Source: Ascidiella aspersa (taxonomy: Eukaryota). From it: a stretch of DNA of 64,000 bases. Shown here piece after piece: positions 1 to 64,000 of this stretch. Numbering within the stretch: the first letter of the stretch is position 1; each line of letters opens with the position of its first letter. Where the stretch lies: NCBI GenBank assembly GCA_963924565.1, contig OZ004613.1, positions 9,548,001 through 9,612,000 of the forward strand, read 5' to 3'. The translations under genes and the position numbers were made by a program. The notes under the pieces are model-generated. The model was not told the DNA's origin. It saw only the letters and a list, made by a program, of their open reading frames with translations, and made no database searches.

Positions 1-1026
1 ACTTCGAAGCTTTTCAATTATGAATTAGTTAACTTACTTCCATTGTAATATTAGGAATTAGTTAACTTACTTCCATTGTAATGCGTCCTGCCGATTGACC
101 GCCGATTGTTACATCAAAGAACACCCTTGGATTTGCCATGTTTCTCGAAATAAATTGTCAAACAAAATTACTAAGCTTAAGGTTGATTGCAAAACTCGAA
201 TGAGAAGTTGCTTCGAATGCGAACCACTTGTGAGACTTGCCTTTTCCTTCTCGAAAACCACGTGCTTACTTTCGCGCCGTGAAACCAGATAAATTCATCC
301 GCGCAATACAGCATGAGTAATTGTAACTGTTCATCCAATAAAGGCAAAATATACAGTTTTGTTTTGAAACAGTTTTCTATTTACTTTTAATTTAGTTCGT
401 TAACTTAATTTAATCAGATTACCAGCCGAATATTTGTGAAATTTTTCGTGAAAAGGTTATTTAAGTTCACAAACCGTGAATGGAGACCGGCATGCGGATA
501 ACACGTGATTATTTTTATGAATCTAGCCTTGGCAAGAAGTGTGCTGCTTTTCTGGTTTCTGGAACCTTCTTTGCCGCCAAAAAAACGATCATAAAATCAA
601 GTCAAATACAGTTTAACCTAATTTTATCAAGGTGATTCTAAGTCACTTTCAATTTTAACATTGAACGACAAATTACGCCATATTTACAAGTGCCTTTTTG
701 TTTGTATAATTATATGCAAGCAGATAGCTAAAGGCAACTGCTTTACTGTTTTATCGACCGATTAGGCCGCCGCTGCAGGAAACAAATTTAGGCAATAAAA
801 AGCCTAAACCTCAAACTAATTGTAGCAGAATATTTTTGGTTGATTTTTTGCGGTGAAGGTGACAAGAACCTTCAAAAAGTCCCTGTAAAAATATCGTGTT
901 TAAATCGTCCTAATGACGTCATCCACAAACTTTATGCGCGGCCCAATGCAAAATGCTTTTAAACGACCGAGATTGCTCTCATATTAAAGAATCTACTAAA
1001 CGACTCTCGGCGAATTTGACAAAAAA

Positions 1027-1515
1027 CAGGGATTCGAGCCAAAACCAGACCGAAACATTATGAACGGTTTTGGGCCATTTTTTCGCGAACCGTTACCGAA
1101 ACTCGACCGAATATTTTGAAAGATCCTGAAACTTAACATAACCAAAAAAAATCTATACCTTATTTCTTTACAGAGTCAAGTCACGCCATGTTCGAACTTT
1201 TATAAAATATGAATATTTATCGAATAAAACGTTGCATTTTAATTTTTAAGATATTTTAATGTTGAGTTGCTTGCTTTTTAGTATACCGGTACCACGAAAC
1301 TTAGAATTTATACTAGTTACAATTTAATAATTATTATCAACATTTAAATTTTATAATGACCCAAATTTTTGGATTTAACGTAACTTAAGTTTTATTTGAA
1401 CTAGAACTTTATAAACAGGTTTTGAAATAACAATCGTCGAACCGGAGCTAAACCGTATTTCGAAAAAACCTGGAACCCGAACCTGGACCTGAAAGTCAAA
1501 CGGTTCGACTCGCTG
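1027..1515. mobile_element. MITE with AACCG/CCGAA subterminal repeats
   Basis: CAGGGATTCGA ... TTCGACTCGCTG termini; many aaccg motifs. Confidence 0.55.
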
Positions 1516-1899
1516 CAAAAAATCTCTTAAACCAAAATGAATCAATGACGATTTGGCCTATGTGCAGTGGTGGGATTCAGCCGGTTCGCACCGGTTCTAT
1601 AGAACCGTCTCGCGAAATTTTATGTGATCAGCGAACCGGTTAGCATTACTGGTTACTGATCTTTTCAGATTCAAGCAGCTCATGTGTTGTTTTTCAAAAT
1701 GTGCAATGGCCAAGGTCGCACGTAACAGTTATACCATAGAATACTAATTACATAGAAGGCTCACTGCCTTATTTGCATACTGTTCCGCATGAATGATACT
1801 TACTTCGGTCGTGAATGTAAACAAAAGCTTTGGCATCAAAAATTGTTGTATTGTGTATTGGGTTTTCATCACGTTCAGAACTAATTTTATCTACTAATT

Positions 1900-2612
1900 A
1901 AGATCAAATTAGGCTTTTACCATCGTAAAGGCCTCTCCATACAACTACGATCGTATAAAATGTATACGTATAGTCGCGGTCACCTACACCTGTGCGGTAA
2001 CGAATCTGGGAACACACAATAAGACCTAAAAAGCAACAATACCTAAAGCAGAAAAATCTATTAAACCATAGTATTAACACCAACGACATAATAAAGCCAA
2101 ATACGCAGTAATATCCAGTACAGCATAATATCAAAATCGTCTGAATAAGACCTAAATCATTCGGAATAAGGCCTAAATTTATCAAAATTAGGCCCGAATT
2201 CATCGGAATAAGGCAAAAGTCATCGAAAGAAGGCCTAATAGCCAAAATAACGCCCGAACCTGTGGGAAGAGGGCGTTTTGGTGACTACGTTTGGACGACC
2301 TAGTCTGACCGGCTCAGTCAGGGGGCCGGTGTTCTTAATGGGTGGAGTTAGAAAATGGGTTAGTGTTGAAATTATTAGGGGAGTTAGTGATGTACTTAGG
2401 GGTGGGGTTTGGGGTTGGTTAAAGTGTTGTTTATGCCTGATTATGAACATTTAGGTCTTATTCCGACGGATGTCGGACTTTATTCTGATTTAGACGGTAG
2501 TAATACTATTAGGTATTAGTCCTATTTTGGCCTTATTCCGAATTGTGTTTTATTCTGACGTTGGTGTTGTTCTTATCTCGGTCTTATGGCTGAAGTCCAA
2601 CGAATCTAATTT
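1900..2612. repeat. Interspersed repeat with GGAATAAGRCC arrays in inverted arms
   Basis: The left arm has aataagacc/ggaataaggcc arrays and the right arm ggtcttattcc arrays. Related copies at about 24060-24300 and 34007-35020. Confidence 0.65.
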
Positions 2613-2705
2613 TGGTTTTGCGCAGTTATTTTGCTTCAAATTAAAAATAATTTAAATAATAATATATAACAATAATTTTTATACAAAATTTTAATATACC
2701 AACTT

Positions 2706-2990
2706 TTTATATGGAATAATATTTACACATGGTTTGATATTGTAAATTGCGGAGTAAAGTGTCCAATAAAAGATGGGGCAGATGAAAATTTGGAATGGCT
2801 AGAAACTGTTTTTATTCAAGAACTAGCTTCTTGGAAGGTTGTTTATATTAATTTGCTTAAATGTATAGCAGGCAATAACAGCTATTTTTAATTAAAGGAA
2901 AATATAGAAAAACACTACAAAGGTGAAAACAAAAGACTTATGGCAAAGCCCACATTGGAAGGATTAGTGTTCACCACTAATCAGAATAAA
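2706..2990 (+). pseudogene. P-type transposase fragment with a 60-nt intron
   Basis: FIWNNIYTWFDIVNCGVKCPIKDGADENLEWLETVFIQELASWK | ENIEKHYKGENKRLMAKPTLEGLVFTT resembles the FD..N...P....D..L.WL...F...L..W...T.EGL..T segment of THAP9/P transposases. The intron 2838-2897 is GT-AG, phase 0. Confidence 0.6.
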
Positions 2991-4506
2991 ATAAATTTTA
3001 CTCTGTGAAGATTCCTTCCCCCCCCCCCCAAAAAAATAGGCAAATTTGGTGTTCTGTTATTACTTGATGTAACAAATAAAAAATGAATTGCTGTTAATGG
3101 ACTGAAATTAAATAATTTAACTTTTATAATTATCCCTAATGGCCAACTAACAAATGCTAATAATGCATCAACGATAAAACAACAATCAATACATATGTCA
3201 TAAATAAATAAAATACAGGGGTTCAACTTCAAGTTGAGATAACATTTATGTGCAAATAAACTGTTATAATAAAGATTTAAATATATTTATATTATTTTAC
3301 ATGCCTCTTTCTTATTTTGTTGGCATATCTCTTGTAAACCTGTAGAATTCTTATTAACCTTTTTAAAAACATTTTTAAAAAGCATTTTACTAAAACTGTG
3401 TCCCAAAACCCTTGTAAACAGGATAACCATAACAAACAGTCACCGTTTCGCTCCAGATGTTCGTAATCACATTTAGCCATTTCACTCAGAGTTTCATTGA
3501 ACTTGCTAAAACGACTGCTAGAAAGTATGTCAATTATTACTTCATTAAAATTAATTTTATCAGCTTTTTTGTTGCATTCTATGCTAAAAGTAAAATACAT
3601 ATAATCAAAAATATGAGCACCACTCAGCAGGCATCTTTAGATGGCAATTTTATTTTTCCAACCTGAAAAGAAAGGCAGAATTCGATGTTCTTTCATTTTC
3701 AGGTGCACATAAAACTTATAATGCAAGTCTTTGTACTTTTTGGAGACCTTGTGTATACAGTATCTAGCAACATATACTAACATTTCACTTTCAGCTTTAT
3801 TTATAAAATAGGATTGTAAAGCTGTATCTTTTTCTTTGTTTTAGACAATTTCATTGAATAAATGTAAAAGTTGCTTTGCAGCTTCCAATTATGGTAAATT
3901 AAAAAATAACTTATCAGCATTACAGCAAAATTTAGGATATTGTGATATTATACAACCCGGTTGATATTTTCTTAAAAATAACTGCAACCAATCCGTAATT
4001 GCTTCATAGGCTAGAAGGGAAGCTGAATCTCTCCCAGCTGAGACACTAAACTGATGGGTGCTTCTGCTGTTGGCTTGATTAGTGGTTGTAATTTCACTTC
4101 TTGGGGAACGTTAAGCAGTTCGGCTATTACCTCACTTGTCAGTCCAATACTTGACATGTTAAATTATATTAAACTGAAAAAAATGGACAGGGATATAATT
4201 AGAAAAGTTCGTGCATCTGAAACGCTGAATAAAATACGCGACAACGCGAAAATAATACGCAGGTCAACAAACGACATGAATACTCTACCTACAATTGCCG
4301 CCGAAACCAGGGTTGCCAGATTGTAAAGGCAACAATATACCAAACTTTGAATTAAAATATACCAAATATATACCAAACCTATTTTTTTTTCATCAAGAAC
4401 CTTGAAAAATAAATGTTCGAACCTTGAAAAATAAAACGATGCATTGATATGAATGGAAAACTTTAGTCAAGTAATTCATACTCATTTCCATCCTCATTTT
4501 CTAGAT

Positions 4507-5163
4507 CAGGGGTCGGCAACCTACGGCCCGCGGGCCGGATCCGGCCCGCCGATGTAATTCATCCGGACCGCCACCTCTTTGACAAATTAGACACGAGTCG
4601 ATTTCACATACTTTTTGACTATTTTAACTACTAAGTGCAAAAAATTTTCGCGCTTCGCGCGAACCATCTTTCTACGTGCGTCACGGAAAACTTATTCAAA
4701 ATGTTGGAGATATATTTTTTAACATGTTTTTTATTTTCGGCAATGTAATAAAAACTTGCAAGGAATGCCAGAATACCCTAAAAAAAATCGCACTCGCTTC
4801 GCTTGCCAGGTGGGTCTTGACTTAAAAACTAACAAACACCGACCTAGATTAACTTTAAATGTTATCGCGTTTCCTAAAATTATTTTTATTACACTTTTAT
4901 TAGTAGTACGGATGACGACGTGTGAACTCGAATTTTAAACCAAACCAACGCTTTTTTTCGCGCTTTGCGCCAACACTTTACTGCCCCCGTAAACGTAATT
5001 AAACACATTTTAAGGACAAAAACGATCCGCGCCCAGGCCCGGCTGATTCACAGTTGTTCTAACATGAAAATAACACAATTCTTAGTTATCATTTTGTGCG
5101 GCCCGCGGAGACCTTTCTGAGTTTGGTTTTGGCCCGCGACTAGAAAAAGGTTGCCGACCCCTG
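4507..5163. mobile_element. hAT/Charlie-type MITE (family F)
   Basis: TIR CAGGGGTCGGCAACC / GGTTGCCGACCCCTG; perfect TSD ttctagat. An inverted related copy lies at 11578-12143. Confidence 0.92.
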
Positions 5164-5318
5164 TTCTAGATCATACATATTATGTGAATTAGAGTTTTCG
5201 AACATTCGTTGGGTAACATCAAATTTCTTACAGTATTCTTCTTTCATAATTAAACAATGCCTTACTCTCAGAATTGCTTCTAGCATTGGAAGTTTAAGCC
5301 TATTTCGGAATTTAGTTT

Positions 5319-5805
5319 TTACACAAGTGACGTGGCTAAATACATTCTCTCAACAATGGCGTTACTGACTGGAGTAGCCAAACAAGCAAGAGCATAATGT
5401 GCTAACTCCTTGTAGGGTTTACAACTATCAACAGTTTCATAGTTTCGGATGCCAAGCCAAAATGGAACAGTTTCTTTTGGTAATCCGTCAGGAAAAGCAG
5501 ACTTTTCTTCTTCCCATATGTGACAAATTAACTTTCTGTACTGGCTTTCAAGATCTGGGTTACGTGATAGAAGGTGCTGAAATGGAAGTTGCGAAAACGG
5601 TAAACGTGACATCTGTGAAAGAACCACATTTGGATGAAGGCCACTGAGACCTTGCTTTTCGTACAGCAAGCACTTTTCTGCAAAGTTTGCAATAAGGTGC
5701 ATCTCCTCCATCACAAGATTTAGAGATCCAAGGAAATTCATGAGACCATTCTGAACGAAATTTTCGTTGACCATCATAACGTGGTTTCCATTTCCTTGAT
5801 GCCAT
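5319..5805 (-). pseudogene. hAT transposase remnant (N-terminal zinc-finger start joined to C-terminal dimerisation domain)
   Basis: ORF 5560-5805: KFRSEWSHEFPWI...PYCKLC. ORF 5319-5777: FW...YKELAHYALACLATPVSNAIVER. The catalytic core is missing. Confidence 0.85.
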
Positions 5806-5827
5806 TATTATTCAGTAACTTCAGTCG

Positions 5828-6070
5828 GCGCTCTTTCACTATTGTACGTAAAAAATAATAAAAGAAAAACTTTCTTCAAATGCCGCATACCACAACACAT
5901 ATTGTTTGGGTTAGGGGGCGGGTTAGCGTTTGGTTGAGGGTGGGTCAAGTTATTATTAATAATGAACATAATATTACTTGAACTACCCTCACCCAAACGC
6001 TAACCCGGTATGCGGTATTATTTTGTTTTGTTTTTTGCATAACTTTTCACGTACGTAAGTGAAAGAGCGC
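5828..6070. mobile_element. Short foldback/MITE with GGGTTAGG-like internal repeats
   Basis: Inverted termini GCGCTCTTTCACT/AGTGAAAGAGCGC; inner arms similar to the elements at 16505-16701 and 50777-50971. Confidence 0.65.
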
Positions 6071-9000
6071 TCTTCAGTCCTGCGCCCTACTGTTACTGTT
6101 ACTGTTAGGGTTGCCAGATTGTAAAGTAAATCTGTGGTGAAAATTCAGAAACAGTTTTTTTAATTTCAAAAATATACCAAGAATATACCAGTTTTCCAAA
6201 ATATACCAAACGAAAAATTCGCATATCAAACAGGTTTTAAATATACCAGATTTCTAGAATTTGGTATATAAATATACCAGTTGGCAAGCTTGGCCGAAAC
6301 CCGTGTTTTCAACAAATCGTGTCAGTGTTACTCATGCGTGACGAGACCCAGTGAGCCTTCTATGTAATTAGTATTCTATGGTTGTACATTGTGTTAATTT
6401 TTGTCATTGTAGTAATTTTTCCTTTGTCATTGTTTATCTGAAAGTCTAATTGTTGCGTCATAAGTAGCCATGAGACGACTGCTGCTTTTTAGTGTGACTG
6501 TCAGTAGTGATGGGATTCAGCCTGTTCGTAGTTCGCAACATTCGCTGGAACCTGGTTGTCATCCTGTTCTTGCAACTACTTCAATTATTTCCCGGAAATA
6601 TGACTTTTTGTAGCAGAACCGGCTGAAATGTATGACTTTTGTGATAGAACCGGCTGACAAAAATATTGAATCCCATCACTTCCTATATATGACGTCAATG
6701 TTGCTATTTTTTAGGCGCTTAGGCCTACTATTTATCATACAAAGGGGTGGGCAAATATTTTTTTACCGCTTGCCGCACGAGAAACATAAAATGATGTCGC
6801 AGGCCATCAAGAATACAGGATCTAAAAAATACGGAATTTTACGTCACACTTATGAGTAATAATCCTATAAAACAAGTACCGGTAAGTTAAAGGACATGTC
6901 ATTACGTTGAGAGTTCAGGCCTACAACTGAAGTCGATTTGAAGAAAAGACAAATGATGGCTAATTGGTGTCAAATACAAACTTTAATTCAGATTTAAAGG
7001 TGAACCAGGCGCATTACACACAGATCAAGTATATGTCGTCTAAATTGCTTGATATATTAGCATTCATCAAGTTGTCGGTAACGTAAACCCACCAAATCAA
7101 GGTTAAAATACGTACAAGTTTTACACAAAAAACTTACAATGGCCTTTTTTGCTTTTTGAGACTTTAAGTTGACTGTTTGTATTTTAAGGAAAATGAGCCA
7201 CATGTCGGATTAAATTGCTTGACGGCCCGCCGGCCATAGTTTACCCATGTCTGCACTTTTGGCCACTATAAAAGCTAAGCAGCCGCGGCGCCTTGGAGTG
7301 CCAATTCTAATGCTCAAGGTTGCCGAGATATTTGAGATTTTTAGGAATCTGATTTTTGTTCAATTGGTAAGCTTTTTAACAACTATTTGTGTACATTTAG
7401 AGACCATTACAACAAATGGCATTTTTCTTCATGTTTCGAATTACTATTTTTGAGGGGGGCCGTAAGCCATGAAAGGTTGAGAATCATTGGCTTAACCCCA
7501 CACGCGTTAAACAATAATTTGGGCCGCTGCAGATACAACGCATGGCAGCCCTAAGGCGCGAAAGTCTGATTGAAATTAAGGTAATATAGGCCTAAGCACT
7601 TGTATTTGAGAATGAAGACCAATTTGACATATTATAAAACCTAATAATCCAGTTTGGGAGGATCGTGGCCATACCACAATGAAAAAAATAAGCTATTTTA
7701 TATGGAAACTACGAAATAATTTTAACGTTTTATTTCAGTATTTCTTATAAGCTATTTTTGGTACAAATAATAGGAACACACATTATAAGACCTATTGTAA
7801 AGCAATAGTATCTATTGAAGCGTACAATTATCTAAAATGAAATATAATGAAAACCAGTATGGCATATAATAAAACCAAATACACACTTATATCTACGACG
7901 ACGAAGTCGTAACCTTATCGGAATAAATTCGAAAAAGTTCGGTTTATGATTTAAATGACCTTAAAGTTGCAATAGCCTTTAGAAGAGGATAACAGATTTT
8001 CAGTTGTCATTGTGAAATCGACGTTTGGACGGCGTAGTTCTTTGGCCCTGGACTGTCTGCCCTTGGGATGGGCTTAGAACAGGGTCAACAACCAACGACC
8101 TGCTGGTCTTATCCGACCCGCCAATTTTTTAGAAATTGAGCACAGGGCTATTCCTCATAATAATTGATTTTCATTCTTCTAGTATGATTGCCTGTCGGGT
8201 GAATCTTTTCAAACTTAAAGCGCCTTCAAATCACTGCTCGACTATTCCATAATTTGTGGCCGCCAAAGATTTTCGCCAAAACATTTTTGCCGAAATTCTG
8301 CGATAAATATGCCCAAAAGAACAATTTTTGTTGTAAAACGGCGATTTTTTACATCAAACATGACGCTGTCAAGCTTTTGTGTAAGCATTTCACGTCAAAG
8401 ATCTTTCGCGGGAAGGCAAATTGCACTCTGGACATACGAACGTCGTGAGTTACAAAACCCAATAAAAAAGAAGGACATACAACACTATGAAGCTTGTTGG
8501 ATGGAGGTTTAAGCTATAGTTACAAATAGACGAAAGTTTGACATTGGAAGAATATATAAGCTCATACAGAACGCAATCTGGCATCCCAGGAACTATTAAC
8601 AATAAATTTTAGTTTCAACAGTTGATACATCTGGATTATTTTACTGGTTTTCGCACGAAATCGTTTTATTATTTTAAATATGAACATAACATCAGTTAAA
8701 AGAGTTTAACGGTTTCCCTATTCAAATAGCATTCTAACATATCGCTCACCCTAAAAATATAAAGTCGTGTATTTAATTATGAACAGAACAAACGCATATT
8801 TTCCCCGACTTTTTGAATGTTATGAAAATCGTTTTCAATTACACAAAATTCTGATGGTGGCGTTCGACTATTGTTACTGATGTTATAGTAAAATATCCTA
8901 CCTAAAACCTCGCGTTTTAGCAACATTATTGTCAGTAAAAACCTATTAAAGCTCGTCGAGATATTTCGGACTTAATGTTTTTCCGCTTCTATAGATAAGA

Positions 9001-9676
9001 GTTGCCGAAGTGTTATTTTAATTTCTTCCTGTGGCTAAGTACGAATTGATTACTGCAAACATATCCAATAAAGCAGTGTTGTGATGACGTATGCCACTTG
9101 ACTTAAGTTACTGTTTTCACGTGACTTACCTTGATTTAAATCTTTCGCACAAAGGACTTGGGTTAAAATGAAACGTTTTCAATAAGTATTTTTTGATGAA
9201 ATATAGCTATGTTTATCTTAATTTTTTCACATAAAACAATTTTTTATTACCATATGTTGCGTTTTTGTTATTTTTTAGTCCAGTTATTGCTCGTAATCGG
9301 CCGCGTTTAAAAAAAAAAGTATAACGTTTTCTTTTTATAACTTGAGCTGGGACTTGACTTGATATTTATTTAAAAATACTTTACTTGGACTTAAGTTATT
9401 TTACAAATGACTTGATTGGGACTTAAGTAATTCTGAAATGACTTAGGCCTACCTAATAAAGTCAGATTCACATTGGCCTAACTAATACGAACATTTTTCG
9501 CAACAAAGCGTTCGATAAACCCTTGACCTAAACACCGTAAATAATATTAATTTGCCACAAGACTTAATATTTTTGTTTTATCTTTTAACTAGCATTTGAC
9601 GAATACTTACCAATGAGCATTTTAAAATAATGTTGCACGTTTTATGGCTGGATGAGGTCACATTTTCCCTTTAAAT

Positions 9677-10010
9677 CAGTGCTTCTCAACCTATGGGTCG
9701 CGACCGAAAATTGGGTCGCTGTTTGATTTGGTTGGGTCGCTGACTGCAGTAATTCACATGTTCATCCTAATTGAGATTGTTTCTGAGCAAAATTTCTCAA
9801 TTAAGAAAATTAAGGAGGCAATACAAATAATGTATAGTCATTTAAATTTGAAATTCTTTATGCTAATGCCTAGTTTTTGTTCGCTTACAAGAAGCGATTC
9901 TTTATAGTTCGCTTACAAGAAAATACAATTGGGTGGCCAAACCTTAGTCGTCATACTTACAGTTAATACCGGTACTTTGGGTCGCCGCGAAAAAAGGTTG
10001 AGAAACACTG
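9677..10010. mobile_element. hAT-type MITE
   Basis: CAGTGCTTCTCAACC ... GGTTGAGAAACACTG; flanks ctttaaat/ctttgagt. A related copy lies at about 51223-51511. Confidence 0.8.
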
Positions 10011-10027
10011 CTTTGAGTGGTGTAGAT

Positions 10028-10518
10028 CAGTGGTTCTCAACCTTTTTTATCGTACGGACCGGTAAAATTTTAAAACAAATTTTGCGGAACGGTGGACTTC
10101 AAAAATCAAAATCAACCCAAAATACAAAAATAACACAAGAGTAGGCAACTTAAAAGCAAAGAATGGAACTTTCATTCAATGAGCAATTTGCTGCTGTCTC
10201 TTTGATATCATACGTGTTATACGTGGTTATATTAAAGTTGTCCTAAAATTTAAGACTTAAACGAGCTTTAGCCTACTTTTAAACAGTTGGGCACTTGCAG
10301 TGTTGTGACGTACGATAAAGTCAAAAGTAAACCATTAGCTCTATGTTATGTCACTATGTTGCAAATTACGAAGCTGGCGAAGTTCTAAATTTGATGGACA
10401 AGCCTTTAACATCTTGCATTTTGTAGTTGAGATTTAAGATTGTAATACATTTGGCGGACCGGCAGGAAAGTTGACGCGGACCGGCATCGGTCCGCGGACC
10501 GGCGGTTGAGAACCACTG
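10028..10518. mobile_element. hAT-type MITE
   Basis: CAGTGGTTCTCAACC ... GGTTGAGAACCACTG; TSD gtgtagat/gtttagat. Confidence 0.85.
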
Positions 10519-11095
10519 GTTTAGATATATATCCCACAATTAGCTTCTTGGTATACCGGCAGTGATGAGATATAAGCTATCAAATAGGGATTGGTTAAAG
10601 CAGAGTTAGAAGGGTACGAGGTCATGCACCAAACCTGTAGTTTAGCATATTTCAACCATAGGTAAATGCAAAGATTTTTCGCGATGAGAAATTAGGCTAG
10701 AAATATAAGTTTTGAGGTAGCATATATAATTTTTAAAACTGCACTTGTACCACGTTTTAGCTTGAATGAACACAATTTCTAAATAGTTAATATAATGGTA
10801 TATTCCTATTGCCGTTTCGTCTATCAGGCTTTTGTTAACTTTTGTTATTATTGCCTTCAAGAAAGTATAGGACTACCGCTTTTTTGATATTTTTAAGTGG
10901 TTGAGATACAAAGTTCAACAAACACTGCTATGTTTTATAAACTAAGTAAAAGCAAATGTCTTCGTGATGCCTCACACATAATTGCTTCACAAAGACAAGT
11001 AATAAACATAATGTGTGAGGTTTGTGTGCGTTTTTGCTTTTTGTATTGCTTTATGCAGGCCGAGCTCTCCAGAAAGCTGTATTTTTAGCTCTTTT

Positions 11096-12531
11096 CAGTG
11101 GTGGGATTCAGCCGGTTCGCACCGGTTCTATAGAACCGTTTCTCAAAATTTTTTGAGATCAGCGAACCGGTTTAGCCTGGCTGGTTAGCCTACTGTCAAT
11201 ACATTTTTTTATCTGATACACCGAATTTTTAAATCCAAGTAGCTCACGTGTTTTTTGCAATGGTGAAGTTCGCACGTAACAGTTCTATAGAGCAGGGTTT
11301 CCCAAACTTTTTTGGACCACGGACCACTATTTGTAAATCTGTTTTGACCGCTATACAAAGCAAAAACTATATAAAACCAAATTTGATATATTTCCAAAAC
11401 TGACAACATCAATGGGACGGATGGGTTGCTTCCCTCTGCTTAAATCGTCAATTCATCATAAATTCAAAGCGCAACAAGTAAGATTTACGATACTGGATAG
11501 CAAAGTTTACAAAATTAATAAGTTTTGAATCACTGCGGCAATTTAGTTATATTCGAAAGAATACACATACTGTACAACAGGGGTCGGCAACCTTTTTCTA
11601 GTCGCGGGCTAAAATGGGCTGCACAAAAACGTCGTTATTCATTTTGAAAAGTGTGATAAAACTACTTTGAGAAAACGCGATAACCCTAATAGTTAATGCA
11701 GTTCAGTGTTTGTTAACCTATTTAAGTCCCTGGCGAGCGAAGCGAGCGCGATTTTTTTTTTGCGGGGGGGGGGGGGGTCTACCGGCATTTTCATTCAAAT
11801 TTTTTCCAAGTTTTTATTACATTTTAAAATTAAAAATTGAAAATGTATGTCCAATATTTTTGACGTTTTCCGTTTGTACGCGACGTACTTGGCACTTTGG
11901 CAGTCAGTCTTCCACGGCGCAATAAGCGCTAATCTAGTTCAAATGACAGCATCATAACGTAAACAAACCTGATGTATAAAGATCGTTAACGCAAAGCGCG
12001 AAAATTTTTCGCACTTACATAGGTAAAATAGTCGAAAAGTATGAGAAATGGACTCGTCTCAAGTTTGTCAAAGAGGCTGCTGGTCGGATAAATTACATTC
12101 GCAGGCCGGATCCGCCCCGAGGGCCGTAGGTTGTCGTCACTTGCTGTAGCCTATAACGTTATGCGTAACTTTTTAATTCTTGTGATATCGCCACGGACCA
12201 CCTGTGCAGTCGTCGCTGACCACCAATGGTGCGCAGACCACAGTTTGAGAAACCCTGATGTAGAGTATATTGTGTTAATTTTTATAACTGTAGTAGTTTT
12301 CCTTTTGTGTTTGTCGGTCTAATAATAAAATTGTTGCGTCATAAGTACAAATCAATGAGACGACTGTTGCTTTTTAGTGATGCGGTTAGCAGCAATTGGA
12401 TTCAGCCAGTTTGCACCAATCAATCGCTGGAATCTGGGGTTGCATCCTGTTCTTGCAACTACTTTGGTTATTTGCTGAAAAAATATGACTTGTGATAGAA
12501 CCGGATGACAAAAAAAGTAATCCAACCACTG
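11096..12531. mobile_element. Family A copy 2, with nested MITEs 11293-12257 and 11578-12143
   Basis: Same termini and internal sequence as 1565-1734 plus 6381-6681. It contains CAGGGTTTCCCAAAC...GTTTGAGAAACCCTG, which itself contains a family-F copy. Confidence 0.85.
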
Positions 12532-12830
12532 GTTGTTTCGCTTGAAAGTGCTAAGTTGTAACTCGTTTTGGGAGGAACGTCATAGCCTACCCGAAAAAAC
12601 ATCAGTGTGCGGTCGATGAAATTAAGTCTTTTTTTTTCTTGTCGCGACCCTTTGTAGGCCTACCGTTTTGGTTTATGCACGACTGGTATAAACACTCTCA
12701 GTACCGGTACTACTTGATGTTTTAGAATTATTTTTTTAGTTATTCCGCAATTTTAATGGCGTAGTTACATACACCTATTCGGCTTAAAGCACTGCACTAT
12801 TGTTAAAGACGAAATCGTTTTATAATATCT

Positions 12831-12935
12831 ATGAAGAATCCGAGTGGAGCGTGCAGTTGCTTGGCCAACAGGTCACGCTTGTTGCAACGCGCGACACTCA
12901 AGTCTCTCAAGAGCTGCAGTTGTTGTCACTTTAAA
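12831..12935 (+). other. Candidate first exon (possibly coding) / promoter region of the GPx4-NIPSNAP unit
   Basis: GC/CpG-richer patch ending in the donor AAA|GTACGT at 12936. ATG 12831 to the donor is 35 codons (phase 0). It overlaps an X-box-like GTTGCTTGGCCAAC at 12856-12869. Confidence 0.4.
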
Positions 12936-13960
12936 GTACGTCTGCTATTTGCATTGGCCATTAGTGCTTTTCGGCATCTTTCGAGTGGTGCTCTTTTTTC
13001 GTTTTGCACTCTACGATTCCAGTTTAAAAAGTAAACGCATTTTCGTATCACCATACACATGATTGGCTTTTAGCTTGACCTAACGTACCAACTAGCTTTT
13101 TAATTGGTTATAATAAAGCAGGCAGTTAGTTCAAGGCATGGCTTCTATCGACTTTTCGCTCTTCCTTACACTTCGGGCGTAGATCTATAGTTTTGATAAA
13201 AGCTCATACTCTTTTTGATTAGGAAAAGGTTGTTTAATTTATAAACAGTAGTGGAAAGAACTTTAAATTGTATCTGTATTTTTTTTCAATTACAATTTTA
13301 AGAAAATATAGCTTCCAACTAACATGGCATGCACAGTGCACACAATTTTTAAAACCATTAATTTTGTATAAATTTGGGTGTTTTTGGTGATTTATTTTTT
13401 CAATTGCTTGAACTTAGTTAACTTGCCTTTTGAGATATTTTTTAAATTGCAACCTTTTTTAAAGGTTTATTTGTATACAAGAAAATTCTCCACAGCATTT
13501 ACCATGCTATTTTCAAAGAAATTGATTACAGAAACTTGTTCACAAGATTCATAGAAAATCATTTTTTAAGGCCTAAATCAAAAATTTTTGAAATATTGTT
13601 GTGGTAGTCACACTTATCACCAGTTATCAAAAGCCGGTTTGATAATTTTACAACATTTAACTTGAAATATAAAAAGTGGGTAATTGTCATACTGAGCAAT
13701 GCTTTAATTTACTTGTATGGGTTTTCCTGTTGTTAAGGGTAACTTCAAAAATTGTAAAACTGGTTAAATATTTATGTTTTGCATGAGATACTTATGATTG
13801 CATGGAAAATAAGTTAATTATATTCTAGCTAACAATTTAGTTTCTTTTATTTGTTTAATGATTTTTGCATGATTACTTTTACCCTAATCAAATCTCAATG
13901 CCTGATTAACTTACACTGCATTTATAGTTGCCTACTTGGCTGCAAAGTAGCCATTTTATA

Positions 13961-14572
13961 ATGTTTTTGGGTGTTTTGTGTCATAGAGTTGTGCCGAAAG
14001 CTAGTCGTGTAGCACTAGGTGGCAGCATTCCAAGCAAGTTTCACAAGTCAGCAGCAATGGACGATTCCAAAAAGCCATGGAAAAGTGCAAAGTCAATCTA
14101 TGACTTTACGGTGATGGACATTCACGAGCAGGAAGTGTCCCTGCAAAAATACAATGGCCTGGTTGGCTTGGTCGTCAATGTGGCGTCCGAATGAGGCCTG
14201 ACCAAGGTCAACTACACTCAGCTGCAGGAACTGCACGAAAAATACTCACCCCAAGGTCTTCGCATCCTCGCCTTTCCCTGCAACCAGTTCAACAGCCAGG
14301 AGCCAGGCTCTAACGAGGAAATTGACAAGTTCGCTAAAGAAAAATATGGTGTACAGTTTGACATGTTCGCCAAGGTTAAGGTGAATGGCGACAACGCCGC
14401 TCCCCTCTTCAAGTACCTAAAGTCGCACAAGAATTGCCCGGGCACCCTGACAAACGCCATCAAGTGGAACTTTTCCAAGTTTTTGATTGATCGCCAAGGT
14501 ATCCCACAAAAGCGCTATGGACCGAAAACCACTCCATTTGAATTTGAAGAGGACATTAAAAATCTCCTCTAG
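13961..14572 (+). CDS. GPX4: Phospholipid-hydroperoxide glutathione peroxidase (GPx4/PHGPx-like selenoprotein), intronless CDS, 203 aa, Sec at TGA 14192-14194
   Basis: ORFs 13928-14194 and 14363-14572 are one frame separated only by TGA in the active-site motif VVNVASE-U-GLT. Downstream motifs ILAFPCNQF..QEPG and IKWNFSKFLID..G...RYGP are present. There is no oligomerisation loop (TLTNAIKWNF), as in the monomeric GPx4 class. ATG 13961 gives a basic presequence; a second ATG is at 14057. A splice acceptor lies at 13926-13927. Confidence 0.95.
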
Positions 14573-14740
14573 TATTTCAAAGTGTTGTGTCCTGTCTTTC
14601 TTTTTTTCATATATAAATATGTATACTTAATTTTTCCTTTGATCCGAATTCAGTGACAAGGTACTCGTGATTTGTTTTGTGAATTATACAAGCAGTTCAA
14701 TTTTTTGATTTGCTTCCGAACCTCTTCATTATTGTGGTAT

Positions 14741-14810
14741 TGCAGCCTTTGTATGATGACTGATTTACAAACCATTTAAATGGTGAAATTAGTCTGATGT
14801 GAGGATTGCG
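14741..14810 (+). promoter_or_regulatory. SECIS element (type II) in GPx4 3' UTR
   Basis: ATGAT core at 14753-14757, stem GACTGATTTAC/GTGAAATTAGTC, unpaired AAA, ministem CCAT-TTAA-ATGG, 3' TGAT at 14795-14798, and lower helix GCAGCCTT/GAGGATTGC. Confidence 0.92.
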
Positions 14811-14977
14811 TGTAATGGTGGTTCATCTGGTTAGTGAGTATACCAGGTGTTCCAGCTTTCATTGCGTTCTCAAGGTTGTTTTATCAAAGTTTAATGTTGA
14901 TGTTTTTTCGTTTTATGTTAGGAATTTCGTTTTAGACATTATAACAAACTTTAAGGTCAAAAACCTGTGCATATAGT

Positions 14978-17900
14978 ATGATCTTCAAATTAATCTTCAA
15001 CAACCAGGTGTGTACCATTATTAAAATATACTAGAATAACTTAGTTTCCTTGTATGTAATTTAGCTTTAAAAATTTAAAATAAGGATAACTACCCAGTGA
15101 CCATAAAGGGGAATTTTGACAACAATTTGATATTTTAAGCTTTAAAAACACATTTTAATGCTAATTGTTAGGTTATTATTTTTTTTCATAAACTGTTATT
15201 CTCTAAAGGTAAAAAAGTTTAACATGTAAATTACGTAAAGTTTGTTAGTCTGTAATAATACCAAAATGTTTTAAAAATACCACTATAAAGAGTTATTGAT
15301 TTTTTGACAGGTATTAAGAAATGCTTCCTGTTTTACGCGAAACATTACGGTGAGTGCACCGTGTGCAGCGAGCAGTAAGGTTTACGAACTAAGGAAGTAT
15401 CTCATACGACCAAGTGAGGTTGGCAAGTTTACCAAGCTGTCTACAGAACACTTTTACTTGAGAACAAAGGTGTCAAAGTTAAGCGGTTACTGGACAAGTG
15501 AAATTGGTTCCAATCTCAACCAAGCGATTCATATATGGGAATATGGTATGCTTAAAAATAGCTTAGGATAAACCTATCTAAACATATTGCTAAACGTTTT
15601 TATGGCACCCAAAAACATATATAGGCCTATTTTATTCCTTTTGAAGTGGGCTTAACATCAATTTTATTAGTTCAAAATATACCTGTATGTGTGTATTCCA
15701 ACCAGTGAATATTGGATTCCTAGCTTTATCTAAATGAGACAATCCAATTCTTTATGTGTTGTTACTTGAGAAAACTACATCTTTAAAACTAGATTTTGCC
15801 ATGTGTTTTTTTAAATTTTGCCCACAAAGCTAAATTTCCACAAACCCTTATAAACATGACAAATACCAAAACATTTTAAAAATATGACAACTACTATTTG
15901 TCCATTTTTTCTCTAATCAGCTGCTTTACCTGTGCATGTCAGTGTTCTAATATTTACCATGCTCTGGCATCATACCATGTAAATTTAAACCACACATAGC
16001 ACAAGGTTTTATTAATATCATATACTTAACAATAACCAACTTCTCCATTAAAAAGCATTTCTTTTTAAATAAAACTGTAATAATTTCTAATAATTTGGTA
16101 AAAGTATTAAAAATCTGAAAAAGTATTGACAAAAAAATATACTTAGCTTTCTTTTCTGGATTGGTTGTGTTAAAATTCATCAATTTGCCCAACAGTGATT
16201 GCTTAACACATGTGTAATCTAATTAAATACAAAACGGCAGTGTGTGTAATGTACAGGGTAAATGCAGTCAGCCTTTGAAAAGTAAATGCCCATTTTAGAC
16301 AATTTGCAGCATCGCGCAACAGCCCGTGCAACCTTGGCAAAGGATCAGGCATGGCTTAGTGATTATGTTGCACCTATTTTTCCGCTATTTGTTCAACAAG
16401 AGAACTGTCTTATGTACATGCCACAATGGTGCAACGAAATGACAGATCACAACAAGAAAAATGGTAAGTTTTTTTTTTAGTTTTTTTTAGTTAGATCTTA
16501 AATTGGCGCTGGTCTTGAATCCTACCACAATTATTAAATCAACGTACAATATTTGGGTTAGGGTGCGAGTTTGGGTGTGGGTGGAGTCAAGTGTTATTAT
16601 ATTCATTATTTAATAATAATACTTGACCCACCCTACCCCAAACGCTAACTCGCACCCTAACCTAAATAATGTGCATTGTGGTAGGATTCTAGACCAGCGC
16701 CCTTAAATTTAAAGAATATAGTCAAACAAAATGTTAAGCTTTTAATAATAGTAGAAACAAGTTTGAACGAAACACCAGAATTTGATTCGACAACTTTTTA
16801 TATTGAAGAATGTACACAAATGTCTTATAGGTTGATTGTTTGATCAACTTGTTTACTTCAATTGCTTAGGTGTTTATGAGCTGGATAAATTTGAGATGAA
16901 AGCTGGTGGCCCATCCGTGTGGGAAACGTCGCTGCAGTCATTGTTCGACGCAAAAGTCAATCTTGGTGGCTCGGATCTGATTGGTGTTTGGTTCACCGAA
17001 ATCGGAGATCTCAATACGGGTAAAACAAATCCTTAGAGCCGCTGACAATGCAATTACTGTGGAATTTAAGTTCACTTTTCAACTTGGTGTATTCCGTTTA
17101 TCAGAATACTTGAGCACTGCCTAAAGGCGTCGGTTTTCAACCCGCTTTGTTTTTGATTGTTACTTTGATCTACCCTATATCGCCCTTGCAATTAGATATG
17201 AGCAGTTTAGTCAAGTGTTTATTCCAGGTATAGAACACTTTTAACAAATAGCACACATCGTATTCTAAACGCATCTATTAAAATGCCACCATTGGATCGA
17301 AATTGGACTTTACTTTACTTAAAATATGCAACAAGCTCGTATAAAGCGCAATAAAACGCTTTCAGCTATAGGAAGTTTGCGTAACTTTCGTTGTAGATGA
17401 TTCTTTAAAGTTATGCACATCGTAACCTTAATTCTTTTAAGTCTTGAGACTAAAAAGGTTTTCTCAAAACGCAACCATATGGGTCAAGCGCATTTTTTGG
17501 TATTTACGTGGTTAAAATAGGCAAAAAATGGAGGAAATTACCTGTGCCCAGTTTGTAAAAAAGTTGGCGGGTCGTACGTTGCCGAACCCTACTTTAACGC
17601 ATCCAAACTAAAACTCGCAGTTTAACTGAAATGCGCTAAGCCGAGGGCATTTTGAAAACCACTGGATTGACAAAGGTGTTTTTAATTTAGCTTTTACCAT
17701 TGAATTCTGCCGGATATTGACTGAAAGTGTTGTTGTTCTTCGCAGTTTGAAAACCTCTGGTTTAGCAAAGGTGTTTTCTACTTAGCTTTTACCATTGAAT
17801 CGAATTCTGCCGGATATTGACTGAAAAGTGCTGTTGTTTTGTGCAGTTCACGCGGTATGGCGCTTTGACGACTATGCAGCTCGCAGTATGAACAAGGCAA

Positions 17901-19331
17901 AAGCAAGATCGTCCGCGGTCGTCGCTCAAAAAGGTTTGTGAAGTTGTAGTATGATGTGAGACCTCGCTTTAACTTCATAGCAACTGCGAGAGTCTGTATT
18001 GCAGTTGTGCCGATTCAAAGACTTCACACACAACGAAAAACGTTTGTTTTCCGATTGGCAGGTAAATTTAGTTTTATGGGCTTAATCAATGGAAAAAATT
18101 CGCAACACGCAAGGGTTTTTAAGGCGACATTTTATATCGACGCCTTAGTCGATTCAAACTTTTGGCGCTTTAAAATTCGCTCGGCAAGCAGCGTTGTAAC
18201 AGTTTTTTATGATTTATTTCTACTTAGCCTAAAACCATTGAGTTTAATATGGACTTTGGTGCTCTTTCTACGTCGAACTACAACCTCCGGGCGTTGTGCT
18301 CATAAAGTTTGGGTTTCATTTCAAAAGCACTGCGTATGATTATATATATTCAAAGTTTTTTCAAAGCTTTGTCGTGAAAGTAAAAATGTCGTTTTATGAT
18401 ATGCCATTAAGCAATGTAGCTATAGTTAGATAACAATATTCTCCAGCGGCACACTTATATGTGTCACGTTTTACATGGCCACGACCACCGCCCGGTTTAA
18501 GACGGATTAAATAAAAAGGGTTTGGAATCAGTTCTTCAAATCCGATCTATCCAAGAACGCACTTCAAAATGGTTTTAAAATTGTAAACCGCATCTCTCTG
18601 TTAAATCGTGCCCAGAACGTTTTTTAACCGCCAGTGTCAAAAAAATGTTCCAATTACTTTCCTTTGCGAATCCGTCTTAAGCAAATAGACCAATTTTGGC
18701 TTGTATGTCGTTATTAGTCTTTGTTACCGTGTATTTTTGCCACCCTACAAATCACAGTGACTTCGCTAGTTCGCGCCGTGGCCTTTTGCTATTTGCTTTT
18801 CAGGGCGCGACCCTAAGTTACCGACAGGTTGGCAAAAATAGGTTTCGTCTCGTATTTGGGTCGAAAGTCCGTTTGTGGTCGCCGTTTTAAGGGACAGATA
18901 GGATAATTTACTTTTTTCGCAACAAGGCCAATGTAGCCTGTTTTGCGTGTCTTGCAAATCCTCGTATCAGGACTTATTAGATTACCATCTCATATATTTT
19001 CCCGAGAGCCAAATGAAACCATCAGGAATACCCCGAGGTCTGATGTATAAGTTGCATAAAAAGTGAAACGAAGACCTCTAAAGATTTGGCATTGGAAATA
19101 GATAATTCATTGTTATTTTATACTCAAAAGTGCGTCGCGGGCCACACAAAATGTGCTCATGGACCGCGTGTTTGCGACCTTTGGTCTATAAAGTAGCCTC
19201 GCCGGTTAACAACGTCGACGGTTAAAAATGGGCTTATCATCCATGTTTGCGCAGAAGGCGACGTGGTACAGCACTTGATCAAGCAGAGCACTGTTCTGAT
19301 GCTGCCCACGGCCTGGTCCACACTTCAGTGA
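14978..19331 (+). CDS. NIPSNAP3A: NipSnap family protein (NIPSNAP3-like), 6 coding exons, 247 aa
   Basis: Exons 14978-15007, 15311-15545, 16299-16463, 16870-17019, 17847-17933, 19255-19331, all GT-AG and phase-consistent. Motifs VYELRKY..GYWTSEIG.NLNQAIHIWEYDNLQHR, GVYEL..GVWFTEIGDLNTVHAVW and C-terminal LMLPTAWSTLQ. The 10-codon first exon is the least certain, and the 3A/3B assignment is not resolvable. Confidence 0.9.
16505..16701. mobile_element. Palindromic MITE in NIPSNAP intron 3
   Basis: GGCGCTGGTCTTGAATCCTACCACAAT / ATTGTGGTAGGATTCTAGACCAGCGCC plus inner inverted arms. Other copies at 50777-50971 and about 59795-59934. Confidence 0.85.
17651..17846 (+). repeat. Tandem duplication (95 + 101 bp) of the NIPSNAP intron-4 3' end
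   Basis: Two copies of tttgaaaacc.ctgg...aaaggtgttt...ttagcttttaccattgaat...tctgccggatattgactgaaa.gtg.tgttgtt...gcag. Confidence 0.9.
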
Positions 19332-22300
19332 ATTACTTCCGACATTGCCCACATCGGTGCGAGTTCGTTTCACGAAGGTGGGCCGCTCACATCGCTTTCC
19401 CTTGTTGTGCAAAGCCCTATGTTATTTAGAGATTGTTTTCTGGTGTTTTGTATTATGTAAAACGCGTGCATCACAACTCAAATAAGTCGCTCCACCCACA
19501 TTTATGTGCTGCGGGCTTTCGTTCACTATAGCGCTGCATATAGACTCTGCGATAATTTTCTGGTTTCCTGTATCATATAGAATTGCCAATTCGCCTGCTC
19601 TATAAAATACCGTTCTTTTTACATGCATGCTCATTTTTTGCCAAATAATTCGTTATGCAGAGGGTTGTAGCTAATGAGATTTTTTGTGGTGTCCTGTGGT
19701 GTTTATTTGCCCCCAAACACTTCCCATCGTTATGCAGCGGCCTTTTTACTTTAGGTTATGTAAAAGTATAATTCCACCCATATGCATTAGTTCCTATTTT
19801 GAAAACCAGCTGAACTGAATGTGGAAATGTTTTCTGACAACCATTCTGTAAAAGTATAATTTCTTGCCACCCACATACATTACCAGTTTCTAAAGAATAT
19901 AGGAAGTTAATGCGTAGGCGTATTACCGTTTTCCGCTAATTCTGCGATATGTGTACTGTTTGGTCCACACACAAATTTTATATATGCTAAATTTTATTGA
20001 AAAGTCAGTAACCATCTTGCAATATTTCCTTGCCAAGTAAAAAAATGAATTTAGGATTAGTGTTTGCTTTAATAGAAAGCGTTTTGCTTAAAAAACAAAA
20101 ATCAAGTACCGTAACAATCATAGTGATTTTTATTAAGGTTTGTTCATTTTAAATTGCAAAGGTGTCGCTTATTTTGTATTTTAATGCAATTCTAGCAATC
20201 CAATTAGACCACGTGGTGTACTTTAAGCAAGTGCGTTGCTTAATGGCATCTCGCAAAGAAGTTTTAAGCCCTTCAAATAATCATGTAGTATGTACCCCTT
20301 ATTCCTAAAATTGCAACGGTAAAACATACACTTTGTTTAGTAAACTGTGAAATTACCAGCCTCAAAATTATATTTTTTATCATTTTAATAAGAATGTCAA
20401 ATTACAAGCACCCTTTTAAAGTTGTTGCTATTTCCCATGTCAGTCACTTAGCCTTGCCTCCATTGTATTGTGTGATATTACCAACTCCTGCCAATTTCCG
20501 GCAGTGTTATCTTCATTCTTTTAAATTCTGTGTTTTTCCCAATCATTTAATGTTTGTTCAATCAAATCGTTAGTGTGCAATTCAGTAATTTCGTGTTTTC
20601 ATTATGTGCCATTTTGCGTAAAGTGTCTTAACTCTTAACAGTCGTACTATTTTTTACCAAATGCAATATCACGTGTCTTATCGCACATTAAACAATCAGT
20701 CATCCCGCCAAAGCTCCATGTGCTTGTTTAACATTCGAGTTCCTATCGCATATGAAACAAAGGCAACCGCACACATGCCTGTCTGTTTGGCGTGCGCAAA
20801 CGCCTGTTGTTTGCTTACTGGTTTGAAAACCGGCACGCCAATGTTGGATACTGTCTGCTTTGCTCTACTAAATCTCCTAATTCAGATAATGGCGCGGCAA
20901 ATAGAAACCACGTTCATGATTTAAACAAAACATTAGCTTTATTCTATGTTTTGCACTGTTTTTTCTGCTGTATCATGATTTATAGTAAATCTGATTTTTA
21001 ATAACATCATCCAACTATATAGTTTAAGCACGACTCTTGAAAATACAGCTATCGTGGACATGGTTTCTCACAATAGTGTAATGAAATTATTAATGACAAA
21101 TAATAATTTAAAAAACCTGAGCCCAAAACGATGGTTAACAACTACCATGGGAGCTGGTTTGGATTAATTTTATGCCTGGTAGCATCAGTTTGTATAATGA
21201 TAAAATAAGTGTAGTGTTTGCATATGTTGAGATATCAATAAAATTTAGTGTAACCCAACCCTAATACAGATAAATAACCGATGCTTCAAATTGTAAGTAG
21301 GCAAATTGACGAGGCAAGGATGACTTGACAATATTACTTCCTTAACTGGATAGTCGTTTCAAATTTGACAAGGTGCTCTAAAGTAGTCGCACTTTGGACC
21401 CTGGTAGTGTGCTGTGTGTTGAATGACGTGCTGACGGTTGCATTCAGAGTGCTTTCCTATCTGTTAAAACACTCTTCACTGAATAATTGAGTGGCGACGG
21501 GCGTCCCTTTGCACGCTCGATTGACCTTGAAAATCCTATCGGCTATTAATGTGCAGAGTGGGGTCTAAATTTAAGCGGAGGTGACATTTACGTAATAGAC
21601 ACACGGGTTGCGCAAAACTGTTTACCTAAATTATTCGTTCTAAGGTCTTATAAAGTGGCTTTAACGTTTGAAGAAGGCCTTTGGCATCCATTAACGAAAT
21701 AAACTGGTTTACAGACAGGCAGAGCACTAAAAAGAAATGTATTGATATGTTTTACAATATATTTCAATCCATGATTGCATGTACTACATTGCATGTACTA
21801 CAAGCTATAAGTTATAAAGAGCAATGACGAAAAGTCAAAGCGTCAGATAGTAATACAGATATCGATTTTGGGAAAAATTCACAATTGAATGCTCTTGACA
21901 TGCATTATCTAGTAACAGATGTTGTTACAGGGTCGACTTACGGATTTTCAAAAGGTCCTATATTTTACTATTCGAAAAGCTTCAGAAGGAGTTGATTTGT
22001 TTTACTTTGTATAGTACCGCCATATAAAATCAATGACTTGTTTCAAAGCCATTGTGGGTTTAAGCACATAACACGCACAGGCAGGCGGTGACGTCACATC
22101 GGCCAGCCTGCTTCATCTGAATAGCCGGGTTTCGACTCGGTAACAATATGGAGCAAGATGCTACACCATCAAAATACACAATTAAAACAGCAATCAATAC
22201 TTCGGGTCGTTAGGATTCACAAACCACTAACAAAAGAAGCTTTGTCCGCTGTAATAAACAGACAGCAAGGCAGAAGCTGCTGTTATATAACGAAACGTTA

Positions 22301-23479
22301 TGTAACAGAATCGTGATTGAAATTTGGAACTTCTTGGGATAAAACTATCGCAGATGACGGGAGGCTTTTTAACCCTTAAAATCGCCCCTTTGACAATCAA
22401 GATCAAGTAAATATAAAAAAAACGTTTTCAATATTAGTGACGCCCCATTTTGTTTTGGCATATTTTTTCAACCACAATTAAGGGCCGCAAATAGCGATAA
22501 AACGCAATAATTTGAAATTTGAGATAACAAATTTAATAACTTCCGTAATTTTATTGGGCATACAGCCGTACATACACAACAGTGGCCTTTTCTGCACGCT
22601 ACACCAATCTAAAAGTATACCCTGACAATCACAGTATGACACGGCTAGAGAATATGTAGAAATTCAATTAGTTAATTATGGTTAGTCAGCCTCCCTGCAT
22701 GCCCACAGTTATGAGGCACACAGTTTGAGAACCACTGGTGTACAGAGACAAGCTAGGGCTAAGAAACAGCAAAAAATCGTTTTACAACCTTAGCCTATTA
22801 TGTATGGGAATTTGGCACCAACCAACACTGTAATTAGAAAAACGTGTTTCATTTTTGCTTTAAGATACCGGCTTATCGGACTGCAAGGCCCATTAATTTA
22901 ACATCTATGTGTTCCAAAACTTTGTATGACTATGACTTTTTCTTAAAAGCAGTGTTTTCCAGCCTTTTTGGGCTTACGAAACCTTTATAAAATATAAATA
23001 GTTTGCGGTACCCTTAGTACCATTACCGCTAAACAGCTAACTGTGGTGTCACGATAAACTAACTGAAGCAGTATACAAAAACTGCATTCAAAGTAGAAAA
23101 AATGTTTATTATTTGTTACACTTCAATCGTCACAAAAATTGCAGCAATTGAAGCTCACCAATAGAGCAAAAAAAAAAAAATTAAGTACATCTCGATACCC
23201 TTAAGTTAACCGTTAGAAACAGCACTCCACGGTTACACGACACCCCGGTTGAAAACCACCTAATTAAAGTATTGGGTAGATAGCAATAAAAAAACGGTTC
23301 TTTAAGTTTCAGATCATTGCAGTCCCACTGTATTTGACGAAAGATACAAGATTATGCTTATTTTTTTTTATTCATTTTTAAAATAGTCACACAAGCGCGT
23401 ACAACGAAAAAGGGAAAGGCCGACGAGCCAACTAACTCTCCCTCCAAGCTGAAAATGAGTTTTATTCGCAATGACTCGA

Positions 23480-23658
23480 TAAGGGCGGGTTAATGCCACA
23501 TTTTGGTGCCGAACTCGAGCCGGATTAGAAGGGCGAGTTCTTGTCCAATTTAATTTCGTACTAGGTGGTTAGAAGAGCGATTTCTTGCCTTTTTTGATTT
23601 CGTACTCGGCCAGCTAGAAGGGTGAGTTCATGCCTAGTTTGGTGCCAAACTCGAGTCG
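23480..23658 (-). repeat. Four degenerate tandem ~45-bp copies of the TMEM94 C-terminal codons plus stop
   Basis: RLEFGTKLGMNSPF* / LAEYEIKKGKKSLF* / *YEIKLDKNSPF* / RLEFGTK..GINPP, followed by AATAAA at 23466-23461. Confidence 0.85.
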
Positions 23659-26600
23659 GGCACGTTTTTGACCGCGGCTCCACATCCTGATTTCGCGCCA
23701 CTTGAAAAGCTCGTTGCAACCGAAGCAGGGAATGCACCAGGCCACCATCAGCACCCAAACCGCCACCTTTGCAAAGAAAAAAACATTAATATTCAGATTT
23801 TGTTAGAATAAGCATCTGTGTTAAAGAGAAACGTTTAAAAATTTTTTTTTTAATTGTTAGGAACATATTTTTTTGTTTTTAAAACATGCGCGGGTCATAT
23901 GAATTTTTAATATTATTAATATATACATATAGTTTGGAGGGAGCATACAATCTTTATAATGGAAAAGAAAACATTTACACATTTTAAACCACAATTATAG
24001 TGCGCCGTAAAGGCAATGCTAGACTTGGGAAGCTATCAAATTTATGACTTCCCCAAAACCGTAAGCAATTAGGGCTTATTTTAATAACGATTTAGGCCAC
24101 TCTTGTAATTGTGCCAGCAGCATTTAAGGATTATAGCTGTAAAGGTATAAAGGAAACAGTATATATAGGTTCGAGCCACGTGTTGTGTTTTTTTCTGGTT
24201 TTAAGCCCATTTAGGGCCATTTAGATCTTACTCCGACAGGTTAAGTTCTTATTACGACCAGTTTGTCTATCACTTCGTTGGTTTATTACTATGGTATAGA
24301 CTAGAGAATTTCGATTTCGATATAGTTTTTTATTGGTCTTTTTGCGTTTGCACTGCAAGTCGAAAAAGCGTCATTGTGGTAAGGCAATCGGTTTTCCGGC
24401 AAATTAGGGCGGGCGCATCGAAAAACGGCAAATTCGTACCTTGGAGAGAACTCTATGGATTATTTGCCGTTTTTAAAATAGGATCGGCACCGATACCACC
24501 CTAGTATCGGACGAGTAGCGATACTAGCACTTGGCATCGGGTATCGACTCTGATCTCGGGTATCGACTCTGATCTAATTAAAACATAAAAAATGGAATAT
24601 TAAACCTATATTCAGTTTGCAAACCACTAAAGGATAACAGTTAAAATGTAAAAATGAGAAATAATTTGCTTTACAATTTTTTCGCTTGAAAGACTTAACC
24701 GGATTCTGCATAAATAAATGCCCTTGCGAGCTATGCGAATTTTATACACGTAACTTTTGTCCGATAATATCGGATCGGGGACAATACCCGATGCCAAGTG
24801 GTAGTATCGACACTCTTCGGATAGTAAGGTGGTATCGGTGCCGATCCGATACTAAATTAATATGGGTATTTTCGCCATGATTTGTCACCCAATGCAACAA
24901 TTTCAACCCCAAAGGGTATATTCTTTAAAAAAGTGGGTAAAAAATTGATGGTAATTAAACTTCTTGAAACTACAGCTAATTTAGTGCTAATAACATGAGA
25001 GAAAAAATCTTTAAACGTGATAATTTAAACTATTGTGTTTGTTTGAGTATAGTTATGATGTCACTGTTTTCGAGGCGCGGTACTAATGTCTAAAATATCG
25101 GGTATCGGTGCCGAATTGAAATGTCAAGTATCGGGAATCCCTACACGCAACACTCTTAAAAGTCTATTTATGAAGAGTAGTCAATGGCACTGGCGTCTTG
25201 TTAATGGCACTGGCGTCTTGAGACTATCGTGTGGCAATTGCCATTTGTGTTGCACGGAGCGTATAGGCCTAAGATAGCACGCAAAGGCACTTGGCTTGAT
25301 TTTAAAGGCCAGAACTCAATACGTTGTTTATCGCAATGAGAGGCGGCCACTTTGAGCCAAAGTAAAAGAAAACAGGCGGCAGCTGAAAAGGCATTTCACG
25401 GTCGAATTGTCGAGGGATTTTAGATTAGGCACGAGCGTACTCAGTGACATCGACACTTAGTCCGAAAAGTAAGACCAAAGCCGTGGATCATTCACAATAT
25501 CACGCCTCAACGCACTTATGCGCAAATCGCCTACTTTAGACGGTTGCAAATTTTACAGGACGTTGATTTTTAGCATTTTGAGGCGAGGGCTTTTCGCACT
25601 TAAAACACAGTTCAACACAAACTGTTAACGGCGTTGTGTTAAGGTAAACTTGATTTTCAATTGAAATACTATTATACGTAAGTGTACTTTACTTATTAGT
25701 TTTTACTTTTTCGAGAGAATATAAACCCAAAATATACAGAACATTGCATCACAAAATATGTTATGTATGGATATTGTGAGCAATCCACCCGCTACGCCAA
25801 AAATGTGATTTTTTTCGTGGCTTGTAGTAATATAGCTACCTGTTTTAATGCTTTAACCCCATGTAAGAGACGAGGTGTTGACTTGTGAACAAACAGACTC
25901 TAAAAACATTTCTAAGGAATGCTTTATAACAAAACTATCACTTTCGCAAAAGTTTTCTAATTTCGAGGTTTTTAAACCCGTTGAGCACCCAGCCATCCTT
26001 TGAGCGCCAAGTACCGCAGAAACAACTACAGGCTACTTTCGAATTGTGTGTTGACTCCTTTGCCTCCAACGGTCGACCGTGCATTACGACTTGTTGAAAA
26101 GACAGCAATAGAGTGATACAAACACTCAAGGCTTGCTTCTAATGCGTTTCCGAGTCAATGCGGCTACTATAGGGCCGCTCCATACGAACGTCATTGCCAT
26201 CCGCTACGGTAGAGCAAGGGCACAAGTGCTGGCTAAAATCATGTCTCTGCTGCAAACAAACTAACTTGGGTTAGAGACACCTTTCGGTCCCTGGAGTAGT
26301 TTAAAGGGCGCACTTGAACGGTGAGTTTTTTTTCGCTGAGATAAATTAATCGTAGCAAAACACCCGACTGAGTGCATCAATAGTACAAAACATCTCTGTT
26401 TGATAGATTTTATTACAAGTATTGTTTTTATAGTTATCTTTAAACTTTTATAGTGTTTCCATAAAAAACCAAATATATGGGGTTCGTCATATAAACTACC
26501 AAATGTCTACGTTACTGCTTTTGAACCCTTTTTCCCGCTGTAAGTTAATTTATTAAAAGCTTTTTATTAAAAAAAATAGTAATGCACAAGAAGAAAAAAA

Positions 26601-29600
26601 CTAATAATTATGTAGGATTTATGCATCAAGACAAGTAGTTGAAAAATACTCATAAAAGTAAAAGTAAGACAAGTTAGCACACAACTAAAAAATAAGCACT
26701 TTTCCTAAAGTTCTTTTCTTTGAGTTTACCTGATAAGGCCCCGATGAAAGATCGGAATTGACGCGCCCGAAGTTTTGTGCTGTTGTACCTTGACCGAACA
26801 CAACAGCAGTTGAGTACAAGCCCTGGGTTGCGATCCTGTTGTGTGAAAAGTAAACGGATGAAGAGAAATGAATACATATAGGTCGGGGAAGGCGAATACG
26901 GTGGATGTTCAGTTCATGGAATCAAATTCTTTACACTGGGGAAAACGGTTTCCATAAAGTTATGTGAAACAACACAGTTGGTTGGGAATAACTTTACAAG
27001 AGGGTATACGGTTTCCAAATAGCTTTAACTTACTCATGTTATATCACTTTGGGCTAGAGAAGATTTTTACTGTATTATGGAATAAAAAAGGCGTCGCTAC
27101 TATTTTAACTGCTATTTGATGTTTATAATTGATTGTTTTTATCGTTTGCTAGAAATAATAGTCGTTCCGCAAAGGAAAGTTTTAAAAAAATAAAAGGATT
27201 GGAAAATATTGCAATTTGTTTTGCGTTTAATGCACTTTAACAACCGACGTATATCTGATTAGTATACAAATCATAAGAACGTCTATTTTTAGTTTTAGTT
27301 TAGGTTTAAAATCGCTTAAGAATTGCAACGACGTCGCGACGTGTGAATAAAAGGCGTTAGTCTTGTTCCAGTAACACCGTTAGTGTTTTTCAAACTTTTA
27401 TTTCTTTCTTTTTTATAAAAAAAAATATGTATTAGATTTCCGACGCACGCACCCAGCGATTGGAATGTTACTCATTTCTATTAATTGGTTTGTTTCTACC
27501 AGAATAACAAAATCAATCGCTTTATTTTCTTGCAACATTGATTTCGTATATCATGTCACGGGATAACAATAATATATTTGTAAGCATTCCATTACTGCAG
27601 TTGAGTTAGATACAAAACCGTGGTGCGACGCGCCGGTCAAACGGCGTGCCAGGGCGTCGCGACGCACAGCATGAAAACCTCTGGCTTACAGTAAAAAACG
27701 AAAACTCACAAATAATATTAATCTCACGTGAAAATAACGGCGAAAATCCAGGCTCTATTAACGAGGGGCGATCGCTGCGATAACAATCTCCAACGGTGAA
27801 CGTATCCAATGGATATTATACCTGTTACATCAGTAAAGTATTACATTAATCAGAAAAGCTGGGTGGATTAAAATGCACGGTTGGTCGCAGTTAGTTTTGT
27901 TTAGGAAGCACATTTGTTTGCCATGGGAATCGCATGCATTAGAAAGAACAGCATGCACTCACTTATTCGGTCGACATACAAGTTAAAGTATTTTTTTTTA
28001 TTATTAACCGTCACTCCGCCAGTTTACACGGCTGAATGTCCGTAACTGTAAAACAGAGGTCACCAACCTTTTCATAAGATAAGAGGCAAATTTTTAAGGA
28101 GTAGCGATGGCAAGCCGGATAACTGTAGACATCGCGGGCCGAATATAATATTCCGCATTGACCTTATTTGATTTAAGTGTTACCAAAAAGGAAGATAAAA
28201 ACATAATTATTAAAATTTATAGCAAGCTTTATGGAGTTGTCGTTCAGTTTAATAAACCAAAGCATAGATGGGAAACAGGGGTATAACTCGATTTTAAAGG
28301 CAGGGAGTTAACATCGCTAGCGGCTTCGTGTACAATTCTTAACATGAGAAAGTGTCAGTAAAACATATTCGGTGCAAGTCATCAGTCAAATTTTTGTCTT
28401 GAGTCAACATGTACTTACATGCCAGATCTTATAATATCCTGCAGCCTAGTTCTTGGATTGCAACAAACTCGGCGCCTTTTGCAAACCGAGACAGCACGCA
28501 TGTGGGTAATTTACCTTTTTTAATTTACACGGATCTTGCTCAAGCTCATGGACACCTGAAAGAAACTCCATGGACCCCAGATTGGAAACCACTGGCCTAA
28601 ATCATCAGATATTGGTGCTAGAAAAGCTAACAGACGCCCTTAAGCTTAATAACATCCCAAGACGATACTAACGAGTTTGGTAGAAAATCACAGGCGTACG
28701 AATTAAAATGACGTCATCACTGGATCAAACAAGTAAACTGATCAAAACGTGCAAGCAGAAATTTTCTCTAAACGTTTAACGCTACAGATAAGTTATGTTT
28801 GACGTATCGAAAACCAGTGATGAAATGAAGAAATAAACGTGGTATCGGGTCTGCACCGATATCATGCGAGTATCGATAACACCACTGGGTATCGGGTATC
28901 GGCCCCGATTGCCTATTATCGGACATCCCTAGAAAGACTCACACGTGTAAAGGACAAACGCGCTCAAGGCGATCTGCTGGGATTCGCGTCTATTGGCACT
29001 CATCCAACGCTGCAGGTCGACGGCGCTCGATCCGCTTTGTTGCGTCAGAGTGAAGTAGGGGTAACACTCGATGGCGCCCAAGTCGCCCCATGTCGACGAT
29101 ATACTGGAAAAAAGATTGTTAAATAAAATACCCGAGGTAAAAAATAAAGATTGGTCGTGTAGAGTGCAGGAATTATTACCGAATAAGAGCTTTTGTGTTT
29201 ACAATAAGTTTGATGACGTTTCTGCTTATGTGAAGAATTATTGTTTATGCGAAGCAACGCTACTCGCACCAAAGTGTTAAATGCTAAATGGCCTGTTCCG
29301 CGATTATATCGGCGGTCAGCAGTTGGATTGTCTGTAGCTATTTAAGACCGCTTTCCGCTTGTAAAAACTGACTTCTTCTTCGTTAATATCTTGTGCTGTT
29401 CGCAACTTTGACATTTGCCACAAGCATCTCCTATATGCTAACTTGTCCGCCTACTATAGTTGGAAACTGGTGTTCGTTCAACAATTACAATTCTAATAAC
29501 CTGTACGTCTTGTGGCGGCTTTAGATTAGCATCTTAAAAAAAAAGTCAGGAGTTCAACAAACTAAACTCGTGCCCCACAGTCGTCTTTAATGCATGTGAT

Positions 29601-32600
29601 TAAGAATAAAGGTACACCTATTTCTAAATAAATACTTGTAATTTATTTATGCTAGGGCAGTTTGTTGTTAATGTATAAAAACTTATAAGTCAGTGTTACT
29701 TTTGGTCAGAATTTGTTAGAATTTTTTTAAGGACGTTTTTAAGGTAGCACTGTCTTAACAGGGAAAAAGAGAATAGATACAGCAAAATTCCGGCAGAAAA
29801 TTGTAATACAACTTACAAACCTATAGATCCTATAAAGTCGTGATTTTGTCTTTTTTTCCAAAAAAAAAATCGATGCAATTACAGCTCTCGCCAATATACA
29901 AATAAAAAAAGTCACATCAATAAAAACGTTTAATAATTTAACAAAAAATCTTACTTTGCGCTTGGCGAAGACAGAGTGACATTTTGTGCAGCGAGTTTCT
30001 AAAAAATAGTAAAATACAATAATGGGTGCAGCAAAGAACATCACGAGTAAAATACTATCACACAAATAAATCGCTAGCCTTAAATTTCTATATATTGACA
30101 GCCTAAGTATAAGAAACAAAGTTTCTATACAAGTGCAAGAATGCATTGGCTAGTGGCTATACAATAAATCTACCGTTTTGGCGCAATGGCACCCCATCTA
30201 TATTTGCTTGGCGGGGTTGGCACGCGGGCCATAGATTGCCAAGGTCTGGTCTAAGGTCTGGTCAAACGGGTAAATAAGTTTTAAAATCACAGAAACACAA
30301 TCCACCCCAACCTTTCGCAACTACATTCAAAAACTGCCTTTATACCTCGTTCTGAAGCTGGGCGCAAGCCGACGAGAGGCCGACGGCGTAGAGAAGCAGC
30401 ACGAGCAGACAGCTGGGCAGGAACTTGAGGCAGAAGTGGGCCACGTTCTGACGCACCAGGTGCCGACGCATCGCCTGGCGCCGCGTGTTCTTCAGCGAGG
30501 CCCACGACATCAGGTCGACGTCGCTGGGTGACGCTAGCAGCGAGAAACTAGAATCGAAACAGGGAAGTGTTTTTTTTTTTTTCAAAAAAATAATAATAAT
30601 ATAAAAAAATTTTTTTTTTTTCTTTTTAAGTCCAGTACAAGTAAGCCCAAATCCCCCGCTGTATTTTAATGCCTCCCAGTTGAATTATCGCTTTGAAACA
30701 TGTGTTTTATCTCGCCTCTTTTTCACATTCGTTTTCTTGTGTCCCTATGTGAATAATAAAAATAATCCGAAACCCTGTTGAACTGTTTGTTTTTGGGGGG
30801 ATTGCATTATACTTTTTTTGAAAAAACAAACTGACTCCGAGCTGTGTTTTTTGTCGAAATGCCCCTGAAACTATATCGCATAATCGTAAAAACCCTGTAA
30901 CTCTCCTGTTTGGAACTGGTGTTGGCTATGATTTGTTAAATTGCTTACTGTTAGAAAACAGGACTCCTTATTGTCACAAGAATAATAAAATTTGACTTTC
31001 TGCGCAAGTGGACAGCGCTCTGTTGAAACCAAGTCCTAAGGCAGATTTTCGTAGGGATTTTAAAGCTTAATGTTAGTCATTTACTCGGCCGGAATTCGCT
31101 CTACTTTTAAGAAGTTAAATTCCATCAGTTGTTAACCTACGATTTTTTGATGAAGATACCTTTAAAAGTAGAAATTGCTGCATTGTGTGAAAAATAACGG
31201 CGAAAAATACCTGCATTAACTTGGTATCGGATCGGCACCGATAACACCCTATTATCGGACAAATACCAATCCCACCACTTGACATCGGGGCTCCGATCCG
31301 ATATTATCGGACATCCATAATTTTCACCTAACTGATAAAATACCAAAAAATCGAAGTTCCTGTTCGCACGCTTCCCATTTATTTCAAACCCAGCCAAGGC
31401 ACCTTTAAGCCAGTGGTTCTTAACCTTTGGTAACCTGTCGAAACCCTATGTTATTCTGCAAGCGTTCATTGAAACCCAAAAATTTCGCTCAGCATTCGTT
31501 TCTTCCTACTAGCAGCTGAAACTGGGCAAATTCAAATTATAAACTTGCATTTATATAGGATAAATTGGCCAACAACCTTCAATTTATAACGTTACGGATA
31601 AATTGGCCAAAAACCTTCAAGTTATAACGTTACGTGACACCTTGGCACATTAAAAGATTCGAATTTGTAGCTTGAAATAACAGTATTTATGTTTCAGAGG
31701 ACGTTCTCGAACCCTCCGAGCCCTGATTAAGAACCACTGTTTCAAGCGATTGGATTTCAGTAGAATACCTCAGCGTCGGGAGAATGACGTAACACAGCCA
31801 CAAGGTGTCGCCAGCGGCGAAGACGGGCGGGAGGTGGGTCACGTGACAAAGGAGCAGGGCAAGAGAAACGCAGCAGAGCGACTTGATGAAGAAAATAAGG
31901 GCGACCTGGACCAGGAACAGGAAGTGACGCGCCTGTTGGACGGAAGCCAAGTAAGTTTGAAAGATGCGAAAGGAAAACAAGTCGTACCGGATTCACAGTT
32001 TGATTTTAAAACCACACTCTTACATGTGAAATTAAGTGGGTATGTGCCCCAAAAAAAGCCGTTTTGCGGGAACACTGGCAGGTAAATCAAGCTACGACAT
32101 GTTAAAAAAAACAGTGGCGTTATGCGATAGAAGTGTTAATATTTTAGGGAAATACTGTAAAGAAATAATTTTTGGTGTGATTAACATTAAGGTTTCTGCT
32201 TCTTAGCCAATCGCGATGTTGTTCAATATGACTTGCTCCCGTTTGCAAAAAATACATGCAAGCGAGTGGAATTACTTTAGAAATTTTAAATTCGCATTTA
32301 CAATCCACGACTGCATCAGCCTACGCCCCACATTTATGTTAGCCCCGATTAAAGCTCGCCTGGATTTATTTCTTTGTTCGGAAAACCAAGAGTTACATGT
32401 CTTCAGGAAAGGACTGCAATGATAGTGGAAAATTACTTTCGGGTATTATAGATACCAACTTGTACAAAATGCCAAATTGAAGTTGCAGACGGCACGGGAA
32501 CCTGGACTAACACGGGCCTTCCGTAAATCTTTGCCCTAGTCTTGTAAGTTGTATGCTCGCCAATAATTGGGGTTTATTATCGGACAAAAAAAAAATATCA

Positions 32601-35600
32601 TGTCACTTATAATTTGTCTACAATTTCGCGTCACGTTTTACCCCAGGAGTGACTACCGAGCCAAACCTAGATAAGAGGTGGACAATCTTTTGCTAGTCGC
32701 GGCCAAAATTAAACTCGGATAGGTCTCTGCCGTCCGGATAAATTTTATCTGGCAATTGTGAATTAAAGTACAATAAATTGACGAAACTGCCATTGCTAAT
32801 AATTGCATTCCAGAGTAGGCATTGCGCCTTTAAGCTAAACAATTTTCACATTTACTTAGAAATAGCCAAACAATATGAAAAATGGCCTATTACCCATAGT
32901 AAAGAAGGGATAATATTAATTGGCGAAACTGCCATTGCTACTAATTGCATTCCAGAGTAGGCATTGCGCCTTTAAGCTAAACAATTTTCACATTTACTTA
33001 GAAATAGCCAAACAATATGAAAAATGGCCTATTACCCATAGTAAAGAAGGGATAATATTAATTGGCGAAACTGCCATTGCTACTAATTGCATTCCAGAGT
33101 AGGCATTGCGCCTTTAAGCTAAACAATCTTCACATTTACTTAGAAATAGCCAAACAATATGAAAAATGGCCTATTACCCATAGTAAAGAAGGGATAATAT
33201 TAATTGGCGAGCCGGATTTGGCCCGCGGCTGTAGGTTGCCCACTCCTGACCTTCATAATACAGTTGTAACGGATTCAAGTCCCACCTGTTTGATCATGTC
33301 GAACACGACGGAAAGGCTTCCGTCGCCAGAGAGCGCCACAGAGCAGGGCAGGGTGTTGAGAATTCGCGAGCAGCTTACTGCGTCACTGTTGCTCTCGTTC
33401 GCACCAAAACCCTACATAAATAAGGTGGTATGTAGAAAAAAAATATATAAAAAAGGCATATCTATATGGAATCCAAAACCATTGGCAGCAGTGCTTGTCG
33501 ATCACTGTTCCGCTGACGCGCATATAAACAATAAAACCAAATTAAAAAAAAACGAGTAAAACCAGGATCAGACGTTTTTTTAAAGAAATATATATTTCGC
33601 CTATGCTGGCCTTAGTTCCTATATGTAAAGTAAAACTGACATTTTATTAATTTTATTAACACTTTTACTTATAAGAACTGAGGCCAGTATCTGATTCTGG
33701 CTTCACTCGGGTTGTTAAACTTTGAGTTTTATTGTTTGGATAAAAACGTCTGGTTTCAACGTTTGTTTGTTTGTTTGTTTAGACAAAAACGTGAACTTGA
33801 GAGTGTAGGCTGCCTACCTTGTCCTGCATGGTTGGAAAAACAAGAAATTCGGGGGGCATCTCAGGTTTGCCTTCTCAACTTGAACTTACCTTCGTTCATG
33901 ATTTTTTTTCCACAGAAATCAAAGGCCAGAAGTTTAAAAATATTACAACGTTATTGCTTTGTAAAGGAAATTACATTATACCAATGCATGTTAAGGTAAG
34001 TGTACAGGGAACACACAATAATACATACGAAGCAACAATAGCTAAAGCAGAATTGGGCTGTTTTGGCGCCAGAATAGTTTTTCCTGTTTGTGGCTAGGGG
34101 TTGACAATGGGTGGGGTTCCAGTTTGGAGAACAGTTGAAATTTTTAGGAAATTTAGTGATAAAGTCGGAGGTAGGTATATCTAAAAGGTTCTTTCTTTAG
34201 GCGGAATTCTTGTCATTTAGGTTGTATGCCGACTGATTTGGGTCTTATTACGATTTAGATGTTATTCCGAACAGTATTTTATCCCGACCTTTATGTTATT
34301 CTAATTGCGGGCTTACTGCTAGAGTCCGGTGTCTACTCACCATCAGCAAACGTGAGCCGCGCGTATCGGCGTTTGGTCGCGTGTAGAAGGAAGTGTTTCG
34401 CTCAATTGGCTTTCCCCTGGTGTTTTCAGGAACCGTAATGGCAGCCGGCCTCACCACAGGTTGGATGGCAACGCTGTAAAGGGAACACACAATAAAACAT
34501 ACGAAGCAACAATATATAAAGCAGAACAAACTGTAATACCATAGTATTGCGACAACATAAAAAGCCAAATACACAGTAATATCCACGACAGAATAAGATC
34601 TATTCTAAATCGTCTAAACAAGATCTAGACCTGCCGGAATAAGCCTTAATTCAACTAAAAAACACCTAAAGCGAAAATAACGCCTGAAACTGTGGGTAGA
34701 GGGTATAGGAAAATCAGGGGGCATCGGTACGGCATCGGCCGCTTTGGTGTCGGCGTTTGGGTGCCCTAGATTGGGCTGTTTTGGCACCGGATTGCCCCAG
34801 TTTGAGGATAGTTATTGATACCTAGCGGGGTTTAGGCTTAAGTAAAATGTTGTATATAGGCCTGATTCTGGCCATTTATGTCTTATTCCGAAGGGTTTAG
34901 GACTTATTCCGATGTATGCGTCATTACAACTACTAGGTATTAGGCCTATTTTGGTCTTATTCCGAACTGTGTTTATTTTCCGACGTTGATGTTGTTTTTA
35001 TTTCGGTCAAAGGATGGAATCCGTGGTAAAATTGCCAATAAGCGATTCAGTTAGGACACTAGACTAGTGGTTTCCAACAGTGTTGCTGGCACCCTAGTCC
35101 ACACTTTTATAACTCGCATGAGTCAGACCACTAGGTGAAAAGGCATGTCCTTCTTACCTTGCATTTGACTGCGCAAATACCGGGAAATTGTCGATGGAGT
35201 CTGCGCTTCCAATACACCCGACCACCTCGCCGTACTTCTGCATGATTCCAATCATCTCGCACACCGCTGCAAACGGCAGTAAGAACATAACACGATTACA
35301 AACATACAAATTCGGCAAAATGTTCACATTTCTAAGCAGATTGTTTCAAATTTGACATGAATGTCCAAGTTTACATCATAAACACGCAGAAGTAAATAAA
35401 GTCAAATGGCCACGCTACCTATTTCACGCTACAAAGTCATTACACTTGAGCTTCGGCCAATCACTAAAACCTAATTGTTACGTCATAAACGCGATTGGAT
35501 CAATAAGGCTTTGTCAGGTTTACCAGAAGCGCGTTTGATGCTGCGAGCAGCTAATATACCCAGTTTTAGTGGGATTTTAAAGTTATGTATTTTTACTTTG

Positions 35601-38600
35601 TTTAACTACACTCCCCATTCAACATACACAGGCATTTAAGAGGTTACTGTATTGAGTAACGCAACCCTTTGATAAACATAAGGGCGAATAAAATAAAATA
35701 ATTGAGAAAATCAGAAGAAACTCTACAAGGATTGCATGACAAGCATCTCAGTAGGGACTAGGGATGTGCGATACTAGACATTTTAATCCGATACGGAACT
35801 CGATATTTTGAACAAAATGTATTGCAATAAGATCCGATGCCAAATTACGTCACCCCTTATGCGGAAACAAGTAAAAAAATGAAATTAAAACGTTTAAAGG
35901 TATTTTTTTCGGTTGTTAGTCCAAATTTGCTTTGGCGTAAAGAAGTAGGTTAGCTGCAGTTTTAAAAATTACTTATAAATGAAACGCTACTTTGGTATCG
36001 TTTTGCATTCCTCAATTAATTTGGTATCGGATCGTCACCGATGACTCGACCGATACGATCACTTGGCATCGGGTATCGACTCCGATACGATATTATCGGC
36101 CATCCCTACATTTTAGTCAATTTACATTGCTTCTTGCAGTCGGTGAACAGTGGGACTAGCAACGGCACGTTGTCCACGTTTTCAATGTGGGGCGCGATGT
36201 TCTCGATTCCGCGGGGAAGTTTGGCCTGAAATCGAACGATAAAATATCTTGGATGCCGATACAAGAAATTGCTCGCACAAATCATCATAAGAGCATGGTT
36301 GGAGGTCACAGTAAGTGTAAACAGAAGTATAGGTAGCATTTTGAACGAATATTTCAACATTTAAAAAATAAATAAAGAGATATTCCAAACGATTAAAATG
36401 CTACCTATCTCTGTATGGCAGAATACTCCAGCAAAGCTAGCAAATCAGGTCAGACACTATAAAAAGATCTTATTTCCAATATCACTTATTTAGTTCAACA
36501 ACTTTTTGTGTGGCCTTAGATATTCTTACTACGTCCAACTAACAATAGGTTCTGACAAAATGATAAAAAAACGCATTAAATTCAACAGAAAATGGAAACA
36601 ACAATAAACACTTTAAGGAAATCTCACTCACCCTGTTAAGAACGTGGAAGGCTGACTCCGATATTGACGACTCGCTTCTTGGCGAGGGGGTGAACTGGTG
36701 ACGTAATAGTTCCATTTCTTGCTCGGCGTCTGCACAACAAAAAACGAAAATATTGTAAAATGGCAAAGAAGTGCCCAGTACACTGTTTCGCCACCAAATT
36801 TACTCGAATCTATTGAAAAAAATATTAGGACTAAAAAGTTTGTTTTAAAACTGAAAAAAAAAAAAAAATCTGACCTTAATAATATTCTGATTTGGTCGGT
36901 TGCGATGGCAGAATCAGCCCGTTGTTAGCATCATTGAAACAGTTCAAATTGGCTTCAATTTAAAAAATCGGAAATGTTTGAAAAAAAGTACACTCGGAAG
37001 ATGGAAATTCTTCGTCATGTGATAAAAAATACATTAAAAGGTCGCCTAAATCGTAATTGCTTCCAATGCACACGCCATACACCAAATGCACACGCCGCCA
37101 TGTACCATTTTACACACAATTTTTTGCCAACAACCTCAACTATTAACACTGACGTAAAGTACCAGCGACGGGCTCGCGAAATATTGCGTACCTGGGTCGT
37201 CGCTGTTTTCTGTAAATGTCCGCTCGTGGCTTGTGCTCGCGTGGGACGGGTGCGCGTTGCAAGACGACAGCGATATGTGGCAGTTCCAACCCACCTCTAT
37301 GCCCATCTTCTCGGCGAAGACCTTGAAGTACAAGTAGGTAAGTCGCGAGCGTCGCCTTTGGTATTTATATGGTGCTGGTCGGCCGAAATTTACTTAAGTT
37401 TTCACCACTACAACTTGATCCTTTCGAATAACAGAAAACCGCCGCACTCTAAATCCGAGTACTCAGTTTGAAACACCGATATTCCCTTCAGATGATCATA
37501 GGAAGTAATCCTTTAACTTAGATAGGACGTAGGTTCGGCAAAGCAGTTATTGCCGGAAACATCGTGATTGTGTGTCCAATAACATCAGATCGGAGTCGAT
37601 ATCCAATAGCAAGTGTTATAGTATTAGTACTCGTCCGATACTAAGATGAGAAAATTCAGACATGGTTTGCGGCCCAATGCAGCGATTATAATGTAAACGG
37701 TGAATTTATCAAAACATATAGTATAGGTTAACAACTGGAGGTAACTTTTTAGCGCTAAAGCAAATTTTGGCCTGATGAAACAAATTGTCCTTAAATGTGT
37801 TAATTTTAAATATTTCGCTTGTTTGAGCATAGTAATGACGTCATTTAGTATAGAATCGCCTCGCAATATAGTCCAAAGTATGGCTATCGGCATCGAAATA
37901 AAATGTCAAGTATCGGAAATCCCTTATTGTAATACAACTCAATCAAAGGCGAGCATTTTCAAGACGAAGCCAATCGCGCATCAAATATTTAAAACTCAAT
38001 ATTCAAACATCAAATATTCAAACATCATATATTCAAGCATAAAGCATCAAACATTCAAACATCAAACATCTAAACGCCATATTTATAAACATCATATCTT
38101 CACGCGACTAATAACTTGCTTCTCACCCTGGCTCTAATCTCGTCCTCAGCTGTAAAGTGGACGAATCGGATGCAAGCCTTCTCCAGCGCCTCCACGAGGT
38201 GGAAGACGGGGAGGCGGCTCTGGTACTGCAGGGAAACCATCCCGAGGAAGATCTGACCCGAAGGTAGTTCTCCTCCGCTGGAAGAGCAAGCAAAACAAGA
38301 GATATTACGAATGGACAACTTTAAGGTTAAGTATGTTATTACAGGGTTGACACAAGGTCTTTGAAACTTTGGAATTGTCGAATGTTCTTAAATTGTTATT
38401 GCCTTGGTCAAAAAAGTCTGTCATTAATAAGTTCTAGTCATTTAAAAAAGGAACATATTTCGCCACAAAATAAGGCATCATCAATGAATCTTATTAATTC
38501 GATTCAAGAGACTGATGATGCCTTATCTGGAGGCAAAATATATTTCACATCAAATGGTAACTCATTAATGAACGACTTGAACTATGACTGATTAGAACTT

Positions 38601-41600
38601 ATAATGAAAGAAAGTCTAAAGAATTCCTGCCTATTAATAGCGACGTTAAATCACACTCACATATTGTTTGCATCGACTTCGGCGATAAAACTCTCCTTCT
38701 GCGCGAATTCGCTTGACACCGGGGCGCATGAAAAGGCCACGCAATGGCCAACGGCCGCGGCCCGGTTGTAAAAGTCGGACGCCTTGGCCCTCTGGGCGCC
38801 GTCCATAGGCCTGATGGCCGTTCCGTTCCAGTAGTGGGCGCACAGGTCGGTCACCAAATCGCCAGAACCGGCTACCAGCAGGTGGTCTTGCGCGTCTGCG
38901 ATTCGGTGAATTTGGTTAGAAAACCATAAATCAGATGGCATTTTTTTGACAGCAGATTTAATAAAATACTAGAAAAGAAAGTGCTGGTAAATCACAAATC
39001 TGGTTAAATCCAGTCTATAGGTAACTTATTTTGCAAATGACAGCTTCACAAACTTATAAACGGGTAAGTTTTAAAACTTTTGTATTTTTGAAAAAACTGC
39101 GGTATACGGTTGTTTGTGACATGTTTGTTTGCTTTTTTAAATATAACTCTATTCTTGGTGTGTCGCTAAAAAGAGGAATTTCCAACCAAATGCGAAAGTT
39201 AGTAATAAAGCCCAAGATCCGAATGTTTTATTTCATGACGTCCTAACAACCAAGCTACAAATCAGCAACAAAGCAAAACTCACGGTTAACCTTCAGCATT
39301 TCAGTGTTTTATAGCTAACCTAATTGTCTTAGCATTCTATTACTTGCGGTCATAGGTCACTAAGCACATGGGGCCTTGATATTGTACTTTCCCTTACTTC
39401 AGTTGTGCACTTCATGTTCATTAAGGAAATATGCTGCAGACCCAAGTAATTGACCCGGCGGGCGGTAGTTTAGTGGCTCTTGCTCTTAACTGATAAAGAA
39501 TTCAGTATTGGATCGGGCCCACCAATTTTACCTCACCTTGCATTTTTGCGACAACTACGCCGTGCATGTAAGACAGGAATGACTCTTGACTTGAGGTGTT
39601 GTGATGCGAGTGAGCTGGACTGGTGGATGGCTTGCTGGACGGCTTAGCATACAGAGTCACAGTTCTCTGGAAAAAAAGGACAACGCGAAAACGTTAACCA
39701 TTCCGTTACAATAAAACATGCGCTATTGCAGATTACAAAAAAAACACCGGTGTTAGTTAGGAATTCCGTCGGTTTAAACGGCGTATCTAGTCTTTCATGC
39801 GAGGTTTTCTTCGGCTATACCACACCGTTCTATATAGCGATTCAGATTAAAAAACAACCACTTAACAACGACCTATAAAGATCAGCATATTTTATTCAAT
39901 GCCTTTTGTAAGTCCAACAACTCCCTTTTTCAATATCATTTATTTAGTATTGATATATCAGGCGACAAAGGAATAGGTAAAATTGTGCGAACGTTTGGAA
40001 GGCATCGTTAGAAAGCGGCGCTGGTATATTTTTTTTACATGTAATGGCTAACTCATAATTTTGGACACCAAAATTGTCACTTAAAATAAAATACGCGTTA
40101 AGCATCGTAATATGCTTCACATCTAGCTACTAAACTTCAACAATTTTGTAAATAAACTGTATACGCAGTATTGGGCAACTAGATTTATTTTTGCTATTAA
40201 AGTTAGATTAAAATTTAAGGACATTTTTTAGTTTTTCAATAATAACTTGAAATTAGAAATAGAATTAGAGTATATCAGTTTTCTCAAACTAGTTTGGAAT
40301 ACGAATTACTGAACGCTTGAAAATTAGAATATAAACTAAAGTTTGAACTAGAATAACATTAAATTATTCACAATCAAGTTTAAATAGCAATTTATTTTCA
40401 GAAAAATGTAAATAGTGAATATTCCTGTGCCAGAAATCGCCTATGCTTTTTCGGCTGTCGTTCCGCCCGAAGAGCATTAATTAAAATTCTTTATTTCGAC
40501 TTTTTTCGACTACTTTTGAAAAAGTAGCGTTTTTGGTAAAACCGACTAAAATTGGAACTAGAATTAGAGCCCACACGCATTTCGTGAATTAGCTCTAAAT
40601 CATTGAATTAAAAAACTAAATAATATATAGTTGTCCAAGTCTGCGAATATTTAACGAAACAAACCATAAGGCACCTTAGGAACATAAAGGAACGTGACTT
40701 CGTCGTCAAAACCGGTAAGTTGGGTTAAAGCACGAAGACCGCTCTTGATCGTTGAGGCTCCTTTATAGAAAAAACAGACATACCTTGTACAAAACAAAAA
40801 CCTGAAGAATTAAAACATGAAAAGTAAAGGTTCAAAGTTCAAAAGATAACGGATTTCAGCCGTGTGGTTGCTATAGTTGATGTTGTGTTATAACCTCAAT
40901 CATTGTTAGTTAAATTGTAACGAATGTTATGGGGCCAACATTTCGCTGAAAATATGTTAGGAACAATTTAATATTGTTGAAAATTTAAAAAAGGTAAAGT
41001 TTTATGTGATATTATAACAGGTTTAGTTCACCTGGTCCCGAGAGACCCTTGCTTTGCGCAATACTCCCGATGTCCTTTTGGTGCTGCCTTAAGATAGATT
41101 GTGGCTCACACTGATCAGTCGGTTTTGCATCACCTCCTTTGAGCTTTAAACAAAGTGTCGAAAGACGTAAAAATACGACAAATATTATATTTTCCACCAT
41201 ATCAGCACAATGCAATAAAGGGTTACGCGGACCTTGTATTGTTCTGTTAAATCAGTGGCCCAACTATTTGTTCTCTCGACCCCTTTTAAGTTCTCGATAA
41301 CTTGCGCGACACGCCAATGATAGTGTATGATACATAAACTAGAGTCAATAGAAATCACATTTCAAACTTACCAGACGGATTGTATCAAAATTTGGCTAAA
41401 ATGTCCCGATTTAAGTATGCACAACAAGTTAAAGTTTCGGCTTGAGCGTCCGTTTATTCTTATTAGACATTGTTTGATTGAAGCTCACTTGATTCACAGC
41501 AAAAGCCACATAGACACAAATGTAAGACTGGCGGTTGCTTTTGCTCCTTCTATACTGCTGAACGTTTAGTTTACATTGCTTAGTACTTTCTAGAATTTGA

Positions 41601-44600
41601 ACTAGAATCACATTTAATTCTTTAGAACCAAATTAATTTAATCGCAATTTATTCTTATAAGAACGTGAATGGATAATTCGCTGTATGCGTGTGCTAATTT
41701 TTATGCCTTTTTATGCTTTTTGGACTGTAAAAATACGTCTTTCCAACTAAAAAATTATAATCAAAATTCTGTTTTTAAACTGAGAGACTAAAAATGCCGT
41801 TGGACAAAGTAGTATTTTTGGTAATATCCGAATTAGATTATAATTAGAATTAGAGCACTCAAGCAATTCACAAATTAGATTAGAATTAGAATTTGCCGCA
41901 TTTTGCTCTAATTCAATAAATTAGAAAACTAGATTTTATCTAGTTGTCCAAGTCTGATCCAAACGCATTCATTTCCACCAACCTGCTGCAAAATACTGGC
42001 GACGTCGGCCAGAAGAGCTTGTTCTACGGCGTCCTTAGCGTTGGGAAAGTTGGCCTGGCTGATCTGCAGACTCGGGTGGGTGACCAGGATGTCAAGGCAG
42101 ATCGCCTTCAAGGACGAGGTCTGATCGCGCCAGTTTGGTTCGTCGAAGTAGATCTATGCAGTGTTTTTTTTTTCGTTAAAAACAGGTGGCATTGTGCAAC
42201 TTTTCTCTTATAAAGAAATTGTGGAGGTCGTTTAATATGCAGTAGACTCGAAGCCTTTAAAATAACTTTTAGGAATTAGAGTCGTGAAAAGTACCCAAGA
42301 GTGTATAGCAGTGATTCCCAAACTGTGTGCAGCGGCGCAATACTGTGCTTTAAGTGTGCCGCTAAACTTTTTGTAATTTCGGAAAATAGAGTATTTGAAT
42401 TACCAATAGGCATACACGCAAACATTATAAACTTAAATACGCACTATCCATTACAAATTATTCACATTGAGACATTTACATTCGGTTTGTCGTGTGTTAA
42501 GGGCGTTGTAAAATAAATCTATTCTTGTTCTGTTAAAAGTGTGCCGCGAACAAAAAAGTTTGGGAACTACTGGTGTATAGTGTATACTTTACGATTATAT
42601 AGTGTATACACTATACAACTAGAAATGTATGGATGAAAACTTTTAGTTTGTCTAAAAAAGTAAGTTTAGTAAAATATGTGTATTAAAATAAAGTTTAAGC
42701 ACTATAAGCAGCTTTGGACAAAATAATCAAGTGGCCTTCAGGAAAAATATCCAAGCCTTTTATCAAGTTGATTTTAAATTAAGAAAATATATATTGAATT
42801 TCACGCGATTTTCGTGTTAAAATTGTTTGAACTTATAAAGGATGTTTTTGAAACTAAGAAGCCGGAAGCGTTACCTTGTTGGGATCCTGGGTATCTTGCG
42901 ACAAACTTAAAACTTCGATTTGAGCGTCCATGGAAGAGTTCGGTGGAATGGTTGCCTCCTAAACAATCGAGAATTTACAGGTTTATGAAAAAATTAAAAA
43001 AAAATTTTTACCGCACAGTTTTACGAAAAAAATTTAAAGATATTCAATATATTTTATGAAAAAATTCCATTCAAAGACTTTTTAAATAAATTTATTGCTT
43101 TTTAAAGACCTAAAATTCGATCGCTCGACGTTATTTTAATATAATTCGAAAACAGAACAAAACAAATTTAATAATCGGCAGAATAAAAAATGTTTTTTTA
43201 ACCGGGCTTACTTAGCAACACAAAATAAATGTAAAGACTATTGAAAGGCTTTTGAAAAAACGTAGGGTTTTTCAAAACACAAATCCATTCCAAAAACATT
43301 CAGAGAGATTTAAAAATGTGTGACAACCCTAAATTTAACATATTTTATTGCTAGATAGCAAACAATAGTCATGTAATGTTCGGCCTATGCTTTGTATTGT
43401 CTGAACTGGCATTCATAGAAACAACTAAATGATTTGATATGGGTATTGTACAATATTATAGTAAAGCACTCACAGTATCCAATGTTGTGTTGACTGGTGT
43501 TTCGTTGCTGCACTCTTCTTCTTTTTCTGCCAAATTGTAAAGTTAATTAGAAGTTTTACTATTTTATTAATATAGAATGTCATGTAGAAAAATGTTGGTA
43601 GTTGATTCGAACAATTTTTGCACACTTTTTTATGAAAACAGGTTAATTCAGAAAAACGTCCCAGCATTAAAAAAATAAAATACGTGTTTTTGACGTGTTA
43701 AAAAGTCTTTCTGGTTTGTATATTAAAATTTGTTTTTAAAGTTTAACAATTATGAATTTTAATACGCGCTTTGCTTAGATTCAGCAGCAAACGTAGCACC
43801 CTTTTCTAAAAAGGCAAAATTACAATTATTTTGATAATGAAAATAATACCGCTTTTGCCTTATTTATGAAACAATTTAGATACCATAAGAACCTAAACAT
43901 ACATTTTAAACTAAATTTCACGATTGTTTCGTTACGCGTTGTGAACATCGCAAACGACGTGTGTCAAAAAACAACTATTAACCTGCAAAATCATTTTTTA
44001 GGCTTTGGAAAGGTTTCGAAATCGAGGCTGTCGGGGCCGATCCGAAAAAGAAAACTTTCTCCGGGTAAGGATTAATCCAAGACAAGATGCCTTCCTTGTT
44101 GATGCAACAGAGAACCTGTGGAGAAAAACAACGACTGCTTAAAATTCAAACGAAGCCATTTAACTATACAGGACTGAATGTAACACAATTTATACGGAAT
44201 ACTTAAACATGCTGCCAGTGTTGTAAACCAGTCAGTTTGAAATGAGTAAGGTCCCAGTCAAGTCATTTTAAATAAATAACAAGTTAAGTGCGTCCAAAAA
44301 AAAATTTGTCCAAAAGATTCAAGTCAAGTAACTGAAAACAGTAACATAAGTGCACATTTGACTTAATCATTACAACACTGCATGTTACTCTAATTTGTAT
44401 ACATTGAGAAGTTAGGTGTATACCCCCTTAAAAATAAGAAAATCGTGTACATTATTTTGAGTACGATTGTATTCCTTTCTGTGTGTCGCCGCACTGTTAT
44501 TATTTTATACACTGACAAACCACAGCAAAGCAAAGACAAATATGTAGAAGTGTTGCGCCAAATATACTGGATCCTCTACTTCACGGCCTGACCGGTACAC

Positions 44601-47600
44601 AAGGCAAAAATCGTATTAAATGCAGCAGTTACAGAACACTTATAATAAAGGCGAAAACGGTATGCGGCCAGCGACACAAAGAGGGCTCGAACGTTTAGTC
44701 GCAATTTCCAATGGTCCCAGGCTCCCCAAACCGGACTGTTTTTAACCACACAATCTTCAACAAAAGTATAAGCTACGAGAAAAAGGTGTCAATGAGAAAC
44801 GTGAAAAGATGAGAAATACCAGGTGAAATGTAATGTGCCGCAAGTGTGAAGATAGGTGAGAAAGAAAGTGATAACGCAATGGTGAAAAAACGCATACAAA
44901 ACGAAGAATTTATTTTTGCGCACAACGCATTGAGTGCAAAAATTTATGAATTTTACCAACCGTTAGTGAACCGAGGCTGTCGAATGACCCGGCAATCCTG
45001 GTCGACACTTTTTTGCTTCCAAACAAAATCTCCGGGATAAGATTGACCCACGACGAATTAGCGACCGAAGACTGCGCAAAATGAGAAAAAATGTAAAATT
45101 TTAAAATTATGTTTCAAGGCGCAACGAACAGACAAAGGAATTGCAGACTTGAATTCAATCTATGTTAAAAAAATACTTTGGCGCATTTGGGGATGCTGGG
45201 AACCACTTCATAAAATAAACAGCATGCTATACAATCAAAGTCTCCCCCTTTTTACTTCTTGTACATTTCAAAATAAACAAAAAAGAAAAGTTTGCAAAGT
45301 CAAATAGATATATATATATATTTCGACTGAAATGGCATTTTTAGCTTTGAATTAGCACGAATCGATATTTTATTCACACAATTTAGCCCAGCGAAGTGGA
45401 CACAGAAAGACTGGTTACCTCCATGTAAATGGTTTGCGACTGCGCTCCGCTGATGCTTTGAACAGTCGCCGAACTGGGAAGCACTTCCTGAAAAAAAGAA
45501 GAAATTCAGAAATAAAGAAAGTCAATTGCGTAAAAAGAAGGCACGACATAATTTTTATTTTTTTAAAATGGAACAAAACAGAAAAATTATAGTTATGCCT
45601 TACATGGAAAAAATGCACTGTTTGTCGTAAATTTTACAAAAAAATATCAGTTTCGATTTTTATTAGTGGTAAGGCCACTGGAATATTTATTTCAAATTAA
45701 CTTTGACAACTACGCCAGTTTTGCTTGTAAATATATTCATCTAAATAGAGAAAGGTTCTGTATTTTTTTCGATTTCCTAAATGTAAAAGAATCCAGGTTA
45801 TGCCACTAAGGCCATTATAGTCAATACAAAGATTTAATAATATAGCTAATGTTTTTCTCTAAATAGCGACTAGGGATGTCCGATGTTATTGGTTAGTACT
45901 CGTTATTAAGTGATAGCATTTGTAGCCGTTCCGATACTCAATGATATCGGGACCAATCCGATACGAAAATGACACATAAAATCGAAGGTAAAATACAAAT
46001 TTTGGTTTAATACCCAATTTTGCTTGTTTGACCATAATAATGACGTCATTTGATAACAGAGGATCGCGCTACGTTATACCCATAATATCATAAAATCAGT
46101 ATCGGAATAAAATGCCAAGAGCCGGGCACCCCTATAATAGCAACCGTACATTAGTTGATTCATTACAAACTCAACTCCAACCATATAACAGGAAATCAGC
46201 AAAACCACATAACACCAAATCAGAGAAAAATGTCGCCCCATACCCTTTTCCCTTTGGCCGTTCGCTTTCCTCCGAGACACGGCGAAAGGGTTTTGGCTTC
46301 TCCAATCGCGAACAACGTGACCCAAATGACAGGGCAGGCGACGGGCAGAACGGGTACCAGGAACAGGGCAGGAGTAGACAGAAAGACCTCAAACCAGAAG
46401 GTTTCGATTCCCCATTCGGCGAACAGAGAGACTGGAACGTGGGTTCGGTTCAGCTCGCTCAGAAAGATGGTGTGGTGCGAGCGGAAAATGTACCAACCTA
46501 TGCCGATCACGCCCGAGCATATCTGTAGAAAAAAACGCCAAACAATTCCTGAAATTTTTATGCGTTTTGAAGTTACAGCCGATGAACAACGGCGAATGTT
46601 TCGTTCATAAAGTAATTTTGAAATAACTCATTTCCAAAATAATGTAATTCAAAGTCAAGTCACGGGGAAAAAATTGTTGAACTATTTAAACTTATAAAGC
46701 CACCCAATTTAGAGCAAACTTTTTTACAAGCAGCAATTAGGATAAAAATCAACCAAATTTGACATAACTTTTAACGATTTACGGTGAAATCAAGTTTTTT
46801 CAAAGAAAAAATGTTATCTTTATTTTTTTGCTACTTTGACCTGATGGAAGCACGGTTGTGCGAAGGCTTGTCAATATTTCAATGCAATGTGTCTTTAAAT
46901 AGTGCCACCTGATTACCCTATTTAGAATAGACAAATCCGTTCAAAGGTTAATTAGTTACAGTGATTACAAAGAAAAGTCAAGCTATTAAAACAGATGCGA
47001 CAGTGCAGCATGTTAACATTAATCTGTGTTTAAAACAAGGCATTAGATCAAAAAGTGATGTACAACTGACGAGGTAAGGTGCACTTGAAAGCAATTTCGT
47101 GATAAATCTTTTAAACGTTATCTGCACACTTTTCATTTGCAATTAGTGTTACTTTCAACATTACCACTAAATTCATTTATTTTTGATAGGCAACTCGACT
47201 CGATGACCGTAAAGTTTTTTCGCTGTCCTTGTGTTATTCTGTATAATCTTTTTCAACATTTGCAAAGACGCACAAAAAGTAAATTAAACCTTGAAACCAG
47301 CTTAAGAAATGCGACACCGTCCATTTATAGTAAGTTTAAATCACCCAGGAACCAAAAAAAATTTCTTCTTACCAGCATGATAGGAAATGCAATAAAGATG
47401 AACATGTACATCAGGATCTCTCTTCTCTTTCTTAACATGCTTTTGTTGTCGTCTGTTTTTGAACTCGCGGGCGGTGGTTGGTTTTCAATATTAAGGTAAG
47501 CCTCTAGGTTTTCAATAATGGGACTTTTTACGACCTTAAACCTGTTAAACAAACTTGATATACAAATCAAATAAATAAACAGCAACTTTCTAATGAAAAA

Positions 47601-49542
47601 TTCTTTTTATCGTTCATTTGTAAGAAATTAGACACAAAGAAGGAGCAAAAAAAGTTTAAAGATTTAAACTGTAATATACTTACCTGTGATCACATTGGTC
47701 TGGATGATTTGACATAATTTCACTCGTTAAAGTTTCATCCTTGGCCAAAGTTACGCACAAATCCTTTAAATTCAACATAAAAGAAGCTTGAAAAAAATAT
47801 GCGACCCACCAACGTAAAACTTAGTTAATTATTAAATATAACCTGGGTACAAATCATCCAATAATGAACAAAATTACACAGGACTACAAAGGTAGTCTCC
47901 AATAAAAGCTATTGTAATATTATTATAAACTAACTAGAAATAAAAAAAAATAATAATTAAGCAAATTATTTTTAGCAATTACCACAGCACATGTGACGTT
48001 GCATGGCGAACTTTGCCCAATGCACAAGTTAATTACATCACCGGTTGATATCAACGAAGTGGGAATAGATACTGGTTTTGACAAAGACCTACCTTAAAAA
48101 CAGTAGAAAACATAATAACGGACGGTAAATAGCTGCATTGACTCAATACAATTTAATCACCGCATAAATTATAGTTTCAAGTCATCTACTTTATTTTTCT
48201 AAGTTACCCTTTGTTGTAACTGTGGTAAAGCTGTATGATGGACTAGAAGCATTTGACAAGGATTCTGCCAGATTAAGGAATTCACGCAATCCTGACGAAT
48301 CAATTGTACAATCTAAACATAATGTAATTTTCAATCGAAATATGACGAAGGAAAATACTAACAAATCAAAATTAAAACAAATAATACAATAGAATCCTAT
48401 CGTATTTAAGAAATTGAATTTATCACTTGAACTATACATTTCAATCAAAATATCACAACGGAAAGTACTAACGACCGAGTCAAAACAAATAATACAATAG
48501 ATTCCTATCATATTTAATAAATTGAATTTATTGCTCGAACTGACCTGCAATGCTTTCACTTAACCATTTAAGCTTTTTGCAAACTTCGTTTTTTGCAAGT
48601 ACTGCTTCATGGCAGGATACAGCAAAGTTTAGAGCCAGCAGAATCAGGTAAATGGATCCCACCCAGTAATCACTCCTAAATTAGGAAACGCATCAAAAAG
48701 CAACAAAAATAGTAATGAAAAAATATGGAATATTTTGTTACTAAGGATTGCAAATTATAAGAATATGTGTTTAATTTTGAATATACAAAAAACATATTGT
48801 TTATACAACAACATGCTGGTTTAACGTTAGTTTTGCTTACCCACTGTCCAGTAAAATACCTCTTGCATAAAAGCAAAAGACACAGATTAGAGAGAGAAGT
48901 ACAACGGGCCATGGAAGAAGGGAACCAATCCCCAAGGCTGTCTTTCCAACCTGGATAATAAAATTTAAAAAAGTTTTTGGAAATCATAAATGGCAAAACA
49001 GTGTTCTTTTACTAGCAATATGTACATAACAATGCTAAAATTAAAATTAGAAGGAAAAGTTATACTATGTAACAAAATTTGGATTTAAATTGTATTTGTA
49101 AACTGCAATGGTTCAAACAGAGCTTTATTTATAAGCAAATAATATAACAATGTTTAAGTTTTTGGGAAAAAAATTACACTTTGATTACACAAAATTTGAT
49201 GAAAAAAAGGAATAAAATTACACTTTGTAACAAAATTTGATAAAAATATTTTATTCATTTGAAAGCGCTATGATCCAAACAAGTGTTTTTATTTATGAGC
49301 AATTGAACAAAATAATTTACCAAGGTTTCAGTTAATAGTAGGGGTAAAGATTAAGGGTATATGTTTTCAACAATCACTGATATTATTCTTTGATGTAGCA
49401 TATTTATACCTATTAGACTTAGGACAAGCAGTTTTCTATACATTACCTTGGTAACACTTGGTCTTTCCAACTGGGCTCTTAGTTGGTCAAGTTCCTTCGC
49501 CAAAGTGGAAAAATCCAAACAGGAAATGTCTTGCATCTCCAT
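23614..49542 (-). CDS. TMEM94: Transmembrane protein 94 (P-type ATPase-like, ERMA), 32 exons, about 1344 aa
   Basis: Exons (high-low): 49542-49447, 48950-48841, 48675-48545, 48312-48208, 48092-47983, 47763-47684, 47541-47373, 46522-46244, 45487-45419, 45071-44961, 44115-43983, 43526-43474, 42958-42875, 42153-41983, 41143-41032, 40760-40675, 39666-39537, 38895-38661, 38277-38127, 37321-37192, 36729-36632, 36225-36126, 35266-35158, 34473-34341, 33411-33286, 31932-31769, 30547-30346, 29998-29955, 29103-28943, 27821-27728, 26835-26730, 23766-23614. All are GT-AG and phase-consistent. Hallmarks: GQIFLGMVSLQYQ, ACIRFVHF, VFAEKMGIEVGWNCHISL, AKLPRGIE...IENVDNVPLLVPLFTDC and C-terminal EFGTKLGMNSPF. 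Confidence 0.93.
32776..33210. repeat. Tandem repeat, 3 x 142 bp, inside a MITE in a TMEM94 intron
   Basis: Near-identical units start at 32778, 32920 and 33062. They explain the three repeated pseudo-ORFs in the track. Confidence 0.95.
35759..36108. mobile_element. MITE family with CCGATA/TATCGG subterminal repeats (representative copy)
   Basis: TAGGGATGTGCGATA ... TATCGGCCATCCCTA. Related copies at about 24480-25145, 28840-28931, 31200-31320, 37530-37925, 45871-46132, 55680-55740 and 58425-58680. Confidence 0.75.
37979..38100. repeat. Degenerate short-period (7/14-bp) tandem array (catcaaatattcaaa-like)
   Basis: Repeated aacatcaaatattc / aaacatc units. Confidence 0.7.
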
Positions 49543-49973
49543 TTCAGAGATGTCGTAAGCAGCCCAAACATACCAGTTATACTTTATTGCCTAAGATCAA
49601 ATTTCTAAGGAACTTGAACTAGGATAACATCAATGTACGTAACTTAAAATGTAGAACAGGTCGAGAACACCAGCAATGAGGAAGAAACACAATCAGAAGG
49701 TTGATCCAACAATATCATAATTGTCAAGTTGAAATAGAGGTTTTTCGCAAATGCACAATATTGTTATTTTGCCTACTCCAATATAGGTTTTTCAAGTTCA
49801 ATGTAAATTTCACAATAGTAAAAACATTTTTTTCACATTTGAAAAAAGACAAACAGCAACACAATATATCAATGAGTTGTAATATAAACTGAATACATAT
49901 ATGTTGTGATTCCAATGTTCATAATCTTTTTATTTATCAAATATGGCAGGTTAATTTATTTCCTAGTCCAAAG

Positions 49974-52559
49974 TCACACCTGTGTGTTTGTGTCTATATC
50001 TTCTTCAGAACCAGCAGCATTTAAATCCTGGCCAGATGCAGTGGTTGGATCACTTTTTACAGCGTGGACAATATAGTTGAGCTCTGTGTTACTTGTCCAA
50101 GACCACTTGTTGCGAAAAGGGTCATAGCACATCCCATGTAACTTGCGCAGTGGGCAGTTTTCTGTAACAATCAACAAAAAAGCTAAATTAAAAACTAGTA
50201 TACTCTTGCTCTTATTTTAATAATATAAAAATTTCAAACATGAACTCCACCATTTAAAATTCATTTTAAAGCAATATTATAACAGAAAGAATACCTTCTA
50301 GTAAAGCGGATTCAATTTCATCTGGTGACAAAAATTTGTCCCAGTTATGAGTTCCTGGAGCAACAACGTTAAGAACATATTCTGCAGCAACAATTCCCAG
50401 AGCATATGAAAGATAGGTCCGATTCATTGTACTGATAAAGAGAGAACCTCCAGGCTGTATGAGAAGGAAAAGTCAAAGCGTTAGTTATGTTTCACAATCC
50501 TGGCTAATATTTTACTGAACTGCTGTGAATACTACATTAAAAAGACAGTGTTCTCTAGGTTTTTCCAAAGATAAAAAGTATTAATAGCGAGTGAGCAGTG
50601 GAGTTAATTGCATATTAAAATACAATAGTGTGTCAATTTTTTACACTTACATAATTAACCAATATTTGTTTCAAGATATAAATCTGAAAATCACAAACTT
50701 GCTTGCATAACTGCAACAATTATCACGTAAAGAAGTAAACAGATGATATGTCAAATTTTGCAACAGTGGAAAAATGGGTGCTGGTCTAGAATCCTAGAGC
50801 AAGAAACATTTTTTTGGTTAGGGTGTGGGTAGGTTAAGCAATATTTAAAAATAATAAATTTGATAATACTTTACCCACCCAAACACAAACACTAACCAAC
50901 ACTGTAACCCAAATATTGTGCGTTGCTTTAATAATTGTTTGAACGCTATGGTAGGATTCTAGACCAGTGCCAAATAATCAAAAAGTAGTTTACTGCAATG
51001 CTGATACTTACCTTTAACACTTTACTGCACAAGCCAATGAAGTTGCGGTAATCGTTGACATGTTCAATAACCTCAGAAGCCACGACTGCATCAAACTTAA
51101 TTGACCCAACAGCAACAAGGTCCTCAAGCCATGAATCAAGGTACTGAAGATTTTCTAGGTCTTTGTCATCTCCTCTGTTGAATTTGCGAAACCCAAGTTG
51201 GGCATAAAAATGTCATATAATGCAATGCTTCTCAACCGGTGGGTTGCGAAGCATTTCAAAATGTTACAGTTTTCTATTAGATCGGGAAATTATTGCATTA
51301 TCATTACTTAACATTTCTGAAACAATGTAACTTATATGCACCAATCCAATATGCAAGATCAAGTTTCGCAATAAGAGAAAATTGCATGCATGTGTATACA
51401 TTGTTTCTTTTCTCATTCATTTGTTTTTTATTGGGCATATCTTATTGTGGATTGCACAATAAAACTCGCACTAAAAGTGGGTCGCAAACTGAAAAAGGTT
51501 AAGAAGCACTGATATAATTGATTATACAAAAACTAAATATATATGTAAAGTTTTTTTTTTATATCACAATATTACATGTTATTCCCACATTTTTTCTTCA
51601 TTTAAAATGTTTTATTTTCATAAAAGCGAAACCTGTCAAACAGTTTGTAAGCACCTATGTGTACGCGCAACTTCCAAAGCATCTGTGGATGAATCGATGC
51701 CAACCACAGTGGCTCCAAGTCTTGCAAGTGGTTCCGACAAAATTCCGGCGCCACAACCAACATCCAAAAGCTTAAAACAAAGAACTACACTTAATATAAA
51801 TATCACTTACTATAATAGAAGATCGCCCATGGACAACAGGTCAGTTGACATATCGATTTGCTACATAAAAACTAAATGTTTATTACATAGAAACTAACTG
51901 TTAATGGCTGTTTATAGTTTCTTTTTACACTAACTTGCCTCTACTCCTTCCAATGGTTTAGGGCAATTTGGCTTTCCATGGCCTTCATAAAGCAAGCAAT
52001 CCCTTATAAACGGAACACGCAGATTGTTCATGGTGTGAAGTGCCATCATTTCACCTCTTGTATCCCACCAACTGATAATAAACATTCAAATTGTTAAATG
52101 ACATTTTAATTACTTTTTTATGGTTCAGTTTCTATTACATTTATGTTTGCACCACATTTACATATAAATTTAGAAGCGTTTTATTCTTGCACAACATAAC
52201 CATGAAGGCCTAAAATTCCTAAACAACATTAGATCTAGCTCATAATACAAAATATCGCTCATAATACAAAATCTTTTTATTGCCACAGTATTAAAAAATC
52301 AGTCACTTTCTAACCTTGGGGCTAACTTGGAAAACTTTTCAGTTTCCTCTTCAGAAACTGAGCTTGAAAATGGCATTATTTGTTGGACTCCACCACCCAG
52401 AGTAGGCTTTTGCTTTACAGCAAGAATCTTCAATTTTGGATGAATCAAGAAATATGAAAGATCTCGTTTTGGGGGGTGCAAAGTTAGCTTTTCAGATATG
52501 CTTGACATCCTGAAGCCACGAAACAAGTGCCGCCCACACATATTACACACATTTGCCAT
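49974..52559 (-). CDS. COQ3: Ubiquinone biosynthesis O-methyltransferase COQ3, 6 exons, 334 aa
   Basis: Exons 52559-52315, 52071-51939, 51770-51655, 51174-51012, 50454-50295, 50161-49974. Motifs [80 protein letters not shown] and GTHNWDKF. The N-terminus is presequence-like. Intron 2 is GC-AG. Confidence 0.95.
50777..50971. mobile_element. Palindromic MITE (same family as 16505-16701) in COQ3 intron 4
   Basis: GGTGCTGGTCTAGAATCCTA ... TAGGATTCTAGACCAGTGCC. Confidence 0.8.
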
Positions 52560-52908
52560 TACTATTAAGTAACAAAAAACTACTAATGTTTAACCTTTCA
52601 ATGATGTGGCCTAAAAGAAGTAGTCCTGTTTAGTACTGGCAATAAATATCAAAACCACAAAAAAATGCATAAAAGAAAGCCAAAATAATGTCAGGTATTA
52701 CTTGAAGCTAAATAATTACCAAAGAAAAGCATTTAACAAAGGAAAATAAACAAATAAATCTATAACCGAAAAAAATGTTAGGTGTTGACTGAAAAAATGT
52801 TAAGAGATAGTTTTAGAGTCATTCAAAATGTTAGGCTTGTAAATCTCAAAACCATCTGCTTAAACAGGATATATATTGCAAGAAAACATAATAATTGCAA
52901 AATATAAG

Positions 52909-55900
52909 TCATGGGCCTGCAAATGCATTGGTTAAAAGTTCTAGCGAAGTTCTTTCAGCACATGAAGGTAATTTGGTCAGTGTTTGTAATGCAATGTCTT
53001 TGTGAAGTTTTCTTGTTTCGTCAGCTTGCGAAAGAATTACCTTGTTTTGTCGGAGATTTTCCAGCAGCTGAAATGGAAGCATAAACATAGTCACAAACTG
53101 GGCTATGGAGTTAGATCATAAAGGACTGACTACCCAGAAAGTACTGAGTCCAACAAGTGCATTACCAAATTTTGAAACGGCCGCCAACTGTAAATTGTAA
53201 AAAGGTAATAGCAAGTGATGGAATATTTTCCAACCATGTAATGTTTGTGAATGAATTATGGGACACCACTATAAGTGAATTGCTCACCATTCACCTTATT
53301 TTAATAACGCGAATGGGTGAAATACAGGCAGTAGAGTCAAATCTGGACTCAATATTTTTGGCAAAATTTCAAATTTGGCGGAGTTTGACTCAGGTTATTT
53401 TTAACCGACTTGAACTTGAGTTATATTTATCCGACTCTGCATGATTGGTCACATTTACAATCGTTAAATCTGTTAAATTTGTCTTTAATAAGTTTTACCG
53501 TTTAAATCAAGCATAGTAGAAAAATAAACCTAATATATTCACTTGATACATAAACTTTTGGCATGTTAAAAATTAATGAATAATCAATTTCTCAAACACT
53601 AAAAATTTATGGTTAATAGACCATTTTATATATAAAGTATAAATCAAAATGTTTTTGTCGGCTTTGTTCATTGGTAGAAAATAACTAATAAAATATATAT
53701 ATGAAAAAAGTATGAAGTTTAATGGTTTTTAACCTCTTCCTTCAAAACACAAAAATTTCCATCCTTTTCAGTTACAAATTGCTTTATCCAATTAAGTCCA
53801 CCATTGGCCTCTGCAGCAAGCACTGCAGGCAAAGTACAAATTTCTGACAAAAAACTTTGATTAGGCCCATTGTGCTTATCACCGTTGCCATTTTTGACTC
53901 TTTGAATATCAAAGTTGGCCTGAATAGTCAAAAAAAATTATAAGTATTTCTCCTTAACTACCAGTAAATGATTTAAAGATGACTAATTAATTTAAAGTCA
54001 TTTAACAAACTCAACATAAACTGAGAAGATTGTGTTTAGTTTTCATAACAGAAAATCTAGCAAATAAAATAAAGGTTGGGTTAATTATACAAACGTTTAC
54101 AGAAATATCATAAAACTGGTATTCATTAGACAAAACCATTTGAACAATTAAGAAGAGCATTTCTTTAAATAAAAGACAAAATCTTTTTTCGCACTTATCA
54201 ACCATTAGACTATTAAATCGAAAAGTATATCTTAGTACATACATAAATTTAAATTTTAGAAGGGCAATTAGTATTGTCATATTTAGCAAACAACTTCGAG
54301 CATCGCTGTGAAAAACAAAAGTCGGTTTATGGCTGTGATAAACAAGAAAGTCTTGCATTGATAAAAATATTATCTCAATACAAACCTGCTTGGCCAACAT
54401 CATGTGTTTTCCAAACAGGAAAGAAATTTCTCCATAATTTTCTGATCTTTCTGCAAGTTCAACAGTTGCCCGACAGGCCTGTACACAATTAAATATATAA
54501 ATACAAGTTAAAAAAAATAAATTTATTCCAGTTATTTTTTTAAGTAAGATAAAACAATAATTATTAAGCAATAAAATAATAAGAAAAGCTTTGTTTAGGG
54601 GAAAAACAACTTACATTTGATAAAAGACTGCCTTGGACAAGGTGAGTAAAGTGCTTCCAAGATTCCAAGTTTGCCGGAAGGTCTTCAATCGAGGAGATGC
54701 GAGAAAATTCCCCGTTCTCCGGCAGGACAAACAAGCCGTGCGACATGTCACGTATGGAGGAGGACATCAACTCAACAACCTGAACAAAATGCCAAACTTG
54801 GTATCAGAAATTTAATTATTGTAGCACTTTTGTGTTGACTAATGCGTTGAAGAACGGGTGGCACCGTTTAAAGCGGCTACATCCTTTTCTGGGGAGGATA
54901 GCACTTGGTGTGAATTTTGCAGTCTCTGTTTTCTCAGCGCTGCATGATTTTGGTGTACGATTTTGTTTTGTATTGCATAATTATTGCATTGTGAATCGTT
55001 GGGTGGATACCACAAGAAGTGAACGCATTTTAAGGACTGCTTGCAGTCTCTGAGAGAGACCAGTTGTAGCCTAATGCAAGCACTTGGTGTGCAACTGTGC
55101 ATGTGTGTTTGCCTTATACTGATTGTCATACTGTAAGAATAAATGTCTTGCTCAAAAATGTAAAGTCAATCCTTATTCTTAGGTGCTACTTAGGGGATCG
55201 TGTCTGGAACTAGTCTGCAACAGTGGTTAACTTCAAGAGGTGTGTAAACAGCAATTCGGCATTAGGTTTTGTACTTGAATACGAAGTGCAGGACTTTCTT
55301 GCGCTTTAGCAAGCTGATAGTTTGGGGCTTTGGGCAATACGTAAATGTCACCAATCGCTCAAAATGAAATTGCAGTTGATAACAAAACAAACCTTAGAGT
55401 TGCCAAGTTCAGACAAAGCGACGCATGCGTTAGCCAACAAGTAATCGCCACTGAGCACGGCCATTTTGTTGCCAAGCTCCATTTCCGATCTGGAGTTTTT
55501 GTTTTCCACTTTTAGGAGGGTTTCAATGTCGACAAGACCACGATGAATCAGAAACGCAGTGTGAATCAGCTCAGTCAGTTCGGCCAATGATCTCTGCCTA
55601 TAACAAAAATTAGAAATATTGCTGATTAAATAGCTGCATACTTGTGTTTCCATATAAAAAACTTGAAGATGAGTAATACAATTTGGTATGTGCGATACTT
55701 GACATTTTAATCTGATACCAATGATGTCATTTCTATGCTTCAACAAACAAAATAGATTAAATTTAAAAAAAATTAAAACAAAATTTTCCAGTATATTAGG
55801 CCAAAATTTTCCTTACTGTTAAATGTTTAATTGTTAACCTGTATTTTTTGATGTGTTTACCTTTGAAGAGAGAAATTGCCACAATTCTATATTACTGGAA

Positions 55901-57345
55901 ATCCCTAAATCGAACCATAAAAAAAAAAACATGAAAACAAAGTCACCAGCAGAGATGGATCAAGGGGGTATTCAGGCTGATGTCTCCCCCAAACTATATT
56001 TTGTCAATTTTTTTTGGTAAATAAAAAAAATTGCACCCACAATATGTTTTAAGGAAATCTGTTCAGTCCAAAGATGCAATGGATTCTACAGCATCTTATG
56101 TTGTGTAAACTTCACAAAGTGCAATTTTTGTTAATTTATACGAACGCTATCATTTAAGAAAACATGTTTATCTCTTTTATGTGCCTAATTGCGTTTACCT
56201 ATTTAAATTGAAAAGTTCTGCCAATTTAAACCAACTAAATACATTTTTCGTGATTCGCAAGATAAGACTGATTTAGGCTGCAATTTGCGCACAACTTTAA
56301 TGAGAAAATTTGTTTTTAAGATTTATTGTTTTATGATGCATCCGTAAAAAATTCCTAAGAAAAATCGTGGATCTGTTCCCGGTCACAAGATTACCTGCTG
56401 TAAGTTTCACTTGCTTCTAAGCCTCCATCTTTTGCAGAAATTACTTTAGACAGAAGCAGGACAACCAAGCCACGCACTTGTACATTATGCTTTGCATCGA
56501 ACAGCATGCCCCTACAAATGCAACACAAACCAAAATTAAAGCAGATTTTTGTAAAGCAATTAAAACTGAAATCTGTTGGTTTATAGTAAACTAAATATAA
56601 ATAGTGCAATTAAGAAAATTTAGAAAAATGCTACTAAAAATAAGTTAGAAAGACTTTTCAAGAAACACATTACAGATATACCAAAAGTGTTTAAATCATT
56701 TTAAATCTTAATATTTAAACAATCCACCTTTAAGCATAAAAAATAGAGGTCTTTGCAATTAAGACTCACTTTAAAATATATATATATATATATATATATA
56801 TACAGTATAACAGTATGCATATACCTTGCAGTTTTAATGAGTGGATGGTTAGTACGCACAAGCTTTCTTAAGTGCAGGGCAACTGCACTCAGTTCATTGC
56901 TCAACAGTGCACGAAGACTAAGAAACGAGGTTGGGAAGCCTACTATCTTCTCGGCATCATAAACAGCTTTATTAATGGCCTGGTTTGAATCCTTGCTCAG
57001 ACCATTTACTGTTGCTTGTAAAGAGGTGGACTGGTGCAGACAACGAGTTCCCAGCAAGCCTGTAAATAAAAACAAATTGTCTATAAAAGCAAAAATAATT
57101 AACTGAAATTGAAGATCATAAAAACATAATTTAGCTGCTATTAAATGAATAACTATCATTGTTACTTTAAATGTTAAGTGAGCTTAATATACATGCTAAT
57201 TTACTTTTAATAAATTTTATACTTCGTTACGTTACAGATTTATTACTAGTGATTAGCAAACAATTATTTCGGCAACAAACCTTTAAAAATGTCAACAATG
57301 CAACTTACGTAAACACTTCTTTGCAGGTTGGATAAAAACACTCAT
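52909..57345 (-). CDS. PDSS2: Decaprenyl/polyprenyl-diphosphate synthase subunit 2, 8 exons, 398 aa
   Basis: Exons 57345-57309, 57059-56825, 56511-56395, 55597-55393, 54779-54615, 54478-54386, 53919-53734, 53067-52909. Motifs [44 protein letters not shown] (HRG replaces DDxxD, diagnostic of subunit 2) and [17 protein letters not shown]. Presequence [18 protein letters not shown]. Confidence 0.94.
56777..56801. repeat. (TA)n microsatellite
   Basis: Uninterrupted TA run in PDSS2 intron 2. Confidence 0.9.
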
Positions 57346-60329
57346 GCTGTTGTACGTTTCTTTGTGTTGTATATTTAAATTAAAACATGTTTTCCGCCTA
57401 AGTAAGCAAAAGCAAGGAACATAAAAACCATGATATCAAAAAGGCGTCAGAGCAACACTGAAGTACAAGATAAGCAAGCCCTATATAAAAGAACGCTATA
57501 TGCAAGGCAGTATTTTTTTGCGTCTGTCTTCAATGGAAAACGTTTCTACTTCGGGAAATTCCCTGCTTAAATGTACAGTTCTAGCGGTGGCAAAAACTAA
57601 ATTTGCAAAACATGTACGTCCAATTCCAATATGTCGTTAGTCCAATAAAACTAGTGTTAAAACGTATAAACACTTAATAATTTACCTATGAGCAACGAAT
57701 CTATTTTTCTTTTAACAATAGAAATTGGAATGTAGTAAATGTTTTTGAAGGGAAAGCTAGGGATGCTCGTCTTATCTTCTTGAGTCTTCTGGCGAAATTG
57801 CCTCACCATATTTTAACAAGTTTCCGTCCAACTTTTGAGTTTTTGCCACTTTTTTCAAAAATTGTTTCAAGTCACACCTGCAGCATTGTATCGCACAACT
57901 TGACTGACAAATGTATTTTATAACCCATATTATTTATCTGGTCTGAAGGTTATGGGTTTGTCATCATTAACCCTTTGAAAACTTCCATACTGTTAACTTA
58001 TTTGTTGCTCAACATTTTATCATAGTATCGATCGTTTTCACCTTATAATCCCATACTTAACTTTAACTCAAACCCATTAACACTAGTTACACATAACCTC
58101 ATGCCTAGCAATGGAAGTGATCATACTTCTTTTATTATATAGATAAAGAGGATCATTTGATTCATAGCTTTGACCCTTACACAGATTCCATCCTTGCAAT
58201 CCTGTACATTTTATAGGCAACCCTCAAACCCCAAGTATGTAAGTGATCTATTGCACAGAACTGAAAAAAATCAAATTGTGGTACGAATACTATATAAAGG
58301 TTTTCTTAAATATAATAGAGTAGAACAATTAACTTTAAACTTTTTTAACCAGAGTTAATTATTTACACTAGATTATAAAATTATAGCGTATTTTTTTAAG
58401 GTTTCATTAAATGCATGCAACTCGGGCCAATAGTATTGTATTGTAGTTGATATTTGATTCCAAATGGTTTTGTCAATACTTGTCCAATACTATGTTAAAT
58501 ATTGGTGCCAATCTGATACAAAACAAATATAGAAATTCAAGATATTTTGCACTTCAATGCAAAGTTTCTTTGTTAAAAGGTAAATTTATCATAAAATAGC
58601 AGGTTAATAACTTTGAATTTTGTCTATTTTGCTTCCTTGAGCATACTATTGACAGTATTGACACACATCAGGCATCCCTACATGCAACTGGGTATTACAA
58701 GCAAATCCTGGCCCCAGTGTTATAATACATGGAACATTTTTCATCACATATTGACAGATATTTATTGCCGTATCAATGAAGCCTTACAAGGGAATTTGTA
58801 ATATAATATTTTAAAAAGAAAGTTTCTTTTTATAATACAAGAGTTAGATCAAACTAATAATTTAATTTTTCGCTTTCAATGATTAAAAAAAATGATCTGG
58901 CAATATTTAAATCGATTAAGAAATTATCATCAGACCTACAATTTATTATAGCAAGGACCTGTGTTTGGACAGCCTTGTATAACACATGAAATAGACTTTC
59001 TATGAAAAATAGTTTTTACATTAAACAGGAATTCAGTTTCTTGCGACAAGTTAAGTCAGGTGTGCACACAATATGCAGTAAAAAAACTTGAATGTGCATC
59101 AGCCATTTAATATTTATTCTGCATTCTGTGGTAGGTGCACATCAGAGATTTTTTTCAGAACAAACATTTTTGCATAGCAAAATTAGTTAAACACATAATT
59201 CAATAGTTTAAAAATAAGGTTGGTTAGGATAAGACCTTCATCCTCCAAACAGGTGAAGAAAATTGCCGTGCATATAAGTCTGTTTGGTCTGTTAAAAAAA
59301 CTCAATGGTGCATTTGCCATTCTTTCTACAGTGGTAAATAATCACTTAACGTTTAGATAGTATTTATGCCTACAAACACTGGTCTGCATTCTGGACACCA
59401 ATCAGCAGCATTTCCTGGCACTTGCAGAACCAAATGTTGAGTTGTGCATGTGTGCAATTAAGGTTTTTTTCACACCTTAGGTTTGAAATCCTGCCATAAA
59501 TTAGCTTGTTTTTAAATTTAAGCGCACTATAAACCAATTCAGGTGTGCACATAACATTCTTTAAAAAAATATCGTGTGTGCACCTGCCAAGGAATGCTTA
59601 CTGGAGGGACAGGTGCTCACTAGAGGGACAGGTGATTTCTTTGAAAGCAGTTTGTGTGCACAATTGAAAGTGACACATAAATTCTACAAAAAGTTTGCTA
59701 GATTCTCAAACTTTATGTGTACAAAACCTTGATTGCACACCCGAGATCTCAGCATGAAATACAAACTGGCCACAACACAAAAAATATCGGAATTGGTCTT
59801 GAATCCTACCACAGCATTTAAACAATAATTAAATCAACGCACAATATTTTGTTTAGGGTTTCTGTTAGTGTTTTGCTTAAGCTACCCAAACGCTAGCCCA
59901 AATAGTGTTTGTTGTGGTGTGATTCTAGACCAGCTTCAAAACATCTTATTGCCAAAAACAAATTAATGTACCAAAACTATGCATAAAACAATAAAAATTA
60001 GGTTCGAGAATTCATTCATATCTAAGAATTTTACAATGACCTATCCTTGGATCTACCAAACTCTGTTGCTAAAATTATATAACAAATTTTGAATGTAAAA
60101 ACTGGGTTTTATTAACTCCTAAATATTTCCACAGGTACAGAAGCACAATTATGAATTACGCTACCCACAAACAAAAGTTTATCCAACAGTTAGTGGAAAT
60201 GTTTATCCAACAGTTAGTGGAAAATGCGTGAAAAAAAACGACAAATAACAATTGGATTAAATGCCCTTTAGCGAAAGACACGATATGCGCAATCTGTAAA
60301 CTGCACGGAAACGTTAGGGAGCACTAAGC

Positions 60330-60740
60330 TTAAAACCTCAGCTTTTGGAAGAACCACTTGTTCTTTCCGGTCTTGTATCGCTCCTCCAGCTTGGCTTTAA
60401 CTTCTCGCCTGGCCTTTCGTCGGCCGCTGGTATCACGGATTGCCTCCTTATTAACCACGGCCTTGTCGATTGGAACGTCGACGGAGTAGCGGGTGGGCAT
60501 CAAGTGGTTGTAGTTGACCACCTTGACAAAGGTCTTAACCTTGCTGCGCTTTTTCAGCTTCTTCTTTGACATGCGCTTGGTGACTTTTCGGGGGTACCGG
60601 TCGATTCCGGCCACCAGGGCGTGCCCGTAGGGTCGGTCGTGGGTCCCCTCGTCTTGGTTTTTGACGATGACGGCTTTGCGACCGGCGTAACGGCCCGCCA
60701 GGACCAGAACGACCTTGTTTGGCTTCATAAACTTGCCCAT
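60330..60740 (-). CDS. RPL27: 60S ribosomal protein L27 (eL27), intronless, 136 aa
   Basis: Complete [31 protein letters not shown]...[12 protein letters not shown]...[15 protein letters not shown] with strong GC3 codon bias. Confidence 0.98.
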
Positions 60741-60786
60741 TTTTTATAAAGTTCTGTGGCTCGACCGCTCAGCATGCCACACTCTC

Positions 60787-60797
60787 AGAAAAAAGAG
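60787..60797 (-). promoter_or_regulatory. 5' terminal oligopyrimidine (TOP/TCT) start of RPL27
   Basis: CTCTTTTTTCT starting 57 nt upstream of the RPL27 ATG, typical of ribosomal-protein transcription starts. Confidence 0.75.
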
Positions 60798-61235
60798 CGA
60801 CTCCTTGCGTTTCGCTCAGCCATCTTGTTTGCCAATTTATTTTTTTATTTGGGGAGTGATTATTATTATAAAAATACTTTATACTAGTTTTATAGGTTAA
60901 TAAGCAGTGAACTATAACAATGTAGTTTACAGCTATTTTAATAAGTAATTTTTATATAAAAAGGTTGCAAGACAAGGCCAATAAGTTCGGTAAACGAAAT
61001 TTGTTTGTTCAGTGCAAACTTTTATCACCACAGGTATTATGTAAAGAGCTGGACCTTTAATCACCAATATTTCCTCGATAATTTAATATATTAACTTTAT
61101 ATTAATTTTTGTTGAAAGAATCTTACTGGTTTGCTGAATCATACAATATTGTCTAAAATTTGTCGTGATTTGTAAAAATTTTTTTTAACCAGCAGCATGC
61201 TTGACCAGTGGCGCATAACGGAATGCAATTAGATT

Positions 61236-61249
61236 GTTGTCCAAGTAAC
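61236..61249 (+). promoter_or_regulatory. RFX X-box upstream of ciliary gene ARL6
   Basis: GTTGTC-CA-AGTAAC fits GTYNYC-N2-RGYAAC and lies 73 nt before the ATG of a BBS gene, a class known to be RFX-regulated. Confidence 0.65.
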
Positions 61250-61322
61250 AAAAATAAATACTGAAGCCAACTTTTAAGTTGATTCGCAAAGTTTTTGAAA
61301 ACACTGCATTCGAAAATAAAAT

Positions 61323-63751
61323 ATGGGCTTCATGAATCGACTATTCGGGTGGCTTCGTACCAAAAAGAAGGAGGCAAATGTTCTGTGCGTAGGTCTGGAT
61401 AACAGTGGCAAGACAACAATTATCAACAAACTAAAACCTGCCGAAGCCAGGAAACAAGACATTGTTCCAACCGTTGGTTTTAACGTTGAAAAGTTTGTGA
61501 CAACAAGGTATGGTGTTTTATTATGCATTTTTTATTTTGTAAAATATGTAAATTTAGATTGTAATAAGTAGACAAAAACACTTATAAGAACTATTTTCAT
61601 GCTAGACTAAAATACAGTATTTCTCAACCTTTTTCGTGGTTACCTAAATTCAAAGCTTAAGTATAACATAATAGTTTGACTGCCCCATTCTATTCACTGA
61701 ACTCTTTGTAAGTAAAACAAAACATTTTTTTTGTTTATTTGTAAACAGAACTTAAGACATAATTCTTGTAAGTAAAAATTTAATTAATTTGAGCACTTCA
61801 GTCTTTCACCGACAGTATTCTCAAATTTTGGAGCATCTTACTCAGAATCAGTCTCAACAAATTTAACCATGCGAACTACTACTGTAGGCCACCCAATATC
61901 AGGTCGCGCCCATAGGTTAAGAAACACTACACTAACACAACTTAAAATACACTATGAAATAAGTAAAACAAAAAAATAAAAAAATTGGGAAAACCCACAT
62001 ACCACCTTATACTACCCCCCATCTTGGAAATTTTGGATAATATGGGATTAAAGCAGTGTAAAACTGAACAGCTTTAAAGGTAACTTTCATAATTTTCTTG
62101 TTTATGAGAAGGGTTCTGTGTAGCACTGCATGCTTCACTTGAGTTTGTGCTGCTGAACTGATTTCATAACGGTTTATAAAATGAATGGTGGTGGCTTTGG
62201 AAAAAATTCCAACTGTGATCCTAAACTTTTCAACTTCAGCCTACCCTCCCATACTGTTTCGTTTTTTAATATGTAATGCATGGTCAAAAAAAATGTTTTT
62301 AACGTTTCTGTTCATTTAGGAAAACATCAGAAGTTATACACCCTCCATAGTGCAAGATATAGTAATAATTTACTTTAAGAAATTTGCATTCAAACTTAAA
62401 AGTTGGTTCGCAAATTATTTAACTGAACTTGATGTGTTCAATATTGTATTGTGCTGTCTTTGTTGTGTTCACCTGATAACCGATTTGTTTATATAAATAC
62501 CTGAGTTACAGTGCTAACTTTAATTAATTAAACATCTAATTATATTTGCATTCAGTTTTATACTCTTGTTTTGCACATAAACTTTAATAAATGATAAACA
62601 TACTCACAGTAAACAACTGCACTATGTTAAATCAGTCAGCCATGTAAATAAAGTGTATAACAATTTTAAATTAAAAAAATGCTATATATTGTTTTTGTGC
62701 TATCATATTGATAAAATTAACCTATACCAATAACCAGGACTGGAATATCAGACTAAATTATCGGTATGCGACATATCTCCAAATTAACATATGCTTATTT
62801 GCACAAGGGTTGTCAGCTAAATTGATTTTTTTGACATTTCACTATTTTGTACTGTTTATTTTATGTTGGGATAGTATTTATGAAACAACTTCTGGTTACT
62901 TTAATATTGTTAATTAGAGATGAAAAATCCAGCATCGGTTTGTATGTGATAACAGTCGATCTCTGTTGTTAATCTTCAATGTCCACTACTTAAAACTTGT
63001 ATTTCATTTATTCTTAATTTTACTATTACATTTCAGTTTTCTTTTTCCATTTCAGTTTATCTTTTACTGTGTTCGACATGTCGGGTCAGGGACGGTACCG
63101 AAACCTGTGGGAGCATTATTACAAGGAGACCCATGCTATAATTTTTGTGCTGGACAGCTCAGATGAACTTAGAATGGCTGTTGCAAAATCCGAACTAGAC
63201 CAGCTGCTTCAAAATACTAGTAAGAAGATGATGGTTTTGTAAAAATCTTAATCACATGTCCAGTACTAAACAAAATATTTGGTTTAGACTGTGATATGGT
63301 GGATTGATTGTAACTTTTGGAAAATACCTAAACATTAGTATACTATTAGTTCTTTTAAATTATTTGATTTAATTTTTCTCCTGGGTTTCCTATTATTTTC
63401 CTGCCAATATATCAATTTTTAGGGCAAAATTTTCTATGGCAGGTAATTATCTTAGGTATAGTTTATGATTAATACTGTTTTATGTAGCATTTCAACAGAC
63501 CCAGCTCATCACACAGATGACTAACAAACCAGATTTTTATGTGAAAGCAATTTTTATGAGATTTTTATGTGTTTTTATGTGGTTTCACTTTATGAATAAT
63601 TAATTTATATTATTGTTTTAGATATTGCTGCAAAACGAATCCCAATACTGCTATTTGCAAACAAGATGGATATGACTGGATCAATATCGTCTGTCAAATG
63701 CACACAGATGTTGGGCCTTGACAGCTTAAGAGAAAAGCCCTGGTTTATTTG
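61323..63751 (+). CDS. ARL6: ADP-ribosylation factor-like 6 (BBS3), 5' part; continues beyond the window
   Basis: Exons 61323-61507, 63056-63219, 63622-63751: MG...[69 protein letters not shown]. Confidence 0.95.
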
Positions 63752-64000
63752 GTATGTGGTTAATTAGAAAATTGCCTGTTTTGTATATTGTAAACAATTA
63801 AGAAATGCCAAGTTCTAGTAATTTAAATTACAAAGTACCTAAATGTATTGTAGAAATGTGAGTAAAATTGTGCACTACGGCAAAAGTAATAAATCTGTTT
63901 TTACAATAAATTGTATTTTTTTAGTATCAAATTGCCCAACAATAAGCATGTGTTATAAGTAGCATCAGGTTAAATGTATAACATTTTTGAAGTCGAACAA

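What the first reader, a model, noticed from the sequence alone, without database searches (positions are those of the whole stretch)
13928..19331. GPx4-NIPSNAP dicistronic arrangement: an intronless selenoprotein gene whose SECIS-bearing 3' UTR runs into the next gene's acceptor
Seen: only 405 bp separate the GPx4 stop (14572) from the NIPSNAP ATG (14978). That gap holds the SECIS and then a U-rich tract ending in AG acceptors (14921, 14935), with no AATAAA and little room for a promoter. Known: tunicate operons are resolved by SL trans-splicing at acceptors abutting the upstream 3' UTR, and vertebrate GPX4 has multiple introns. Inference: a processed GPx4 copy carrying its own SECIS landed between the promoter and NIPSNAP, creating an operon or shared-first-exon locus that co-expresses two probably mitochondria-targeted proteins.
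Basis: partly seen in the sequence, partly recalled or inferred. Interest (0 to 1): 0.75.

Follow-up and report, generated by a model that had tools for sequence, protein, structure and literature searches.

The report
Sea-squirt GPx4–NIPSNAP candidate operon
A one-exon selenoprotein gene (GPx4) sits 405 bases in front of a six-exon NIPSNAP gene on the same strand of a sea-squirt genome, which looks like an ordinary sea-squirt operon rather than a new kind of locus.

Summary
A GPx4-type gene with an uninterrupted coding sequence (in-frame TGA 14192-94, stop 14570-72) is followed by a SECIS (14743-14812), a U-rich tract with AG at 14920-21 and 14934-35, and the NIPSNAP ATG at 14978. There is no AATAAA or ATTAAA in the 405-bp gap.

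The genome is an ascidian carrying 573 copies of the Ciona-type spliced-leader motif.

RNA evidence is indirect:
- GPx4 RNA is about 100 times more abundant than NIPSNAP RNA.
- Its 5' boundary is at 13988, beside a tandem AG, which excludes the upstream ATG 13961.
- Its coverage fades through the gap (8 reads deep at 14894) and is zero from 14950.
- One assembled RNA contig runs unbroken from the GPx4 coding sequence through the gap into correctly spliced NIPSNAP.
- No leader-bearing read could be seen, because a repeat swamped the output tables.

The only other GPx4-type gene in this genome, and a 73%-identical gene on a metagenome contig, share the layout: one exon, SECIS, acceptor, then the next gene's ATG. 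Single-exon first genes are already known to dominate Ciona operons.

Verdict: probable new member of a known kind (confidence 0.6). The retrocopy story is untestable here. A conserved hairpin after the SECIS with a splice-donor-like loop is the one unexpected feature.

The parts
13957..13962 (+). TATA-like hexamer, 31 nt before the RNA 5' boundary at 13988
   Evidence: Sequence. Ciona TATA boxes sit at -32 to -29 (PMC4691747, passages read). However, the dinucleotide at 13987-88 is AG, not the preferred pyrimidine-purine.
13961..14056 (+). In-frame upstream extension (ATG 13961, 32 codons). It is basic with no acidic residue, so it is a possible presequence of a minor long isoform.
   Evidence: Translation. 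A comparable 30-codon extension, also starting Met-Phe and without acidic residues, is in L018. The main RNA boundary at 13988 excludes it.
13964..13988 (+). U/G-rich tract ending in a tandem AG-AG (13985-86 and 13987-88). The RNA 5' boundary is at 13988: a candidate trans- or cis-splice acceptor, or a TSS.
   Evidence: table 6: 14 molecules end at 13988, with depth beside it of 43. Depth is 0.83 in 13750-13949 against 93 in 13950-14149. Sequence.
14057..14572 (+). GPx4-type selenoprotein coding sequence, short form: 171 codons, Sec TGA at 14192-94, stop at 14570-72
   Evidence: Pfam GSHPx on both pieces. The best solved relatives are phospholipid-hydroperoxide GPx at about 1e-44, against GPx1 at 8e-21. 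RNA depth is 93-217.
14743..14812 (+). SECIS element
   Evidence: Rfam SECIS_1 at 30.8 bits, E 0.0044. Fold energy is -22 kcal/mol, z -2.4. SECIS_1 is also the only or best match at the same place in the paralogue (25.1 bits) and in L018 (20.8 bits).
14824..14849 (+). Hairpin with an 8-bp stem and a 10-nt loop (14832-41). The loop holds a 5'-splice-site-like GTGAGT at 14834-39. It is conserved in register with the SECIS in the paralogue.
   Evidence: fold; the shared 9-mer lies 40 nt after the SECIS 3' core in both genes; 12 of 14 identical in register, reached by 4 of 5000 shuffles; two stem pairs are changed on both sides between the window and L006.
14890..14935 (+). U-rich tract with AG at 14920-21 and 14934-35: candidate trans-splice acceptors of NIPSNAP and distal end of the GPx4 RNA
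   Evidence: Sequence. RNA depth is 8 at 14894 and 0 in 14950-15149. Three ATGs lie just upstream (14893-14917) and none lies between the AGs and ATG 14978.
14978..15007 (+). NIPSNAP exon 1 (ATG plus 9 codons)
   Evidence: X3 record 18 joins 15004 to 15308, which is equivalent to 15007/15311.
15311..15545 (+). NIPSNAP exon 2
   Evidence: Pfam NIPSNAP, E 1.9e-11. X3 record 18.
16299..16463 (+). NIPSNAP exon 3
   Evidence: Pfam NIPSNAP, E 0.0017, continuing the profile from exon 2. X3 record 18 piece 16298-16462.
16870..17019 (+). NIPSNAP exon 4 (start of the second NIPSNAP domain)
   Evidence: Pfam NIPSNAP, E 4.9e-5. The length fits the unlisted 236 letters of X3 record 18.
17847..17933 (+). 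NIPSNAP exon 5
   Evidence: Frame and splice sites. The length fits X3 record 18. No Pfam match when searched alone.
19255..19331 (+). NIPSNAP exon 6, coding part (stop at 19329-31). The RNA contig runs on to 19453.
   Evidence: X3 record 18 piece 19253-19453. Frame.

Best explanation
This is an ascidian operon of the kind already described in Ciona. One promoter lies upstream of GPx4. It is either more than 670 nt upstream, with an outron removed at the AG-AG at 13985-88, or directly at the TATA-like site at 13957. It drives a primary transcript through the one-exon GPx4 gene, its SECIS and the gap into NIPSNAP.

Most transcripts are cut and tailed soon after the SECIS, near 14821, with a tail of longer forms up to the AG acceptors. 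These become abundant GPx4 mRNA that starts translation at ATG 14057.

A minority read through. On those, the 16-nt spliced leader is joined at AG 14921 or 14935. That removes three upstream ATGs and gives a capped NIPSNAP mRNA whose first ATG is 14978.

Shown: the gene models, the SECIS, the SL genes, RNA across the gap, and the RNA boundary at the acceptor stretch. Inferred: the common promoter and the leader on NIPSNAP.
For: 1. The genes are on the same strand with 405 bp between coding sequences.

2. The genome holds 573 matches to the Ciona SL plus GT, in 584-bp tandem arrays, against 0 and 1 for the control. The SL string itself stands in PMC1488885.

3. In the stranded RNA run X4, + strand depth falls step by step: 164 (14604), 94 (14705), about 60 (14747), about 22 (14821), 8 (14894), and 0 in 14950-15149 (tables 2, 3, 4, 6). 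The last RNA boundary therefore lies in 14895-14949, the stretch that holds both AGs. Ciona operons behave this way: the upstream mRNA ends at the downstream acceptor (PMC1488885, passages read).

4. In run X3, one 1497-letter contig is colinear over 14345-15004 and then spliced through all NIPSNAP exons to 19453. X3 behaves as RNA, with spliced contigs and no depth in NIPSNAP intron 1. The gap is therefore covered by RNA where intron 1 is not (tables 2, 8).

5. There is no AATAAA or ATTAAA in the gap. In Ciona, 16 of 18 operon upstream genes lack it (PMC1488885).

6. The first gene has one coding exon. In Ciona, 60% of operons have a single-exon 5'-most gene (PMC2760879, section 10 read).

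7. The same layout recurs. The C3 paralogue is single-exon Sec-GPx4, SECIS, U-rich AG, then the ATG of a CRAL_TRIO gene 630 bp after the stop. Metagenome contig L018 has the next ATG-plus-donor exon 552 bp after the stop.

8. X3 record 17 runs colinear from 14343 back past 13550 by another 232 letters. RNA therefore exists upstream of 13988 in that sample.
Against: - No read carrying the leader was seen at 13988, 14922 or 14936.
- X4 has no read at all on NIPSNAP exon 1.
- A contig across two genes does not prove a single molecule.
- Most GPx4 RNA seems to end about 100 nt before the acceptors, whereas Ciona operons typically have no intercistronic DNA (median 1 bp; PMC7986045, passages read).
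- A strong donor-like GTGAGT at 14834 lies upstream of the acceptors. In Ciona, a strong paired donor goes with cis-splicing rather than trans-splicing (PMC11155486, abstract only).
- The 5' boundary at 13988 is one base off from what an SL read would give at the 13988|13989 junction, and a TATA-like hexamer sits at -31. GPx4 may therefore start at its own TSS.
- Steady-state levels differ about 100-fold.
- Synteny with NIPSNAP in another species could not be shown: no NIPSNAP exon was found in the 1.7 kb left on L018.
Confidence: 0.6

Rival explanations
1. Two independent genes that are merely close. GPx4 has its own TATA promoter (13957) and ends in the gap. NIPSNAP starts from its own weak promoter inside the GPx4 3' UTR or the gap, with or without later trans-splicing.
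For: - A TATA-like hexamer sits 31 nt before the 13988 boundary, matching the Ciona -32 to -29 rule.
- Expression differs about 100-fold.
- TATA-like stretches occur at about 14610 and 14940.
- No SL read was seen.
- Most GPx4 RNA ends about 100 nt before the acceptors.
Against: - The X3 contig needs RNA that bridges the whole gap.
- A start upstream of the AGs would leave three upstream ATGs in the leader unless it is trans-spliced.
- There is very little room: 156 nt between the 14821 pile and the ATG.
- The same tight layout is seen in three GPx4-type genes with at least two different downstream genes.
- The dinucleotide at 13987-88 is AG, not pyrimidine-purine.
Confidence: 0.2
2. A shared-first-exon locus, like the cholinergic VAChT/ChAT locus (recalled, not checked). 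A short non-coding 5' exon far upstream is cis-spliced either to the acceptor at 13988 (GPx4 mRNA) or to 14921/14935 (NIPSNAP mRNA, with GPx4 lying in its first intron).
For: - The 5' boundary at 13988 lies beside an AG.
- The exact base fits a leader ending in a non-A plus G better than the SL, which would align one base further (my reading).
- RNA is present upstream of 13550 in X3.
Against: - No such joint was listed, although the table was cut.
- X3 contigs 17 and 18 are colinear through both acceptors. That fits a short clipped leader better than a long alternative path. This is my inference about how the assembler behaves, recalled and not tested.
- In an organism with hundreds of SL genes, unpaired acceptors are normally trans-spliced (PMC1488885).
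Confidence: 0.1
3. A composite-exon unit. The conserved GTGAGT at 14834 is a real donor. Read-through RNA is cis-spliced from 14833 to 14922 or 14936, giving a spliced two-ORF RNA. The choice between tailing after the SECIS and splicing decides the output.
For: - The donor-like motif is conserved in register in two paralogues: 12 of 14 identical, reached by 4 of 5000 shuffles.
- Acceptors lie 88 and 102 nt downstream.
- The 3' pile at 14821 lies 12 nt before the motif.
Against: - X3 record 18 keeps 14834-14921 unspliced.
- X4 has depth 8 at 14894, inside the would-be intron, and 0 on exon 1.
- A second cistron after a 171-codon ORF would not be translated by scanning (general knowledge).
- The motif is absent from the closer relative L018.
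Confidence: 0.1

Closest known systems
Ciona SL-resolved operons with a single-exon 5'-most gene (Satou 2006 PMC1488885; Satou 2008 PMC2760879)
   Same: - Same-strand pair in an ascidian with the same 16-nt SL.
- The first gene has one coding exon.
- No AATAAA before the upstream 3' end.
- The longest upstream RNA stops in the acceptor stretch.
- The two genes' levels are not coordinated.
   Different: - Most GPx4 RNA appears to end about 100 nt before the acceptors, whereas Ciona operons usually have none (median 1 bp, PMC7986045).
- The upstream gene is a selenoprotein, so its SECIS must be kept in the mRNA.
- Trans-splicing of the downstream gene is not shown here.
C. elegans operons with an intercistronic region of about 100 nt (as described in the papers read)
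   Same: There is a spacer of about 100 nt between the main upstream 3' end and the downstream acceptor. The spacer is U-rich and contains a hairpin.
   Different: Tunicates have one SL, not a dedicated SL2. Any role of the hairpin or donor-like loop in leader recruitment is pure conjecture.
Vertebrate GPX4 (best solved relatives; gene structure and isoforms recalled)
   Same: - Monomer-sized Sec enzyme.
- Sec at codon 46 of the short form.
- SECIS in the 3' UTR.
- An upstream in-frame ATG that could add a presequence.
   Different: - The coding sequence has no intron, against seven exons in vertebrates (recalled).
- The switch between long and short form would be made by the place of the acceptor or TSS between the two ATGs.
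Kinetoplastid selenoprotein genes inside polycistronic units (PMC1557815, search listing only)
   Same: A SECIS-bearing gene is transcribed as part of a polycistron resolved by SL trans-splicing.
   Different: There, all genes are polycistronic. Here it is a metazoan two-gene unit.

Membership tests
Ciona-type SL-resolved operon | Adjacent genes on one strand in an organism with SL RNA genes | tested here: met
   for the gene pair; 573 SL+GT matches against 0 and 1 for the control.
Ciona-type SL-resolved operon | Less than 100 bp between the upstream mRNA 3' end and the downstream trans-splice acceptor (operational definition, PMC2760879) | tested here: inconclusive
   The main 3' piles are at 14747 and 14821, 100 nt before AG 14921. 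The last RNA boundary falls in 14895-14949, around the AGs. The poly(A) letters were not visible.
Ciona-type SL-resolved operon | The downstream gene's mRNA carries the SL at an acceptor before its ATG | tested here: inconclusive
Ciona-type SL-resolved operon | A polycistronic precursor exists | tested here: inconclusive
   X3 record 18 bridges the GPx4 CDS, the gap and spliced NIPSNAP, and intron 1 is uncovered. A contig is not a single molecule.
Selenocysteine GPx4 (PHGPx) | GSHPx fold with an in-frame UGA at the catalytic position, and closest to PHGPx | tested here: met
   Pfam matches on both sides of the TGA. PDB matches: PHGPx about 1e-44, GPx7/8 about 2e-21, GPx1 8e-21.
Selenocysteine GPx4 (PHGPx) | SECIS in the 3' UTR | tested here: met
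   SECIS_1 at 30.8 bits, E 0.0044, below Rfam's own 35-bit cut-off, 171 nt after the stop. It lies inside the covered RNA.
NIPSNAP family | NIPSNAP domains (Pfam PF07978) | tested here: met
Exons 2, 3 and 4 each match when searched alone. Exons 2 and 3 cover one domain and exon 4 starts a second.
Retrocopy (processed gene) | No introns, a poly(A) remnant, target-site duplications and an intron-bearing parent elsewhere | tested here: not met
   Only intronlessness is met. There is no A-tract after the 3' end. There is no intron-bearing GPx4-type gene among the 5 matches in the genome. Target-site duplications were not searched.

The most novel reading that the evidence does not exclude
The hairpin that follows the SECIS (14824-49) is a working part of the locus. 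Its loop is a near-perfect 5' splice-site sequence, and it is also complementary (8 and 7 nt) to the coding sequence 50-51 nt after the Sec codon in both GPx4 paralogues.

By binding U1 or pairing with the coding region, it could set where the GPx4 mRNA ends. It would thereby set how much transcription reads through to the downstream cistron, or it could help Sec decoding. That would tie selenoprotein 3'-end formation to operon output.
Probability: 0.1. Interest if true: 0.7.

Novelty: new member of a known kind. Interest (0 to 1): 0.35.

Why it matters
If confirmed, this adds a selenoprotein to the list of first cistrons in ascidian operons. It also shows that both GPx4-type genes of one species occupy that position in front of unrelated genes. 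That bears on the open question raised by Satou et al. 2008 of why single-exon genes dominate the first position of Ciona operons.

The locus has practical use as well. The SECIS must stay in the upstream mRNA, so the 3' end cannot be placed freely. That makes it a clean test case for how upstream 3' ends are formed without AAUAAA in tunicate operons.

Otherwise it is an ordinary locus for this group of animals.

Tried and rejected
- Pfam with wrong exon frames failed. I corrected it after rebuilding the exon phases.
- PDB sequence searches with NIPSNAP exons 2 and 4 found nothing, so the NIPSNAP subfamily was not assigned.
- Rfam found no SECIS in 46 kb around the GPx7-like gene on C1 and the C4 tandem GPx genes. 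A motif scan found no copy of the loop motif beside a SECIS-like pattern there.
- The loop-to-coding-sequence pairing idea gets 2 of 3. L018 has the coding 7-mer at the same place, but no matching loop and no donor-like hexamer in its 3' region. A shared 9-mer anywhere between the two gaps is common by chance (mean 3.7 in 500 shuffles). Only the in-register position counts.
- A tblastn of the six NIPSNAP exon peptides, kept as separate records, against L018 gave no convincing match (best E 0.054 over 9 residues). Synteny is untested.
- Paper searches for retrogene-plus-operon-plus-outron, Ciona single-exon retrotransposition, NIPSNAP plus operon (0 papers) and SECIS plus operon plus spliced leader (2 papers, neither on tunicates by title) gave no report of this arrangement in the held library.
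- The gene structures of the Ciona GPx genes (PMC2874816) and the KH operon lists are in supplements or external databases that I could not see. They may already show this pair.
- I considered and rejected a nearby third cistron after NIPSNAP: there is no ORF of 70 aa or more with a plausible gene within 10 kb.
Full report
**What is there.** The window is G000 contig C7:9548001-9612000 of a 308.6-Mb genome. An earlier scan note calls the genome ascidian.

On the + strand an open frame runs from 13928. In-frame ATGs are at 13961 and 14057, an in-frame TGA is at 14192-94, and the stop is at 14570-72. The pieces before and after the TGA both match Pfam GSHPx, with E 1.7e-4 and 5e-31. The C-terminal piece is closest to solved phospholipid-hydroperoxide GPx chains at about 1e-44. 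GPx7/8 score about 2e-21 and GPx1 scores 8e-21. From ATG 14057 the product has 171 codons with Sec at codon 46.

Rfam places a SECIS_1 match at 14743-14812 with 30.8 bits, E 0.0044. This is under the curated 35 bits. The stretch folds at -22 kcal/mol, z -2.4.

The NIPSNAP gene starts at ATG 14978. I derive six exons: 14978-15007, 15311-15545, 16299-16463, 16870-17019, 17847-17933 and 19255-19331, giving 247 codons. Exons 2, 3 and 4 match Pfam NIPSNAP.

The gap is 405 bp. It has no AATAAA or ATTAAA. It ends in a T-rich tract with AG at 14920-21 and 14934-35.

**The organism trans-splices.** The 16-nt Ciona SL stands in PMC1488885. Followed by GT, it has 573 matches in G000, many in 584-bp tandem arrays on C3. 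The control pattern has 0 and 1.

**RNA evidence (one call, 5,991 letters, four runs).**

- X1 and X2 behave as DNA, with even depth.
- X3 behaves as RNA, with spliced contigs and no depth in NIPSNAP intron 1.
- X4 is a stranded raw-read RNA run of which about 6 in 100 reads were read.

All X4 reads on both genes have the first mate on the - strand, meaning RNA from the + strand.

- GPx4 depth is 93-217 per bin. NIPSNAP exon sites have 0-2 reads and its bins 0.5-3.3.
- Fourteen molecules end at 13988, with depth beside it of 43. The bin upstream has depth 0.83.
- Along the 3' side the depth is 164 at 14604, 94 at 14705, about 60 at 14747 (13 molecule ends), about 22 at 14821 (7 ends), 8 at 14894, and 0 in the bin 14950-15149.
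- Eight 151-nt reads cover 14894 and none reaches 14950. If the RNA ran on, each would stay short of 14950 with a chance of about 0.37. A real boundary in 14895-14949 is therefore likely. This is my rough estimate, not a tool result. That stretch holds both AGs.
- X3 record 18 (1497 letters) is colinear over 14345-15004 and then spliced at exactly the modelled junctions through to 19453.
- X3 record 17 is colinear from 14343 back to 13550 and runs 232 letters further.

I could not see any leader or poly(A) letters. The joint and loose-end tables were filled by a repeat at 16505-16701, with 81 and 662 rows not shown.

**Reading of the 5' end.** Position 13988 is the second G of a tandem AG-AG (13985-88) that ends a U/G-rich tract. 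That looks like an acceptor, and RNA upstream in X3 fits an outron.

Against this, an SL read joined at 13988|13989 should align one base further. A TATA-like hexamer also sits at -31, which is where Ciona TATA boxes lie (PMC4691747). However, the start dinucleotide would be AG rather than the preferred pyrimidine-purine.

Either way, ATG 13961 is outside the main mRNA. The 32-codon extension it would add is basic and has no acidic residue. A similar 30-codon extension exists in L018. A minor long isoform is possible but not shown.

**Relatives.** G000 has five matches to the GPx piece.

- The C3 match is 62% identical and is also a single uninterrupted Sec-containing frame. It has a SECIS_1 match at 25.1 bits. 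A U-rich tract with AGs follows, and 630 bp after the stop comes the ATG of a multi-exon CRAL_TRIO gene.
- The C1 match is GPx7-like.
- The two C4 matches are distant, at 38-42%.

One metagenome contig, L018, carries a 73%-identical single-frame Sec-GPx4. It has a weak SECIS_1 match at 20.8 bits. A strong U-rich acceptor follows, and an ATG-plus-donor exon lies 552 bp after the stop. No NIPSNAP exon was found in the 1.7 kb that remain on the contig. L018 is 62% identical to the C3 gene, so C3 is the older paralogue.

All three genes lack introns. The loss of introns, or a retro-event, is therefore old, and no intron-bearing parent survives in this genome.

**Comparison with what is known.**

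- Ciona operons are same-strand pairs that usually abut without intercistronic DNA. The upstream mRNA ends at the downstream acceptor, and 16 of 18 lack AATAAA (PMC1488885, passages).
- About a fifth of Ciona genes are in operons, and in 60% of operons the first gene has a single exon (PMC2760879, section 10).
- The median intercistronic distance is 1 bp (PMC7986045, passages).

The present locus fits this kind in layout, in the missing AATAAA, in its single-exon first gene, and in the place where the longest GPx4 RNA stops. It differs in that most GPx4 RNA seems to end about 100 nt earlier, just after the SECIS. I rate it a probable operon at 0.6. The rivals are independent promoters (0.2), a shared first exon (0.1) and a composite spliced unit (0.1).

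**An unexpected detail.** Forty nucleotides after the 3' core of the SECIS, both G000 paralogues carry the same 9-mer, with 12 of 14 identical in register. Only 4 of 5000 shuffles reached this.

- In the window it is the loop of an 8-bp hairpin at 14824-49.
- Between the window and L006, two stem pairs are changed on both sides and still pair.
- The loop reads as a strong 5' splice site, with GT at 14834-35.
- It is also complementary to the coding sequence 50-51 nt after the Sec codon, over 8 nt in the window (14242-49) and 7 nt in the paralogue.
- L018 has the coding 7-mer at the same place but lacks the loop and the donor-like hexamer.
- The 3' pile at 14821 lies 3 nt before this hairpin.

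I could not find those elements. I report this as a lead, not a finding.

**Verdict.** The retrocopy and co-expression parts are not supported by what could be tested. The main GPx4 product is the short form. This is a new member of a known kind, of moderate to low interest, with one small open question: the hairpin after the SECIS.

Noticed in passing
window 16505-16701 (NIPSNAP intron 3): A MITE-like element with 27-nt terminal inverted repeats (96% complementary) and an inner 42-nt inverted pair. Its word depth in the DNA runs is up to 250,000-390,000 against about 50-100 nearby, so it is extremely abundant in this genome. It produced weak miRNA-family matches in Rfam and swamped the read tables.
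   Followed up: partly
window 17647-17846 (just before NIPSNAP exon 5): A tandem duplication of about 95-100 bp (copies 86% and 96% alike) that duplicates the acceptor region. A second AG-ended copy lies about 100 nt upstream of the acceptor that is used.
   Followed up: partly
G000 C3:5.22-5.45 Mb (L012, L013 and many unlisted places): Hundreds of SL RNA gene candidates in tandem arrays with a 584-bp period, on both strands, carrying the exact Ciona-type 16-nt leader followed by GT.
   Followed up: no
L006 7790-8929 (G000 C3:18947789-18948928): A second single-exon Sec-GPx4 gene with a SECIS (8676-8740), the same post-SECIS loop motif (8763-71), and a CRAL_TRIO gene starting 630 bp after its stop. 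This is a second candidate operon with a selenoprotein first cistron.
   Followed up: partly
window 14824-14849 and 14242-14249; L006 8763-8771: A conserved post-SECIS hairpin whose loop is splice-donor-like and complementary to the coding sequence 50-51 nt after the Sec codon. The coding 7-mer is identical at that place in all three GPx4-type genes examined, but the loop is present in only two.
   Followed up: partly
L018 (metagenome contig JGI24158J21664_10021184), 2866-3931: An ascidian-like single-exon Sec-GPx4 on a metagenome contig, with an acceptor directly before its upstream ATG. In that species the long, presequence-like form may therefore be the default. Several copies of a short repeat lie in the following intron.
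   Followed up: partly
window 14109: All 160 of 160 X4 RNA reads show A where the assembly has C. This changes codon 18 of the short form from Thr to Lys, and L018 has Lys at the aligned place. The DNA runs X1-X3 show the reference letter, so it is probably an allele rather than editing.
   Followed up: no
window 12940-13130: Three inverted CCAAT-like boxes (ATTGG) within about 170 bp, roughly 900-1000 nt upstream of GPx4. This is a candidate site for the shared promoter if 13988 is an acceptor.
   Followed up: no

Follow-up and report, generated by a model that had tools for sequence, protein, structure and literature searches.

About 20% of genes in the ascidian Ciona lie in operons whose cistrons abut one another (PMC2760879, PMC1488885). 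[quoted passage not shown] The upstream cistron lacked AATAAA in 16 of 18 Ciona operons and carried it in the other 2, a tendency rather than a strict rule (PMC1488885). About 90% of the trans-spliced Ciona genes that have a same-strand upstream neighbor are found outside operons. The lengths of Ciona outrons peak near 100 bp, with a mean of 438 bp (Yokomori et al. 2016, PMC4691747).

We analyzed a window of 64,000 nucleotides from the ascidian Ascidiella aspersa (contig OZ004613.1, positions 9,548,001 to 9,612,000), in which PDSS2, COQ3 and TMEM94 lie consecutively on the minus strand. A sequence-only reading of this DNA had proposed that the three genes form one polycistronic unit. Our analysis favors, at slightly below even odds (a probability of roughly 0.48), a two-gene PDSS2-COQ3 operon of the Ciona type that would be resolved by a spliced leader, with TMEM94 probably being a separate unit.

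Spliced-leader genes and a control locus

In the A. aspersa genome, the ascidian 16-nt spliced leader followed by GT occurs in 354 exact copies, compared to 0 matches for a reversed control pattern, and many of these copies are in 584 bp tandem units. The earlier reading had presupposed an organism that performs trans-splicing, and the arrays of spliced-leader RNA genes agree with this premise. From the presence of the leader genes, we infer that they are active and that A. aspersa performs spliced-leader trans-splicing. The window contained no leader-like sequence beyond chance, and so provides no retrocopy evidence for use of an acceptor.

As a control we used one locus, CRLS1-URM1-CHERP, in which URM1-CHERP is part of a documented Ciona operon. 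These genes are adjacent in the A. aspersa genome, with 242 bp between CRLS1 and URM1 and 414 bp between URM1 and CHERP, and AATAAA is absent from both gaps. A single CpG-depleted block extends over CRLS1, URM1 and CHERP, covering the downstream gene for 7.5 kb.

Identity and arrangement of PDSS2, COQ3 and TMEM94

In protein searches that were run exon by exon, not on joined spliced proteins, each of COQ3 exons 2-6 had TIGR01983 (UbiG) as its best family, and the matches were collinear across positions 12-228 of this 228-position model (12-37, 53-90, 94-144, 145-195 and 201-228). Their summed score, a rough sum over exons, was ~196 bits, compared to a cut-off of 103, and matches to Methyltransf_25/11 were also found. 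The COQ3 exons were 39-62% identical to fish COQ3, with lower values for exon 6 (32%) and exon 1 (26%) that reflect misaligned MAFFT rows. COQ3 is single copy in the genome, and its predicted product is the UbiG/COQ3 O-methyltransferase. A search of protein representatives with COQ3 exon 5 recovered neither a close tunicate relative nor a fused PDSS2-COQ3 model. In a profile search using fish COQ3 and the separately aligned exons, the named rows were all fishes and the unnamed Logan rows shared 59-74% identity with the fish query.

PDSS2 matched Polyprenyl_synt (E 1.8e-6), and its best family was solanesyl-diphosphate synthase (E 4.5e-13). When a PDSS2 exon was aligned to solved synthases, RGLVD was opposite their DDVLDD, indicating that the first DDxxD motif is replaced. 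PDSS2 is known as the non-catalytic subunit of decaprenyl-diphosphate synthase. Loss of this first aspartate-rich motif is a mark of PDSS2/DLP1, and the predicted protein is a long-chain trans-prenyl-diphosphate synthase fold minus that motif.

The third gene is TMEM94 as judged from a central exon (38657-38941), which matched PDB entries 9ywq ("Transmembrane protein 94") and 9jjk ("ER magnesium-transporting P-type ATPase") with E values of 8e-11 to 6e-10. No Pfam family was matched by the TMEM94 exons, and an Atlas search returned only a generic P-type ATPase N-domain. The proposed exons 1-3, which would place the start codon at 49542, have strong splice sites, stay in a single frame and code for two hydrophobic helices; compared to solved TMEM94, they had no significant match. 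A "WKD" frame picked by eye for exon 2 was rejected since, given the strong splice sites, the reading continues open into exon 3 in the other frame alone. The three gene identities given earlier were therefore upheld: COQ3 by its UbiG match, PDSS2 by its synthase fold and TMEM94 by solved chains. A role for TMEM94 had also been suggested by association, with Mg2+ as the prenyl-synthase cofactor. We found no support for this suggestion, and the depositors name TMEM94 an ER Mg2+ P-type ATPase. Guilt by association fails if TMEM94 is not co-transcribed, and we give this functional hint no weight.

When we re-read the minus strand, we obtained the coordinates previously reported for the three co-directional genes and for the gaps of 349 bp (gap 1) and 431 bp (gap 2) between them (Table 1). 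Both gaps are single copy across the 308.6 Mb genome and contain no notable ORF. The surrounding introns and intergenic DNA had been described as kilobases long and repeat-filled. This holds for the TMEM94 introns and for the RPL27-PDSS2 spacer (2.9 kb, with dispersed ~180 bp repeats), but not for the introns of PDSS2 and COQ3, which are short (about 130-1100 bp).

Table 1. Features of the PDSS2-COQ3-TMEM94 locus, in window coordinates.
Feature	Position	Strand	Details
CpG-normal patch 5' of PDSS2, candidate promoter and short outron	57400-57800	-	o/e 0.98
Candidate PDSS2 trans-splice acceptor AG	57398-57399	-	52 nt 5' of ATG; putative
PDSS2 coding region	52909-57345	-	ATG 57345; exon 1 end 57309; exon 2 57059-56825; TGA 52911-52909
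PDSS2 further exons, inside ORFs	55348-55746, 54564-54770, 54011-54571, 53719-53931	-	
Gap 1, probable PDSS2 3' UTR, then COQ3 acceptor and 5' UTR	52560-52908	-	PDSS2 TGA to COQ3 ATG (52559-52557)
Orphan 3' splice site, candidate spliced-leader acceptor of COQ3	52611-52635	-	TACTAAA 52635-52629, pyrimidine tract, AG 52612-52611
COQ3, six exons	49974-52559	-	52559-52315, 52071-51945, 51770-51655, 51174-51012, 50454-50295, 50161-49974
Two canonical AATAAA	49960-49955, 49934-49929	-	14 and 40 nt past COQ3 stop
Gap 2	49543-49973	-	COQ3 TGA (49976-49974) to TMEM94 ATG (49542-49540)
Proposed TMEM94 exons 1-3	48545-49542	-	49542-49447, 48950-48841, 48675-48545; putative
Central TMEM94 exons	36106-38941	-	38657-38941, 38100-38318, 37136-37333, 36106-36360
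Continuous CpG-depleted block: PDSS2, COQ3, both gaps, TMEM94 exons 1-3	48600-57199	.	CpG 119 vs 237 expected

Splice acceptors, poly(A) signals and CpG pattern

Gap 1 contains neither AATAAA nor ATTAAA in the 349 bp after the PDSS2 stop. All of the acceptors previously proposed are present (AG 52612-52611, 52563-52562, 49592-49591 and 57399-57398), and AG 52612-52611, part of a strong orphan 3' splice site, is the best candidate spliced-leader acceptor for COQ3. It is preceded at 17-23 nt by TACTAAA, a near-consensus branch point, and no upstream COQ3 exon that would pair with this 3' splice site is visible in the sequence. We also considered ACTAAA at 52634 as a weak poly(A) signal, but it is better read as the branch point. 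Upstream of PDSS2, the 20 nt ahead of AG 57399-57398 are 80% pyrimidine, and no exon is visible 5' of this candidate acceptor. As 3' splice sites of the ordinary kind, these acceptors could also be joined to a donor upstream. From one promoter, a 5' exon belonging to the PDSS2 unit might be alternatively spliced in cis to the COQ3 (or TMEM94) acceptor, in the manner of loci with a shared first exon. While this arrangement would be compatible with a single CpG-normal patch, such loci are rare and nothing favors cis-splicing over leader trans-splicing given the hundreds of leader genes, making it a highly improbable explanation.

In ascidians, CpG scores are uniformly high at promoters (PMC3333190). 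We used the CpG footprint as a proxy for promoters, one that involves small counts and rules taken from Ciona, another species. Gap 1 (GC 0.27) has 1 CpG compared to 6.3 expected (P 0.013; o/e 0.16) and gap 2 (GC 0.30) has 4 compared to 9.9 expected (o/e 0.40), in agreement with the earlier description of AT-rich gaps lacking a CpG promoter signature. The surrounding 8.6 kb depleted block (o/e 0.50, TG+CA excess 1.28), which is presumably germline-methylated, is unbroken across gap 1, while the adjoining region from 30000 to 48599 has an o/e of 1.09. The only CpG-normal patch is 5' of PDSS2, where o/e is 1.10 over 57200-57800 and 0.34 and 0.50 in the depleted flanking DNA. Including this patch, the CpG-normal signature was found at three other unit starts (the RPL27/ARL6 spacer, the patch itself and the DNA upstream of CRLS1).

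These data bear on the proposal that the three genes are close but independent, with COQ3 and TMEM94 each having a small promoter in its gap and possibly also a short outron and a leader. It is conceivable that gap 1 holds a small promoter for COQ3, because most same-strand neighbors of trans-spliced Ciona genes are not in operons and Ciona outrons are short. An AATATA at 52877, 32 nt past the PDSS2 stop, could also end the PDSS2 3' UTR early, leaving ~240 bp, and >300 bp would be left for a TMEM94 promoter after the COQ3 AATAAA signals. However, the signature of the three other unit starts is absent from both gaps, and gap 1 has a CpG count of n=1. In addition, such close packing is unusual for a 308 Mb genome, and the spacing equals that of the conserved operon junction. 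We consider independent genes somewhat unlikely.

At the second junction, the AATAAA reported ~40 nt past the COQ3 stop is present and is accompanied by another at 14 nt. This pair would place the COQ3 3' end about 320-350 nt ahead of the candidate TMEM94 acceptor, compared to the 100 nt working limit in Ciona. The pyrimidine tract of this acceptor (AG 49592-49591) is poor, and an out-of-frame ATG follows it at 49572, upstream of the TMEM94 ATG. The TMEM94 body, exons included, has a CpG o/e of about 1.1 (1.15 in the central exons), unlike PDSS2 and COQ3. The depleted block extends about 1.3 kb beyond the COQ3 stop, whereas the control block covers all three of its genes.

A polycistron of all three genes would require partial read-through of the COQ3 poly(A) signals, with AG 49592/91, or another AG close by, accepting the leader for TMEM94. 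The genes share a strand, gap 2 is short and unique, the depleted block reaches TMEM94 exons 1-3 and there is no CpG-normal patch to indicate a promoter for TMEM94. As gap 2 is also CpG-poor, the CpG argument mildly favors read-through into TMEM94, and an upstream AATAAA has precedent in the minority of Ciona operons noted above (PMC1488885). Given the long spacer, the weak acceptor and the CpG content of TMEM94, we judge a three-gene unit to be unlikely. What survives of the original proposal is the PDSS2-COQ3 junction, with its absence of a canonical poly(A) signal, orphan 3' splice site and unbroken depleted block, but not the link to TMEM94.

In the two-gene operon that we favor, every RNA-level step is predicted from these sequence features. 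Transcription would begin at ~57.4-57.8 kb, within the CpG-normal patch, and AG 57399/98 would be the site at which the PDSS2 mRNA receives its spliced leader. The primary transcript would continue through a PDSS2 3' UTR that is devoid of canonical poly(A) signals, and the leader would be trans-spliced to COQ3 at AG 52612/11 via the TACTAAA branch point. The COQ3 mRNA would end at one of the two AATAAA signals. TMEM94 might be transcribed from a start of its own, located in or close to gap 2, with a short outron and at most minor read-through from COQ3.

Pathway content and comparison with known systems

PDSS2-COQ3 is probably a new example of a known and common kind of ascidian operon. One more operon would be ordinary, as about one-fifth of ascidian genes are in operons that mostly join unrelated genes; the interest is in its content, as it would join two steps dedicated to a single mitochondrial pathway. 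Among the papers searched, none joined PDSS2, COQ3 and an operon. For ~12 CoQ genes among ~17,000 genes, about 0.008 adjacent pairs are expected by chance. By our own estimate, a few coincidental same-pathway neighbors per genome are expected when all pathways are taken together, and common ancestry on one chromosome would raise the odds of chance adjacency.

It had been stated that PDSS2 and COQ3 are not adjacent in human, which is true, though both are on the same chromosome arm (COQ3 at 6q16, PDSS2 at 6q21). The linkage may therefore be old, not newly assembled. We regard it as improbable that PDSS2-COQ3 is a selectively maintained, pathway-coherent chordate operon derived from an old linkage that persists at human 6q16-q21. 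If it were, co-transcription would couple a prenyl-tail synthase subunit to the coenzyme Q O-methyltransferase. Confirmation together with conservation in tunicates would make this a rare animal operon possibly serving co-regulation, not just genome compaction, and a handle on coenzyme Q gene co-expression.

Caenorhabditis elegans operons resemble this locus in that trans-splicing resolves polycistronic units and, in the work as cited in PMC1488885, some of them join related functions; SL1-type operons have no intercistronic DNA. C. elegans belongs to another phylum, however, and uses a dedicated SL2 leader with ~100 nt spacers, and its arrangement is without known homology to this one. Non-operon trans-spliced genes with short outrons (Yokomori et al. 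2016, PMC4691747) are a second point of comparison, as their short stretch from transcription start to acceptor would fit in either gap, above all gap 2, and PDSS2 itself has a CpG-normal patch followed by an acceptor. Unlike these genes, COQ3 would have an outron inside the PDSS2 3' UTR and without a CpG-normal promoter signature.

The operons of Ciona intestinalis/robusta (Satou et al. 2006, PMC1488885; Satou et al. 2008, PMC2760879) differ from this locus in that their genes are mostly functionally unrelated, while PDSS2 and COQ3 are in one pathway, and in that canonical poly(A) signals and a >300 nt spacer are found between COQ3 and TMEM94, unlike at typical Ciona junctions. They are alike in having the same 16-nt leader in an ascidian, same-strand neighbors, an upstream cistron (here PDSS2) without AATAAA and an acceptor (here a candidate one) at the end of its presumed 3' UTR. 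The PDSS2-COQ3 spacing also matches that of the conserved URM1-CHERP junction of A. aspersa.

Arrangement and identity of PDSS2, COQ3 and TMEM94

On our reading of the window, which contains no N and belongs to a genome of 308.6 Mb, PDSS2, COQ3 and TMEM94 are consecutive genes on the minus strand (see table). Given their stop and start codons, including the ATG at 49542 (-) that follows the COQ3 stop, the stop-to-ATG gaps are 349 bp (gap 1) and 431 bp (gap 2), exactly the lengths reported in the sequence-only reading, and each gap sequence occurs once in the genome. The borders of the six COQ3 exons are clean GT-AG and their phases are consistent.

Coordinates and CpG content (observed/expected, o/e) of the features discussed
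Feature	Position	Strand	CpG o/e	Remarks
PDSS2 acceptor-like AG	57399-57398	-		sequence reading
PDSS2	ATG 57345; exon 1 end 57309; exon 2 57059-56825; terminal exon stop TGA 52911-52909	-		
COQ3 exons	52559-52315, 52071-51945, 51770-51655, 51174-51012, 50454-50295, 50161-49974	-		start 52559, stop TGA 49976-49974
Proposed TMEM94 exons 1-3	49542-49447, 48950-48841, 48675-48545	-	0.19	3 CpG vs 16 expected; strong splice sites only; single open frame; two hydrophobic helices encoded
Depleted block	48600-57199		0.50	119 CpG vs 237 expected; TG+CA excess 1.28
Gap 1	52560-52908		0.16	1 CpG vs 6.3 expected, P 0.013
Gap 2	49543-49973		0.40	4 CpG vs 9.9 expected, P 0.03
CpG-normal stretch	57400-57800		0.98	sole one near PDSS2; 1.10 across 57200-57800
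RPL27-PDSS2 spacer	57801-60200		0.34	comparison region
RPL27/ARL6 divergent spacer			1.09	comparison region
ARL6 body			0.41	comparison region
TMEM94 body	30000-48599		1.09	
Confirmed TMEM94 exons			1.15	
CRLS1-like, URM1, CHERP	L009 700-2144 and L008 8700-9993 (stretches of G000:C2:26.15 Mb, this genome's contig C2)	one strand		gaps 242 and 414 bp

Identity searches were run one exon at a time, not with a joined spliced protein. TIGR01983 (UbiG) was the best family for each of COQ3 exons 2-6, which are collinear over model positions 12-228 of 228; exons 2-5 share 39-62% identity with fish COQ3, and the gene is single-copy in this genome. A PDSS2 exon inside 55348-55746 resembles long-chain prenyl-diphosphate synthases and aligns RGLVD opposite the catalytic DDVLDD of solved enzymes, a motif loss that we take to be the hallmark of the non-catalytic PDSS2/DLP1 subunit. 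Elsewhere in the genome, polyprenyl-synthase ORFs with no internal stop lie on contig C1 (G000:C1:25742130-25742912 (-), open frame 352 aa), which may be an intronless PDSS1, and on a small contig (G000:C52:38375-39070 (-), open frame 303 aa), which could be a contaminant or symbiont gene. For TMEM94, a search with the central exon 38657-38941 gave matches of E 8e-11 to 6e-10 to the PDB entries 9ywq ("Transmembrane protein 94") and 9jjk ("ER magnesium-transporting P-type ATPase"), which confirm the identity of this exon by sequence similarity. Searches with the 5' exons adjoining COQ3 yielded no significant match; judged by what they encode, the proposed exons 1-3 would fit the N-terminal part of a P-type ATPase-like protein.

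It had been stated that PDSS2 and COQ3 are not adjacent in human, and indeed COQ3 maps to 6q16.1-16.3 and PDSS2 to 6q21. Both lie on one chromosome arm, and an old linkage may lie behind their adjacency in the ascidian. Among the papers searched, none connects PDSS2, COQ3 and an operon.

Other genes in the window include RPL27, an intronless ORF of 136 aa (60330-60740 (-), upstream to about 60810; GC 0.55) with a pyrimidine-tract start (CTCTTTTTTCT) ~50 nt ahead of its ATG, in divergent orientation to an ARL6-like gene starting at 61323 (+). It looks like a functional gene and not a dead retrocopy. In Ciona, single-exon genes often stand first in operons, but the distance from RPL27 to PDSS2 is 2.9 kb. 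At 13928-15571 (+), the ORF of a GPx4 gene is interrupted by an in-frame TGA at 14195, presumably selenocysteine, and the gene is followed after ~780 bp by a NIPSNAP-like first exon, with CpG o/e of 0.5-0.8 throughout the junction; the two form a further operon-like pair.

The two intergenic junctions

A motif scan of the 349 bp of gap 1 found neither AATAAA nor ATTAAA. Ahead of the AG at 52612-52611 lie a pyrimidine tract and, starting 17 nt upstream, TACTAAA (52635-52629), one base off the classic branch-point consensus; these features make this AG a good 3' splice site and a candidate acceptor. No COQ3 exon is visible 5' of it, as had been claimed, and a shared first exon joined by cis-splicing is a minor alternative. 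Splicing at this AG would give COQ3 a 5' UTR of 51 nt with an in-frame stop and no upstream ATG, while the presumed PDSS2 3' UTR of ~300 nt would terminate at the COQ3 acceptor, the same pattern as in Ciona operons.

Gap 2 differs. Where an AATAAA had been noted about 40 nt past the COQ3 stop, there are two (49960-49955 and 49934-49929, 14 and 40 nt past it), so that the COQ3 mRNA probably ends near 49910-49940. The AG proposed as the TMEM94 acceptor, 49592-49591, is present ~320-350 nt beyond that end, but the pyrimidine-rich lead ascribed to it is poor, and an out-of-frame ATG at 49572, downstream of the AG, overlaps the TMEM94 main start. In its sequence, this junction looks unlike those of Ciona operons. 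A three-gene polycistron reaching TMEM94 by read-through is unlikely in our view. The idea that Mg2+ connects TMEM94 with the prenyl synthase found no support. The structure depositors name TMEM94 an endoplasmic-reticulum transporter, and its co-transcription is the weakest element of the three-gene model.

CpG depletion across the junctions

Sperm DNA of Ciona switches abruptly between full methylation and none; the methylated domains lie over transcription units, with a dip at start sites (PMC3827831). CpG scores are uniformly high at Ciona promoters and bimodal across the whole genome (PMC3333190). In the window, the CpG-depleted block is unbroken across both gaps and ends ~1.3 kb past the COQ3 stop, within the 5' part of TMEM94; the earlier observation that the gaps carry no CpG promoter signature holds.

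The best fit to these sequence features, with a probability of about 0.5, is a two-gene PDSS2-COQ3 operon, whose transcription would start at ~57.4-57.8 kb. Independent small promoters within the gaps, although on the unlikely side, are still a serious rival, because an outron may be very short, CpG numbers are low and the operon and CpG rules derive from another ascidian.

The RPL27-PDSS2 spacer is strongly CpG-depleted, a methylation footprint in a stretch with no visible gene. It holds two old dispersed repeats of ~180 bp, at about 59423-59604 and about 59794-59963, whose copies in the genome number in the dozens, at 73-91% identity. The TMEM94 introns (30000-48600) are CpG-rich (o/e 1.0-2.1) and contain repeat-like ORFs, such as tandem 60-aa ORFs at 32778-33559; at 46074-46610, ORFs overlap on both strands. 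Unmethylated transposable elements have been described in Ciona, and the CpG content and ORFs of these introns are consistent with such elements.

Comparison with Ciona operons and a control locus

In this genome there are 354 copies of the ascidian 16-nt spliced leader plus GT, versus 0 for the reversed control, and many of these copies lie in tandem arrays of period 584 bp, as expected of leader RNA genes. An exact look-up of three complete single-exon proteins encoded here found none of them among public proteins, and public transcripts of the species may be few. In Ciona, 2,909 genes (~20%) fall in 1,310 operons, defined as same-strand neighbours with <100 bp from the upstream mRNA end to the downstream acceptor, and in practice the cistrons abut without spacer (PMC2760879; PMC1488885); within an operon, the distance from stop to ATG is therefore just the sum of a 3' UTR and a 5' UTR. 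AATAAA is absent within 40 nt of the 3' end in 16/18 upstream cistrons, trans-splicing is seen in 12/12 downstream genes, and among trans-spliced genes that have an upstream neighbour on the same strand, just 9.2% show such tight spacing (PMC1488885). Outrons of non-operon trans-spliced genes peak near 100 bp, with a mean of 438 bp (PMC4691747).

DTL-URM1-CHERP is a documented Ciona operon (PMC2760879). Here, URM1 (contig C2) is a single exon of 97 aa, and its gap to CHERP has a strong acceptor 55 nt ahead of the CHERP ATG, no AATAAA and one ATTAAA ~100 nt ahead of the AG. The gene upstream of URM1 is a single-exon, cardiolipin-synthase-like (CRLS1-like) gene of 302 aa; as DTL holds this place in Ciona, the two ascidians seem to have different first members here. 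A single CpG-depleted block spans the CRLS1-like gene, URM1 and no less than 7.5 kb of CHERP, and CpG-normal DNA starts ~1.7 kb upstream of the first. The conserved operon junction URM1-CHERP thus shares its spacing and unbroken depleted block with PDSS2-COQ3, whereas the body of TMEM94, unlike the downstream gene CHERP, is not depleted.
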